Source of the DNA: Callorhinchus milii
Taxonomy: Eukaryota
Direction: 5' to 3'
Length of the DNA stretch: 64,000 nt
Assembly (NCBI RefSeq): GCF_018977255.1
Contig: NW_024704742.1
Coordinates: 124,498,001 to 124,562,000, forward strand
In this document: piece after piece, positions 1 to 64,000 of the stretch
How the letters are laid out: the number at the start of each line of letters is the position of its first letter
Position numbering within the stretch: position 1 is the stretch's first letter
Notes under the pieces: model-generated
What the model saw: the letters and a program-made list of their open reading frames with translations, nothing else
Database searches by the model: none
What the model was told of the DNA's origin: nothing
Program-made: the position numbers and the translations under genes

Positions 1-2449
1 CAGCAAACTATATTCGGGTATTAATGAATTCAAAGCCAAATTTGGAATATGACATAGTAAAGAAGCTTAGGGTTTAAAAAAAAGTAAACTATTAAGCTTG
101 AAGTTGGGAACCATCCCCTCGAAAAACAGTAAGAGTACTTCCTAATTAAAGGTTGAACAGTTTATGTCACATTTGTAACAGGTATGATGATGAAAGAGTA
201 TCCAAATGAATGATCTGTTGGCAACTATTCCCATTTGAGCCAACCCTAAAAAAAGGCCGGATTTCCCCAATGAATATCCAAACACCTGGGCTTGGGGAGA
301 ACAGGATTTAATTCCTGGACAGATTTATTTTCATTTCTGCTCAACACTTGAAAAACAAGCAAATGGTGAACTGAAGACTTGACCCTATAGAATCCATCCA
401 GTCTGGTAAAGAAAATGGCTTGTCCGCCTGTATTCACTTGATAGAAACCGAGGATATGTCTGATTCAAAACAATGACTGCATCCCAGACCAAGAACATGC
501 AGAGGGGCCACGTTCAGAATCCTGGTCACAAATGAATTCAAAGCTTCAAAATCACTTGAAAGACTGACCCAGGGGTACATCCGTGGGAAACTTGTAGAGT
601 CTTCCTCTTCTTCAGAATCTGACCAAAAGCAAAATACGGCTGTTATCTCAGACCTTAACCATCTGAGAAAATTAATATTATTTCTTTGACACTTCCAGTG
701 TCAATCACAGAGCTAGTGTGGACAGAGAAAATGTTTGGAAGGGCCTTATACCTTCAGATAAGATAATCCAATTCATATAATACTACTTGCATTTGATATA
801 GCGCCTTATCACGTTTTTCAAGACGTCTCAAAGCGCTTCACAGAATATAACGTGGGTATTTTGTGGGTGAAATGCGACGATCAATTACGCACAGCAGTGA
901 GTCACAAAGTCATGGATTGAGGAACCAAATTATTATTATTATTTATTTTTTCTTTTTGAACAGATTATTACCCAGGAAAACGATCCGCCAATTGACTAAT
1001 ATATAACCATTATATAACACTCACAGAGATACTTTCTATGAGGCAAGTTCTGAAGTACTGAAGTCTTTCCCTTGAAGCCTTTCAGTTCATTTGACTCCCA
1101 CTTAAGTATGTTTATGGAAAATTAACCCTGCCTTCAGACACCACCCAAAGCAGAAATATCAACACTGTGTGGGTATCAGAATCCCGAAGCATCAGTCCTT
1201 CCGCTTTATAAACACAAGTCAGTGTTCCGGTGATCTCGGGTGTTAACGAGCACTATCCTTGTGATGGACAGATTTAAGGCCAGACCAGTCCACCTGATCA
1301 GTCCAGATACATACAGTAGATCCATGACACACATTAGCTGGCATCAATCAGTGTATCTAGTGCAATGCCAGGATGCGTTGCATGTGTTGTAGTCAAATAC
1401 TTAATCTTAGGCTTTCACATTCATCCTGGCAATGCCAGTGGAACACTCGTTCGCAGCACTTGTTGAATGCTCTGGCAGCTTGGGTGGTTTGGGTTCACAG
1501 AATGCCTTTTCATTATTGACCAATTCTTCTATACTGGCCAAGTTGACAGATGTAATGCTGATCTGAAACAGATTTCCTTCAGAATCTTCTCTTGGCATAT
1601 TGAATCTTATTGAGTTGAGCTCAGGCAAAGAATTCAAGACAAATCATGCAAAAAACCATAATATAACAAATGAGGAAACTTTGGGCATGTTTCCTTACTC
1701 CACATGCCTCTGTTTACTTAGAAATAAGTAGTTGTTAAATCGTTTGGCAGATCGCTTTTCCGGCGGTAATAATCCCGTAAAAAAAAATTTGGTTTGTTAA
1801 TCTATGACTGTTTGTGGGACACTGCTGTGTGCAATTGGCTGCCGTGATTCACCCACAAAACATACAGTCAATTCACTTCACAGTATATTCTGTGAAGAGC
1901 TTTGAGACGTTTAGAAGACGTGACAGAATACATCATATCAATATATCAAATACAAGGATTATTATTGTATAATGTGCCTGCTGGAGAAGCATCTTAAACA
2001 ATTTTTTCAGCTGTAATAAAAACGTAGCCGCAATTTACATACTGTAAAAGCAGTAGGTTATTCCACCATTTTATTAGATCGCAGATGATCTTTTAATCCT
2101 ACCTACCATCCCTTTCTCTAAATCCCTTAATGGCATTACTTCCCAAGTAACTAACTAGCCACCTCCCTTTTAAACAGCCCAATGATTATATATGCACATC
2201 CTTTGGTACCGTTTCTGAGAAGAAATGTCTTCTGAACTCACTTCTAACTGCATTGAATTTCTCTACCAAACTGAAGATTCATCCCTTGTAATTTTCCCTC
2301 ATTTTAAAAACTTAAATCACACCACCCTTTAACTTCCTCAGCATTAGGATGCCTTCCAATATCGTCATATCCATCCATATTTTAGGTGCCCAAAATTGAA
2401 CACAATACTCCAAATGAGGTCTGAGCATCATTCTACATAAATGTAGTTT

Positions 2450-2814
2450 GGAGTCCTGTAGCTCAGTGGTTAGAGCACTTGCCTCGCAAGTGAGAGACCT
2501 GGGTTAGATTCCTGGCAGGGCGAAATGTTGGGCAAGTTTCCTTACTCCACACGCCTCTGTTTACCTAGCAGTAAGTAGGAACAAGATTGTTAGTCAATTG
2601 GTGTATCGCTTTTCCGGGGATAATAATTCCTTTAAAAAAATAATAAATTGGTCACTTCAATCCACGACTGTTCGTGGGACACTACTGTGCGCAATTGGCT
2701 GCCACGTATTGCCCAAAAATATACAGTCAATTCACTTTACAGTATACTCTGTGAAGTGCTTTGAGACGTCTCAAAGATGTGATGAGGTGCTATATCAAAT
2801 GCAAGGATTATTAT
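2450..2814 (+). mobile_element. tRNA-derived SINE (long form) with Deu-like core and L2-like tail
   Basis: gagtcctgtagctcagtggttagagc (A box)...ggttagattcc (B box), core tgtgggacactactgtgcgcaattggctgcc, tail tatatcaaatgcaaggattatta. Confidence 0.9.
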
Positions 2815-3464
2815 AAGAATAATTACAGTTTAGCATCCCATTAATCTTTTTGATTGCTTTCTGGACCTGCAAATGAGCTTTTAATGATTCTTAAAATCTG
2901 ATGATTCTAATTTCTTCCCACCTCCACCCCATTTTTACTCAATATAAATGCATTATATTCTTACATATAACACACAAACATACCAGCTTAGACTCTGCTA
3001 CATTAGTCCAAATAGCCTCTTTCTCTATTGTAAACAACCTATGATTCTATAAATCCTTTCGAAATCACAGCTGCCAACCAGTCGGCCTGTGACGAGCAAG
3101 GAGTTGCGAGCACATAGAGGCATTTTATGATTCCGGGTGCCACCAATTTGCTTGCTGCACTCTTAACTGTTAATAACTCATCCTATCACTGTTATTTTCT
3201 ATTAACTGGCTCGCCAAGATTCATTCCTTTAAAAATTTCTAACATTCCCAACATCAGCACCTCAATTGATTTACAGTTTTAAAACTATAAAAACCTATCT
3301 TCAGTTCCAAATTCTGCTTATTTCAAAAAGTTTCCAGAGATTTGGAAGAAAGATCACCTGTAAAACAGTCACTAAAGTTTACAGCAAATCCTGTGAAGCA
3401 CTTTGAGACGTCCTCTTGACGTGAAAGGCACTATATCAAATACAAAGATTATAATTCACTATCA

Positions 3465-4630
3465 TATAGTAGATACCCGGTTTGTGTTCACCTCAGTTAT
3501 TCAGTCACCTCACAATTGGGGGCACATTTTCAGTCTCTTTTATTGTTAACGTTAAAAGACAGGCTGTCTGCTTCAGTAAACCGGGCATCTCACTATTCAG
3601 GACAATGGTCATTGACTGCGGCCGCTACAGCGTCCTCCTCCGCTTCATACGCTGTTCAAACACCCGCCTCATCTACTAACCTGTACACAGTGCACTAGTC
3701 CTTGGGCTTTTCGGGCTATTTCCTTGATGCTACTACTGTGGGCAGAGTGGGGTCTGGTTGCATATACACGGTGTGGGAAGCGTTGGGATTGTGGAAGCGG
3801 TGCGAGCAGGAAATCGACTCTGCCCGGCACCTGTGGCTTAACAAGCTCCTGCGGCCAATTCTTAGTAAGTTCTGTAAAGAGTCCTGTAGCTCAGTGGTTA
3901 GAGCACTCGCTTTGCAAGTGAGAGACCTGTGTTCAATTCCCGGCAGGGTGAAACCTTGGGCAAGTTTCCTTACTCCACACGCCTGATATTAGTCCCTCAA
4001 AAAAAAACAATAAAAATTGGTCACTTCAATCCACGACTTTTTGTGGAACACTGCTATGCGCAATTGTCTGCCGCGTTTCGCCCACAAAATATGCAGTCAA
4101 TTCACTTTACAGTATATTCTGTGAAGAGCTTTGAGACGTCCAGATAACATGAAAAGCGCTATATCAAATGCAAGGATTATATTATTTATTATTATTAAAT
4201 ACTCCACCACGGAAGGAGTTGTCCTTACATGAGAGAATAGACTTAATCAAACACAGTAAGAGCAAAAGTCAAAGATAGTTAGCTGTGATCTAGGACATTA
4301 GCAGAACACAAGTTGGATGCATTTTCAAAAGGAAGGCTAATAGATGACAGCTTTTGTGTTAAATGTGACAATGTCTTTATTTATAATGAGAATACAAAGT
4401 ATCATTGGTGAATGTTCATCAGATTTGACCATTACCAATGCTCTTAACATTACATCAGTGATCTGAATCACCCGACCTGTTTCAGTAATCAGGTCACCTC
4501 ACTCCGGTCACTGGAGTGACCAGATTAGTGAGGTTCTACAGTATTTTTTAGTAAATGTTTGAAACAAACATTTGTGGATTAGAATTCAACAAGCCAACTC
4601 CTTCAGTAAACCTCCGACCTCACTATAAAC
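3465..4630 (+). mobile_element. Degenerate pogo/Tigger-like DNA transposon, interrupted by a SINE
   Basis: 4210-4341 translates RKELSLHERIDLIKHSKSKSQR*LAVI*DISRTQVGCIFKRK (CENP-B/psq-type HTH with stops); Tigger-like ends tatagtagatacc (3465) and gaggttctacagta (4530-4543); repeated ttcagtaa..cacctcact motifs; boundaries approximate. Confidence 0.65.
3879..4197 (+). mobile_element. tRNA-derived SINE (short form)
   Basis: Same head, core and tail as the other copies; lacks the ~60-nt internal segment. Confidence 0.9.
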
Positions 4631-5269
4631 AATGAACATTTTAACAACTTGAAAAATCTGAAGACAGTTATCATAAGATTTATTTGGATGAAGAAGGCCC
4701 TTTGTCTCATTGATCTCATCCTTCCAGAATACCAACCTTACTGTCCTCTCATCACAGTACCAAGTGTTTTTTTTTAAATGAATCCACTCTCCTGGTCACA
4801 ATCACACTTCCTGGCAACTTGTTCCAGTCAATAATTGTTGTGAACAATTTGCTTTCACTTTTGCCTATTAATGCATAGTCTAATGCAACATAGTCTAATC
4901 CAAAATCAAAAGAATAATAAATTGGTTATTTTCAATCTACAACTGTTTGTGGGACACTGCTGTGCGCAATTGGCTGCTGCGTTCGCCCACAAACATACAG
5001 TCAATTCACTTTACAGTGTGTTCTGTGAAGCGCTTTGGGACGTCCTCCCGACGTGAAAAACGCTATATCAAATGCAAGGATTATTATTATTATTATTAAC
5101 TTCACAGAAATTTGTGAAGCTCTTTTGAGTCCTTCCCAATATTAAACAAATTATATCAAATGCAAGGATTTTCTTATTAAAAGACTATGAGATATAGCTC
5201 ACACAGACTAGCTGACCTATTTTCCTATCTGCCAACAGCTTCTTCTCCCGCCCCAACACCATCATGTAC

Positions 5270-5850
5270 AGCATTCCTCAGGGTTCTTTTCTCAGTCCTC
5301 TCCTCTTTAATATTTACTCGATGTCATCTGCAAGCATGGGATTAACGTTCACATGTATGCAGACAACCACTGCTGTCCTGATCAATTGCCTGTCAGACAT
5401 CAATTCCTGGATGAAAGCTAACTAGCTCCAATTGTATGGCCACAACACACTCCTGTTTGGCTCCCGTCAGCACCTGCTCATCTCAGGCACTGACAGTGTT
5501 ACTATACATGGATGCACTTTCCACCTCGCCGAGCCAACGCAGAAGCTCAATGTCTTGTTCGACTTTAAACTGTACTTTGAAACCCATATCCACCAACAGC
5601 CTTTCTTTCCCCACTTCCTGGAATTCGATCTTGGAGTCCTTGCACCTAGCTCTTTCCCTCATCTCCTTCAAGGTCCATCTCAAAACCTTCCTCTTTGACC
5701 GTGCCTTTGTTCATCTTCCCACAGTCACCTTTCTTGAGCCCCACCCTCTGGATTCCAACCTGCAGCATGAGTTCAAACCCTCGACTGTCCAGCGCCTTGG
5801 ACGTCCTCCTGACATGAAAGGCACTACATGAATGCAATTTGTTGTTGTAT
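5270..5850 (+). mobile_element. L2-clade LINE fragment (RT remnant and 3' end)
   Basis: PQGS-like and YAD-like remnants (cctcagggttct; atgtatgcagac), 3' tail cagcgccttggacgtcctcctgacatgaaaggc...(gtt)n. Confidence 0.75.
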
Positions 5851-6589
5851 ACAAACAGCGATGACCCAAGTAATAACTAATAGCCCTTGCATTTGATATA
5901 GTGCCTTTATGTCGGGAGAACGTCTCAAAGCACTTCAACAACAACAGCAACAACATTACATTTGAAAAGCGCCTTTCACATCAGGAGGTGCTGTGATGAC
6001 ATATTTTGTGGGTGCATGTTTTAATAACGTTTTGGTGAATTTGTATGAAGGGCACGCTATTTGGGTGAGGAAAGTCCCTACTTTTAGAAATGATGCTATG
6101 GAACTTTTAATCTCCACATGAGCCACCAGAATAGATAGATGGTACCTCAATTCAATGTCCAGTACAATACATAGCACCTTCAAGAATGAGTTTGAAACCA
6201 TAAACATCTGACTGAGAAGGGAGGATGTTACCAGCGGAACCAAATTGGCACTGGAGTTAGAAATATTTCTGTGCATGCGACTGCACACGCACAATTTCTC
6301 CATAAATCTAATGTGTTGGTGCACGTGTAGGTATTTACAAAAACATTCTTTATATTTAGCTATGATTTATGTAAATCACCTCATGCAAAAATAGCGCATT
6401 AATCAGATGAAAGAGCACTGCAAGGTACAGCGAGTCATTTACAGGAATCAACAAGTCACTATCTTTGCTTTCTCCTCCTGGTTTACGGCACCACCCAGCA
6501 ATGCAGTTTCTTAACTTTGAATGCACAGTCCGAACTCTGGTTTAAGAAGAATATTTGAAATTATTGAAAGATGTTTGGAAGGAGTCATT

Positions 6590-7140
6590 CATCTATTACC
6601 TGGTCTATTACTTATGGGGACTTCAATCCACACAACATAAACTGGAAATGCCAAGAGGGAAGGACTGTGGGTTTGTCAATGAGTGTTTTCTGACTCAGTG
6701 AACCCATAAGGGGATGTTCCCTTCTTGACTGAATTCTAGTCATGTAACCGACCCCAGACTTCCAAAAGGAATTTGACAAAGTACCACATAAGAGACTCTC
6801 TCACAAACTGACATCACTGGGCATCATGAGTAAGACATGGAGCAGGATTTTAAATTGACTGAAGGAAAGGAAGCAGAGGGTAGTCATTATGGTAGCCAAA
6901 TAGGGGGAGGTATTAAGTGGGGTGCCTCAGGGGTTTCTGATGGGACCCCTTTTGTTCTTTATATACATTAATTACCTGGATACTGACTCAATGCAAAGTC
7001 GTTAAACCAGGGGAAGATACTAAGTGGGATGCCCCAGGGATTTGAATCAGGCCCATTCTTGTTCCTTGTATTCATTAATAACCTGAATTCACAGATTCGG
7101 AGACTCGGAAATTTAGTTAAATTTGCTGATGACACCCTCC
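6590..7140 (+). mobile_element. CR1 LINE fragments (rearranged)
   Basis: gacttccaaaaggaatttgacaaagtacca (DF.K.FDKVP), two GVPQG-like motifs, VKFADDT. Confidence 0.75.
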
Positions 7141-8264
7141 AAGGTGGTGGTGGGGCAATGGGAAGGGAATGTGGAATCAGAAAAGACAACAAACAAACAC
7201 TAGAGTTCAACCAACAGAGCCAAACTGACCATGTTATTATGTTCAAATGCTGCTATAATTGTATGAATAAGTGGATTCATAATTTATGCACATCTGATTT
7301 ATGTACTTGATTAATCAAAATGTGTTTCCAACAAGTAGCTTTTACAATTCCTCTCAAGAAAAGCATTGGACAATTACCATCATTTCCTATCTAAGGAACC
7401 AGCAAATACTTGGGGAAGACATGGAGATATCTTGAAAATATTCCTTTAAAAAATGCAATCACTATGATTTTGAAATGGATAGAGAGATTGCACTCTCCAA
7501 TCTCCCTTATCCTTCCAAGGTTTTAAAGCATGCATATATTGTAATTCTCACTAATTAATTGACTGAGCAGAAGATGTGGTATAATTATAACCAGAAATAT
7601 CACCAGAAATTATAATCATGAACAAATTTACGAGGAGTCTGAAGCTACACAGACCAGCATTAAACAATGAACACTGCTATAAAAATAGAATATAGTGTGA
7701 GAATGTTCTTAAAATAAAAATAAACCCATCTTAAAAGCTAAATGTATTTCAGTTTTTTGTTTCAGGAGTTACATTTTTACGAGTGTTTCCAACAACAGCA
7801 AGAATGAAAAATACAGTTTTAAGGGGCTTTAAAAATCATTCATTCTACCCCACTGTGCAGTACATCTGTGGTATTTTATAGATTATTAAACAACAAAAAA
7901 CAACAGCTTTAATCCATTACTATGCTTATTCTGCAAGTCTAAGACCGTGTTGCCTTTCAGTACTTTTGTTTCCTACAGTGATATAAAGTCAACAGTGTAT
8001 GGATCATATAGGGTATTTGCTTCAAAAGTTTTAGAATAACTATCGGAAAAAAACAAGGATACATTTTTCCTTACATGTTGAACTAATTTGTGTCATCTCA
8101 TTAATAGTCAAACATTAATTCCCAGACTCAATAAAATGTTGAAGCATAGCAGTCTTCTTTAAAATTTACCCTGTGTTAGGCTTTTTTATATTAGATATGG
8201 CAGTTTTCCTTATTTAATTTTTTTTAAACTTGTTTTGTTTTCATTTTCTTTATAAGTAAAATAT

Positions 8265-8460
8265 ATTTGGGAGTGCTGCATTATTGGAAGTGCCGTCCTT
8301 TGGATGAGATATTAAACCAAGGACTTGTTCAGGTGGACTTTAAAGATCCCATGGTACTGTTTGAAAAGAAAAGGGTGTGTTCTAGCTAACAGTTCTTTAG
8401 ATAAAATTGGTCATTCACTTCATGGCTGTTTAAGGGATATTGCTGTGCATAAGACCATCT
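8265..8460 (+). mobile_element. Old Deu-domain SINE fragment (SacSINE1/AmnSINE1-like)
   Basis: gggagtgctgca...gtgccgtcctttggatgagatattaaacc...caggtggac..aaagatcccatgg, recognised Deu-SINE core; related copies at 53130-53515 and 53850-54195. Confidence 0.7.
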
Positions 8461-8559
8461 GCTGCTTTAGTCTAATAATAATAATCCCTCCCTCTGATAT
8501 AGCACCTTATCACATCGTTGAGGCGTTTCAATGAGCTTCACAGAATATATTGTAAAGCG

Positions 8560-9195
8560 CCGTCACTATCTCATACCACAGGCCGCCGAAACTCTCATAC
8601 ACGCATTCATTACATTGAGGCTTGACTGTGCAAACTCTTTGCTTGTCGGCCTCCCCAACTCCTCCCTCCATAGGCTGCAGATCATCCAGAACTGCAGTCC
8701 GTGTCCTCTCCCACACCAGGATCCGTGACTCTATCACTCCAATCCTTGGCTGACCCCACTGGCTTCTCATCACACAGAGGATACAGTTCAAGATCCTGGT
8801 TCTCACACTTTCAAAGCCCTCCACGACTTTGCTCCCCCCTATCTCTGCGATCTCCTAACCCTCTACCATCCTGCCTGCTCTCTCCGCTCAGCGGGTTCCA
8901 TTCCTGCTTCACGTCCCCCACCATGCTCGCCCACTATTGGTGGGCAGGTCTTCTGCCACTCTGCCCCCACCCTCTGGAACTCCATCCTGCAATTCCTCCA
9001 CCTTGGTCCCTCCTTTGCTGCTTCCTTCAAGACCCATCTCAAAACCCGCCTCTTCGACCGTGCTTTCGATCACCCTGCTTCCCCCCCTGCCCTCTATCCT
9101 CCCCAATCCCGAACCCCAGCTGAAACTCTGACCGTCCAGCACCTTGGGACATCCTCCCGATGTGAAAAGCGCTTATATAAATATAATTTTGTTTC
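8560..9195 (+). mobile_element. L2 LINE 3' fragment
   Basis: AETLIHAFITLRLDCANSLLVGLP..LHRLQIIQN motif; tail gggacatcctcccgatgtgaaaagcgc. Confidence 0.85.
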
Positions 9196-9740
9196 TGTTG
9201 AATTGACTGTATTTTGTGGACGAAGCTACGAAACTATAATACACTGGGACTACCACAATTTATAGTAAAATCATGCTTTAAGACACTGATGAAAGAAGGC
9301 ACTGTATCAAATGCAAGGTTTATTATTATCATTTATTATAAAGTTAGATGATGTTTACTTGCTCCTGCAGGCAAACTATTATGTTACCCTTCAATTGAAA
9401 ATACGTGATCAATTGAAAAATCCCACTGAACTGAAAAATAAAAATGGGAGTTCTGGCAAATGTATGAAAGATCAGAAGCTTTTTTGCAATGATTTCCTCA
9501 GGAGTAGCTCTATCATGGCACTAATGTTTTATTTGTATACTCACAATAAGGACATTCTAGGGATTACTGAAAGTGAAGTTTTAAATGTTTTTTGTCTCAA
9601 TACTGGCATCAAATCTACAGCAAAAGCTGCCCTTAAAGATTTGACCACAATCCACTGCATACTTTCCAAGAAGTATACAAAATACTTGTGAACAGACATA
9701 GCCTCCAGGCACCAAATAGTAAGCAATGTTAAAATCTTAC

Positions 9741-9819
9741 CAATTTTTTATCAACTGTGATGAGCTGACTGTCGTGAACAGGGGACTCTGCCAACCGCCA
9801 TGTGGAAGTGCTCAATGAC
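9741..9819 (-). CDS. NDUFS4: NDUFS4 exon 2
   Basis: cacctcag|GTCATTG...AAATTG|gtaaga; 79 nt, (R)SLSTSTWRLAESPVHDSQLITVDKKL vs human [26 protein letters not shown]; phase matches exon 1; absent from the ORF track. Confidence 0.93.
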
Positions 9820-10384
9820 CTGAGGTGCAAGACAAAAAAGTGGAAAACCATTTCAAACAACTATATGACATACTCTAATCCATCTTACATAAACAAGTTA
9901 ATAATATTAGTCTCATAATATAATAGGAGAGACAGAGGGGAAAAAAAAGCACGTCAATCCTTTTTCTCCTCATTTAAGACTGTCTGCTAAGTTCCTGGCA
10001 GAGTCCCATTCAGCAGTTCACAACAGGCTGCACTTTACATCAATCTACAGGCTTTCTGTCATAGAGATTGCCAGTGGCAAGGACTGTACTGAAGTGTGCG
10101 AATGCAGCTGGCTTGTCACGAACAGACAAGTACTGTAGTACATCCAGGCAGCAACTTTATGACATTACTGACAAACGAAGCTTTTTGAAAGTGTCCAGCA
10201 TAGTTTAATACTTGATTTATCAAAGCTAGAATTGGCTCAAAGATAGTGTAATACCTTTCCCCACCTGACTGTCATTTAAAATAATTACCAAAGAAAACTC
10301 AATTTATCCAATAAAATACGTTATGTTATTTTGTTTTCCCAATGTGCTGCTCCAGGTATGTCCTTGTAGTTAAACATTTTTTGA

Positions 10385-10890
10385 ATGACAACAACAAGAT
10401 TACATTTGTATAGCGCCTTTCACGTCGGGAGGACGTCCCAAGGCACTGGACAGTGTACAGCATTTCAGACCCGAGCTGGGGTCGGGGGGGAGGGGGGGAG
10501 AAGGGAGGGGAAGGCGGGTGGCCGATGGTATGGTCGAAGAGGAGGGTCTTGAGGCGGGACTTGATAGAGGCTGAGGAGGGGGCGAGGCGGAGTGACTGGG
10601 GGATGGAGTTCCAGAGGTTGGGGGCAGAGTGGCTGAAGGCTCTCCCGCCAATGATGGGGCGGGTGGGTCAGGGGACGTGGAGCCGGCCAGAGCCGGCTGA
10701 GCGGAGGGAACGGGCGGGTTGGTAGGGGGTTAGGAGGTAGCAGAGGTAGGGTGGGGCGAGGCCATGGAGAGCTTTGTATGTGAGGACCAAGATCTTGAAC
10801 TGGATCCCCTGAAGGATAGGGAGCCAATGGAGTCGGGCGAGATTGGGGGAGATGGGGTCACGGAGTTTGGTGCGGGAGAAGACATGGGCA
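10385..10890 (-). mobile_element. L2 LINE 3' fragment
   Basis: Reverse complement of the L2 tail (gcgcctttcacgtcgggaggacgtccca) and LHWLP/IQFKILV-type remnant. Confidence 0.85.
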
Positions 10891-11349
10891 AGAATGCTTT
10901 ACAAGTTATGAACATCTCTAGAATCCTTAATATAGTAACGTTATCAGCAAACCGTCACCATCAATTCACTGTATGATTGGCATTCAGGTGGACATGCTCC
11001 AACATTTCACTTTCTGGTGAACTGACAACCCTTAAACTAATAGTGTCCATGAACTTTTTTTCCCCCGAAATTATAAAAAGGATCCAATGAACTTAACATA
11101 TCAGAATAAAAATGCACCTTTCCAGCTCTGGCGTTTAAATTTCCTAAGCATTGAAATTTCCCACACAATAGCCATTTTAGTCAAATTGTCTGTGCCATTT
11201 AGCTGAATCATTTGCAAACTATGTATACCACATCAAATAGGAATAATTTACGGAACTGAGGTCTTGATTGAAAGAGATCATAGGATCTTTCAATCTACAA
11301 GAACATTTTATTTTGTGACTAAATTTACTACAACAAAAACACTGGTTAT

Positions 11350-11670
11350 ATAATAATAATAATAATCCTTGCATTTGATATAGCACTTTTCATGTCAGGA
11401 GGACGTCCCAAAGTGCTTCACAGAACACACTGTAAAGTGAATTGACTGTATATTTGTGGACGAATGCGGCAGCCAATTGCGCACAGCAATGTCCCACAAA
11501 CAGTCGTAGATTGAAAATGACCAATTTATTATTGTTTTGGGTTCTGGGGGGATTATTATTAGGCTCTGTGTGGAGTAAGGAAACTTGCCCAAGGTTTCGC
11601 CCTGCCTGGGATTGAACTCAGGTCTCTCGCTTGCAAAGCAAGTGCTCTAACCACTGAGCTACAGGACTCC
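11350..11670 (-). mobile_element. tRNA-derived SINE (short form)
   Basis: Reverse complement of the full SINE, ending ctgagctacaggactcc. Confidence 0.9.
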
Positions 11671-12409
11671 ACGTCTATCTTTATAGAAGATTATAGAAGA
11701 ATTTCCCAATTAACCTGAAATGTCATGAAAAGAGAATCCAACAACTTGCATTTACATAGCGCCCCTCAATCAGGGTAGCATCTCAGAGCACTTAATAGGG
11801 CGGAGCTTGATGTCAAGCGAGAGAGACAGCAGTGGAGACCATAGGCACATTTGAAGAGGAAGGTCTTCAAGTTGGCAAGGAAGGGGCAAGGTAGAGGGAT
11901 TGAGGAAGAGAGTTCCAGAATTTGGGGGTGTAATGGCTGAAAGCAAAGCTGCCAATGGTAGAGCAGAGGGGAGAGGGGCTATGGAAGGCTGGAGCTGAGA
12001 GACGTGCAGGTGGAGCCCCTCATCTACCAAAGACGGTGGTAAAGGAGTGAGGTGTAAGCAGATCGGGTGGTAGGTAGGTGCCAGGGCATAAAGTGATTTA
12101 TACACAAGTGTGAAGATCTGGAATCAATCTGTTCTGTAATAAAAGATCCAGTGGAGCTTGGCGAGGACTGGGGTGATGGGGGTGCGGATTCTGGTATGAA
12201 TGAGAACACAAGCGGCAGAGATCTCATCAATGGGATTTCATGAGTGGAGCTGGGGAGAACAGGAAAAATCACTGGAAAAATCAAGGCAGAAGGTGATGAT
12301 CACGTGGATGAGGGTTTCAGCTGCGCTTTGTATGAGGCAGAGGTACAGGAAAGCAATCCTGATCAGGGCAAAGATAACTGGAGATCAAAACCGATACCTA
12401 AGTTGCACC

Positions 12410-13690
12410 TAGGTCGAGCCTGCCCCACCATTCGATAAGATCATGGCTGATCTTCTGACCTGTAAAGACCTGCCCTATCTGATATCCCCTAATCCCTCTA
12501 TTTTTAAAAAATCTATCAGTCTCAGCCTTGAAAATGTTCAAGGACTGAACATGGGATAGTGAATTCCATAAATTCACTACCCTCTGAGTGAAGAAATGTT
12601 TCCTCAACTCTGTTCTAAAAGGCTGACCCTTAATTTTAAGACTGTGACCCCTGGTTATAGATTCTCCTACCAGGGGAAACAGTCCCTCAGTGTCTACTTT
12701 ATCCAGCCCTTTAAGAATCTTATATGTTTCAATAAGATCTCCCCCAATTCTTCTGTACTCTAGTGAATATAGCCCTAGTTTATTCAGCCTATCCTCAAAG
12801 GTCAGTCCCCTCATCCCAGGAACTAGCCTAGTGAATCTACTAAGGCAAGTATGTCCTTTTTTAAATAAGGAGACCAAAACTGCACACAATACTCTAGGTG
12901 CGGTCTCACTAAGGCCCTATACAGTTGCAGCAAGACTTCCCTACTCTTGTACTCTAAACCTTTTGCAATGAACGCTAACATGCCGTTTGCCTTCTTAGTT
13001 GCTTGCTGCATCTGCAAACTAACTTTCTGAGACTGGTGTAAAAGGACACCCAAATCCCTCTGAACACTAACACAATCTAATCTCTCCCCTCTAGAAAATA
13101 ATCTGTTTTTCTATTTTTGCTACCGAGGTGAATAAGTTCACACTTCCCCACATTAAATTCCATCTGCCCCTACTCGCCCACTCCCCGAGCCTATCTATAT
13201 CCCGTTGCAATCTTTTTGCATCATTCTCAGAGCTTACTCTCCCACCTAGTTTAGTGTCATCCGCGAATTTAGATACGTTACATTCAATCTCCTCATCTAG
13301 ATCGTTGATGTAAATTGTAAATAGCTGAGACCCAACCACTGATCCTTGTGGCACTCCATTAGTCACATCCTGCCAATTCGAGAATGACCCGTTTATCCCT
13401 ACTCTCTGTTTTCTACCTGTTAGCCACTCTTCAATCCATGCTAATATGTTCCCATTAATCCCGTGGGCCTTAACCTTGTGCAATAGCCTTTTGTGTGACA
13501 CTTTGTCAAATGCCTTCTTAAAATCTAAATATACTACATCTACTGGTTCCCCACTATCTAACCTGCTAGATACATCTTCAAAAACTCTAAAAGATTAGTT
13601 AAGCATGACTTTCCTTTTGTAAAGCCATATTGACTCTGCCTAATCTTGTTATGGTCTTCCAGGAATCTCATAACGACATCCTTAATCAAG
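12410..13690 (-). mobile_element. CR1 LINE, 5'-truncated, frameshifted reverse transcriptase
   Basis: HKRLLHKVKAHGI...GVPQGSVVGSQLFTIYINDLD...SKFADDTKLGG; LYRALVRPHLEYCVQFWSP; FFTQRVVNLWNSL. Confidence 0.95.
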
Positions 13691-14339
13691 GTGGATGAGG
13701 GAGTAGAGGCCGACTTTTTGGGATATGATTAGACTCAATATTTTATATTGTATGGCCATCCTCAATCAACCAATTCAGTTTTACACTGTCCTCTGACAAC
13801 ATGCCAGAAATCAAGAAATAATCAATCAAGAAAAAACTAAAAACACACTACCAATCAAACATGGACTTATCCAGACTCTTGCCCATGTTTAGAGGGTAGT
13901 TTCTTCCACAGGCCATTTCCAGGCCACAGGTTGGCCACCACTGATGTAGTGAAATTCAAAGTATGTTATACTGCAATCCCTGTAGAAAACTTATTAAACA
14001 ATTATTCCAACAGAGAGGGCTCTTTGGTCGACAATGCCTGTGCTACTTCTGGTTCCTCGATTGACACTACCCACTAATCCCATTCTGCTGATTTTTTCCA
14101 TAACCTTTAATAGGATTAGTAAGATATAGGACAACATCTCAGAGCACTTCCCAATGGCGGGGATAGATGCTGAGAAAGGAGGAAGGGAGAAGGGAAAGTG
14201 AAAGAGGTAGATTTTAGGGTGGGATTTAACGATAATACATAATAATGTTCCATACATTTGATAGCACCTTCTCACATCAAAATATTTCAAACCACTTCAC
14301 AAAATTATACTGTAAAGTGATGTATATCTGTATATACTG

Positions 14340-15090
14340 TAAATACTCTTTGGCTCTCGTTAACGTCTAAAATCTCACGGCTCTCACTTCCTCCACCTAT
14401 CCGACCTCCCCCTAAAACTCTCAAAACCCGTACGCAACCTAGGCATCAGGTTTGACCCCCAATTATCCTTCCTCCCCCACATCTGGTTCCTCACCAGCAC
14501 CGCCTTCTTCCAACTCCAACACATCACCCATCTCCGCCAATACCTCTCTCCGAAAGCCACTAAAACCCTAGTCCATACCTTTGTTACCTCTCAGTTGGAC
14601 TATTCTAACGCCCTCCTCGCCGGTCTCCCATCCACTACCATCCATAAAATCCAGATCATTCAAAACTCTGCCGCCTGCATTCTCACCCGCACCCCACTGC
14701 ACTGCACTGGCTCCCTGTCCCAGAGAGGATCGACTTCAAGATCCTCACCGATCACCCCACTGCACTGCACTGGCTCCCTGTCCCAGAGAGGATCGACTTC
14801 AAGATCCTCACCTTTGTATTCAAATCCCTCTACTCCTCTGCACCCCCCTACCTCTCTGCATTCAGCCACTATGGCCCGAGGCTCTGGAATTCTCTTCCTC
14901 ACTCCCTTCGCCTCGCACCCTCTCTTCCTATTTTCAGGTCTCTGCTGAAGACCTTTCTCTTCGACCGCGCCTTTGGTCACCTTTCTCCCCATCCCCCTGG
15001 CTCGGCCCCAGGATCCGTTACTGTGAAGAGCACTGAGACGCCATTCGGCGTGGAGAGCGCTATATAAATCCAAGTTGTTGTTGTTGATGT
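14340..15090 (+). mobile_element. L2 LINE 3' fragment with an internal 63-bp tandem duplication
   Basis: LDYSNALLAGLP..IHKIQIIQNSAA; 63-nt unit repeated at 14690 and 14753; tail gcgctatataaatccaag(ttg)n. Confidence 0.85.
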
Positions 15091-16276
15091 GACTGTATGC
15101 ACTTTGTGGGCGATAGAGTGGAAAAGCAGAGGGATAGAGGCAGGGAATTCCAGAGGTTAGGGTGTAATGACTGAAGACTCGGTCACCGATGGTGGCATGG
15201 AGAGGGTGGAAGAGGCGCAGCATTAGCTGGGCAAAGAGGAAAGGCAAAGCAGTGAAGTACGAGCAGATCAGGGAGATAGGAAGGTGCTGGGGGGTGAAGG
15301 GATTTATATGTGAGGGGAACCATTTGAAATCAATTAATGATTACAAATTATTTTGGTGATGCAATGTAGAATACACATTTAACACAACACTAAGTGTAAA
15401 GTAGATAAGTCCGATTTGGTTCTCAATAGAGTTTAATTCAAAACAGCAGTAGATTTCCAAGTGAGAGATTCTCCAGTCATTGGGAGAATACTGTATATTG
15501 TCCACTGGTTCATCAATTAAAACTTGGTGGTGAGTTTATAATGAAAAATCCTATTTTGTGAACTGAAGGACCAGTAGAAAATTTCCGCCAAGGTCCAGAC
15601 ATTAACCAATGACTAGAGAATAATCAGTATAGTAATATCAGGGAAAGAAACTTTGGTTTAAAATCTAAAATAAATTTTGAAACCACTTCTATTCCTTGCT
15701 GACCACAGAGTCTGGAAAATGGTGTGCAGGGATGCCCAATACAAGGAAGGACCCAAGAACACAACTATAGGTCGGGTTTAGTTTTATCTGTAGTTACTAG
15801 ACTGAGTAACTTTCTATTTTGCTTTTCCTTTATGATATATTCTGAAGACAATGTTGAAAAACCTTAACACGTGATAATCGATTAAGAAATCCCAGACTTG
15901 GCAAGACATCAGCTTGACAATGAGAAGAAGTCAGGCTGAAACTTGAATGAACTAAAATGAATGAACTTGCATAATACTAATGCCACAGCAATGCTTCTAA
16001 TGCAGTAAAAAATACTGCCTAACTGTAGAAGAAGACACCAGTAGCCAATGTGTTGATTAGCCATGCGGGGATCTTTCTACAATTTGAGATCAAGCACAAT
16101 GCTCACCTAAACCATGAATATCAAAAGCAAAAGCTTGATAAAGCAAAATTACATATATTTTGATCATTACATTATTTTGGGAATGCTGCCACCCATGTAT
16201 AGCACTTATTTTTAAGTAAACACATCCCAAGGAGAAGTGAAAGAAAGAACTTGGAATTTTATTGTGCTTCATCATA

Positions 16277-16586
16277 TAATAATAATCCTTGCATTTGATA
16301 TAGCGCATTTCACATCTTCCAGACATCTCATAGCCCTTCACAGAATAGACTGTATAGTGAATTGACTGTATACTTGTGGGCGAAATGCGGCAGCCAGTTG
16401 CGCACAGCAGTGTTCCACAAACAGTCTGGGATTGAAATGACCAATTTATTATTGTTTTTTTTCTTGAGGGATTATTATCAGGCGTGTGGAGTAAGGAAAC
16501 TTGCCCAAGGTTTCACCCTGCCGGGAATTGAACCCGGGTCTCTCGCTTGCAAAGCACGTGCTCTAACCACTGAGCTACAGGAGTCC
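16277..16586 (-). mobile_element. tRNA-derived SINE (short form)
   Basis: Reverse complement of the SINE head, core and tail. Confidence 0.9.
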
Positions 16587-17119
16587 ATAACATTGTCAAA
16601 AACAATTCACAGCAAATGCAAACACAGCAGAGATTTTGCATACAGCAAGATTCCAAACAGCTATGAAGTCAATCTGCTAAGCCCATCTGCAAAGTTCAAT
16701 TTGCAAAGAATAAAATGAGCCCCAAAGCCTGATTTGGAAGTGGGAAGACCCAAACCACTGAAAGGTGACATAGATTAGTCAACAGTTAACAGAATTTTTC
16801 CACGTCAAATACATGTCTGAACTCCTGATAACTAGACTCAAGCTTAACTTGTCACTACCACTTAAGTATTCATGCTGTCAATATCCTGGCTGTATTTATT
16901 CATGTATTTATACATATGCCTAACTTGCCACTCTGGATAACTCGTCACTGAGCACTTTTCCCTTGGATTAAAGAGTTATCAGTTTTCTGTAGTTGGTAAT
17001 TTCTCAAACCAAGAATCATCAGCATCATATTCATACAGGAACAAATGCTGAAATTATTAGTCTAACCCTGAGGTACAGTCTAAAATTACAGTACAGTCTT
17101 AGTCTAACATCTAACAATT

Positions 17120-17890
17120 ATAGATAAGTGTGAGGTGGTATATTTTGTAGGAGGAATAAGGAGGTCACATACTGCCTGAAAAATAAAAATCTAAATAGGG
17201 TAGAGGAGCAAAGGGATCTAGGGGGACAGATACACAAATCGCTGGAAGTAGCGAGGTAGGTTAAGGCCATAAAAAANGCAAATCAAGTGTTGGGGTTCAT
17301 TTCTAGAGGATTTGAAATGAAAAGCAGGGAAGTTATGTTAAACTTATATTGAAACTTGGTTAGATCACACTTGGAGTATTGTGTACAGTTCTGGTCCCCA
17401 TATTACAGGAAGGATGTAGAGGCACTGGAGAAGCGGCAAATGAGATTTACAAGGATGATACTGGAACTGCGAGGTTATACCTAACAGGAAAGTCTGAACA
17501 AGCTTGGACTCTTCTCTTGAAAAGAGAAGGGTAAGTGGTGACCTAATAGAGGCTCTTAAAGTTATGAAAGGTTTTAATAGGGTAGACATAGAGAAGATGT
17601 TTCCACTTGTGGGGGAAACCAAAACCAGGGGCCATCAATATAAAATAGTCACCAATAAATCAAATAGGGAAGTCAGAGGAAACTTCTTTACTCAGAGAGT
17701 GGTGGCTACCACAAGTAGTTGAGGTGAATAGCGTAGATGCATTTAAGGAGAAGCTAGTACATGAGGGAGAAAGGAATAGAAGATTATGCTGATAAGCTTA
17801 GTTGAGGAACGGCAGGAGGCTCATGTAGAGCATAAACACCAGCATAGACTAGTTGGGCCAAGTGGCCTGTTTCTGTGCTGTATATTCTAT
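17120..17890 (+). mobile_element. CR1 LINE 3' fragment
   Basis: LEKRRVSGDLIEALKVMKGFNRVD...FFTQRVV; cacacttggagtattgtgtacagttctggtc. Confidence 0.88.
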
Positions 17891-20800
17891 GGAATTACAC
17901 CAGACTTGATGGCCAAAAGCTTTGCTTCTGTGCTGTGGACAGGCTCACAGAAGCAGGGCTTTCGGCCATCAAGTCTGGTGGATTTCCCTACATGAACCAC
18001 TAATACCACTCCATGAACAGTTTAATATTCCTTTTTTTAAGCATTTGTCAAAATCCCTTTTGAATTTCTGGACCCTGCTTCAACATGGTTTATGACATTC
18101 CAACAAACCTCTGGGTAACAAAAAATATTTTCCAACCTCCGCTTTAATTTCTTTTGTGATCATTTTAAACATGTGTTCTAACTTAAATGCAGTATATCTG
18201 AAAACATTATGAAGTTAAAATTTTGGCATTTGTGAGTCTATGCAATTTGATGTAAAAATGATTTCTTCCAGTACAATGCAGAATTTCTCCCCAAAATCCA
18301 ATCAAGTTATTTCTGTGATAAAATTATCAGCCATAAGGTAAGAAAAATTCTACAGATAAAATGACAGAGGAGGTACATCTACTGAATCACAGTAGCCTTT
18401 TTCAATATGACAGTACGTACTTAAGACTGTACCTCAATGTTAGACTAATGCACAAAATTGTTTTTAAACAATTTCAGTACTTTGATTGCTTATAATTTAT
18501 TTAACATGTCCACATTATATATTTTTGTAATCAAGTATAGTAAACCAAGTAATTAAAATTTGGTAAATCAATCACAAGACAAATAATGGTCTGTAACAAG
18601 ACTGCCTTAAAGCAGGAAAATGGTTAGATCAGAACATATAGTTGCAAAGGGATGACAGACCTTTAGCAATATAATATTTTAGTATTAGCCTAACAGTTGT
18701 CATCACCCTGAGGTATGTTTTGGCTCAATCAGAACCAGTGATGCAGAGTTTAATTCAGCCGTGCTTTCAGCAATTTTGTGTTAACCACCCACAAGGACTT
18801 TTATCACATAATATCTGCTACAATAACATGAAAGTCAGTAGTCAAGCATCAAAGGACTGTAAAGGACATAAGCAAGCAAGGAGGGCCCTAAGGGGTAAAT
18901 CACTAGTGATGTGCAGTCACAGCCAGCAGTGTCTGGGAATTTAAAAGATGCTTCGCATAATCTTGGTTGCACAATTTTTAGCTGTCAGTCCAACAGAAAC
19001 AGGACACCAGACCCAGGTAAAAGGACCAAATCTCATGGAAAATATATACTCAACATATTTTTAAATTTTAAATTAGTTTAATTCTCAAACTTGCCCCACT
19101 GAAACCTGTAGAGAAACAGCCTGGATAATCTGTTTATACTTTACTATTGTGGTACTACCTGTATTTCAATGAAAGGGAATTCACCCATCAAACTGGCCAA
19201 TATTCCTTCCTCAATTGAATTTCATCATAAAATGACTGATTGGCTATTCATCTTATTGCTATTTGGTGACTCTGCTGGCATAAATTAGCACCATTTTCCC
19301 TAGATAACTAGGAGTCACTAGACTACACCATTAATTGTATGAAACATTTGAGATGCTTCAATAGAAGGCATTATATATATATCTTGGCGTTCGATACAAA
19401 TCACTCTTAATTTCTAAAGAAACCAACTATTTTCAATCAAATCTAAATAGAGGATGCAGGAGGAACACCACCCTTTTAGCTCTGCCTGGAGAATACCGAT
19501 GAAGGTTGGAAGAAGCCAAGGCATTAAGAGTCCCAAAGTGTAAGCGAATGTACTCTTAGAATGAAACCAGTTAAAACTAGTTTACCAGCACAAAGTACTG
19601 GGTGCAATCTGGATGTCGATGAGAACAAGTTTGGGCACATTAGACATTTACCCTCCACAATTTTAGAGCCTGATAACATTCATAGTCTAAGCTAACGGGT
19701 GAAGAATGGCAGGAATTAAATTCAAGTTCTAATTCAAGTTGTTTTAGCTGATTTCTAAACTCACTGAATTATTACAGTAACAATAAATAAGGCAGTCAGA
19801 TGGAAGCTTTTAGGAGTACAGTACTCCACAACAAATAGCTTTAGTGGGTGAAAATATTTATCTTCTACGTAAATGCTGACATGTTTATAAAGAACACAAC
19901 AGGAAGTTTTTTTAATTAAATTGTTCCCTACCAATAAACTCCCATGAATAACGCTGTATGTTGTCTTAACTTTACTTATTTTTTTCTAAAATATCCAGCT
20001 GCATACTTAAAAATACTGCAATACAAAACATCGCCTATTGATTCTCATCATTTTACATACAATACCACAATCAAACTGAATACAAGAAACAGATCCAGTT
20101 GTCTGCAATTAGTAATCAGCAGATCTAACATTAAAGGCATGTTTTGGTCATCCCTTCCCAGCATTTTGGTCTCTGCTACTACGCTAATTATAGTATATTC
20201 ATAATTATTTCATTAATTATATACAATAGAATTAATTAGCTTTCCGGGGATAATAACCACTCAAAAAAAATCCTTAATTGTTCGTGGGACATTGTTGTGG
20301 GCAATTGGCTGCTGTATTTTGTCCACAAAATACCGTCACTACACTTTACAGTATATTCTATGAAGCGACCTAGACATCTCAACGCCGTGAAAAGGTGACA
20401 TATCAAATGCAAGGATTATTATTAATGTAAAATGTTCTATATTGGTAAAAAGGCACTCCTCAATTACCAAAGGAAACCTCCAGCCTATTTGTCCACCCCT
20501 ACCATTCAACCATAATCAAGTGCTCTCTCCTTTTCCCATCCCCAAGCCCCCAACAACAGCACAGGAACCCATGTACCAGCATATATTATCTTCATTGCAA
20601 AACAAAATTATCTACGTATAGATAATAATATTGCTCATGCTGATAGTGAACATTGATATTCTGCCAGGAAAAATGAACATCATCTACTATTTGATTAGGA
20701 TCAATGTTCAAATAAAAAGTCATAACATTCTTGTACTTCTAGGTGGCAACACAAAATTTGGCTGATTCGATAATCACATGCAATAATATATATTGCTTTC

Positions 20801-21544
20801 TAAATAAAATGTTTTGAAAGAAAATGAAAAAAAATCTCAAAACCAAATTAAAAACATTAGAAGTCAAACTTACAAATGACAGCTGCAAGACAAACTATTT
20901 GCTATCTTCCAGAGGTGGAGAGTGTTTGGGAGCAATTGAAGAAAACTCTTTGAGGCTGACCTGGCTTTGTCCATAAAACTTGGTGAGGCCAGATCAGTCA
21001 CTGGAGACAGGGATTCTTCTCACTTGGTGCCTGTTAACCCTTCTCACCACAAGAGTAGCTGGACATGCAAGGTGAAACATGCAGACTTTGTTCACAATGG
21101 CAAGCTACACAGTTTTAGTTGTGTCACGGTAGGTTAAACTCCCCTCCCGGTGAACCCCAACATGCACTCTTGGGTCCACTTCTGCTTAATAAATTCTGGG
21201 ATTAGGCAAGCAGGATGTTCCTGTCTAGGAATGGCACATCATCCCAGACAACATGAAATTTCCAAGAAGATGTGAAACTCTCAGGCTGGTGTGGATACTA
21301 ATAGGCATGTTGATGGGACCTCTGTCTGTGTCAACTGGCTGACCAACAAAAAAAATGAAAAACAAACTTTTTTTGAATACAACAATAATGATTATCTTTG
21401 CTTAGATCTGTATTTGTCACAAATCCTACTATAATTTATCATTTATAATTTGTATGAATGTTTAATAAATTGGCCTTCAACAAAAGATCATATTCAAATA
21501 CATGATAATAATACTTGTATTTGATACAGCCCATTATCATGTGC

Positions 21545-22060
21545 TTTGGAAGGATGTTAAGGCATTGGAAAGGGTGCAGAGGAGATTTACGAGGATGGTA
21601 CCAGGAATGAGGGACCTTGATTATGAGAAAGGCGAGAGAGGTTAGGATTATTCTCATTGGAGCAGAGAAGGTTACGAGGAGACCTAATAGAGGTCTTCAA
21701 AATCATGAGGGCATTTGATAGGTTAGAAAGGGAAAAACTGTTTCCACTGGTGGGTGTGTCGGTGTCTCAAGGTCACAGATTCAAAATAGTATCTAAAAGC
21801 AGAGGGGAGGTGAGAATAAATGTTTTCACGCAACAAGTTGTTCGAATCTGGAAAGCATTGCCTGAAAGGGTGGTCGAGGCCGATTCGATAACTACTTCTA
21901 AAAATGCGGTGGATGGGTATTTGAGGAGGATGGGTTTACAGGGTTATGGAGAAAGAGCTGGTGAGTGGGATTGACATTAATTGCTCCATTCAAAGAGCCG
22001 GCACAAACTCAATGGGCCGAATGGCCTCTTTTTGTGCTGTACGATTCCATGATTCTATGT
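21545..22060 (+). mobile_element. CR1 LINE 3' fragment
   Basis: LEQRRLRGDLIEVFKIMR...FTQQVVRIWKALP; 3' end gggccgaatggcctc...(attctatg)-like tail. Confidence 0.88.
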
Positions 22061-22287
22061 CATTGAGACACCTCAAAGCACTTCACAGAATATATTGTAA
22101 AGTGGTTTAATTGTGGGCAAAAACATGGCAGTCAATAGCCTGTAGTTTAGTGAATGATTAGTAACTTGAGGATTTATTTATAATCTGTTCAATACTCTTT
22201 TAGTTAACTATTCAGAGTACTCAACTGAAAAACATTCATTCCAAATTTACTGTGGAAAAAAATGTTTACTTCAGAAGCTATATTGTA

Positions 22288-23022
22288 GAGTCCTGAAGGT
22301 CAGTGGTGAGAGCCCTCCCCTCGCAAGCGAGAGGCATGGGTTCGATTCACGGCAGGGCGAAGTGTTGGGCAAGTTTCCTTACTCCACACGCCTCTGTTTA
22401 CCTAGCAGTAAGTAGGAACCCAGTTGTTAGTCGATTGGCGGCTCCCTTTTCTGAGGGTAATAATCCCTTCAAAAAAATAATAAATTGATCACTCCAATCC
22501 ATGGCTGTTTGTAGGATACTGCTGTGTGTAATTGGCTGCCGGTTTTCGCCCACAAAAAAATACAGTCAATTTACTTTACAGTATATTCTGTGAAGTGCTT
22601 TGAGACATCTCAAAGACATGATAAGGCTACATCAAATGCAAGGATTATTATTATTATTATATGTTATATGCCTATATAAGTCCTAAAATGCAGATAAATA
22701 GAAATTCTGTGGAGTCCTGTACCTCAATGGTTAGAGCACTCGCCTTGCAAGCGAGATACCTGGGTTCAATTCCAGGCAGGGCGAAACCTTGGGCAAGTTT
22801 CCTTACTCCACACGCCTAATAATAATCCCTCCAAAAACAAAACAATAATAAATTGGTCATTTTCAATCTACGACTGTTTGTGGGACACTGCTGTGTGCAA
22901 TTGGCTGCTGCGTTTCGCCCACAAATACATATGGTCAATTCACTTTACAGTATATTCTGTGAAGCGCTTTGAGACATCTAGAAGACGTGAAAAGCGCTAT
23001 ATCAAATGAAAGGATTATTATT
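22288..23022 (+). mobile_element. Two head-to-tail tRNA-derived SINEs (long form 22288-22660, short form 22711-23022)
   Basis: Two full head/core/tail units separated by about 50 nt. Confidence 0.9.
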
Positions 23023-24075
23023 AAATTCTGGATATGGTTGAATTTTGAAAAAAGGTGTTTGATTCGCCTCAGAAATAGAAATAAGTAAACATTTTAGAAT
23101 CATATCTGAAATATTAACCCATTCTTTGCTTAAATAACTGGTCTTCCTGCTTACAAGGGGAAATGCTGCAATCCTGGGGGAGTGCTGTATTACCATTGTT
23201 GTCATTCACGTTATGGGCATTTGTGCAATCTTGCTGGTGCAAATGGTTGTCCCAGTTGTCTGAAGAGTAATCACATTACTTATTTGTGAAGCATTTTGAA
23301 ATGTTTCAAGGTGATAATGCACCATACAAATGCACAATCTTTCTTTATTACATATAAATGTGCACTAGAATATTTTGGAAGAATCTAAATGGAAATATAC
23401 CCTAAATTGTGATATTCTCAAAGAAGTCAAGGAAAGAAGGGACCTGGTGGTGCAATGTACAAGATAATGCTAAAGCCAAGAGGATATAATAATAACGAAA
23501 GATTTCAAAATACTGTACTACAAGCAGAGAGGATCCAGAAGCATTAAAAAAATGTGGAAATATTTAAGTGAGTGAAGAGATTATTTCTACTGCTTAGTGA
23601 ATGGGAAACTCAAGATTGTTGCTAGAAACATAATAATAATAATCCTTGCATTTGATACAGTGCCTTATCATGTCTTTGAGATGTCCCAAAACTGTTCACA
23701 AGATATACTGTCAAATGAATTGACTGTATATTTTGTGGGAAAACACGGCAGCCAATTTCGCACAGCATAGTCCCACAAAATCAGAAAATTGGATAGCATA
23801 ATGATTCAAGTGCTGACCTGATTTAGGGTAAACAATTTCCTTTCGTGCTTAAAATTTCTATTATTCTAAAAATATGCAGTAATGAATCTTATTAGTTTGT
23901 GAACATATACAGTTCAGCAACATCCTCCTCTTTTGAGCCAGTGAGCTACTATATATCCAAGCAAAAAAAATTCAATTCCCAAGAAATGAGTGTAGAAACA
24001 AGACATTAATGGCAAACTCACAAGGTAATCACAATGTAGAGCAACACTACTAATGATTACATCAGTCAGCGTTGT

Positions 24076-24426
24076 GGAGTCCCGTAGCATAGTGGTTAGT
24101 GCTCTCACCTCGCAAGTGAGAGCAACTGGGTTTGATTCCCAGGCGTGGCAAAACCTTAAGCAAGTTTCCTTACTCCTCGGTTTAACCAGCAGTAAATAGG
24201 AACCCATTTATTGGCCAATTGGCAGATCTCTTCCCGGGGGTAATAATCCTTTTAAAAAAAATTTGGTCACTCAACCCATGAGTGTTTGTCGCAGTGCACA
24301 ATTGGTTGCTGGATTTCGCCCACAAAATACACAGTGAATCCACTTTTGAGTATATTCTGTGAAGCGCTTTGAGACATCTCAATGACATCATAAGGCTCCA
24401 TAGCAAATGCAAGGATTATTATTATT
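24076..24426 (+). mobile_element. tRNA-derived SINE (long form, diverged)
   Basis: ggagtcccgtagcatagtggttag...caaatgcaaggattattatt. Confidence 0.85.
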
Positions 24427-25033
24427 ACATGGCGGAGTAACTTTAATCATAATCACATAGCAGAGTAGTGTTATTCATGATAACTTTGTAGTGATCAGAA
24501 GCCATCCCAAAACGTTTAACAGCACTGGCTGGACACCTGAATTTGGGAGGGGAAAGATGATCGAAAGCGTGGTCAATGAGGTAGATCTTGAGATGGACCT
24601 TGAATAAGTGAGGCAGTGAGTCGGAAGGACTCCGGGATGGAGTTCCAGAGAGTGCGGGCAGAAACGCTCACATTGTGGGGGCAACATTATTGGCAATTAC
24701 ATTGCGAAGCAACATTACTGATGATCAAATTGTGGAGTAACGTTATTGATGATCGTATTGTGGAGTAACATTATTGGTGATAATAATAACCCTTGCATTT
24801 GATGTAGCGCTTTTCACGTCTTCCCGACGTCTCAAAAGCGCTTTACAGAACATGCGGTGAAGTGAATTGACTGCACGTTTGTGGGCGAAAAGCGGCAGCC
24901 AATTGCGCACAGCGGTGTCCCACAAAGGATTGAAAATGACCGATTTATTAATGGTTTTCTTGGTTTGGGAGGGAATATTATCACGTTGTGGAGTAACGTC
25001 GATGATGATCACATTGTGGAGCAAAGTCATTGA
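24424..25033. repeat. Degenerate ~28-bp minisatellite (atcacattgtggagtaacattattgatg) split by TE insertions
   Basis: About four units at 24668-24780, two at 24980-25033 and weaker units at 24424-24490; L2-like piece and minus-strand SINE piece in between. Confidence 0.7.
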
Positions 25034-25250
25034 CCTGCCTGCTGCCTGGCTGCCTGCCTGCTGCCTGGCTGCCCACTGCCTGGCTGCCTGCCTGCTGCCT
25101 GGCTGCCCACTGCCTGGCTGCCTGCCTGCTGCCTGGCTGCCCACTGCCTGCTGCCTGGCTGCTGCCTGGCTGCCCACTGCCTGCTGCCTGCCTGCTGCCT
25201 GGCTGCCCACTGCCTGCTGCCTGGCTGCCCACTGCCTGCTGCCTGCCTGC
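25034..25250. repeat. Compound CTGC/CTGG/CCCA tandem repeat
   Basis: ctgcctgctgcctggctgcccactgc... for about 220 nt; produces spurious low-complexity ORFs in several frames. Confidence 0.95.
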
Positions 25251-25269
25251 TGACTGGTACAGTCACAAG

Positions 25270-25426
25270 GTGATGGACGCTGCTGCCTGTGTCCGGGCCC
25301 AAACCCGGCAAAGTCCCTGCGGCGGCTGCTTCCCGAGGACAAGTCACCACTTACCGCACATTTACCGGGAGGGAAGTGGGTAACGCTGACAGAAATGTCG
25401 CCGCTCGGCCCGGGCACAGACTCCCC

Positions 25427-25459
<33 letters not shown>

Positions 25460-26400
25460 CGCGGCGGCGGCCTCCGCCACGAACGTCACCACGAAAACAA
25501 CCCGGAGCTTCCCCCGTGCACTCACAGGCAAAGGGGCAACTCTCCGGCCCTCCCTCCCTCCCTCTCCTCCTCCGCGCAGAAAACAAGAGAGAGAGAGAAA
25601 AAAAAGAAGAAAAGGGCTGCGGGGGGCGGGCGGGCGGGTGGCGGGGCTTTACCTGGTGGGCCCGGGCGGGGTCCGGGTGGCAGTCCAGGCCCGGCTCAGA
25701 GGTGTCAGGACGCTGAGCCGTTTGACGGCCGTTGACATTGAGGCCGCCATCTTGTCCCACCGGCGTGCACCGCGCGCCAGGCCCGACTACGCACGCGCAG
25801 CTCCCTCCCTCCCTCCCTCCCGGCCGCTGGTGGGGGAGGGGGAGGGGTGGGGGGGAGGGGGAGGGGGGAGTGGTGGGGGGTGGGGGGGAGCGGGAAATTA
25901 TACCTTTTTTAAAAAAAATCCAAACCATTACACACCCACAGCATTTCGCTTTATTATTATTATTATTATTGTTATTATTATTGCCTTCGCCACGCGCCGA
26001 GATGCACCTGCGTTTCACCGCCGATGCTTCTTCGTTTGAACCGCCGAACCGCAAACGTTTGCTCGCCCTCTGCCCTCTGCCCAAGTTGGCCGCCGCGTCC
26101 GACTCCACGTGCGCCGGGGATCTCCCGCGGAGTGCTTTTGAGACGTCTGGCCGTCGTGACAATGGCAAAGGCGAGGATTACCGTAAAATTGCTTTTGACA
26201 GTCCTCGTAGGCAAGCGACCGAATTAGAGGCAACTTCAGACGCGCGCGGTCTCCCATCATTGTTAAGCGCTCTGGGACGACCCTCGGCAATGGAGGGCGC
26301 TGGACAAATACGAGTCGTCGTCGTTGTTGTCGTTGTCGTTGTCGGTCACCTTTGAAAATGCTACGTGTTCTTGTCCTGTTTCCACGTCGACTTGGGGGTC
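25270..26400. promoter_or_regulatory. NDUFS4: CpG island / promoter of NDUFS4 with YY1 and NRF1-like motifs
   Basis: GC- and CpG-rich; GCCGCCATCTTG (YY1 consensus) overlaps the ATG at 25743-25754; ACGCACGCGCA (NRF1-like) near 25789-25799; G-runs at 25830-25890. Confidence 0.8.
25653..25750 (-). CDS. NDUFS4: NADH:ubiquinone oxidoreductase subunit S4, exon 1 (mitochondrial targeting peptide)
   Basis: caagATGGCGGCC...CCCACCAG|gtaaag; 98 nt, MAASMSTAVKRLSVLTPLSRAWTATRTPPGPT(R); Arg/Ser/Thr-rich with no acidic residues; same size as human exon 1; FST-NDUFS4 adjacency is known vertebrate synteny. Confidence 0.9.
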
Positions 26401-27573
26401 CCTGCACAAAACTGGCGAGGATTCATCTATGTGAAGTGATTCCAAGTTTGGACTCTGTTTTGCGAAATGGACAAACAAGTTAAGAATTGTTCCGAAGTCT
26501 GTGTTTAACAGTAGAGATATGTTTTCTCACATTTAATCGTATACTTTCATACAACTAATGTATGCATTTGTTTATAGTCTCCATGGAGGTTTAAAGCATG
26601 TTATGTATCTTATATAAATAACGACCAACGACACCATATCTGCTTTCATCGTTATTGTGAAGGAAAACTAAGTGACTATTCTTAACTGGATATAAATATG
26701 TCCAATGAAGGCATGTGCCATTTATACGATATGTCTAGCTCAGTGCTGCCTGACTAACATAATGTTCTAAGTACCAGATTCTGACTCCCAACAAAGCCTA
26801 TAATCCTGGTCACAATTCTGAGTTATCCTGTTTGGCAGTACTTTCACTGACCTTTGTTGTTTCGTGCTTATAATGAGCAATTCCCCATTTGTTCTAGCAA
26901 ATGTACTGTCGCCTAAGGGGAGAATGCGTCTTCAAGAAGAATTAAGGAAACGCATCACAGAATACGTCTGAACAGTTACTATTTCCTTTCGTAAAACATA
27001 ACAACTTGCAACAACATGTATTTGTTTTCTTAAGTGTCATGCTTAAATGGTAGCAAATCCACTGTTGGTAAACTACGTGCATTGAGAGACAACAATTAAT
27101 TTGGGATCATTGCCGCTTTTCTGTATTCTTTTTACTACTCTCTTGATATTTTAAGTGCATGCTGTAGAGTTGGTCATGGGTGTGCGCCAGAAATGTGAGG
27201 GTAGATAGAGAAATCTGAAATGCCAAGACTGCTTTTAATTATGATCAAGTTACTTGAGAATAGTTGTATGGTATTTATGTAACAATTTATGATCCATTAG
27301 AAGAAACTTGGTCCTAAACATGTTAAAAGAAGAGAAGTCCACAAGATATTCAAAATCAGACATCTGTGCAAGCATCTTATCCATTCGTTTTTGGTATGTT
27401 TCTCATTGTGTATATAGGCATTGTAATTTATTAAAGGGAGAATAGAAAAGTTTGAGCAAAATGTTGTTTTTATAGAAAACCAAGATTCCCTTATATTCCA
27501 TTTCAGAACTTTAATTCTTGTGGCAGGGTTATTCAGACAGGGGAACAGTGTAAAATGGAAATTCCTATGGCTT

Positions 27574-27587
27574 TTTATTGTTTTATT
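27574..27587 (-). terminator. FST: Tandem AATAAA polyadenylation signals, probable FST 3' end
   Basis: tttatt on + at 27574-27579 and 27582-27587 (another at 27427-27432), at the end of an AU-rich region downstream of the FST stop. Confidence 0.55.
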
Positions 27588-28311
27588 CATTATGTATTTA
27601 CAAATCCACATTATTACCTTTTATATACACTGCACATTTACATGATAGAAAAAAGTACAAAACTATATATTTAGATGAATTTAAAACTGTCATGTTCGAA
27701 AATATAAAATTGCATTCGCAACATATTTTTTTTAGCAAAATGAAAACCTGAACTGTTAGCATTATGTTAACACCTTTACAGACATGACTACTGGAGCAAT
27801 TGAGATTACAAACGGCCATGAAATTATAGTTTACCACGCAGCTGCAAAACATTTCCAGTTGACAACAAGTTCCAAAAATGGCACATTTGGTCAGTTATAT
27901 GACACGCTGTAAACAATATCTGAAGCCTTATTTACATCAGTGTGTAACATATTCCAATAAATAAATATACAGGGAAAACATGCAGGTGATACAGCTAAAA
28001 ATTGTTGTAACAAAACCAAAATGACAAGGCACATTTACAGCTATAGGAATGCAATTTACAGTTTGCAAGAAAAAGGTGTACTTTACAGACATCATACGTC
28101 ACAATAAATTAACGATAACACTGCTCTTCTGACGAATATATTTCTTCAAAACAGGTATAGTTAACCAATTTTATGTATAAATTATAAAAACATGACAGTA
28201 TAAATAAAAATCTACGGGACTCAACTATGTATACTTCTTCAAAATAAATAAGCGTAAAACATATTTACAGATAAGTACAGTGAATCCTTCCTCTTCCCAC
28301 AGGTGGAGAAA

Positions 28312-28391
28312 TTACCAGATCAGAAACGAAGATTGAGGAAAGGTGTTATTTTCTTGATCATCATCTTCATCTTCGTCTTCTTCAGTTATGG
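28312..28391 (-). CDS. FST: Follistatin exon 6 (acidic C-terminal tail, FS315-type isoform)
   Basis: cccatag|CCATAACTGAAGAAGAC...TGGTAA; (S)ITEEDEDEDDDQENNTFPQSSFLIW*, resembling the mammalian [27 protein letters not shown] tail; absent from the ORF track. Total CDS 1038 nt = 345 aa. Confidence 0.92.
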
Positions 28392-29613
28392 CTATGGGGG
28401 AATATATGGTAGCTGTTGTATAAATAAGGATCACAACAGCGCAGAACCTCAGTGCATGTTTGAAAGCTCTTTCTGAACAGCCACAATAATCTTTTTATTG
28501 TGACCTGAGAATGAAGTTTATGACATTTGCTATTATGAAATAATTTTATAGAATACCATTACTGAAGTGAGTTCTGAAGAATCAATGGTCAGGCATTTGG
28601 GCAGATTCCTGTAATCACATAAAGAAAAGTGTTCTTGTGTTCTAATATTACTATTGTATTTGACCATTACATTTGTCAGTGCTACTAATGCCCTATTGTC
28701 TACTTTTAAAAGTTTTAAAGGTTAAACACAACTACAAAGGGTCTTTTAAAGATCATCATTGATCACTTCAGGTTCAAATTAAATACGTTATTGTGCTAAT
28801 CTATCTCCCCAAAGGCATTTTAATCCCAGAAAATATTTATTTCTTAAAATCATATGCCAGCCTTTTCAGGCCTCACTCACTACATTATGTTCATTGAAAA
28901 ACCTCTCATGATATTTATCACATTTAAACATCTCATTTAGATTTAGAATCAAATCAGGTGTAGAGCTGTAATTCCTCATTAGAAAAATCTGAGCACTATG
29001 TGATATGAAATTACATTCCGTGTTCAATTCAGAAGCAATATTCTTGTCGCTTTAACACCTACACAATCCCCTGACCTCAGGGAAATCAAACAAATGGGGT
29101 TTACAAATAAAATTTCTGGAAAAAAGGTTATATGGAAGAAAATCCTTGTACCCCTACCACTGCTTTTAGTAAATAAGATATGCAATGTATTACATGTCTG
29201 GGTAAAATATTGCAAAATTATAAATTGAAAATCAATCTACCAATGTAAAAATGCTGTAATAACAATAACGTCATGCCTTGTTTGGTCCACTACTTGGGAT
29301 TGTGTTTTTTTTAGACCTTATTATTTATCCAGAGGATAATAAATGGAATTCCAAATAAACTAGGTGTATATGAATGCCTCACAAATTCTCTAATTGGGTT
29401 CATTGAAATTGCACCTTCTCTTTTCAACCAAACCTCTCTTTAAAATGTTTGTCAGAAAAACAAGTTCAAAGGTTGATGTATGGCAGCAGTTTGCTTTCCC
29501 TGGCTCCTAACCATTGGAGACCATTATATTTGTCAGTCGATAAATTTAGGGTTCTTGTGAGGAATGAAATAAAATGCGAGTCTTAAATAATTTGGGTGTC
29601 AAAATGTACTTAC

Positions 29614-29841
29614 AATTACACGATCCGGTGTGTTTGATCTCCAGGATGGTGCCAGAGATGCAGGCAGAATTTTTCATCGCACACTCGTTGGGATAGGTGG
29701 TGTTGTCAGTGGCACAGACTGGCTCGTCTGAACGTCCACCCAGACACACGTCGCACACAGCACAGCGACCTCTGCCTAGCCGTCCATCCCACAGACACTT
29801 CTTCCCAGAGCTACATTGTATGTCTTCACATGACTTTGCTT
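29614..29841 (-). CDS. FST: Follistatin exon 5 (FS domain 3)
   Basis: ttacag|AAGCA...AATT|gtaagt; 228 nt, [18 protein letters not shown]...EIKHTGSCN. Confidence 0.97.
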
Positions 29842-31024
29842 CTGTAAAAGATAAAGGAAACATTTGAAAGCAAAGCCTTGGGATGTCCTCCTGACGTGAA
29901 AGATGCTATGAAAATGGAATTTGTTGTTGCTAGGAATAGTAATTATTTACTTTAACATGGTTAAAATTCATTCATTCCAGTAGCAACTAATTGCACATAA
30001 AAAGAAATAAGATTACAGAAATAATTCAAACCAAAAATTGCTTCATGCATCAATTACTGTGCATTGTGTACATTATAACTGTATTCAAATGTCATGAGGG
30101 CACTAAAAAAAATTAAAAAGTAAGTATTTATTCTTTTCCACTAGCTCTGACTTTAAACATTAAAAGTTGTCAATTCTGGTTTAAGTTGTCAATGGAAGCA
30201 TCAGCTTCATGTAGGAGTATACAAAATACCAGAAAGTGTTAAAATGCATTGTCCAAATTCAAGACAATGAACCAAATTCTTATCTCCTTATCCCTTTCTG
30301 ACCATCTGTGCTTCCTTTACATTAGCTAATGCAAACTACTAACACTGGATGAAACCACACTACAGGGTTGAGCTTCTAAACCATGCAGTTTGGGTTATTG
30401 AAACAAATTGAATTCTAATTCTAAAAGTATTGGGATAAGTCCGAGAGCCTTTGGACCATATTGAGCTTTTAATTGACATTTTACTGTTTGAAAGACTGGA
30501 TCGCAAATACTTGATTCGCAAAATCTGTCCTTCTCTTACTAAGTTTGCTCCAGAAGGATGCAATGGCGTAGGACTGTATTGGTCATTGATGCTGTTCATG
30601 CGTTAAAAAAAACTTCTTTAAACGTGTGGATCCGAAAAATTGAAAGGGTTGAACATAATTTTAAATATCTCATAATTGTCCAATGTCAGGTACAATCGAT
30701 TCCAACAGTGTCCTTTTTTTTGAGATCCCATAAAAAACATCAGAATTTGTTTTCATTTTTAAAAAAAGTCATTTAGGTGTGTGTGTGTGTGGTGGGGGGG
30801 GGGGGGGGGTGAATAAATCTCGCCATTAAATAAGAGCGGAATACATCGTTCGGCTCTCGATGCATTAAAAATAACTATTCGAAAATGCGAGTGTTTCCCA
30901 AGCGTTTGGTTTAATTGCAGAGGAGTTGCGGGTTGGCTGTGCAACACAGGACATCCCACATGCGTTCGTGTCTGCCTATAATGCTGTGCATTCTCCACTC
31001 TGTGAGGTCCTTGGGGGTACTCAC

Positions 31025-31252
31025 TTATACATGCCCCTTCGTAGGCTACTCCGATGGATCTGCCCAGCAGGCATGTGGCCCGTCTGAGATGGCAGGCACT
31101 GGCGTATGTGATCCCATCGTTGCCGCACAGATACTGCTCGGGACCGCTGGGCTCCGGGCAGATCCTCGGGTTACATGTCACACAGTAAGCACTGTTCGTC
31201 TGATCCACCACACACACCGAGCTGCCCGGACACAACACATCCCTGCAGGTCT
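31025..31252 (-). CDS. FST: Follistatin exon 4 (FS domain 2)
   Basis: cctcag|AGACC...ATAA|gtgagt; 228 nt, [26 protein letters not shown]...[18 protein letters not shown]. Confidence 0.97.
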
Positions 31253-31795
31253 CTGAGGGGCAAAGGCAATACAACACATCAGTATAAAAATTAGATATGC
31301 ACCTGCAGCAAGCAACCAAATGCAATATACTGCATATATATATATATACACACACACATACATACATCGATGTTCTATGGGAGGCATATATAATGGTTTC
31401 AGATAAGCATTCAGTAAAAAAAATATACATCTTCCACTTATATTGTTGCTCGGGTAGGAAAAGAGAATATTGTCAATCCAATCGGCGCGATTTCAATCCC
31501 AATCACTGATTTTGTTGCAAAAAAAAGAGAGAGAAAGATTTAACGCAACGTTTCATCAACCACGGACTGGTGTGGGAGGAAAAGTACAAACACAAATACT
31601 TTGGACTTGCTGTCTATCGGGGGAGTTGGAAAGAAAACGGTTCCATGGATTGAATGGTAAAATGAGGCTGAAATGCGCGCATTGCTGAGTGCTCCCACCC
31701 CCTCCCCTCTCCCACGAGAATTGAGCGTTACATGTGCAATCCCCCCTCACCCCCCACACCCCTCCCCTTAATTTCTATGCACTTGTTGCACGTAC

Positions 31796-32014
31796 TTTTG
31801 CATTTGCCTTGGTACTGGACTTCCAGCTCGGGATGGCCCTTGCATCTCGCCTTCAGAAGGGCGCACTCGTCCTTGTACGTTTTTCCATCAGTCCCACACA
31901 CTGAGCCCTTCCAAGTAACGTTGGAGCAGTCGGGTGCACAGACACACCGAGGCTTATTCTTCTTGTTCATCTTGCATCGTTTACCTGGACCGCAATCCAC
32001 GTTGTCACACGTTT
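31796..32014 (-). CDS. FST: Follistatin exon 3 (FS domain 1, heparin-binding)
   Basis: caacag|AAACG...AAAA|gtacgt; 219 nt, [32 protein letters not shown]...YQGKCK. Confidence 0.97.
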
Positions 32015-32415
32015 CTGTTGAAAAAAAAACCAAACAAAAAAATCCCCCCACGCGTTATCTTCAGCAAAATGCTAATTCTTCAACACAGCGACCAAGGTAT
32101 CCGACAGCTAACGCGTATCTTTCCGTTGCCTGGATTCAATTATTAAATATATCTACGCGTATAGTTATGTATCTTAAGATTTAGGGGGTGGTGGGGAAGC
32201 GCACAATCAATGGCTATCTTTATTGAGAGCCTCCACTGACTGCACCAGAAACGACCCGTGGCGAGAGAGGGAGAACTGAAAAGAAAAGGCTGCTGTATCA
32301 GAGTCGAGAGGCACATTTCACTCTCGTTGTGCAAAGACAGCGCAAATCTTGCGGGAGTCGAGAAACATAAAAGCCAGACGGACGGACGCAGTTCGTGCGC
32401 ACAGTGGTGGTGTAC

Positions 32416-32607
32416 CTTTGCACGGCATACACCCAGGAGCCCCGCCGTTGAAGATGATCCATCTGAACAGGGTGCTGGACGGCACATCGTCTTCTGTCCA
32501 CGCCGTGCCGAGCCTTCCGCTCTTACAGCACTCCTCCCGGCTGACCCGAGTCATGTAGAGGACTTGGCATTTGCCGTTTTTCGCTTGCTGTAACCAGCAG
32601 TTTCCAG
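32416..32607 (-). CDS. FST: Follistatin exon 2 (N-terminal TB domain)
   Basis: ttgcag|CTGGAAAC...AAAG|gtacac; 192 nt, (A)[17 protein letters not shown]...[16 protein letters not shown]...[12 protein letters not shown]. Confidence 0.97.
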
Positions 32608-34050
32608 CTGCAAAACACACACACACACACACACACACACCACACAGTGTCAGTCTCACTGCTCCAGATCGCAACACGTGCACTTCGCACTGACGCGACA
32701 GAGAGTCTTTTATTTCAACTCTTTTTTTTTCTTTGGGTCTCGGTTTGCAGAAACGGGCATCGGCTGCAAACGAGGGGGGGGGACAACGCTTCGCTTTACT
32801 TGTGCTGCGATTATTATTTATCACACCGTTCGAAGTGCGGTTGTCGGGTTTTGAGCAATGATTGCATTGCATTGCGTGTGGAAGTTAACTGGGCTCGGAT
32901 CTAGGACTGCAGAGCTCAGTCCTACCAAAAAAAAGGAGGGGGGGGAGGAAAAAATACGGCATTGATGCCAGAAAGGAAAGTGGACCCATTACAGTGAAAC
33001 CCAGAGCACAGCTTCGTGACTGGCGAGACACTCATCGGATGAGCACAACGTCTGGGAAAAATGACACTGCGGTTGACAGCGTCTGAGTTAAACGACATAA
33101 ACATCAGTTGTAATTATCTGGCAGGTACCATCCAATTGATGGTGCCATCCACTCACATGGGGGGGGGAGATCAGGAATAGAAACATTTGCTGTTTTTTTT
33201 TCTGCACCACTAATTCGTGGTTGAGATTCTTGATCTCTGCTGCCTCTCCTGGAGAGTCACACACAGCCCTCGTACACCAAATACCGAACGCCACAGACAG
33301 GACCCGGAGTTGCACACTTTTATTCAGTCTTCATAGCATTAAAGCAGAAGGCAATCGGGAACGACACACGTGCCTCTCTAATCATTTCCAACCGCACCAA
33401 ATAATCCCACCGGCTCCTGGACGGGGGTCGCTTGATTCGCGTGAAATCGCAACACGATTTACCTCCTCCAGTCCGACCGAACACCGATTCGTGTCGTGAG
33501 TCGATGGTCCACGAAGGTGATGGGACTTTCTAAGACACGATTCACCTACTGGAGGGTCTAACACCGGCTGTGAATGCTCACGGCCGCGATCGCGAACCAT
33601 TAACGCACTGAGAGCGAGTGCACCCACAACACACGCAGGACAGGTAACGCCAACACACTTTCACGCCCTCTGACCACATACTACAGACCGTCTGTGCCAT
33701 AAAGTTCTCGTGAATTTTTTTTTGGGGGGAGAGCACACCAACACGTGTGGCGGTATTCAAAATGCAACCGGACTGCATCGGACGGCCCGCAGACAACTTC
33801 CTCTGATCCCAAACGTGTTCATTTTTTTTTGGGGGGTGGGTGGGGGGTTACCACGGTTCGTCTCGGGGGATCGTTTGCAAATGTTCCCCCTCGTCCAAAG
33901 CGAGGATCCGAGAGGCGCTCGGGGGGGGGACGTGCACACATTCAACGTGGAGCGATGACTCTGAATCCAAATATACATCCACAATCCTTCTCCCTCCCCC
34001 CAACCCCCCACCCCACTCCCCCCCCCCCCCCCAAAAAAAAAAAAACTCAC

Positions 34051-34141
34051 CCTGCACTCCATGGTCTACGTTGGTGAGGCACAGGACGATGAAAAGCAGA
34101 AGGGTGAGCGACGCAGCTCTGTTATTTAGCATCCCGAGCAT
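34051..34141 (-). CDS. FST: Follistatin exon 1 (signal peptide)
   Basis: ATG at 34141, MLGMLNNRAASLTLLLFIVLCLTNVDHGVQ-G|gtgagt; hydrophobic signal peptide; phase 1 joins exon 2 (alternative ATG at 34132 possible). Confidence 0.88.
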
Positions 34142-34249
34142 CGCGGCCACTGGCAGTCAGTCACACCGGATAGCAGCGATCTGAGAGCACTCGGGCAAGT
34201 CCCGATCCGATGGCTGTGTTGAATGAACGTCAATCTGTGAATGCAGTCT

Positions 34250-34262
34250 GTCTTAAATATTT
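34250..34262 (-). promoter_or_regulatory. FST: TATA-like element (TATTTAA) upstream of the FST start
   Basis: atatttaag on the minus strand about 115 nt upstream of the ATG, within the CpG-retaining region (~30800-36400) that spans FST. Confidence 0.35.
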
Positions 34263-37200
34263 TTTTTGGCGGAAAGGGGTCTTGGCTGGTGTGTTCGGTG
34301 GGCGGTCTTCTGATGGCACGGTCCTGTGTTTGGCAGGATGGGGGAGGAGGAAGCGATCAAGAAAGTTAAGGTGGATGGAAACTTAAATCAGGTGACATTT
34401 CGCCGCCTTCCCTCGACTTCTGCAGTCGCAGATTTCAGTCCATAAGACCGTATAACCGCAAAACAAACCGATGCGGCGTCCGCACCGATTTTCCTTTCTG
34501 GGTGTGGATTTTGCTGTGGAATCGATCCGATTGCCCGCGTTTGCTTTCGAAACGTTCAACGCGATGTGTGGAAGTGTCCTTAATGCTATTTTTACACGCC
34601 GTGCGCTGTCTATTCCTAGATTTTCTTGTGCTGTTAAGTCGTCGGTAGCTTTAACATCGCAGTCAAATCATTTTTTTTTTTGAAAAAAAAGCCAAAAAGA
34701 AACCACCCAAGTTTGCAAATAATCTGCATTCGAGTACGGTACATTAGCAGATGTGTAGAACCCGAGGATCAATGTTAAACTTTCCCACCAACTCAGCTTG
34801 AAATTCAAATAAAGTTTTCAATCGTAACACAGGTTTCCAACGTCACTGTCGAAACTTCACCTTTCACGATCTGACGCTGTTGATATTTGCCCAGATTTAG
34901 GGAGTTTGCAGGTTGCATTTTAATCTGAAAACACGGCTTAAAAACGTGGTGATTATGTATTGCAAACCCTTCACCTTACGCTCAGTCCCCGACAGTGATA
35001 TGGGAGTGTTGGCTACATATCTTTAAAAGGCATTGTTTTCAGCGATTAATCATAATAAGGCGATGCAAAATAACACCATTAAAACGACGTGCGTTGGCAC
35101 CGTGTGCGCATCCAGGACACTCTCCGGGAGTGGGGAGGTATTTGAAAAACAGTTAGATTTAATGCCCAGATCTGGCAAAGTGACACGTCTATTACTGGAG
35201 TAGACTTCGCTCGTCTGTGAAACGCCACAGGCGGTCTCGGATTCTCAATTAAAGAGATTGGGACATCGAAAGTCGAACTTCAGCGCAGCGTTGCTCAATG
35301 AAGTCACTTTTGGCAGAGGGGACGTGCACGTTAGGCAATCTTTCGCTACGATATCACAGGAAACACACTTCCTTCTTTAATTGTGAGCCTTTTTTTTTGG
35401 TGGGGGTGGGGGGGGGGGGGGGCACTCTCACGTCGTTTAGTCCGTATCCCCCATCCCAAACAGATAAAGCTTGGGATCCAAGTTAGATGGCGATCACCCG
35501 GTCGCACCCAGGAAGAAATACAGCGGTGGGGGGGGAGACTTTTTAGTTAAGTGTGGCGATTTGACTGGAAATAACTCAGTGATAATAGACGGTTTCCACC
35601 AGCTGTGGGATATAGTGGTGATCTTTTAATAAAGACTTATTACAATAGGCTCTTAAGGCCCCTGTATGATAAATGCCAGAAATGCAGCCGATCTAATATT
35701 AGAGGACAGTTGTTTGGGTGCTTCAGTCTGTCTGTGCTGTGAGTAGTCTTCCGCACAAAACTGAGTTCAAAATAGACATCGCGCGATTAAAGCGATGTGG
35801 TGCCCTCTCGCACCAGGAAAATCACCTCTCAGCTCCGGCAATTCCGAGTAATGTGTTTTCGTTTTCCTGCCGTGAACACTATCTGTTCTTATGTGGATCG
35901 ATTTGGTGTGTTGTCCCAGAACTTATTGCTGGTTGCGATCCGATTTATATAAAAAAAGGTATACAGCCCCCTAACGATTAAAGGAAGGTAACTGCAGCTA
36001 AATTAGACGTCAGCAGCGATGTTTTCGGTCCGTGGTTAATTATCATCGATTTTTTTCGTCGCTTTTCAATCTTTGGAGTCCTGAACAATGAAAGATTGCT
36101 CTGTGTTTCACAGTTTAGCCGCTTATATCGGATGCAATCGACCTGCATTTGAATTTGACACATTCGGATAATGAAGACCATATAATAAATATGAACCAAT
36201 TTCCATCGATACACTTTCTTCAGTGAAACCTCGAGGTGACAAAGGATCAGCCAAAGCGTAGAGCCTGAGATGGTCTTTATGCCATAAAAACAATCTCGTT
36301 TTTATATAAAAACCTGGAGTGATCGACGACGCATGTATGTTATTCATTCATACTATCTGAATCGTACACTGAAGTTATTGTTCACCTTTTCTCCATTTAA
36401 GCATCGATCTTGCCAAAAAATAATCTATCAAATACACATGCACATATTGAACTCATGTCCTGTTTGTTTTTTTGCATCACTATAGCGATTAGCTTTAATA
36501 ATAAAAGCAAGGACAGCTGACAAAACAGAAGTTTCAGACACTGCATTAATACACCTGGCGAACAGCTATTACAGTACAGAAATATATTAAAAGAAAAATG
36601 ACACAGTGGCTATCGAAGCATATGAAGAACCTTATAGTAATTCAACCTATTGCGGTCGGGGGATTAAGTGCGAATTGGAGATGCCTGAAGATGTGTGGAA
36701 AGCAGAGGCAGCTGGCAAGGAGGAGAAGGAATACGGTAGAAACTCGAAAACATAAATAAAGGTAAACTTGATGAAGCAATGGGAGGACATTTGAAAATCT
36801 GGGAAACAGATCCCACGGATTACACCTCGTCACAGAAAAAAAAAAGAGAGGGAGGCGAGAAAAGAGAAAGAGAGTGGTGTCTCAGGAGACAGGAACAATA
36901 AGGGAGAAGAAACAAAAATGGAGAGAGAGTGAGTGAGGACACAAACTGAGAAAGAAACTGAGACAGAGGAGGAGATGAAAGACTGAAGCCTAGTTGTAGA
37001 GAACAGTCTGAGGAAAACAAAAGCGAGACCTCTGGAGGCCAAACGTTGTATGCACTTGGTTTGGACAAATGCAATTATTGTAGGAAAACTAACGGATTTT
37101 ATGTAAAAAAAACTATTCATGACAGCTGAGGTATTTCGTGATACCAATAGCTAATCCGTCCAAAAACATTTTTAACAATATTTCATGCGACTATCAACAA

Positions 37201-40200
37201 AATATTTAAATCGCTTGAGCGTGGAAATAATCTGATGATATATAAACCTTTATTAACTTCATATTATTTCAAACAACTGCATTTGATATTATAACAAGCC
37301 CTTTAATTTTGTATGGTAAATCAGTGCCACTGTTTCAATTATTTTTATTGTACAGACAAAATCTGTTTGATACTAGGACAAACTAGATTGCATTGTATAT
37401 CAAATGATTTGATCAAATAATCTTGGAATTCAGTTATTTCTTCTTATTTTCTGAAGTATAGTCTACAAGTTGAAGTCTAGCTTACTCATAAAGATAATTT
37501 ATACCCACAAGCTTTCATCGCAAGGTCTAAATAACAATTAAAAGGTTAAATATTCTCGCATTTACTGAATATCAAATGAATGAGCCCTAATTGTCCGTTA
37601 GGGGGTGTTATTTTACTGCCTATTGTATATATACGATACAGTATTTAATAAACAATACAACACTTCTTTTGCATTTTATCGTTAGAACATTGCGCTTTAA
37701 TGGGTTTAATTCATTATTTCAGGTCGACTCTCACCAACAGATGAAGGCAGATATGCTTCATGTAGTACTTTAAAGAATCGTATTGACCGTGAAAAAAAAC
37801 ACCAGGGAGAGGAGTCATTGTGTGACAACGAGATAAGTGACCCAAAACATCTACACTGTTTGGTTGACTTCACAAACAACTATGCAAACCTACAGTAAGT
37901 TAGACGCACATGGGGGTGCGGATGGGGGAGTGGGGTGGGGGAGGGGGGGGGACGGACGCGTAAAATGACTTAAAATGGTTTTAAGGGACCACTATTGGAT
38001 CCAAAACTAAGAGGGAACGCACAAGTGAAGTGGAGCAATGCGTTAAATCGTGGAGAAGTCGTGCTCGGGTGATTGGCAGAGTGGATAAGCTTTAAAACTC
38101 CGAAGGCGTCGCACTTATCTCGTCTGAATAGCTTCGCACCAATCAAGTCGTGCAATGGCGATTCGATAGAGAGCGCCGCTGAGTACTCCCAACTTCAACA
38201 TGAAGATGCACTTTGTTCCCGTCGATTCCCCCTCCGCCTTAAGTATAAGCTCCGCACGTTTCACTGAGGCTATTGCACTCTTGGAGACCAATAGGACCAA
38301 ATCAATCAATCAGACACACGCACTCACTCACACACTCACACACACGCACTCACTCACACACACATACATTATCCTCTGTGCATACTACACACAGAATAAA
38401 ATCACAATTGGATCGAAATGTCAGATTTCTCTATCGGTTTGCACTAACACAGGCAAAGTTCACGTGTGGCTTTAGGAAATATGAAACATCTCAAAACAGT
38501 CGCTGTATTTGTACTAACTGCACTGTTAGTTACAGACGTTATCATTTCGATCATTAAAAACTTAATCTGAGTTGTTGATTATTGACATTATTGAAAATGT
38601 CACTGTAATTATGTATATATATATAAAGAGTTTTGGTATATTGTGCATCACTTTGCTCTTTCGTGTGATGTATATTCAAACAATTAATTACACGGATCCT
38701 TCTATTTTATAACCAACAGAACATAACAGAAACAGTTGTGTGTATCATTAATCGACACGTGAGTGGCAACGATATGTCAGGTCCAGTTTCCAGTTTGGAA
38801 ATGCTTAAAGTAATGCATGTATAGACACACTGGTATATTACAGGGAAAGAGAGGAATGCAGTTTCACAAATCACACGGTGTTCATTAAATGTACATCACT
38901 GTCAATTATATGAAGTAGCACAGATAAGATTGACAACAGTCCATCTATAAAAGAGTTTAAAAGCATTTACGCAACTCTATGTCAAGAATGTATCATATAA
39001 AGAAAATGTGCCCTTTTAAACAACACAAACTAAAAGTGTTTAGCACTTACGTAATCTACTTACTTAGTCCATTTGTGATTAATATATAAATAAAATTAAA
39101 CCACTTGTGGACATACAAACACCACAGCGCAGTCTTATAATGTCTTGTACTGTATACATATTGCTTTTGTTTCAAACAAAACAAAACTATGAAACTAAAT
39201 TTATCATGGAAGTGAACTGGCTATTACTTCACCGTTATCTTGTAAACAATCACAAATTGACTGTTATCAGTGAACTGTCAATGGCATAGCGTTTCTAATT
39301 GTTAATGATCTTTTAACATACAGTGATGCGTTATTAATACATATTGGAACTTAGTTTTGTTCTTATTCTGTTGCTATTAACTTCTATCATAATGTCTTAT
39401 ACTTACATCTTACACCTCGCCTAAACAATCAAACGATGGCTCTAAACTTAACATCGAATAAATATTTTCTGGATCTCTATTAGATTCTAAGCACATAACA
39501 AATCAAATTTTACAAATAATTTTGAAAAATAACATCAGTTTTTTCAGACAAAATGCCACGAAGTATCTAAATAAATAATCTTGCTTTATCTCTTATTTTT
39601 CAGAGATTCGAAAACCCAATTCCAATGTACTCTTCCCTTGCTTGAAAATAACTCATAATCACAAGAAATCTGACTACTGTGACAAGTGATTGTGCAAATA
39701 CTCGAGAGCCTTTATTGTTATTTAGTCTTCTGTGAATCAAAGTTTACAAACAGCATAGTTTGAGGTTCAAGGGCAGGCGCTGGTGACACCTGTGAAAAAG
39801 GTAATTAGGAACCAACTGAGCATTTGAAAAGTGTAAACTTAAAACAGTGAATTGGATCGCCAGAAGACACTTTGAACTGTATTAAAACCTTTGTCACTCA
39901 ATATTATACTGTACACCAAAGTCGTGTTCCTTCTCGGTGCATTGGGAATGTGTCTACATTTTGATCTGCTCACTACCTCAATGCTGTGAGTCATCAGATC
40001 ACAGATCGCCAATCCGCAGACAAGCCAAGCTTTTTGTATAAAAGTACATGCAAACCCAGGACAGTTTGCCTGATCCGCATTGTGCCATGTTTATACGTGT
40101 TCGACCACTACTGCTGTATACGTTTTATACGTTTAAATCACTGCTTTGCAAATCATTCCATGTAACGTCAACTTACAGGTATTAAACGTAATTTCTTGAT

Positions 40201-40525
40201 CTCCGCCTTGACACATTCTACCCCTCAAGGCAGACTCCCAAATAGTCATAGTTGCCCATGATCATTGCCTTCTGACTCCACAATCCACCGTCACCGCAAA
40301 AGCAGATACCCCCGAATAAACCAAGGTGCTCGAGTATAACATCAATGACATACAATTACAATTACAAAAAGAAATCTTATGCAAAAATGTTGGACCAACA
40401 CAATTCACATTCAACCCTCCTCAAAAGGTCTCTCTTGTGTCACCGCAAAGGCGCCCATGTCAAAATGAAGCGTTTGATGAACCACTGTAAATGTTTCTAC
40501 AGCCAGAAACATCATTCCATTAAAA

Positions 40526-41532
40526 TCATCTCAGAGGTGAGTTGGGTCTGCTGGACCGCAGGCTACCCAGCGATCTTTTTAAGGAGCTGTAAGACCTTTC
40601 GTGTTTCTTTTTGGCTGCCTTATAGCATTGACGCACTTGCCACTTCCTGAAAGCTTTCTGTATAGTCAGGGCAGCCTTGATCTCTTTGCGTATCATGAGA
40701 GTAGTCGTTGTCGTTCGCATTGTACTTCGAATTGGAAACAATTTCATTGCTTTAGTGAGGGTTTTCTCACTCAGCTTCTTCAAGGGCTCGGTCTCCACTA
40801 TATTACCAATCACCACAGAGCTGAGAGATTTGAGGACATCCAGGCAATGCAACTTGTGGCCGTCCACCAACGGGAAGTTGAGAGCAGCTATTTTGACTGC
40901 ATTGGGCTTTGGGATCTGCAAAGGATGCTTCAGCTCGTGTAAGAAGTCAGGCAGCTGCTCGTAGGTGATAAACTGTGTCGCGTTGGGATCAAAATTGCTC
41001 CAGACCTCATAAAACATGTCCACGTCTTCGTCGGTCACTCCGGAGATTTCCTGCTCTTGGGCTTCGTGGAAGTTTTCCAGAATCACCGCCACGTACATGT
41101 TGATGATGACTATGTTCGCGCACAGTATATACGATGTCATGTAGATGATGGCGACAAATGGACGCTGTTCCTTGGAGTGAACCATCACCTGCAGGACCTC
41201 ATTCCAGGCGGCGGCGGTGGTTAACCTGAACAGGAGCATCATACTGTTGCCGAAGGTTTCGAAATTGACGATGTCGTTTATCGGGGGTTCACGCGTTAGA
41301 TCGCGGAACAGATTCATTCCCAGGATGGCGTAAATGAACATAACAAGACCCAGCAGCAGCCCGATGTTGAAGAGCGCCGGGATGGAGATGACCAACGTGA
41401 AGAGGAGCTTTCGAATCCCCTTCAAGGACCTCACCAGCCTCAGTAAGCGGGCGAGCCGCACAATGCGGAACACCCGCAAAATAGTTGGGGAAACCGCTTG
41501 CTTTTTGGATGCAGTGGAGTCCAATAAAATTC
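40526..41532 (-). CDS. Nav2-type channel, terminal exon: DIV S4-S6, EF-hand-like C-terminal domain and IQ motif
   Basis: ccattag|GAATT...TGA; S4 RVFRIVRLARLLRLVRSLKGIRK, pore FRLTTAAAWNEVL, S6 INMYVAVILENF, FYEVWSNFDPNATQFI, IQ motif IQKAFRKW. Confidence 0.97.
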
Positions 41533-43606
41533 CTAATGGCACACGAAGAAAACGCAGAGTCAATACCGCACAGAGGCACAAGACTGACATTCAACGCCGC
41601 GGTTCCCCTGGATCTTATAAACGCCAATTTTTTTATTTTTTTTGGGGGGGGGGGTTTGGAAGGACGAATGAGCTGTGAATTATAGCTATTAATATTACGT
41701 GGTCCAGATGATCCACGTCCTGATCAATTCCAATACTATTCCAAGTCCGTCACTGAAACGGTCCATTTATATAACGTCCTCTGATGCAGTTCAGCGTTGC
41801 TCAATAAGATTGTTAAACATGTTATGTTTAATTGTATACTTCTAATCACATCATCACCTCTTGTGGCGAATGTTGCATTTTATGCAAGGTCCTTTTTTCC
41901 CCTTAAATTATTGCAAATAGCTACTAATTCCACCCCGATTTTGACAATGGAAAAATACTTTATCCCAATACATCATTCTTATGTCCATTGGAACATAGGT
42001 TGTTCCAGAACTTCCCTTCGGGAATGCAACTAATCCTTTTAATGGCATTGCATACGGCATTTGTGTTGATGAGTTTCTCTTCTCAGGATGAGAAAGTTGA
42101 TAGAATCCCAATTTTAAAACGATCCTCTTATTGAGCACGCCGAGCCTGTTTGGATGCAACATATATTGACCATTGTGTCCTGTTTAGGACATGATGGTTT
42201 ACCTGTTAGCTAACCGTGGTTGTTCAAAAGATCAGTCAGCATGTTTACATCCTTCAAGATTTCTCCACTAAGTCTATATTCATGAAGATTCACCATCTTG
42301 CACACAGATGTCCTTTATATAGAAATTCTGAAGAAATAATTCGCCTATGTTGACATTTAAGATGTGGGGAGCTACTCAAAAGCTTGGGAACGTTTAATAG
42401 GATCTTTGAAACACATCTTTATGATAATATTAATAATCCTTACATTAGATCTGGTGCCTTATCACGCCATTGAGATATTTCAAAGTGCTTCTCAGGATTT
42501 GCTGTATTTACAGGAGAATGCTGCAGCCAAATATTCTGTGCGAAGTAATGTTCCAACAAACAGTTATGAATTGCATGATCAGTATAAACTGAGGGATTGT
42601 TGGTTGGGACACCAGGAGAAACTCCCTCCTCATTTTGAATCATATACATCTTCAACATTCAAACGATGAAAGCTCATCAACTAGATCCTTAATTTTCTGT
42701 ATAATGATATCTTTCCATCAGTCAGATATTCCAAAGTTGCAGTGGTATCTTAACAGCCTCAGTTTTCAAGCTTCTTTAGCAAAATTCTAATAATTTCTCA
42801 TCGGTAGTTTTATTTCTAGTTCTATAAAACAGTACACAATGCTGACATATCTGGTCTTCAGCACAATTCAATTTTGTTACAGATGTGATTATTGCTTGTT
42901 AAAAATCCCACTGTTCTATATTAACTGTGGTGACTGAAGAGATTATCTTCTTCCACTTTGAATTTCATTAATTAATGACAGGCATAAGTATCAAACTGTT
43001 CCATTGTTTTACAGAGATTACTGGTGACTGCTGTGATAATAACAGGAATCCTGTTGGTGCTGAGTACACCTTAGACTAAAATAATCAGGAGTTCTTTGTG
43101 GTTTAGGTTTACCATTGTCTTTATGGAGTCTTTAGTGAGTGGTAACTACATTTGAGCAACAATAGTGATAGATTAGTCTAGCAGTTGGAGTTCGTTTAGC
43201 AACAATTAATCACCAATTATCATGCCACCGGAAGTCTGATATTCCTCAGGGTGTAGTCTTAAAACCATTACCAAAAATTTAGGATTGTGCAGTTTTAGAA
43301 AAGTCTTAAATTCAATCCCAATTTTGAAAGTGGTTTCCAAATTCAAATTGAATTTAAACATTTTGCAAAATTCTGTATGATCTCTTCATTTTAGCAAAAT
43401 GCAGGAGCACAAAAAGTGATTTTCTTCATCAAAAATCAATGCTCTCTATTACTGTATTAACAGTAAGGAAGAAGTCTGTTTTGTACTGGAGATACAAATT
43501 GACTTCTTACCTTGTGTTGCAAAGACACTCCTTTGGAGTCTTTAGGAAGAGCCCATGGGTCTGTATATTCTGCTTGCTTTTTCAGAAGAGGAAGATATCT
43601 GCTTGT

Positions 43607-43940
43607 GGAGTCCTGTAGCTCAGTGGTTAGAGCACTCGCTTTGCAAGAGAGAGACCTGAGTTCAATTCCAGGCAGGGCGAAACCTTGGGCAAGTTTCCTT
43701 ACTCCACACGCCTAATAATAATCCCTCCAAAAAAAAAAATAATAATAATAAATTGGTCATTTTCAATCTACGACTGTTTGTGGGACATTGCTGTGCACAA
43801 TTGGCTGCCGCGTTCGCCCACAAATATACAGTCAATTCACTTTACAGTGTGTTCTGTGAAGCGCTTTGGGACGTCCTCCCGACGTGAAAAGCGCCATATC
43901 AAATGCAAGGATTATTATTATTATTATTATTATTATTATT
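43607..43940 (+). mobile_element. tRNA-derived SINE (short form, young)
   Basis: Full-length, intact A/B boxes, (tta)n tail. Confidence 0.92.
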
Positions 43941-45427
43941 GTCGCTAGCCTGGCACAGTGGTAGCCCTCTCGCTTCTGAGTCAGAAGACTATGGGATTAA
44001 GCCCCACATTGAGCCTCTAAACTGATATCTCCCACCTCCACAACATTGCCAGCTCTGCTACTGTCTCACACCACAGGCTGCCGAGACCTTCATACACGCA
44101 TTCATAATATCCAGGCTCGACTACACAAACTCCCTGCTTGTCGGCCTCCCCAACTCCTCCCTCCATAGGTTGCAGATCATCCAGAACTCTGCAGCCTGTA
44201 TCCTCTCCCGCACCGGGCTCCGCGACCCTATCACGCCCATCCTCAAGGATTATTATTATTATCCCTTTAAGGTGAATAAAGGAGAACAGCTCCAACCCCT
44301 TTAAATCCAATTGTCGTCTAGTTTGTTGTTAAAAGGGTGATTGTCTGGGCTAGGAATAATCTATTTAAACAGAGTGTACAGAAAAGAAATAAGTAAATTC
44401 AAGTTTTTTTCTTTTGGAAGGTGTGATTCATCATTTAAATTGAAGTCACATTTCCACAGATACACAAATACTCAAATAATTTCCTCCAAATTAAAACCAC
44501 AGGTATCATAATATAATATATTTTCCACTTTGAATTGGCCTTTGAATTAATAATCCCAATAGATTCAATATTCCAAGAATAGCAAAATTCGATGTTTTTT
44601 TCATAAATATCTGTGCCTACTTGTGAAAGAACATTTCACTCACAAAACAGTCAATTCACTTTACCGTATACTGTGAGAAATTCTTTGAGACATTTTGAAG
44701 ACATGATAAGGCATTATATCAAATGCAAGAATTATTATTAATATATAACGAAAGCTGATCTAACAGAAAATAATATGACATGCACATTACAGCAGGTGTG
44801 TCTGATGATATCACAGAAATGTATACATTTTCAGAACAGAAAGACACCATTCAGCCCATTGTTTCTGTGTTATGCTTCTCGTTGTCCTTGTAAATCACAA
44901 TGAAACACTGCAGTTACAATTAGGGAATATGTCTAATGACTAATGACTAAGTTATTTGATATTTTTGTAAAAATAATTTTAAAAAAGCTACATAAAAAAA
45001 TTAATAGTTATAAAAAGCAAACAAACCCCTATATTCTTTATATGTTTGAGCAGAAAGATACAACTCCATACTGGGTTCATGAATGGATCTATTTTGTTCC
45101 TTGGTTGACTCAGCTGACATGATTTCAGGGATATTCCAGTGGGAACTGGAATTCTTCCCACTCAGCTCCTGTTAACCCTACAAGCCAATATTTTAATGGA
45201 TAGGGTGGTCATAGCTGGACAAGCAGTAGGAAGCCTGCCAGAAAAGTGCTTTCAATAGCAAGTTGTGAGGCTTTAACTGGTTACTCCAGCAGTACTCCCA
45301 ATGCACACACTATGGGATCATATAGCCTTGGCTATTGCACTTTGAAAAAATCTTCCCTTTTAAGAAAAAATCCTCCCCTCACCTCCTTTACCAAAGAAAA
45401 AAATATAACAGTAAACATATGAGTTAC

Positions 45428-45698
45428 CTGCAATGGAAAGAATAACAACTATAAAATCAAAGATATTCCAGGCTTGAGTGAAGTAGTATAGACGTTGGCC
45501 TGAAAGTTTTACAACTGCTTCAAGTGTGAATAAGGCTGTGAAGATAATGTTGAACCAATTTAAAACAGTGGCAAATGTTTTTGTCTGCCCATAATGATCG
45601 CATGCCATTACCAACACGTTCAAGGTTATCAGGCCAATGGTGCAAGGCTCAAAACCTTTATGGCTCACTAGCTTGTAGAACTGCAAAGATATTTTATT
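45428..45698 (-). CDS. Nav2-type channel, exon encoding DIV S1-S3
   Basis: caacag|AATAAA...ATTGCAG|gtaact; 271 nt, ...FTALFTLEAVVKLSGQRLYYFTQAWNIFDFIVVILSIA; WNIFDF motif; size equals the equivalent Nav1 exon. Confidence 0.95.
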
Positions 45699-46259
45699 CT
45701 GTTGAAAAGAAATAAAAACAATTAGTAAAGGAACATCATTTAAAGCTTTCTTTCCCACAATCTCAATCTTCCTAAAATATGCTTATGTTCAAACCATGTC
45801 CTAATCTAACATTTACAATCTAACTAAAATATAATCTACATAAATTCATTATACAGCAAATTATGTCAGAGTAATCGCATAGACAATACAACTAAAATGT
45901 TTCATTAAATCAAGTATTCTTTGTAACGTTTATTCCATGTGCTGTTAAGTAAACACATTTTATCACAACTGTTCTGTACTTTGTAAATTTAAGATGCGTA
46001 GTAATTTACAATGTAATAATTTACAATTTTAACAGTCTAGAAATGATACTTTCAATTCTATTTTAGTAAACATTCATATATAGATCAGTTGATGCTGTGC
46101 ACATTGATATCATTTACAAAATAACACCAGATATTTTTGTCACATTTGCTATGATCTGCTATGATGTGGCATCACATACAACAACAACAAATTTACAAAT
46201 TTGCATTAATATAGTGCTTTCATGTTGGGAGGATGTTCCAAGCAGTTGAAGTAGAGCAA

Positions 46260-46810
46260 TCATAGAATTATAGAATTATACAGCACAGAAGGAGACCATT
46301 CGGCCCATCATGTCTGTGCCGGTTCTTTGAAAGAGCTATCCAAATTAATCCCACTCCCCGCTCTCTCCCCATAGCCTTGCAAATTTGTCCTCCCCAAATA
46401 TCGTGCAGTCCTGTAGCTCAGTGGTTAGAGCACTCGCTTTGCAAGCGAGAGACCTGAGTTCAATTCCAGGCAGGGCGAAACCTTGGGCAAGTTTCCTTAC
46501 TCCACACGCCTAATAATAATCCCTCCAAAAAAAATAAATAAATAATAATAAATTGGTCATTTTCAATCTACGACTGTTTGTGGGACATTGCTGTGCACAA
46601 TTGGCTGCCGCGTTCGCCCACAAATATACAGTCAATTCACTTTACAGTGTGTTCTGTGAAGCACTTTGGGACGTCCTCCCGACGTGAAAAGCGCTATATC
46701 AAATGCAAGGACTAAGGACAACTAGGACTATCTCTCTTGAGCATTGTTGTTGAATCTGCTTTCACCACACTGGCAGTGCATTCCAGATCCGAACAACTTG
46801 CTGTGTGAAA
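46260..46810. mobile_element. Young SINE (+, 46407-46711) nested in a CR1 3' end (-)
   Basis: CR1 tail catagaattatagaatt...ccattcggccc upstream, resuming as gcattccagatccgaacaacttgctgtgtgaaaa after the SINE. Confidence 0.85.
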
Positions 46811-49800
46811 ATCTAATAATTTACTCCCAATCTGGAGTGGGAAACTGGAATAATACTGCATGCTCCAAATTGCTTGGGCCTGGGGCCATAGTTGAATTCT
46901 ATGGATCTACAATTAAGCACTAGCACAGAGGAAACATTGCCTGCCATTCAAAGCTTGATAATCTATAAAAAATATGGGACATGATAGCTCAAACAATTTT
47001 AATAATATTGAAAAGTTTGTTTTGTTGTTTACAAGTCCCTTTTGCATCAGCTGCAGGAAAAGGGGACAAATACTACAACCATTTGTATTGATTCATTCCT
47101 GAAACCACATCTGGAAGTCGATTCAGGAAGAGGTTTAAAACCAGTTACAGTATTTCATTTGAAACTGGTGCGTACCATAGGTTTATTGTTCGTTTGACGC
47201 GATTGACACTGTAAGCACTGTATAAGTGAAGCATTTTAAATTACTGTATGGAACAGTCCCAGCACAGGCAGTTAACTGAACGGTATGAATAGGCCACCCA
47301 CCATCAGTCTTATCACTGAATGATTGCTCTAGGGTTCCCTTAAACATATTGTGTTAAGAAACACCAGCTGTGTTGTCGAATAGAACATCTGTTTCAGCTA
47401 AATAATTTGAAAGAGTTGCCTTAATTGGTCCCCTTCCCCTTTCGCAGCAGATCAATTTTTCAGCTGTGATAATATCAACATAGCTACCCACCAACTCACA
47501 AGTGAAGTTGTGGCGAAGGGGGGCTGCACGTCTTATTCTTACTTAAAAAGAGGTAAATTTGAATCAATGAAATGGAGACACTTTCAACTAAAAACTGAAA
47601 TCAAACATATATCTTTGGGGAAGTCCAGAAGAGGTTAATGAACAGGCTCTTTCTGAAAGCAGTGGGATCAGCAGTAGCAGAGGTGTCTCCAGGTGTAGAT
47701 ATAAGTAACTGTTTAAGGATGTGGGTATCAGTGAAAGCATCCTGTGTATTTTCCAGCAGTCACAGAATATAATACTCATTAGGAATGCAGAACAGGATGT
47801 TTTCAATGACTTCTGCTGCTCTCAAGATCCCTTGCCGCACAAAGTTTAATAAAGAAGCTCAGAAGCTAAAACTAGCCAGGTTGATAAACACTAGCAATGA
47901 TCTTATAGATACCCCTCATATTAATTGACCAAAAATATAATTTTCCCCTCCATAGACAACATCTATGAAGAGTGTGATAAGAACAGATCTATTTTAGGTG
48001 TCATTGAAAGGGCAAAGAGGAGTGAAACAGAGAGTAACACAACACTGTAAAGATGCACAGGAGGAGGAAATGAGATAATGTGCTAATTCCTTTAGTTTGC
48101 AGACTTATTACTCTTATAAGTGTGTCATGGTTGAAGTGGGAACATTTTCATGTACCATTTTCAGCAACATAAGATAGACTTTGATTGTGAATGCTAATGG
48201 GCCAGTTTGACTGGTTTATATGGGTTGAATTAACTCTGCTATTCATCTGTAAGTGTAAAGAACACAATCCCAAATGAACAAAATCAATGAGAGACCATCA
48301 CACACCGCTTTGACTTCACGTCATAAATGGACATTGGACAATTACACAAACAGATAAGATCATGAGGACCTCCTACCAAGACCTTAAAGCTTTACAATAT
48401 AATAATATCCACAGATTTGCAATGCAATACAAATCTACAACAATTGTTGCAAAATATACCATCATGATCAGAGTGAAACAGGGAAGTCACTTTTGAAGAG
48501 GCCAATTAAAAACCCTTCAAGTTGAAAATGTCTAAACATTTGATTATTACCAGATGATACGCAAAGAACTTTAAAATTCCTTGAAGCAGAAAATGTTACA
48601 CCGAAAATTGTAATAAATTAGAATTCAAACATTATTCAGGGAAATTGTAGATTGAAAATGAGTTTACTAGCTTGACCTTCCCATGACCTCATGCACCTAC
48701 ATGTCAAGGATGGAAACTTTAATTGACTTTTGTTAGCCTTTTAATGTAATACCATTCTGATATAAATAATACAAGTTAAGACTTATGAAATTAATGGTAA
48801 ATTGTCTGGAGATGGTTTTATCAATAGGTAGCACAATCGAACAGAGAAATCCTCAGTGACCTCAATGCTCATGAAATATCTGTAGTTGTTACACTAAATC
48901 AATGTAGGTCCTAAGGTATTAATGCTAATTGTAACATTGAGGTTGAACTTCATTATATGAAACATCGTGTCACATATCATTTTTTATTTGGTAATAGTTT
49001 TCTGGTTCACATACTATAATTTACTAAATAATGCATATCTGAGGCATGCCTGGCATAAAATTCATCTGGGTCTAGATTTATGCTGTTAAAGTGGCACTTT
49101 AGAGATCATCAAATTCTTAAATACAGTCTGTAATTTTTATGCCAGTTTCTGTAAGTTCTTTTAAGTTTAAAGTGAAAACTGAATTCAATAATTTGCCAAA
49201 GTTAATACACTCCGAAATGCTACTTTAATAGAGTAAATTGCTATCCCATATTATTTTATTAGATTGCACGGAAAAGAGATGGAATACTTCAGTATTTTAA
49301 TTCCGTTTGTACCGAAATTTCCATTTCAATATAATGTTGCTATTTTAAACAAGAATTGAAAAAAAAAGTAATCAAAAACTTTACGGGTAACTACTTTGAA
49401 AACAATACTTTATTCATATGTACCAGGTGTTTTTCCCTTAGCAATCTGTGTTTGAAAGGTTCCTCTGTAGAGTTCACAAACATCCACCAGTTGTTAAGGA
49501 AGTGTAACAGATTCTCTCGAGTGACACCAGCCAAGGGGATTCCTGTGGAGTGTGTCCATTCCATATTGATACTAGTGTACTCTGGACTGAATTACAAGCT
49601 TTTACTGTAAGTGGACTGGTGACTGATTTGAGCTAAAATTCCTTCATAATTTTCTATTTTTTTATAGGCTTCTGCTGAGGACAGAGTAAAAGCTCCAATT
49701 TCATCCTTAATGTGGTCAGGTGTAGAAATGGACACATCAGAGCGCACATAGAGTTTAATGCATCCAGGTACAAAAAATACAGTTTCACTCTGGACGTTGT

Positions 49801-50889
49801 AAGATTGAAAACGAAAATGTAAAAGTCACTAATTAAATAAAACCTTAAGTGACTTAAGCTGCAGCTATTTTTGTGTTGTGCATGGCAGGAAGGGTAACCA
49901 CTAGCGATGTAAAGCAATTAACTGCCTCTAATATTTTGGATATTGCTGGAAAAAGAGAATTGTGAGAACCAGTTTACTCCCAGATCTACACTGCCTTAAA
50001 ATATAATTAACAAGTGATCAAAGCTATGCAGTGGAGCTCTGTGGATTTGTATAGTTAGGTACACATAATGCTTTACTTTCATTTAATTCAGCGTCTGACA
50101 AGAGCAATTCAGAGCAGGAAGTATAATTCCTCTTCCCTCCCTCCAATGGCCTGCTCCATGTCGCTGGTCCTATCTGCTCCACTATTGGTGGTCGGACTTT
50201 CAACCTTCCTGCCCCCACTCTCTGGAACTCCATCTTGGAGACCCTTCAGCTCGCTCGCCTCTCCTTCTTCAGAGTCTGTCTAAAGATATTATTCTTTGAT
50301 TGTGCCTTTGGTCATCTTTCCCCCATCCCCAACCTTCCACCCCACCTTGGCTGCTACCCCCAGCTTCGATACCAACCCTGGACTATCCAGCAGCTCGGGA
50401 CATCCTCCTGACGTAAAATGTGCTATACAAATGTAAATTGTAATAATCCTTACATTTGATATAGTGCCTTATCACGTCTTCGAGGTGACTCAAAGCGCTT
50501 CACAGAATATACTGTAAAGTGAATTGACTGTATATTTGTGGGCAAAATGTGGCAGCCAATTGCACACAGCAGTGTCCCACAAATAGTCGTGGATTGAAGT
50601 GACCAATTTCTTTATTTTTTTCATGAGAGATTATTATTAAACATGTGGAGTAAGGAAACTTGCCCAAGGTTTCGCCCTGCAAAACCTTTGTTGTTGTTGC
50701 TGCTTTCATGCTTTGAATTGCTCTGCTACTGGAAGCAATGTCACATATTTTCTTTCCCAGCAAACACAAGTTCCTAAATGTATACTTAAATAGAATTTAG
50801 GTTTTAGCAAATCAATTAGGTTTCTCAATAAAACACAATGCCTGCTTTCAGAATCAACTGGGTAGGTTATGCCTTTTTTTTACTGGCAA

Positions 50890-51400
50890 AGAACTCTGCA
50901 GCTCGTGTACTGTCCCGCACCAGGCTTCGCGACCACATCACTCCCACCCTCGCTGATCGAATTCAAGATCCTCATCCTCACCTACAAGGCCATTCACGGC
51001 CTTGCTCCCTCCTACCTCTCTGACCTACTATCCCCCTACCTACCTGCCCATACCCTCCATTCCTCTGGCTCCGGTTAGCTCCACATCCCCCGCCCCAACC
51101 GCCCTACCATCAGTGGCCGGGCCTTCAGCCTCTCAACCCCTAGGCTCTGGAACTCTATCCCCAGTGCCTTTGCCTTGCTTCCTCCCTTTCCTCCTTCAAG
51201 GCCGGTCTCAAGACCTTTCTCTTTGACCGTGCCTTCAGCTCCCCTCTCGACTCTCTACCCCCTCCTTGCTCCCTCCCTTCCCTCCCCTCACCTTGACCAT
51301 TTCCCCCCTGCTCGGGTCCTGATCCAACTGTACAGCGCCTTGGGACGTCCTCCCGACGTGAAAGGCGCTCTATAAATGGAATCTTGTTGTTGTTGTTGTT
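50890..51400 (+). mobile_element. L2 LINE 3' fragment
   Basis: IEFKILILTYKAIHGLAPSYLSDLL; tail cagcgccttgggacgtcctcccgacgtgaaaggcgc...(gtt)n. Confidence 0.88.
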
Positions 51401-51404
51401 GTTT

Positions 51405-51835
51405 AAGAAGGGATCTAAGTGAGGTGTTTAGAATTATAAATGGGTTCAATTTGGTTAGCATAAATAGGCTGTTCTACTTTTTCATGGGTCCATAAATTGA
51501 ATAATGTATAATAAGACAATGATAAGGTAATAATAATGAATAATAAGTCAAGTAAAAGATAGTGATGAGGGGATTTAGAAGAAAATTTAGGAAGATGTTT
51601 TTCATGCAAAAGATAATGAGAATGTGGAACTCGCTGCCTGAAATGGTGATTAAGCAGATAGTATAGATAAGCTTAGCAGGAAGTTGGATACACAGTACAT
51701 TTGAGGGAGAGGGGAATAGAAGCACTGGGATTCTGGGCATGCGAGTGAGGAAGGAGTGGGTGGAGACTCATGTGGAGTATAAACACCAGTACAGACTGGT
51801 TAGACTGAATGACCTGTTTCCACGCTGCACAGTTG
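51405..51835 (+). mobile_element. CR1 LINE 3' fragment
   Basis: gggatctaagtgaggtgtttagaattat...aatgtggaactcgctgcctg...; similar to the 17500-17890 copy. Confidence 0.75.
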
Positions 51836-52318
51836 ATGTAAATAATTGACGTTGGCCTCAGTGTAAATCCATTTTTACCGCAGCCGATTTCAAATGAAGT
51901 TTAAAAATGTAACTTTTGAAAGTCCACTGGACTGCAAACACCCTTTTTAGTTCTAACAAAGAAATCAATTTCATTCTCTTTAATAATATTAGAAAATTAA
52001 TAGCATTTGGTGATATTTAGAAGAACTCAGTACAAGCACTAAAACGACAGACAATCTTGTTCTGCTCCTGCAAATCCTGCTAAATTACAAGGGGCATAAA
52101 AGAAATGACGTCAAACCCTCAACAGTGTGTTGAACAAATACACAGTCAATTCACTTTACAGTATAGTCTGTGAAGCGCTTTGAGATGTCTAGAATTCGTG
52201 ATAAAGCTCTATACCAAATTTTATTAGCGTTTTATTATTCGTTAATGATCCTGTTCTGTATCATAAAAGCAGCATCTGAATATTTTTATTAAAGCCAAGA
52301 TACATTATCAAAGCATAC

Positions 52319-52432
52319 CTTAGGAGCGGGAATTTTCTTAGTTGGTTTAGCTTGAGAAAGACGTTTGAACGTGCTATAAAATCTTCTCTGATCTTCAGTG
52401 AGAAGCGTGACTAACGCACCTTCTTTTCGTGA
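52319..52432 (-). CDS. Nav2-type channel, exon encoding the DIII-DIV linker (inactivation gate region)
   Basis: tgttgcag|TCACGA...CCTAAG|gtatgc; 114 nt, SRKEGALVTLLTEDQRRFYSTFKRLSQAKPTKKIPAPK, alignable to Nav1 [33 protein letters not shown]. Confidence 0.93.
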
Positions 52433-53129
52433 CTGCAACAAAAGCAAAAGCAAATTCAGAAATGCAAAAAACTGAGACAAAATCTCTGCATGTTGCACCA
52501 CAGATTTCATCTGAGATTACTGCATTCTTACAAAGCATTGTCTGCCATCTGTAGGACTTGCTGTTTCTGTTCTGTTTTCTTTGGTTTATCAGTACTCCCC
52601 ACGAGAATATCACAGATAGAGAAATGTAGGCCTGCTTTCAATTACTGTATCATATGTGACAATCCAGGATTGGACCCAATTCCCAATTTCAACATAAATA
52701 AACAAACAATGTGGAAAGTATGCAGACAAGGTGCCTCAGCTAACTAGGACTTACATTTTAATCACTGGACCTAATCTCTGGAGGTCCGCGTTTGAGCTTA
52801 CTTAAGGAAAAAAGAGATGATGGGCCTGATTGCATTATCTACCACCAGCAAATCTTGTGCATATGTATTATTTTGTTTGTTTTCTTAGCTCAGTGTAGAA
52901 TGATGCTCTGGCCATACGTGTTAATGTAGCAGGCTCCATTCTGTATCACCACAGAGACGGAAATAGTTTGAATCGGTATTTGTAAAATGCGCATAATCCG
53001 TAAATTAAAACTTTGTAGAAAAGTGTGATGCATGAGTTGGCCTTGCACCCATTTCCTTTTAGGAACAATGTGTAGTTGTAGTGGCATTGCACCAATCCAC
53101 AATCCCTTGGATAAAATACTATTTAGGAG

Positions 53130-54195
53130 ACAGCCTGACTCAGGTGGTAGCACTCCCACCTCTGGGTCATAAGGTTGTGAGTTCAAGCCCCATTATGGGA
53201 CTTTGGGCTCATATAGTCTAGGTTAGGGTGACCATACAATGAAGTATTGGAGAAGCCCTGCATATTGGAGGTGACATCCTTCAGATGAGATGCTAAACTG
53301 AGTTCCCATCTGCCCATTCAGGTGCATGGTAAAGATCCCATAGCACTGTTTTCAAACATAAGTTAGTTTCTCCCAGTGTCTTTGCCAATAATTCTCCAGA
53401 TAAAATTGGCGTTCACTTTGTGGCTGTCTGTGGGCAAATTGGCTGCTGTGTTCACCTCCAAAATAGTCACTAGATTTTACAGTAAGTCCTGTAAAGCACT
53501 TTGAGACATTCTCCTAACATGGAAGCTCAGTGGTTAGAGCACTCGCTTTGCAAGTGAGAGACCTGAGTTCAATTCCAGGCAGAGGGCGAAACCTTGGGCA
53601 AGTTTCCTTACTCCACACAGAGCCTAATAATAATCCCTCCAAAAAACAAAACAATAATAAATTGGTCATTTTCAATCTACGACTGTTTGTGGGACATTGC
53701 TGTGTGCAATTGGCTGACGTGTTCGCCCACAAATATAGTCAATTCACTTTACAGTGTGTTCTGTGAAGCACTTTGGGACGTCCTCCCGACGTGAAAAGCG
53801 CTATATCAAATGCAAGGATTATTATTAATATTAATGATAATATGTCTGCTCAACATCACAGGATTTACTATAAAGTGTATTGATAGCGTATTTGTGGCTG
53901 AAAGCGCCAACCAATTTGCATATAATGTCCCATAAAAAGCCATGGAATGAATGACCAATTTTACCTGGGGAATTGTTAGCCAAGACACAGGAGAAACTCC
54001 CTTCCTTCTCTTCTAGAATAGAACCATGGATCTTTAATGCCCACTTTAACAAGCAGAAGGGGCCTTGGTTTAACCTTTCATCCAAAGGATGGCATCCCTG
54101 ACAATGCAGAGCACATCCAGCACTATGTTGTAGTCTGTGAGCTCAAAGTCCCAATGTGGAGCTTGAACCCACAACGTCTGACTGGAAGGTGAGAA
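53130..54195. mobile_element. SINE cluster: old Deu-SINE (+, 53130-53515), young SINE (+, 53524-53829), old Deu-SINE (-, 53850-54195)
   Basis: tggtagcactcccacctctgggtcataaggttgtgagttcaagccc...aaagatccca on +; its reverse complement (ccatggatcttta...gcttgaacccacaac) at the right. Confidence 0.8.
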
Positions 54196-54880
54196 TGATA
54201 TCATATTGTGCATCCACAATCGGCCAATCAGCACCATAAGCCATACATGTATCACATTTCTGGTGTACCACTGATGCACAATCCGGTTATGCAATGATGA
54301 AGAGCATAGTAATAGTGTCAGCCTATATTTGTGCTCCTAGAAATGTCATTTTAATTTTGAGGATTGTTGGCCAGGGCACTGGGCAAAACTTTCTTCTCAT
54401 TTTAAACTCTGTTTAATTAACTTCTCCGCCCCCATCCTTTGGAACTCCATCCCTCAATTCCTTCGCCTCGCTCCCTCCCTTGCCTCCTTCAAGGCACGTC
54501 TAAGACCCTGATCTTCCACCACGACTTTGGCCACCCTCCTACCTTCTCTCCCTTCCACCCGCCCCGATCCCAACCCCCCGCTCAGGTCCAAATTCCTGAC
54601 TGTGAAAGGCACTTTACAAATGCTATTTGGTATTGTATGCCATGTGCTTTTTAATATCCATCTGTAAACAGGCACATCAAACCTTGGTTTAACAAAATTC
54701 ATCATCTCTGATATAGCATTGCTCCCTCAGTCATCCATTGCAATATAAACCTAGATTATGAGCTCAAGCCCTGGTGCAGGGCTCAAACTTACAACCTTCT
54801 GAACCTAAGGCGAGAGTTTACCAACTGATCCAAATGAAGGGATAATATAATCGAGATTAATATTACTTTCAAAAACTCAC

Positions 54881-55018
54881 CCTTTTATGCATGGTGTTGA
54901 AATTGTCAATAATTATACCAATGAAAAGATTCAGAGTGAAAAATGTTCCAATGACTATAAAAGCAACAAAGTAGAAGAGACTATAAGGATTTGCTCCCAT
55001 TTCAGGCTGAAAGTCGAT
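54881..55018 (-). CDS. Nav2-type channel, exon encoding DIII S6
   Basis: ttggcag|ATCGAC...AAAAGG|gtgagt; 138 nt, [46 protein letters not shown] (Nav motif [15 protein letters not shown]); absent from the ORF track. Confidence 0.95.
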
Positions 55019-56645
55019 CTGCCAAAGACAATACAAGTGTTAGTATTACAGTCTGGTAGAAGTATGAACAATTCTATTTTAAGCAGTAAAACCAAAATGG
55101 ACAATACGTTTTTAAAATGTACAATCTTCCTCCGAATTTACAAACTGATAAATATCTTTGTACAGTCAAAGAATTATTATAGTTTTATTTGTGGAGAGGA
55201 TGCTGGTCAAAAGCAGGACCTGATCTGTTTCACTTACACACTTACTGCTTCAACTATATCACACACTTGAATATGTAACAGTGTGAAGCTTCAATATTTA
55301 ACAACCAATTTTAGTTTCTGCTGATCTATTCAAGTGATCTCAATGGTAACGTCAGTAAACAGGAAATTTCCTGCATTAAGTTTGGAAGCAAACCTACTAT
55401 TTAAAAATAGTCAGCATTCCAAGCCACTTTGTTCAAGTTTAGGAGTTAATCAGTTGAGTGTAGCAAATGGGAAACAAATATGCTCTGGTGACGCCAAAAG
55501 CCAAATATGAGCAGTCTCAATGGACCACGGCCACTTGCCAGCTCTATACAGTTCTCATATGCGTACCAATTGAGATACATCTTTTTAGTTTTCATTGAGT
55601 TCTCATATTTGCTATCAAAATACAGAGCGAAGCATGTGGAAATGACCTGCAACTGGCACATATTGGTTGTACAAAACGCCTCCCTGATATTAGTCAGAAG
55701 GTGCCCACTTTGTGTCTACTTTACTGATTCATTCATGCAAGGCATTACTAACCATGGTGGTGGGTGAGTTGTTTGATGCTCTGATGTTTAGTAAATTTAT
55801 TGACAATCTATTGAGGAGCCTTTGAGATGCAGATTATTGCTAAAGTTTTTGTAATTTGTGTATTTATTTTAAAATCCCCTCTATTGTATCACCATTGATA
55901 TTCTAATGCATCTCTCAGTATCACCATTATGGGTGGTGTGTGAAACAAGGAGACCAGGTTTCCCTGAGTCACACATCATCCATAATCCAGCACCTTGGGA
56001 CATCCTCCCGATGTGAAAGGCACCATACAAATGTATTTTATATTGCATTGCATTAGAATGGAGATTTAGTAATGACCAGGCCTTGGAGCGTTACTTTTCC
56101 CAGTGGGTGGGACAGTCCTGCATGGGGTGAGAGCCACAGGGAGGGAGGTGGTGGGCGGGGGTGGTGGTGGGGGAGAAAAACATTTTGTCTTAAAATTTAA
56201 GATTGTGAATAATTGTGGGAAATTAATTAATTTTAAATTTAATTATTATAAATTAAAATCTCTATTTGGAAGATAGTTGTTTTTAGAAAAAACTGTGGAA
56301 AACCGACTCTCAAATATATAACTCAATGTAGAAATTTTCTATAATCCATCTCTTTCTATCTCATATTATAAGACAAATTTGTCTTGCAGGCTAAAACTAG
56401 GTGGGATTTCAGGCATATAAGATCAAGGTCTTGGGAGTGGAAATAAATGAAATAAGAGTAGATACATTCTGTGTTTTATATTTAAATTGCCTCCCATGAA
56501 CTGACATTTTCAGTCCATAAGGCATTTTTCATGTAATTAGTAAAATTGCACAGCAATGATCTTAAATTATTGTAAGAACCTAGGGCTTGATGCTCCTGTA
56601 GAGTTAATGGTTTCTCATTCAATATAAACAAAATTGTGAACCTAC

Positions 56646-56699
56646 CCCTCGGGTATCAGCAGCATTGGCCATAATTTCCAACCAGCCTTCAAATGTCGC
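56646..56699 (-). CDS. Nav2-type channel, 54-nt exon with the DIII selectivity filter (ATFEGWLEIMANAADTRG)
   Basis: ttacag|GCGACATTTGAAGGCTGG...CGAGGG|gtagg; same size and phase as the Nav1 ATFKGWMDIMYAAVDSR exon; in frame with both neighbouring exons; absent from the ORF track. Confidence 0.95.
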
Positions 56700-57084
56700 C
56701 TGTAAATAGATAAAGCCAGCAGAAAATGGTGTCATTGACATAAATATCTTCAGTAACGTTAACAATGACATTCAAGATAATATATAATAATAATCCTTGC
56801 ATTTGATGTTTTCATACCATGTTTTCAAGACGTCTCAAAGTACTTCACAGAATATACTGTGAAGTGAATTGACTGTATATTTTTTGGGCGAAACACAGCA
56901 GCCAATTGCGCACAGCAGTGTCCCACAAACAGTCGTGGATTGAATGACCAATTATTTGTTTTGAAGGAATTATTATGACTCTTATCTGAGATAAAATGAC
57001 TCTTATCTGAAAACTAAACCGTAGTATTCACAGGAGATCACAGGACAGGTTCAAATGAAAAGGTTTCTCGGCCTTATGATTTGA

Positions 57085-57655
57085 TTTCCTGCTTGCCGGC
57101 CTTCCCAACTCTTCCATCTGCAAGCTTCAGATCATCCAGAACTCTGCAGCTCATGTCCTCTCCCGCACCAGGCTCCGTGACCCAAGTAGCCCAACCCTCG
57201 CCCGGCTCCATTGACTCCCCATGCCGCAGAGGATAGAGTTCAAAATCCTTGTCCTCGATTTCAAGGCCCTCCTTGACCTTGCCCCTCCCTACCTCTGCGA
57301 CCTGCTGAACCTATATTAACCTGTCCGCTCCCTCCACTCAGCAGGCTCTGGCCTGTCCCATGTCCCCCAGCCCAACCCGCCCCACCATTGGCGGTAGGGG
57401 CTTTAGCCTTTCTGTCCCCAACCTATGGACCTTCATCCCACATTCGCTTTGCCTCGCTTCCTCCCTTGCCTCCTTCAAGGCATGTCTCAAGACCCTCCTT
57501 TTTGACCCAGCCTTCAGCCACCCTCCTACCCGCTCTGCCATCCATCCTCCCTGATCCCAACCCCCAGCTCAGGTCCAAATCCTTGACTGTCCAGCGCTTT
57601 GGGATGTCCTCCTGATGTGAAAGATGCTATACAAATGTAATTTAGTGTTGTATTG
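57085..57655 (+). mobile_element. L2 LINE 3' fragment
   Basis: cttcagatcatccagaactctgcagc...gagttcaaaatcctt...; tail cagcgctttgggatgtcctcctgatgtgaaag. Confidence 0.85.
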
Positions 57656-59581
57656 TAAATTTAGGGGATCATCTTTGTTGCTCTCCTTTGTTTCTAGGCC
57701 CTGAGCAGCCTCTTTTTGTCACAAAGACCAGCATCCTACACAATGCTTAAGGTGTGGCTTAAACCAGAGCATTGTATAGCTTGGGAGCTGAATTCCATTG
57801 ATATGGCAATTTAGCAATCTGTTTGCCTTGTTTATTGTTTATACCCCATTCTAGGGCCCAAAAATGCTCTATCTGACATCATTGCTGCGTGTCCTGCCGC
57901 AAAAGAACCTCCAATGCAAAAAATGTTTTCCCCATATAAACCATTGTATGCTATGCAGCTTTGTGAACCTTTAAAAGGACCAAAGGAAAATCTCTCTTTG
58001 CTGTTTGAATAGTGTCAGGGAGTCTTTAGCATTCACTTGAGCAGAGAGACAGGACCTCAGTTCAATATCTCATTTGACAAAGCAGCACTGGAGGGTCAGT
58101 CTAGACTGTGAGCTCAAAGTCTCAATGTGGCTATTGACCCACGATCTTCTAACCTTCTGACCCAGAGGCGGGTGCTACGAACTGAGCTGAACTGACACAT
58201 TTCTACTACTTATTTCTCTGATGGAAGCAATGTGTAGTCATTTGTTTTTGCTTCCAGGGTTATCACAGCAATTCCCGTTCTGCTATAACTTATGGGTAAG
58301 TGTTGGGAACACCCAGTAAAGCCTCCCACTACAATTTCAGGTACATTTAAAAAGGAAATCTCTTTACAAACACCCGTTAAAATATAACACAGTTCTAACA
58401 TGGTCAGTGACTAACTGTAGTGCCCTGTGGTTGTTTTTCTATTTCTGTTGATTTCTTGATTTGAGGCCAGAGTTAACACCATTTGCCAAGTCCAATAGCA
58501 GACTCCGGCGGAATCCGGTCCTTTGATAGTATGCCTCAAAGCGGCTGCCAGGGATGATTTAAAATGTGGCAAAGTCTGTGAAATTCAAATCAGTGTCTGG
58601 TTCACATTTGGAAATTTCTTCACAGCCTACTCAAAGCCCGATTGCCTAGTCCAGAATTGGACGCAGAGCAATCCTACTTATGAGAAAGGGCAGATGTTAA
58701 ACAATTATTGTGATTACAAGTGATAGATGGTAATAAAAGGATGACTTTACAACTGAAACTTAGTGTCTGTTTATGGGACAGATTAAATACTTAGATCATG
58801 AGTAATTTAATCATTAGCTCTAAAGAAGGAGAACAATTTTTAAGCACTTTTCCAGAACAATTGTAATAAATATTCCTTAATTAAAAATAAATCGTTGAAA
58901 GATTTATCTTGCCACCTTTATTCTCTTTACTGCAATAATGGAATATTTCCTTTCTTAGTTATGTTATACATTTACCAAAAATCTGGGCTATAAATTCCAA
59001 CAGTATTTAAGTCACTCTCCTTTACTTAGGGGGCAGACAAGCACGTCCAAAATCACCATTTATATGCAGCTGCTCATGTACAATGTTGTTTATTTAATGC
59101 AATGAATTAAACCCTGGAACCACATAAGAAACAATGCACTGAAATGAAAAATGTTGACAATATGATTTACAGTTTTCTTCTAAATATGTTTCATTATTCA
59201 CACTTAGAATAGAGCCACTATCAGAATGAGGAGTATATATTTATAAACAATTTAAGACTGTAAGAACGCTTGCAGATATCACAGTGGTTCCATAGAAGTA
59301 CATAGACTGTACAACATTGAAACAAGCCATTCGGCCCTAACAGTCTATGCCTGGGTTTATATTGCACATGAATTTCCACCCATCGCCTCTCCCTATCCCC
59401 CTCTATTTCCTTCCCTTAGCTATAGTATCTTTGGTGCATATTCATAATGTATATATATTTCTGCTAAATCCAAAAGCATTCCTAAATAATGTTTAAGAAT
59501 ATATTGCAATCATTACAGCATTAATATGCCCCCAAAAATTGCAGTCTGTCATTATTATTATATACATTATTGTTTACTTAC

Positions 59582-59854
59582 CACCTGCAGAAGAGCCATG
59601 TAAGCAGTCAATATGTTATCAAAATTAATCTCGGAGTTGACCCATTGGTATCCAATATCCTTATATGCATCACAATCAGATCGATTATTTATTATAGTAA
59701 TGGGAAGGCGTTCATCATTTTCATCCACACATCGAAAAAACATTCCACCAAATATCTGAACACCAACAATGCCAAATATCAGCCAGAATACGAGACACAC
59801 TAACATGACATTAGAAATGGATGGGATCGAAGCAACCAAAGCATTAACAACAAG
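59582..59854 (-). CDS. Nav2-type voltage-gated cation channel alpha subunit, exon encoding DIII S4-S5 linker, S5 and pore loop P1
   Basis: ttacag|CTTGTT...CAGGTG|gtaagt; 273 nt, LVVNALVASIPSISNVMLVCLVFWLIFGIVGVQIFGG...NFDNILTAYMALLQV, matching the Nav DIII pattern VVNAL..IPSI.NVLLVCLIFWLIF...NFDN...YL.LLQV. Confidence 0.95.
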
Positions 59855-62800
59855 CTGTAAGACAAAAGAAAGCATCGACTTAAATTGCAGACTCACTATT
59901 ACAGGGCACAGTGAAAACAGATTCATTTGCAACAAATTCTGGTTCTACAGAGTTACCATGGATGGAACGGTGGAAGCGATATAATATTTAGCTGATAATG
60001 CTTGAGCTATGCATCAATCATTTTGTGGTTAAAGCAGATATTGTGGTATTAACTCTGCATTTTAAAAAAGTTCGTACAATTTTTTAAATAATGTTTCTAA
60101 CTATGACATGTTTGACTAATATTTAAATACATATTTGACATAAATAAAATAGCTTATGAGTTTACACAATGATATCTGTTTTACTTTAGCAGTGAGTTTA
60201 CATATTCTGACAGATCAATAGCAATACTACATATATAGAAAACTAACATTGACACATTTGTTGTTCCTCATGTGAATACTTTTAGGTACATCTTAACATG
60301 TTGCTCTAGTGTTGCAATGCTACTATATTCCTGCTGGTGTCGCTGCTGAGCTGGTTGTCTATGTTCTCAGGGATGTCACCAGCAGAAATATGAAGGGACT
60401 GTCACTGTGAAACACAGGTAGAAACTATGTTCTTGATTTCATTTATTTTGTTTAATCATAAGTTTCATGATAAATTTGCAAATGCAAAAATGTTAACATC
60501 GATGAATATGTGAAAACTTTTTTAAAAAAATCCTTGCATCTTGTTGTCGTTGTTGCATTTGATATAGCACCTTTCACATCGGAAAGACGCCTGAAAGTGC
60601 TTTGAAGGATTCACTGTAAAGTGCATTTACACTGTCACTGCATTTTGTAGGTAGATGCGGCAGCCAAATTGCACACATCAATGTCCCCCAAACAGCCATG
60701 AAGTGAATGGCCATTTTATCTGGAATTTAAGCCCTCTGAACAGTCAGGATTTAAGCAGAATTTTGAAAAAACTGCAAATGCTTGAAACAAAAAGAGAAAA
60801 TGTGCAAATGTGCATCAGATTCATTATCATGCGATTCAATACAGCTCAGACTGAGGGAATGAAAACCTCCTCCCTCTAATGGCTTTGAAGGGCTACTGTA
60901 AAATGGTTTATAGTTCAACCTAAAATGTAGCGAGTGAGTCCTCATCATGGCAGTAAATAATGTATAATAAAGCTCTACTTGTCATCAAATCTCACTCAGA
61001 GAGGGCACAAGGACATCTGGTTTAGAAAATGGCAGTGATGCACTGGTGCTATGGAGGTTGTACTCTACATTTGCGATGTTGCTTAGCTGTAGCTCAAGTA
61101 AGAAATATTATAGCACGATTTCTGATGTTCTCATTGGAATTCTCAACTGTCGTGCATTAAATTGACATTAATTGACATTAAATCTCAATCAGGAAATTTT
61201 CCTGGAAAAATTAGGAGTCAGGATACTTGAGAATATCAGGAGAGAAATGACTTTTAAGCTGTAACAGTCTAGAGGGAGCTTTACTATCTATCCTGTGCTA
61301 TAACTGATCTGGGAGTGTTTAATGTTGAAATTGAGTGCAAAGAGTGGAATATGTTCCATTCTTTATTATTAAATCACATTTGATGACTTTGATGAACAAC
61401 ATTCTCCCACTCCCCCCTCGCCCCGAAGTATGTGGAATTGTATAGTAATCACATAACATTATAATATAACTTATTTTATATGTGATTTGCTGTGACACAG
61501 ACAAAACAGCAGAGTGGTAACAGAAAGCAATGCCTAGTTGTGCTGTACCACAGCAATCTGTGAATTCCCAATCCTTGTATTACTTTAGTCAATACCATAT
61601 GATTTCCAAAGAAATCTTCCCTGCTCCATCTGACGAAATCTCCGCTCTCCAACAGATTGTCTTTTCCTTACGTGTAATGTGATTTTTACTCTTAGGGTTG
61701 AGGCTAGGTTTATACCACGAGAGAGAACAACCTGCAAGTGAGTTGGATAAACTTTGACGAGGGATTCAATATTTTTTCTCAAGCTCAAAAAATAATTTCT
61801 GGCGGGTGATCTCAGTTGTCCATTGTCATGAAACTAGCAGGAACATAATTTTTATTTCCACACTTAAGGGGCCTCTGGAGTGTTATAAACTTCCAACTTT
61901 TTCCATCAGAGCAAAACATCCACAAATCAGATGTTCAAATTCAAAATAGTTTTATGGAGCCAACAAAGATATAACTTCATTACTTCATGTCCCAAGGCTA
62001 GATTTTTGTTCTTATAGTTTACATTTTTTTAAAAGATTGTTTTCCCAGGAAGATATTATTTGGCAGAACATTTGCTACAGCAATGTTTACATCTGGATTT
62101 TATACATTCTTTAATGCCTGTTCCCAGAGCTGGGTTTGAACTTAATTTTTTTAAAAGATGAACTTTTATGCATTAAAAAAAGTTTTTATAGAATCCTATT
62201 GTCCTCCTCAAAATTAAAAGTTGTTTCTTATGCATCTATGAACTGGAGTTTGTTTATATCCCACACATGCTTGTGGTTTGTTTTGGCTGTGATTCACTAA
62301 CAGTAAATGACAGTGATGTCCCTTTTATAAGTGATTGTAGATTGTAGGCACAAGAACTGAGAACAGCAAAGTCCTTCTGTAATGCACCTTGGGTGCTAAA
62401 GCTAATTTTTTAAAATACATTCGTCAATGATTCCTAGCTTTAAGATTGAAACATCTGAGTGAGACATTCCTTTCGCTGCCAAATAGATTGACGGCGTGCG
62501 CTTAATGTGTGCTAAAAGAAAAGTGGCTACACTGAGCTGCAAGAGAAATATTATCCTTTATTTTTGGATGTAATACAAAAATAATATTTTTGCAGCACAT
62601 CCTACTGGAGGTTTAGCACAGGTACATTTAGTGATTTTTTGTGATAACTGTCTTTTATTTGTTCCACTATCTCCCCAGTATAGCAGAATCAAATGATGCT
62701 GTCAAAACAAATACGTTTGATCTGTTATTGAAAAAACAAGGAAATTGCAACTAATTACTTTTTTCCTTCTCGCTCTTGCCAATTTTCTTTATCCCGAAAG

Positions 62801-64000
62801 ATATTTTGTAAAATGGGGAGGAGGACAGCATGGATTTCAAGCTTCCTCACTGGGTAATGGCCTAAAAATAACACTAACATTTTAAAAAAAGTTTTAATGC
62901 CTAAAATTGAAAAATGTTATGTTCTTGTACATTTAGTTTTTTTAAAAAGTCTTGATTCAGTGCAAGCAAGGCATGGTTGGAAGCCAAGCTGCTCCAGAAA
63001 ACAGAGCTGTTATTCAGCCCCAAACCACTAAGTATTGGGTAAAAATGACTGCAATTTCTGAATTTTATGAGAATTCATCTCTGTTGATAGACATCTCATC
63101 ACATACACAATTTATCCTCTCCCTTTAGTCCGTACTGATTTTCCATTATGCCTCTGCAACAGTTCCCTCTTGTGGTCAAAGTGCACACGTGCTCATGTGT
63201 TTGAGGTAAACACGATACTGTATGTTTTGGCCTCATAATAACAATCTTTACATTTGATATAACGTCTTTCTCACGAGAAGGACGTCTAAATTCACTGTAA
63301 GTTGTAGTACCTGTTCATTTTGTAGGGCTTTAGGGAAAAGAAAGTCTGCACCTTGGTATGCAGTGCAAAAAGCATTTGGTACCTCACTGCCCTTTTTAAT
63401 TGAGACTTTACTCTGAAATCAGATCTATTCCATCTGCGTAATATATGTGTAATATAATCCTGTTTTGAGGGTTTATTTCCCCCCAGATTTCCTTCATATT
63501 ATACCTTACAATGGTCTACACCAGCAAGTCACAAACAGCAATCAGATTGATTTAGATCACAGTCCCAAAGTCTAATCAGTGGTGAATCAAGTGAAACATT
63601 CGCAACAAACTGATGTGTAGTAAGGTGGCACAGCATGCCTGATCACCATCACCAGTGTGCGCTTTCCAATGGTAGAATACAGGCTTGTGCTCATGAATCC
63701 CACCTGGTGAGTTATTGACCCCAAGCAATCTATTGTGATGAATGTGGGCAGTAGGGGGGGCAGCCACTCACTCACAGGGAGGGACGCTTAATCTGCAGGA
63801 TAGTCAGCCCTGGCCTGTCTCATGCTGGTCATAGTGTAGAAGAGGACAAAAGGCAGATATATTGATTGAAAAGTTATCTTAAATCCAAGGTCAGCAACCA
63901 AATGTCCCTTTGAAGTGCAACAACACTATCAGCTGAATCAAGATTAAGCCCAAGAAAGTTAAACATCTTCTTAATCTGGAAACCACAGAATAAAATACGG

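Follow-up and report, generated by a model that had tools for sequence, protein, structure and literature searches.

Structure and transcription of the channel gene

The window, a 64,000-nt stretch of the genome of the chimaera Callorhinchus milii, carries on its minus strand six exons that join into a stop-free frame of 618 residues, spanning from just before S5 of domain III (DIII) to the C terminus of a sodium-channel (Nav) family protein. All five introns are bounded by GT..AG with consistent phases, confirming the six-exon frame read from the DNA in a preliminary description. The first of these, exon 20 of 25 (59582..59854, 273 nt, AG acceptor, GT donor, phase 0), encodes the DIII S4–S5 linker, S5, the extracellular loop and the start of the P-loop. 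The DIII selectivity filter lies in exon 21 (56646..56699, 54 nt, AG/GT), S6 of DIII in exon 22 (54881..55018, 138 nt, AG/GT) and the III–IV linker, which aligns with 3 residues more than that of vertebrate Nav1, in exon 23 (52319..52432, 114 nt, AG/GT). Exon 24 (45428..45698, 271 nt, AG/GT) covers DIV S1–S3, and exon 25 (40526..41532, stop included) covers DIV S4–S6, the C-terminal domain and an IQ-like motif. In exon 25 the DIV filter residue is Ala, and the DIV pore loop is short and without its two cysteines, leaving an 18-residue gap in the alignment with Nav1.7. Pfam identifies Ion_trans and GPHH in this exon, with IQ at 18.6 bits, below the 20.3 cut-off; against solved Nav structures the exon matches far beyond chance (E ~1e-99), best to Nav1.4. 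The motifs highlighted in the preliminary description are mostly as given: ATFEGW, GIRKLLF and, in the III–IV linker, EGAL are present, but FRLTTAAAWNEVL has three rather than two residues between TT and W.

With upstream DNA added, the gene comprises 25 exons encoding 1,729 residues in an open frame without a stop; the recovery of domains I–II that had been proposed as a check thus yielded intact upstream exons. The four six-helix domains are complete, with 3, 5, 6 and 8 basic residues in their S4 segments (counted by eye from the printed sequences). In the alignment of the full model, the filter residues D380/E721/E1206/A1502 read D/E/E/A, with no lysine in DII or DIII. The D/E/K/A filter of Nav1 is therefore absent, the DIII residue (codon 56690-56688, exon 21) being Glu where the Nav1 counterpart is Lys, and the III–IV linker's IFM latch is replaced by TLL. 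Intron 2 (contig C1:124603604-124602869), within DI S1, is of the U12-type AT-AC class: it starts with ATATCCTTT, has the branch site TTCCTTAAT and ends in AC. The consensus used is from a review (PMC6259924); an AT-AC intron in DI S1 is common to Nav2, Nav1 and Cav. The first exon of our model is missing from every public C. milii model examined. This 110-residue exon has no Pfam match and no second copy in the genome; its Atlas scores reach just 0.77, which is not meaningful.

The identical six exons are contained in a public model (P0007), and the last exon is 100% identical to C. milii proteins labelled SCN4A/SCN9A-like. The mislabelling anticipated before the analysis thus occurs, and the full model corrects the database names SCN2A-, SCN3A-, SCN4A-, SCN8A-, SCN9A- and SCN10A-like for this gene.

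Evidence of transcription consists of one spliced junction in one of three possible RNA runs. In run X1, presumed to be RNA, a 307-nt contig fuses 52319-52432 directly to 54881-55018 with zero mismatches, which is the exon 22–23 splice. Another X1 contig spans 59581-59855 (exon 20) and then continues into other sequence, and the X1 contig covering exon 24 also carries 68 nt of the next intron; contigs from run X2 read through intron sequence. Among the pieces listed for runs X6 and X8, which are possibly RNA, there is no exon, which proves nothing. These two runs would fit, weakly, a decaying remnant that is transcribed at a low level and has no channel function, as would the fragmentary public models in most species, among them three partial salamander models without domains I–II. 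We consider such decay very unlikely: the frame is open across 25 exons, the protein is 74–80% identical to the long shark and ray models, and conservation of the pore motifs extends from lamprey to salamander, while the minor-class intron 2 accounts for the broken 5′ ends of the gene models.

Position among Nav channels

Nav2 channels are defined by their DEEA filter (PMC10120453) and by the lack of IFM (PMC6259924). A 29-row tree with Monosiga as root places nine vertebrate Nav2 rows in a 100/100 clade outside the eight-row Nav1 clade, and a quick mixture-model tree agrees with the LG+G4 tree. Glu occupies the DIII filter position in all vertebrate and invertebrate Nav2 rows shown that cover the site, and Lys occupies it in the Nav1 rows. 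The D/E/E/A filter and this position outside the 100/100 Nav1 clade support the original reading of the gene as the vertebrate Nav2 orthologue; nesting within Nav1, which had been named as an outcome that would speak against it, is not seen.

A vertebrate Nav1 paralogue whose domain III Lys had reverted to Glu and which had diverged fast might be invoked, given that the last exon is 41–45% identical to vertebrate Nav1, near its 42–47% identity to invertebrate Nav2, that vertebrate Nav2 sits on a long stem, with 0.5 changes per site by LG+G4 and 0.85 by the mixture model, and that deep nodes are undecided. That explanation is already contradicted and in our view highly improbable. First, AU tests reject the grouping of vertebrate Nav2 with vertebrate Nav1 (p=5e-7) and with chordate Nav1 (p=3e-4), and rejection extends to an earlier 29-row set that was stripped, before tree building, of the column for the DIII filter and of the GIRK lysine (p=4e-4). 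Second, the TLD of DI, the longer III–IV linker and the RL-type DIV pore helix are shared with invertebrate Nav2. Third, the protein is without Pfam PF06512, which is present in most Nav1 rows. Amphioxus Nav2 as sister is not rejected (AU p=0.27), and the trees leave the sister among invertebrate Nav2 undecided.

Five other Nav loci in the C. milii genome all have Nav1-type DIV motifs, leaving Nav2 single-copy. Very probably, the locus holds the only Nav2 gene of C. milii, intact and transcribed, which lies between MOCS2 and FST and was retained from the chordate ancestor. This confidence applies to identity and channel type and not to the tissue site; the exon structure, the residues of the filter, the placement in the tree, the number of copies and one spliced junction are established here.

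With vertebrate Nav1 (SCN1A–SCN11A), the C. milii channel shares the four-domain plan, the C-terminal domain and the IQ-like motif, and it differs by Glu for Lys in DIII, the missing IFM, its separate clade and its short DIV loop. With invertebrate Nav2 (Drosophila DSC1/NaCP60E, cockroach BSC1, amphioxus, Nematostella and Monosiga), it shares D/E/E/A, the lack of IFM, the longer III–IV linker and the AT-AC intron in DI S1. By contrast, on inspection of the sequences by eye, DI S4 has 3 charges in vertebrate Nav2 and 4 in invertebrate Nav2, the cysteine-bridged DIV pore loop of amphioxus Nav2 is absent from the vertebrate clade, and the N terminus is of its own type, common to lamprey only and unlike that of invertebrate Nav2. 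At the latch position, invertebrate Nav2 retains Phe, whereas Leu or Val stands there in the vertebrate clade; every vertebrate Nav2 row is without even this Phe.

Species range

The presence of Nav2 in C. milii is already known, because the review PMC6259924 credits Zakon 2017 with finding it there and in coelacanth and lamprey. The vertebrate Nav2 reported in that work (elephant shark, coelacanth, lampreys) is the same gene in the same species, single-copy, with DEEA and outside Nav1. There is no difference in kind; what is added here is the 25-exon model with its new first exon and a wider set of orthologues. The presence of the gene in C. milii is thus published and its function, as far as the searched literature shows, is not.

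Protein comparison identifies orthologues in 33 species, including bichirs, sturgeons, paddlefish and three salamanders; the catshark orthologue is XP_038648881.1 and the sterlet protein is XP_058845413.1. Among the proteins searched, none was found in teleosts, gar, frogs or amniotes, nor in lungfish or caecilians. Three candidates proved not to be Nav2: P0434 scores nearest to the vertebrate panel but at 27% identity is a distant channel, P0361 is a para (Nav1) model from a scorpion, and P0420 is a frog Nav1. The review gives Nav2 as lost in ray-finned fishes and tetrapods (PMC6259924), relative to which the putative orthologues in polypterids, acipenseriforms and salamanders would be new; we offer them as new leads from sequence comparison. 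Should this broader range be borne out, the losses claimed for ray-finned fishes and tetrapods would be mistaken, and Nav2 would have tractable models in axolotl and sterlet.

Predicted behaviour and possible sensory role

Judging from its family, the protein would form a channel of four domains, gated by voltage and activated by depolarisation. With no lysine in its filter it would pass both Ca2+ and Na+, and with no IFM latch it would gate slowly and lack the fast inactivation of Nav1. Such gating would produce an inward current that is slow or sustained, together with a Ca2+ signal, expected in non-neuronal or receptor cells and not for action potentials. Those Nav2 channels that have been expressed are slow and lack selectivity, with DEEA and without IFM (PMC6259924, PMC10120453). 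Selectivity and kinetics are assigned here by analogy, because the literature searched contained no recording of any vertebrate Nav2, and gating may differ from that of insect and cnidarian Nav2 because vertebrate Nav2 has lost one charge of DI S4, the cysteines of the DIV loop and the usual N terminus.

Bichirs, sturgeons, paddlefish and salamanders, all with Nav2 orthologues, retain ancestral electroreceptors. On present evidence the likeliest site may be the lateral-line sensory epithelium, above all the ampullary organs, where the channel could supply a helper inward current beside Cav1.3; we put this site forward tentatively. Equally speculative is the broader idea that vertebrate Nav2 has been overlooked as a channel of the receptor cell in ancestral electrosensory (or more widely lateral-line) organs, where it would carry a poorly inactivating, Ca2+-permeable inward current. 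On this view lampreys, chondrichthyans, bichirs, sturgeons, coelacanth and salamanders would have retained the gene, and it would have disappeared each time electroreception did, in hagfish, the gar–bowfin–teleost lineage, frogs and amniotes. Literature searches, with subscription journals largely outside them, turned up nothing on Nav2 in bichirs, sturgeons or salamanders and nothing that ties it to electroreception. No sodium-channel passage was found in the main text of a catshark tissue atlas, a skate channel preprint or a sturgeon ribbon-synapse paper, and files 1–12 of the 44 supplements to a sturgeon single-cell atlas gave no match.

A published sturgeon dataset (Table S1, PMC7720607) bears on the site. 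A transcript annotated NACP60E (DmNav2), TRINITY_DN91069_c5_g1 of GEO GSE151096, whose identity rests on that annotation, has a log2FC of 3.57 in ampullary organs (~12-fold) and 2.63 in neuromasts (6-fold) over epithelium, with a neuromast-minus-ampullary difference of -0.94 (FDR 0.027). Kcna5 gives 3.66/3.03/-0.62 for ampullary organs, neuromasts and their difference, and one of two Kcnab3 rows gives 3.46/2.75/-0.71 (PMC7720607); in situ work places both genes in ampullary organs. The enriched lists hold 2,074 of 22,647 unigenes (9%), the replicates are split pools, and no row of the table has an SCN name (PMC7720607). The text of that paper is silent on the NACP60E-annotated transcript.

There is about an even chance that the same Nav2 channel acts outside the lateral line, in olfactory, taste or other head epithelium, gonad, gill or gut, and that the match with electroreception arises from slow-evolving genomes retaining old genes. 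The review has vertebrate Nav2 expressed only outside the nervous system and insect Nav2 tied to smell (PMC6259924). In the sturgeon data, the control is trunk skin and not head, confounding head with trunk, and the ampullary sample contains OMP and crystallins, signs of adjacent tissue (PMC7720607). Nav2 is also missing from the paddlefish lateral-line list, in which none of seven Ion_trans rows is Nav-like, and the lungfish and caecilian proteins searched gave no match. Against a role elsewhere, the elevation of the sturgeon transcript in neuromasts as well parallels Kcna5 and Kcnab3, and salamanders have Nav2 while no frog protein falls in the group.

Were the electrosensory proposal true, Nav2 would be new to tetrapods, and the vertebrate gene would for the first time have a function. 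Should the link to ampullary organs hold, electroreceptors would possess, next to Cav1.3, a voltage-gated inward channel that has gone unrecognised. Nav2 would then have been lost repeatedly because electroreception was, which offers a testable example of a gene disappearing together with a sense.

Structure and identity of the Nav2 gene

The six window exons of the Nav2 channel gene lie on the minus strand at 59854–59582, 56699–56646, 55018–54881, 52432–52319, 45698–45428 and 41532–40526, as placed in the preliminary description. Joined, they keep an open frame of 618 residues with no stops, each of the five introns is GT..AG, and the Nav2-like diagnostic motifs claimed for them are present. 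That description had also raised the prospect of stops or frameshifts further upstream; by mapping relatives onto 160 kb of upstream DNA we found 19 more exons, giving a full gene of 25 exons (5,187 nt, 1,729 residues; contig C1:124615956 to 124538526) whose entire frame is free of stops. Twenty-three introns are GT..AG. Intron 2 (G000:C1:124602869–124603604, in locus L014 of the C. milii genome, G000) starts with ATATCCTTT, has the branch site TTCCTTAAT and ends in AC, a U12-type AT-AC intron in DI S1; both this position and the U12 consensus that it matches are described in extracts of PMC6259924. Exons around it are skipped or misjoined in the public models examined, so this intron probably explains why those models break at the 5′ end. 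Exon 1 (L015:7627–7956, minus strand, 110 residues), with a putative start and donor site, was detected only via a lamprey protein (26% identity, E 9e-11) and has no Pfam or Atlas match. It differs from other Nav N-termini and is common to lamprey Nav2.

Expression, a further point raised at the outset, was followed in four sequencing runs compared over window 40300–60000, none recorded as RNA. In run X1, for which RNA status is a guess, a 307-nt contig spans the exact junction of exons 22 and 23, so a spliced transcript exists in at least one sample; further pieces cover exons 20, 24 and 25. Run X2 contigs pass through introns and are DNA-like, and the pieces listed for X6 and X8 over this interval are repeats only.

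Several lines of evidence identify the channel. First, the last exon best matches Nav chains among solved structures (Nav1.4, E 1e-99), with Cav chains far weaker (E 2e-56 or weaker). It is 100% identical to C. milii database proteins named SCN4A-like or SCN9A-like, the kind of automated mislabelling that had been anticipated. Second, the selectivity filter is D380/E721/E1206/A1502. Third, a genome search found the Nav2 locus and five other Nav loci, all five with Nav1-type DIV motifs, making Nav2 single-copy among the candidates scored. One of the five (G000:C290:37263–38162) is more divergent than the other four and has a shortened DIV loop.

Finally, in two trees of 29 rows each, covering DIII to the C-terminus, the vertebrate Nav2 group (11 and 9 rows, respectively) has 100/100 support and falls outside a 100/100 Nav1 clade. 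Mollusc Nav1 belongs to that clade, as do scorpion and tunicate Nav1 in the second tree. Forcing the group together with vertebrate Nav1 was rejected in both sets (p=4e-4 and p=5e-7), as was forcing it with chordate Nav1 in the second set (p=3e-4). A possible grouping with amphioxus Nav2 was not rejected (p=0.27). The vertebrate Nav2 stem is long and the tree tool warned of long branches meeting; a quick mixture-model tree recovered both clades. The original observation is confirmed, and its interpretation as the vertebrate Nav2 orthologue is supported.

Phylogenetic range of vertebrate Nav2

The presence of the gene is already known: extracts of PMC6259924, crediting Zakon 2017, report single Nav2 genes in ghostshark, coelacanth and lampreys. 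They describe ray-finned fishes and tetrapods as being without Nav2, and a 2023 review (PMC10120453), likewise consulted in extract, has it missing from bony vertebrates. We pooled three word-indexed searches (best 120 of 4,330, 120 of 496 and 120 of 177) and one profile search (best 150 of 33,384). Among the best matches listed, 50 of the 535 pooled proteins were closest to the vertebrate-Nav2 panel; of these, 49 were retained and P0434, at 27% identity, was dropped. With cluster look-ups, the named members among these matches come from at least 33 species, comprising at least 17 sharks and rays, 5 sturgeons and paddlefish, 4 lampreys, 3 salamanders (Ambystoma, Lissotriton, Pleurodeles), 2 polypterids, 1 coelacanth and C. 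milii itself. Bichir, sturgeon and salamander rows nest within the vertebrate Nav2 clade in both trees; judged from these sequences, Nav2 apparently survives in non-neopterygian ray-finned fishes and salamanders.

The three salamander models have open frames and 83–93% identity to one another. All three are partial, at 380, 643 and 1,169 residues; domains I–II are missing from each, and no DI–II piece appeared in the third word-indexed search (best 120 of 177). The III–IV linker of the Ambystoma model P0042 carries an unrelated insert of ~240 residues, probably a transposon fragment misread as an exon; Myb/SANT-like Pfam entries are listed for the protein.

Among the best matches listed, teleosts, frogs and amniotes contributed Nav1 proteins and no Nav2 members. 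Gar, bowfin, hagfish, lungfish and caecilians likewise gave no Nav2 among the matches listed, weak evidence of absence since the collection may lack their proteomes. The literature searched, mostly outside subscription journals, yielded no paper on the corrected model, on survival in such lineages or on function. The value of the analysis lies in the corrected full gene model, in this apparent survival and in a specific, cheaply testable idea about function.

Predicted properties and a candidate role

Expressed Nav2 channels are slow, conduct Ca2+ and Na+, and have neither a lysine in the filter nor an IFM latch (extracts of PMC6259924 and PMC10120453); the C. milii filter has no lysine and its IFM latch is missing. 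Its S4 segments carry 3, 5, 6 and 8 basic residues in DI–DIV, counted by eye, so the channel should sense voltage. It would be expected to give a slow or sustained inward current carrying Ca2+, fit for graded responses rather than spikes. We found no recording of a vertebrate Nav2 protein in the literature searched. Vertebrate Nav2 differs from its invertebrate counterparts in having its own N-terminus and, across all the vertebrate rows shown, Leu or Val at the latch position, which remains Phe in invertebrate Nav2. Shark, bichir, sturgeon and lamprey Nav2 have three DI S4 charges, compared with four in amphioxus Nav2 and Nav1.4, and none of the six vertebrate Nav2 rows aligned has the cysteine-bridged DIV pore loop seen in Nav1.7 and amphioxus Nav2. 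The salamander proteins (P0041, P0042, P0124) have one basic residue fewer than shark and lamprey proteins in DIV S4 and, where covered, in DIII S4, a loss that suggests changed or relaxed gating.

Coelacanth and bichir have electroreceptors, and all lineages in which Nav2 was found keep them, a match recorded before expression tables were examined; the four groups without electroreceptors gave no match among those listed. Lungfish and caecilians also have electroreceptors yet yielded no Nav2 among the matches listed, which counts against a link to electroreception. According to extracts of PMC5429088, lampreys and non-teleost jawed fishes have electroreceptors and hagfish do not; gars, bowfin, teleosts and anurans have lost them, and amniotes have lost the lateral line altogether. 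Extracts of PMC6259924 place vertebrate Nav2 expression solely outside the nervous system.

Sturgeon Table S1 of PMC7720607 has a single row named ‘sodium channel protein’, with the annotation NACP60E (DmNav2). Several sturgeon orthologues are called ‘60E-like’ by NCBI, so this row, going by its annotation, is probably the vertebrate Nav2 gene. Against general epithelium, the row shows log2 fold changes of 3.57 (ampullary organs) and 2.63 (neuromasts); the FDR between organs is 0.027, and the row is filed as common to both. Among the first 20 common rows shown, just one is higher than 3.57. The word ‘sodium’ is absent from the main text of that paper. Kcna5 and Kcnab3 have the same pattern in this table, and in situ data in extracts of PMC13069148 place both solely in ampullary organs. 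The enriched lists hold 2,074 of 22,647 unigenes, the replicates being halves of one pool and the control trunk skin; olfactory, lens and liver markers mark stray tissue in the samples. Of the seven Ion_trans rows in a paddlefish lateral-line list, none is Nav-like. Cav1.3 reportedly accounts for most inward current in skate electroreceptors. We regard a role for vertebrate Nav2 in electroreceptors as tentative and rather doubtful.

Genomic neighbourhood

A follistatin-type gene with FST_N and Kazal domains (window 29549–32884, minus) lies ~8 kb downstream of Nav2 on the same strand. Beyond it is NDUFS4 (C1:124.458 Mb); on the other side are a MoaE-domain, MOCS2-like gene (C1:124.63 Mb) and integrin alpha-like VWA matches (C1:124.67–124.79 Mb), so that the order across G000:C1:124.458–124.79 Mb is integrin alpha-like, MOCS2-like, Nav2, FST, NDUFS4. 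We take the human order to be ITGA1-ITGA2-MOCS2-FST-NDUFS4, with no channel between MOCS2 and FST; this gap is a place where Nav2 remnants could be sought in other vertebrates.

High-GC stretches occur at window ~24–26 kb and ~32–34 kb. There are tRNA-Ala calls at 2452–2523, 3880–3951, 11598–11667, 16513–16584 and 24079–24150, and two in channel introns (43610–43679 and 46408–46477). The intronic calls head near-identical ~300-base elements with very high read depth, and are therefore probably SINE heads of tRNA origin, not tRNA genes. Fragments at 12401–13594 (minus) and 21627–21971 (plus) presumably resemble the reverse transcriptase of LINE-type elements.

Follow-up and report, generated by a model that had tools for sequence, protein, structure and literature searches.

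What becomes of a sodium-channel latch that has lost its phenylalanine? The latch Phe is among the most fixed residues of ion channels, and was found in 264 of the 266 Nav proteins set beside vertebrate Nav2 here (a partly redundant collection that includes many bird isoforms). In a 64,000-nucleotide stretch of the elephant shark (Callorhinchus milii) genome, referred to below as the window, the exon encoding the linker between domains III and IV (DIII and DIV) carries TLL at the position of the IFM motif of Nav1 channels. An original prediction made from this DNA held that loss of the central aromatic residue would make inactivation slow or incomplete and leave a sustained current. Both the gene and the latch are known; the Leu or Val variant of the latch is real and extends across the lineage. 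In the elephant shark it probably has only a mild effect, and to that extent the finding is less surprising.

Together, six AG/GT-bounded exons cover the coding sequence between the DIII S4-S5 linker and the stop codon; they read as a single open frame, identical to residues 921-1538 of the database model P0007 (Table 1). The translation of the last of them is 100% identical to C. milii sodium-channel database models, and its C-terminal domain gives a weak IQ match. The linker exon is flanked by a polypyrimidine-CAG acceptor and a GTATGC donor and translates as SRKEGALVTLLTEDQRRFYSTFKRLSQAKPTKKIPAPK. HMMER aligned its TLLT to I1485-F1486-M1487-T1488 of human Nav1.5 (numbering counted along chain 8vyj_A), with a 3-residue gap upstream. 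In this register Leu-Leu-Thr-Glu-Asp-Gln supplies the hydrophobic centre, the x-Thr and the linker helix of a latch, and the central residue is Leu rather than the aromatic Phe.

Table 1. Exons of the C. milii Nav2 gene and latch codons located in the window
Feature	Position	Strand	Evidence
DIII S4-S5 linker, S5 and turret exon (273 nt); first Nav2 exon located within the window	59582..59854	-	tblastn with P0007; AG/GT, open frame; X1 record 7
DIII pore loop ATFEGW exon, Glu for Nav1 Lys (54 nt)	56646..56699	-	tblastn; splice bounds and frame
DIII S6 exon (138 nt), GTGAGT donor	54881..55018	-	splice bounds; joined to linker exon, X1 record 6
Domain III-IV linker exon (114 nt, 38 codons, phase 0/0)	52319..52432	-	AG/GT bounds; X1 contig
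TLL codons (ACG CTT CTC), counterpart of IFM	52400..52408	-	register against human Nav1.5
Thr codon after TLL	52397-52399	-	same register against human Nav1.5
DIV S1-S3 exon (271 nt)	45428..45698	-	homology; splice bounds
Last coding exon: DIV S4, S4-S5, S5 (latch pocket), TTAAAW, S6, C-terminal domain, stop	40526..41532	-	Pfam Ion_trans 2e-39

None of the sequencing runs listed as matching the window is recorded as RNA. Four runs were compared: X1, which is RNA by the tool's guess only, yields exon-joining contigs, X2 yields uninterrupted genomic stretches, and for X6 and X8 the listed pieces are short, lie on repeats and are uninformative on expression. Letters 1-114 of one X1 contig match the linker exon and letters 115-252 match the DIII S6 exon upstream (54881-55018), with 0 mismatches. 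Since this contig crosses the junction between the two exactly, the acceptor of the linker exon is used in a spliced product, and both this contig and the HMMER register bear out the reading of TLL in place of IFM. Another X1 contig (record 4) extends 68 bases beyond the donor of the DIV S1-S3 exon into the intron (45360-45427), as either unspliced RNA or intron retention. Many of the models P0001-P0010 and several shark models, named SCN4A, SCN9A or after other Nav1 genes, contain RVKGALV and are two residues short; we rejected these gene models because the X1 contig supports SRKEGALV. An alternative linker exon containing Phe had been named as an observation that would count against the original prediction. 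A tblastn search with 57 distinct linkers detected neither a Phe-bearing nor any second linker exon in the window: 56 matches fell on the exon of Table 1 (best E 7e-25) and the next place reached only E 0.07.

The gene is the already known vertebrate Nav2 (Zakon et al. 2017, as cited in PMC6259924). Its selectivity filter is DEEA, the Nav2 type, with the DIII and DIV residues taken from the window (Glu in ATFEGW; TTAAAW) and the others from C. milii models that match the window exactly in their C-terminal part: DI Asp from P0007 and DII Glu from P0003, which has the DII pore loop that P0007 lacks. Human Nav1.5 has Lys at the DIII position, so the filter is not the DEKA of Nav1, and TLL is not the IFM or MFM of a Nav1 latch. 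In a quick tree without an outgroup, which kept 34 of 48 rows (14 omitted), a branch with SH-aLRT 100 sets off 14 vertebrate Nav2 proteins, the C. milii protein groups with the lamprey and coelacanth proteins in one clade (SH-aLRT 100), and the 7 Nav1 rows stand apart (SH-aLRT 100). The midpoint root of this outgroup-free tree, which includes invertebrate Nav2, falls on the long vertebrate Nav2 stem (0.65 changes per column), and long branches meet in the tree. Nav1 identity was rejected on the tree position outside Nav1 and on the Glu in the DIII filter; the names given in databases ('type 4', 'type 9 alpha-like' and the like) mislead. In clade and DEEA filter the C. milii gene is identical in kind to the Nav2 of lamprey and coelacanth. 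The available part of a 2018 review (PMC6259924), citing Zakon et al. 2017, describes single Nav2 genes in ghostshark, coelacanth and lampreys and their non-neural expression. Ca2+ permeability and slow gating are given as traits of the Nav2 family (available parts of PMC6259924 and PMC10983803), and by family analogy both are predicted for C. milii Nav2.

Other features of the window were recorded alongside the channel. Follistatin exons (FST_N, FOLN and Kazal domains) lie at 30762-32884 on the same minus strand, about 8 kb downstream of Nav2, and this adjacency is a usable synteny marker for tracing Nav2 loss. A reverse-transcriptase fragment (RVT_1) occupies 13094-13594 (minus strand), and copies of an interspersed repeat of about 300 bases, 94-98% alike, occur at 43605-43926, 46403-46711 and 53524-53833.

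To follow the latch beyond the elephant shark, we fetched 318 proteins, 306 with a parsable latch and 12 without; word-limited homology searches placed Nav2 in at least 24 vertebrate species, and the gene may have gone undetected in gar, lungfish, frogs or amniotes. Aligning the linker across these orthologues, the check proposed with the original prediction, revealed that Phe is missing in 38 of 40 vertebrate Nav2 models and in 22 of 24 species. The centre of the latch in these 38 models is Leu or Val, hydrophobic throughout. The motif is TLL in C. milii (10/10 models), TVL followed by Thr in 10 of 12 elasmobranch (shark and ray) species (P0011-P0022), ILL in the coelacanth, MLL in bichirs, sturgeons, paddlefish and two salamanders, and ALL in three lampreys. 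Phe stands in two of the 12 elasmobranch models, as IFL in Rhinoraja and NFL in Scyliorhinus; the residues before these two latches are unrelated to each other and to every orthologue, which makes both probable homology-driven mis-predictions. The protein comparison and PMC10983803 agree that insect Nav2 has MFL. The claim that this DEEA channel lacks the Phe that insect Nav2 keeps is therefore upheld. Leu at the third latch position is present in 15 of 15 invertebrate Nav2 rows.

The original prediction had also remarked on three codons beyond the Nav1 linker exon, which is 105 nt long. The greater length stands, with 16 residues separating the latch centre from the DIII-S6 Phe in C. milii and 13 in alligator Nav1.5, but we rejected it as a novelty of the C. 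milii gene: amphioxus, starfish and sea-anemone Nav2 also have 16 residues, and insect and nemertean Nav2 have 15. Because amphioxus, starfish and anemone share the C. milii spacing, the three additional codons are likely to be ancestral or old. For the latch itself, the simplest history that we infer from the distribution of motifs is a single Phe-to-Leu change in the ancestor of vertebrate Nav2, which would have been followed by the gain of a first-position Thr in cartilaginous fishes and by Leu to Val in sharks and rays.

The two exceptions among the 266 comparison proteins, P0259 (Leptotrombidium mite) and P0209, are Nav1-type (ATFKGW) with MLM for MFM and are, judged by these motifs, independent natural Phe-to-Leu changes. 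The searches also returned Nav2 orthologues from two salamanders, P0041 (Lissotriton) and P0042 (Ambystoma), both as partial models, and from non-teleost ray-finned fishes (bichirs, sturgeons and paddlefish; P0024-P0035). The 2018 review, in its available part, describes ray-finned fishes and tetrapods as being without Nav2 (PMC6259924), and our literature search found no paper on Nav2 of salamanders or non-teleost ray-finned fishes. In P0042, about 260 unrelated residues interrupt the linker ahead of the latch, and extra Pfam domains (PF13837 and PF13873) are also present in this protein; the insert is probably a transposon-derived false exon.

A degenerating motif was considered and rejected. 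The 12-residue latch segment EGALVTLLTEDQ is 86% identical over 7 vertebrate lineages, at the 90th percentile of 545 such alignment windows (median 69%), so that few parts of vertebrate Nav2 are better conserved; the 12 residues after it are 50% identical. We then scored, over 24 vertebrate Nav2 rows, the pocket and anchor residues named in the available parts of papers on the Nav1 latch. The F1473 equivalent is kept in 22 of the 22 rows that have the segment, the Ala, Asn and Ile of DIV PALFNIG in 24/24 and the Gly after them in 22/24, and the A1326 equivalent in 22/24; behind the latch, the T1488 equivalent is Thr or Ser and the Q1491 equivalent is kept, each in 24/24. As read from the alignment, the receptor pocket (DIII S4-S5, DIII S6, DIV S4-S5, S5 and S6) retains its core, and three neighbouring sites near the pocket or gate are changed in 24/24 rows, with Ser at the A1330 equivalent, LFT or LYT for LFA, and NMYV for NMYI.

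The linker has been remodelled. The acidic residue before the latch has become Val, Met or Ile in 23/24 rows, giving a longer hydrophobic run. Among 205 columns at least 90% fixed across 15 invertebrate Nav2 and 8 Nav1 rows, 19 are altered in vertebrate Nav2 (25 rows for this count, including one mis-cut sturgeon row), the linker contributing 6 of its 16 such columns and the remaining regions 13 of 189 (Fisher p=0.0013, although the columns are not independent). The changes in linker and pocket may either compensate for Leu or loosen the gate. Two further sites drew attention. The local-anaesthetic-binding Phe of Nav1 DIV S6 is Asn in C. milii (ILCANIVIINMY, in the last coding exon), and over the 24 vertebrate Nav2 rows this residue is Asn in 12, Phe in 8 and Tyr in 4; the Asn predicts an altered drug sensitivity. 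Outside the window, DI S4 reads GLSALRAFRALK in 7/7 matching vertebrate Nav2 rows (P0007, P0011-P0014, P0036 and P0038), one Arg less than in amphioxus Nav2 and the Nav1 rows, which have RTFRVLRALK.

Known channels offer several points of comparison. Insect Nav2 (DSC1, BSC1, honeybee CaV4) has in common with vertebrate Nav2 the DEEA filter, Leu at the third latch position, a spacer longer than that of Nav1 and non-Met DIV S4-S5 residues, but keeps both Phe (MFL) and the acidic residue before the latch, which are replaced in nearly all vertebrate Nav2. The IFM-T latch of Nav1 shares its register and largely its pocket with C. milii Nav2; the two differ in the DIII filter (Lys versus Glu) and in the spacer (13 versus 16 residues). 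Nav1.4b1 of apteronotid electric fishes (LFL/HLFL) is likewise a natural change in an otherwise fixed latch. It keeps the Phe that vertebrate Nav2 replaces, and owes its persistent current to the DIV S4-S5 receptor (PMC5870949, available part); the Ile-Gly facing the latch Phe is kept in 22/24 vertebrate Nav2 rows, unlike the receptor change of Nav1.4b1.

Published mutants bear directly on the argument from the lost aromatic residue. Kellenberger et al. reported 14 substitutions at F1489 of rat Nav1.2 (PMC2217064), among which F1489L was the mildest of their Table I, with a sustained current of 3±1% versus 2±1% in the wild type; its recovery (14.3 versus 17.7 ms) and its inactivation midpoint were not marked as significantly different. 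The authors concluded that hydrophobicity outweighs aromaticity at F1489, and F1489V left a sustained current of 45±3%. The aromatic-loss argument thus fails for Leu, because F1489L is nearly wild type in rat Nav1.2. Nor is slow inactivation diagnostic of Phe loss, because honeybee CaV4, in the available part of PMC10983803, inactivates over 100-1000 ms despite its Phe; replacing its MFL with AAA abolishes inactivation, and its C-terminus also influences the process. The third-position Leu is tolerated, since Nav1.5 with LFL in place of IFM showed no persistent current (PMC5870949, available part).

The remaining literature leaves part of the original expectation standing, in that F1486L, I1461T and the remodelled linker all point towards slow or incomplete inactivation. 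The sources, in their available parts, list F1486L and M1487L as increasing the late current of Nav1.5 (PMC9735811, 10.1101/2021.02.06.430010) and give the Nav1.7 pain mutation I1461T a persistent current of 14.4% versus 2.5% at 15 C (10.1101/2022.12.19.521077); PMC3529486 merely lists the F1486L variant. Each TLL residue consequently has a Nav1 single-mutant counterpart (Nav1.2 F1489L; Nav1.5 F1486L and M1487L; Nav1.7 I1461T). According to the review (PMC6259924, available part), Nav2 lacks IFM and its surroundings, a lack that it connects with slower inactivation. We found no electrophysiological recording in the literature on vertebrate Nav2 and no description there of the Leu/Val latch or its lineage pattern, although Zakon et al. 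2017 may show the linker; the available parts of PMC12021243, PMC8192821 and PMC3809514 contain nothing further on either subject.

Our best explanation, held with slightly better than even confidence, is that the latch of C. milii Nav2 works, somewhat weakened, on a slow channel. Leu would serve as the wedge, docking into the largely conserved pocket once the DIII and DIV sensors have moved, and its docking would close a slow, Ca2+-permeable, depolarisation-opened channel mostly to completion. The TLL current would decay over tens to hundreds of milliseconds to a modest sustained fraction, due more to Thr and the remodelled linker than to the missing aromatic ring. We favour a working latch because the latch segment and pocket are conserved with a centre that stays hydrophobic (38/40), because the homologous MFL is a working latch in honeybee CaV4, and because two natural Nav1-type proteins also have a Leu centre (MLM). 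As no recording of a vertebrate Nav2 was found, function is carried over from other channels. What may count against a working latch is that TLL joins three changes, each of which has a single-mutant counterpart only. Sharks and rays tolerate Val, which in Nav1.2 leaves 45% sustained current, a hint that selection may be preserving something other than tight closure; their TVL is predicted to be a stronger candidate for a leaky channel than TLL of C. milii.

The original reading, moved from the missing aromatic ring to several additive changes, becomes one in which Thr, Leu and the remodelled linker together destabilise inactivation and leave a large sustained Ca2+/Na+ current, extreme in TVL. 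We regard this as possible though somewhat unlikely. The persistent current of I1461T, worse in the cold, and the late current of F1486L in Nav1.5 (available parts of the sources above) speak for it, as do the strong effect of F1489V set beside TVL in 10 of 12 elasmobranch species, the enrichment of the linker in vertebrate-specific changes (6/16 versus 13/189), and a non-neural expression for which fast closing is perhaps unneeded (PMC6259924, citing Zakon 2017). It is countered by the nearly wild-type F1489L and by the strong conservation of motif and pocket, and its Thr argument applies to cartilaginous fishes only, since bichirs, sturgeons and salamanders have Met at the first position, as insect Nav2 does. 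A leaky channel appears likelier in the TVL orthologues than in C. milii.

An improbable alternative is that the segment no longer latches the pore and is kept for packing against the C-terminal domain or for calmodulin binding, with inactivation taking another route. The hydrophobic replacement of the acidic residue in 23/24 rows would fit such a role, as would the part of the CaV4 C-terminus in shaping inactivation (PMC10983803) and the C-terminal domain holding the linker in one solved state (10.1101/2021.02.06.430010), both from the available parts of these sources. Against this stand the conserved pocket residues, an intact Thr-x-x-Gln anchor and a 16-residue spacing from DIII S6 that matches the Phe-bearing Nav2 of amphioxus, starfish and anemone. 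Most improbable of all is that TLL reflects faulty annotation or a minority form, the main transcript having a Phe linker. Rhinoraja and Scyliorhinus do have Phe in their models (2/12), and the splice sites chosen differ in several C. milii models (RVKGALV), yet TLL is in all 10; the spliced X1 contig contains TLL with exact bounds, the window is without a second linker exon, and the upstream residues of the two Phe models look like mis-prediction.

Vertebrate Nav2 provides a natural series at the Phe site, Leu and then Val, with the pocket mostly unchanged. We tentatively raise, as rather unlikely, a stepwise loosening, in which Leu at the vertebrate root, Thr in cartilaginous fishes and Val in sharks and rays would successively favour a sustained, cold-enhanced, non-neural Ca2+ influx. 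If this were true, the normal latch of sharks and rays would be one that disables sodium channels in mammals, and, among tetrapods, Nav2 would be retained by salamanders. The TLL and TVL channels bear on whether the latch needs an aromatic ring, and vertebrate Nav2 more generally bears on whether changes in the pocket compensate for substitutions that cause human pain or arrhythmia disorders, and on the type of current carried by a non-neural vertebrate channel.

What the first reader, a model, noticed from the sequence alone, without database searches (positions are those of the whole stretch)
56682..56699. Domain III selectivity filter is Glu (GAA at 56690-56688), not Lys
Seen: the 54-nt exon, invisible in the ORF track, reads ATF-E-GW, and DIV retains Ala. 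Known: the DIII Lys of DEKA is the main determinant of Na+ selectivity, and K-to-E makes Nav1 channels Ca2+-permeable. Inference: the filter is probably DEEA, so this 'sodium channel' should pass Ca2+ and other cations. The DI and DII residues are outside the window.
Basis: partly seen in the sequence, partly recalled or inferred. Interest (0 to 1): 0.85.

Follow-up and report, generated by a model that had tools for sequence, protein, structure and literature searches.

The report
Elephant shark's calcium-passing Nav2 channel gene
The glutamate is real but expected: this is the ancient Nav2 channel gene, a calcium-passing cousin of nerve sodium channels already reported in elephant shark, not a sodium channel that changed its filter.

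Summary
Observation confirmed. The 54-nt exon (56699-56646, minus strand) reads ATFEGWLEIMANAADTRG, with GAA at 56690-56688. A spliced contig joins it to the next exon with no differing letter, and no Lys-coding alternative exon was found. The domain I and II pore exons, read upstream on the same contig, give Asp and Glu, so the filter is DEEA. The last exon is 100% identical to Callorhinchus milii models. Five other Nav loci in this genome carry Lys. Flanking pore residues, neighbouring genes (MOCS2, follistatin, NDUFS4) and a conserved Glu in 23 of 24 vertebrate species make this the single vertebrate Nav2 (DSC1/BSC1/CaV4 class), where DEEA is the defining, ancestral state. A 2018 review already lists Nav2 in ghostshark, coelacanth and lampreys. 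Calcium permeability is inferred from invertebrate members; I found no recording of a vertebrate one. No tree could be built. Side results: orthologues exist in bichirs, sturgeons, paddlefish and salamanders, against that review's 'absent from ray-finned fish and tetrapods', and the vertebrate branch lacks the IFM Phe, one domain I gating charge and the domain IV cysteine loop. Verdict: known gene, untested function.

The parts
59582..59854 (-). Exon, 273 nt: DIII S4-S5 linker, S5, extracellular loop and P1 helix
   Evidence: Splice motifs; tblastn of C. milii models; Ion_trans hit; covered by X1 contig 7 with 0 differences
56646..56699 (-). Exon, 54 nt: DIII selectivity filter and P2 helix (ATFEGWLEIMANAADTRG)
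   Evidence: joined to the next exon in X1 contig 1; same exon position in five Nav1 loci
56688..56690 (-). GAA, DIII filter Glu (third letter of DEEA)
   Evidence: no difference listed in 4 of 4 runs laid
54881..55018 (-). Exon, 138 nt: DIII S6
52319..52432 (-). Exon, 114 nt: DIII-DIV linker; T-L-L stands where Nav1 has I-F-M
   Evidence: alignment A1
45428..45698 (-). Exon, 271 nt: DIV S1-S3
40526..41532 (-). Last coding exon: DIV S4-S6, EF-hand-like region, IQ-like motif, stop
   Evidence: 100% identical to C. milii models P0001-P0008; Pfam Ion_trans and GPHH
41210..41212 (-). GCC, DIV filter Ala; the next residue (41209-41207) is Ala where other Nav channels have Gly

Best explanation
The window holds the last six coding exons (DIII S5 to the stop) of the single Nav2 gene of Callorhinchus milii, a four-domain voltage-gated channel of the DSC1/BSC1/CaV4 class. 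SHOWN: four pore exons on one contig give D-E-E-A; the exons are open and canonically spliced; five other Nav loci in the genome have Lys. INFERRED: with three acidic side chains and no Lys in the filter, the pore binds and passes Ca2+ as well as Na+ and K+ when depolarisation moves the S4 segments; with no IFM Phe, inactivation should be slow. It would act as a slow depolarising and Ca2+-entry channel, not a spike generator. The Glu is inherited from the Nav1/Nav2 ancestor; Nav1 gained the Lys. Confidence about 0.97 for identity, about 0.85 for Ca2+-permeable function.
For: Filter: DI, DII; DIII; DIV. Paralogues: 5 of 6 loci have Lys. Conservation: DIII Glu in 23 of the 24 vertebrate species whose models score 54% identity or more (read); the 24th model (Lampetra, P0037) skips the exon. 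Class signatures read by eye, independent of the filter residue: DII Pro in GEWIEP is shared with 6 of 6 invertebrate Nav2-type rows and 0 of 6 Nav1 rows (Thr/Ser); DI Leu before the Asp with 6 of 6 Nav2-type rows having that part against Gln in 3 of 3 Nav1 rows; DIV L-F-R with 5 of 5 Nav2-type rows against L-F-Q in 4 of 4 Lys-bearing rows. Precomputed Pfam: PF06512 and PF11933 are on none of the 41 orthologue rows listed (P0001-P0038, P0040-P0042), while the vertebrate Nav1 rows carry PF06512. BLASTP of P0003: 713+405 bits against amphioxus P0084, 949 bits against ray Nav1.4 P0108. Neighbours MOCS2 upstream, follistatin and NDUFS4 downstream; Nav1 genes lie beside Hox clusters (recalled). Literature: PMC6259924 (passages and sections 20, 24) says DEEA defines Nav2, all expressed Nav2 are slow and pass Ca2+ and Na+, a single homologue is known in Australian ghostshark, and Nav1 and Nav2 share intron positions.
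Against: No tree was built (script machine lost); class assignment rests on signatures, scores, synteny and the review. The invertebrate rows were labelled Nav2-type from their own filter and database names, which is partly circular. Identity of the last exon to invertebrate Nav2 (42-47%) and to vertebrate Nav1 (41-47%) overlaps, and the BLASTP margin is modest and compares summed with single alignments. The original paper (Zakon et al. 2017) could not be read, so that its gene is this locus is inferred. X1 is RNA only by guess, and the upstream junction (59582 to 56699) was not shown. The vertebrate branch differs from measured members at gating and pore-adjacent sites, so their properties may not carry over.
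Confidence: 0.9

Rival explanations
1. It is Nav2 by descent but does not work like the invertebrate members: its altered DI voltage sensor, lost IFM Phe, Gly-to-Ala beside the DIV filter and missing DIV cysteine loop give a different gating or selectivity, or a need for an unknown partner.
For: Alignment A1: first Arg of DI S4 is Ser in 3 of 3 vertebrate rows that hold it; DIV P2-S6 cysteine loop absent in 9 of 9 vertebrate rows, present in 7 of 7 others; Phe of the linker motif absent in 11 of 13 chondrichthyan models (P0016 and P0017 show Phe in a differently predicted exon start); Ala after the DIV filter in 13 of 13 chondrichthyans.
Against: The three acidic filter residues, the outer-ring Glu of DI and DII and the S4 charges of DII-DIV are kept from lamprey to sturgeon, as expected for a conducting, voltage-gated cation channel.
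Confidence: 0.08
2. A vertebrate Nav1 paralogue that changed Lys to Glu and lost sodium selectivity.
For: Exon layout matches Nav1; databases name the models 'type 4' or 'type 9 alpha-like'; best PDB hits are Nav1; tunicates have Nav1 paralogues with altered filters (PMC8192821 passage).
Against: Intron positions are shared by Nav1 and Nav2; no entry among the 49 PDB hits is named as a Nav2, so Nav1 is top by default; three independent flanking signatures side with Nav2; PF06512 absent; different neighbourhood; lamprey orthologues have the Glu too.
Confidence: 0.015
3. Assembly error, private allele, pseudo-exon or one of two mutually exclusive exons.
For: Only one base separates GAA from AAA; contigs drop rare variants.
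Against: No difference at the codon in 4 of 4 runs, spliced contig in X1; Glu in 23 of 24 species; no second ATF.GW exon in the window.
Confidence: 0.005

Closest known systems
Vertebrate Nav2 of ghostshark, coelacanth and lampreys (Zakon et al. 2017, seen only as cited in PMC6259924)
   Same: Species, single copy among six Nav loci found, DEEA filter. Most probably this very gene.
   Different: Nothing shown to differ. The review states absence from ray-finned fishes and tetrapods; database orthologues exist in bichirs, sturgeons, paddlefish and three salamanders.
Invertebrate Nav2: Drosophila DSC1/NaCP60E, cockroach BSC1, honeybee CaV4, Nematostella Nav2
   Same: DEEA filter, DI/DII/DIV flanking signatures, Asn in the DIV outer ring, no PF06512 region; measured as slow and Ca2+-permeable (search listing).
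   Different: They keep M/V-F-L in the III-IV linker, the first DI S4 Arg, Gly after the DIV Ala and the DIV cysteine loop; this protein has lost or changed all four.
Vertebrate Nav1 (DEKA), five loci in the same genome
   Same: Four-domain layout, 54-nt DIII filter exon, C-terminal region.
   Different: Lys in DIII, IFM, other flanking residues, other loci.

Membership tests
Nav2 (DSC1/BSC1/CaV4) | Filter D-E-E-(A/G/S/T), no Lys in DII or DIII | tested here: met
Nav2 (DSC1/BSC1/CaV4) | Four homologous domains in one gene with Nav-type exon layout | tested here: met
   Exons of P0003 map in order on the minus strand of C1 124538529-124602098; DI and N-terminal exons in L014
Nav2 (DSC1/BSC1/CaV4) | Flanking residues shared with Nav2 and not Nav1 | tested here: met
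   Three sites read by eye: 6/6 v 0/6, 6/6 v 0/3, 5/5 v 0/4
Nav2 (DSC1/BSC1/CaV4) | Falls in the Nav2 clade of a phylogenetic tree | not tested
   Script machine lost; reported in the literature as cited by PMC6259924
Nav2 (DSC1/BSC1/CaV4) | Slow, Ca2+-permeable voltage-gated current | not testable with these tools
   Needs electrophysiology
Nav1 | Lys in DIII (or DII) of the filter | tested here: not met
Nav1 | IFM-type inactivation motif in the III-IV linker | tested here: not met
   T-L-L at 52432-52319
Cav1-3 / NALCN | Filter EEEE, EEDD or EEKE; higher similarity to Cav than Nav | tested here: not met
   DEEA; orthologue P0011 scores up to 1173 bits against Nav chains and at most 544 against Cav chains

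The most novel reading that the evidence does not exclude
Vertebrate Nav2 is a functionally distinct, non-inactivating Ca2+/cation channel kept in more lineages than published (lampreys, sharks and rays, bichirs, sturgeons, paddlefish, coelacanth, salamanders), and it was kept because ampullary electroreceptors use it: every lineage found here is electroreceptive (recalled), while no gar, bowfin, teleost, frog or amniote orthologue appeared. In salamanders only the DIII-DIV half is annotated, possibly a split or half channel. Against: no lungfish or caecilian orthologue appeared either, these lineages retain many old genes anyway, the review says expression is outside the nervous system, and a skate electroreceptor preprint has no occurrence of 'sodium channel'.
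Probability: 0.08. Interest if true: 0.8.

Novelty: already known. Interest (0 to 1): 0.27.

Why it matters
As a finding it is a correct rediscovery: databases label this gene as a Nav1.4- or Nav1.7-like sodium channel, and the filter shows that it is not one. The open part is function. The recordings listed in the review I read are from insects, a sea anemone and a choanoflagellate, and no PDB hit is named as a Nav2. A vertebrate member with an intact DEEA pore makes it testable what this channel did in vertebrates and why it was lost. The wider distribution seen here would move the losses from 'ray-finned fishes and tetrapods' to later branches.

Tried and rejected
Tree: not obtained; the script machine was lost. 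Zakon et al. 2017 is not held. The skate preprint 10.1101/274449 has 0 occurrences of four terms in its main text, weak evidence. Searches for a report of Nav2 in sturgeon, bichir or salamander (listings only) showed none; timed out; most subscription papers are not searched, so 'not in print' is not shown. No RNA holder is on record (X1 is a guess); this says nothing about expression level or tissue. A search for DI-DII pieces under 917 aa found only shark orthologues (Mustelus, Chiloscyllium) and no salamander piece, but scored only 7998 candidates, so it is weak. The exhaustive representative search showed no new vertebrate lineage among the rows I identified; I looked up 5 unnamed top rows of 150 (four named invertebrates, one unnamed of those shown, plus one Logan record), and orthologues above 50% identity would be hidden inside clusters. 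No structure was predicted, since a model cannot decide selectivity. Earlier findings: none near this place.

Full report
Observation. On the minus strand, 56699-56646 lies between an AG acceptor and a GT donor and translates ATFEGWLEIMANAADTRG. Codon four, 56690-56688, is GAA. It is one of six exons in the window: 59854-59582, 56699-56646, 55018-54881, 52432-52319, 45698-45428 and 41532-40526 (boundaries, mapped by tblastn). Their lengths keep one frame, and database model P0007 runs through the same residues in order. DIV has GCC (Ala) at 41212-41210.

Is the codon real and used? Four runs were laid on 54800-59900 (contigs only, 2 studies). One X1 contig covers 54881-55018 and then 56646-56700 with no other letter and no intron, so it is a spliced form; X1 is RNA only by guess. 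Contigs of X2, X3 and X4 span the codon and no difference is listed there. The upstream junction was not shown. A six-frame scan found ATF.GW once, and the degenerate DNA pattern has one exact match, the other 6 of 7 being three-mismatch matches at chance level. So no Lys-coding alternative exon is evident.

What gene? The last exon is 100% identical to Callorhinchus milii models with automatic names such as 'type 9 alpha-like' or 'type 4 alpha A-like'. Searching the window's genome with P0003 placed the remaining exons upstream on the same contig and strand and found five other Nav loci. The DI pore exon gives Asp (GAC) and the DII pore exon Glu (GAA). The filter is therefore D-E-E-A, read from DNA. 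N-terminal and DI sensor exons are present too. The other five loci have AAA or AAG at the same codon of the same exon, so the animal keeps ordinary DEKA channels.

Relatives. The best hits after C. milii are 12 sharks and rays, coelacanth, two bichirs, two sturgeons, paddlefish, three lampreys and two salamanders at 54-82% identity, followed at 41-47% by invertebrate '60E' proteins and vertebrate Nav1. add two sturgeons, a third salamander and another shark. The DIII residue is Glu in 23 of the 24 species; the Lampetra model lacks the exon. Lampreys have Gly at the DIV position (DEEG).

Class. Three sites outside the filter positions side with Nav2: Pro two residues after the DII Trp-Ile-Glu start (6 of 6 invertebrate Nav2-type rows, 0 of 6 Nav1), Leu before the DI Asp (6 of 6 against Gln in 3 of 3), and Arg in DIV L-F-R (5 of 5 against Gln in 4 of 4) (read by eye). 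The orthologues lack PF06512, which vertebrate Nav1 rows carry. P0003 scores 713+405 bits against an amphioxus DEEA channel and 949 against a ray Nav1.4, a modest margin. The gene lies between MOCS2 and follistatin, with NDUFS4 beyond; MOCS2-FST-NDUFS4 is the human order with no channel between them, and Nav1 genes sit by Hox clusters (both recalled). No tree could be built; this is the main gap.

What is known. PMC6259924 (I saw passages and sections 20 and 24) states that DEEA distinguishes Nav2; that all expressed Nav2 homologues gate slowly and pass calcium and sodium; that Glu-to-Lys turned a choanoflagellate Nav2 sodium-selective; that Nav1 and Nav2 share 20 intron sites; and that single Nav2 genes are known in Australian ghostshark, coelacanth and lampreys, expressed outside the nervous system, citing Zakon et al. 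2017, which I could not read. PMC8192821 (passages) treats Nav2 as outgroup of Nav1 and notes tunicate Nav1 paralogues with altered filters. Papers on honeybee CaV4 and DSC1 were seen as search listings only.

How it most likely works. Shown: DEEA filter, intact exons, charged S4 segments in DII-DIV. Inferred: the three carboxylates without a Lys admit Ca2+ along with monovalent cations; depolarisation opens the channel; lacking the IFM Phe it inactivates slowly. It would supply slow depolarisation and Ca2+ entry in some non-spiking cell type. The cell type is not known from this work.

What differs from measured members. In alignment A1 the vertebrate branch has Ser for the first DI S4 Arg (3 of 3 rows holding it), no DIV cysteine loop (9 of 9 rows, against 7 of 7 others having it), and no Phe in the linker motif (11 of 13 chondrichthyan models). 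All 13 chondrichthyans have Ala in place of Gly after the DIV filter residue. These are reasons to measure rather than assume. None of the 49 PDB hits of the shark orthologue is named as a Nav2.

Wider distribution. The review says Nav2 is absent from ray-finned fishes and tetrapods. Bichir, reedfish, sturgeon and paddlefish models hold the pore motifs in open frames, and three salamanders have DIII-DIV or DIV models with some S4 charges lost. Four answered searches (listings only) showed no paper on this, but coverage is partial.

Verdict. Real feature, correct DEEA prediction, known gene. Novelty: already known. Interest 0.27, for an untested vertebrate member and a distribution wider than stated in the review.

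Noticed in passing
window 34156-29546 (minus): Follistatin gene directly downstream of the channel, same strand; FST_N and Kazal domains hit.
   Followed up: partly
window 25750-25653 (minus): Probable first coding exon of NDUFS4 (98 nt, GT donor) in a GC-rich island; the NDUS4 domain exon lies further down the contig. Assignment of this exon is by position and resemblance recalled, not tested.
   Followed up: partly
G000:C1:124630648-124631753 (L021, L022): MOCS2 (MoaE) upstream on the opposite strand; gives a MOCS2-Nav2-follistatin-NDUFS4 block usable to test losses in other vertebrates.
   Followed up: partly
P0041, P0042, P0125: Salamander orthologue models hold only DIII-DIV or DIV, with lost S4 charges in DIII and DIV; the axolotl model has a long unrelated insert in the III-IV linker. 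Annotation break, half channel or decay is undecided.
   Followed up: partly
P0024, P0027, P0029, P0031, P0033: Orthologues in bichirs, sturgeons and paddlefish, against the review's statement of absence in ray-finned fishes.
   Followed up: partly
P0035, P0036: Lamprey orthologues have Gly at the DIV filter position (DEEG) and Leu before the DIII Glu.
   Followed up: no
P0007 and relatives, II-III loop: A short motif conserved from sharks to sturgeons in the otherwise variable II-III loop aligns near the Nav1 ankyrin-binding motif in A1; may be an alignment accident.
   Followed up: no
L020 1487-1584 (G000:C290): One Lys-bearing paralogue diverges in the 54-nt exon and its donor does not align with the others.
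   Followed up: no
P0001-P0010: Each C. milii model that I read (P0001, P0003, P0007) misses or misreads some exon, for example P0007 lacks the DII pore exon; N-terminal exons visible in L014 3092-3271 are absent from them.
   Followed up: partly
window 56784-57640 and many other introns: Very high-copy interspersed repeats (depth over a million), and LINE-like reverse transcriptase fragments near 12400-13600 and 17400-22000 seen in ORF translations.
   Followed up: no
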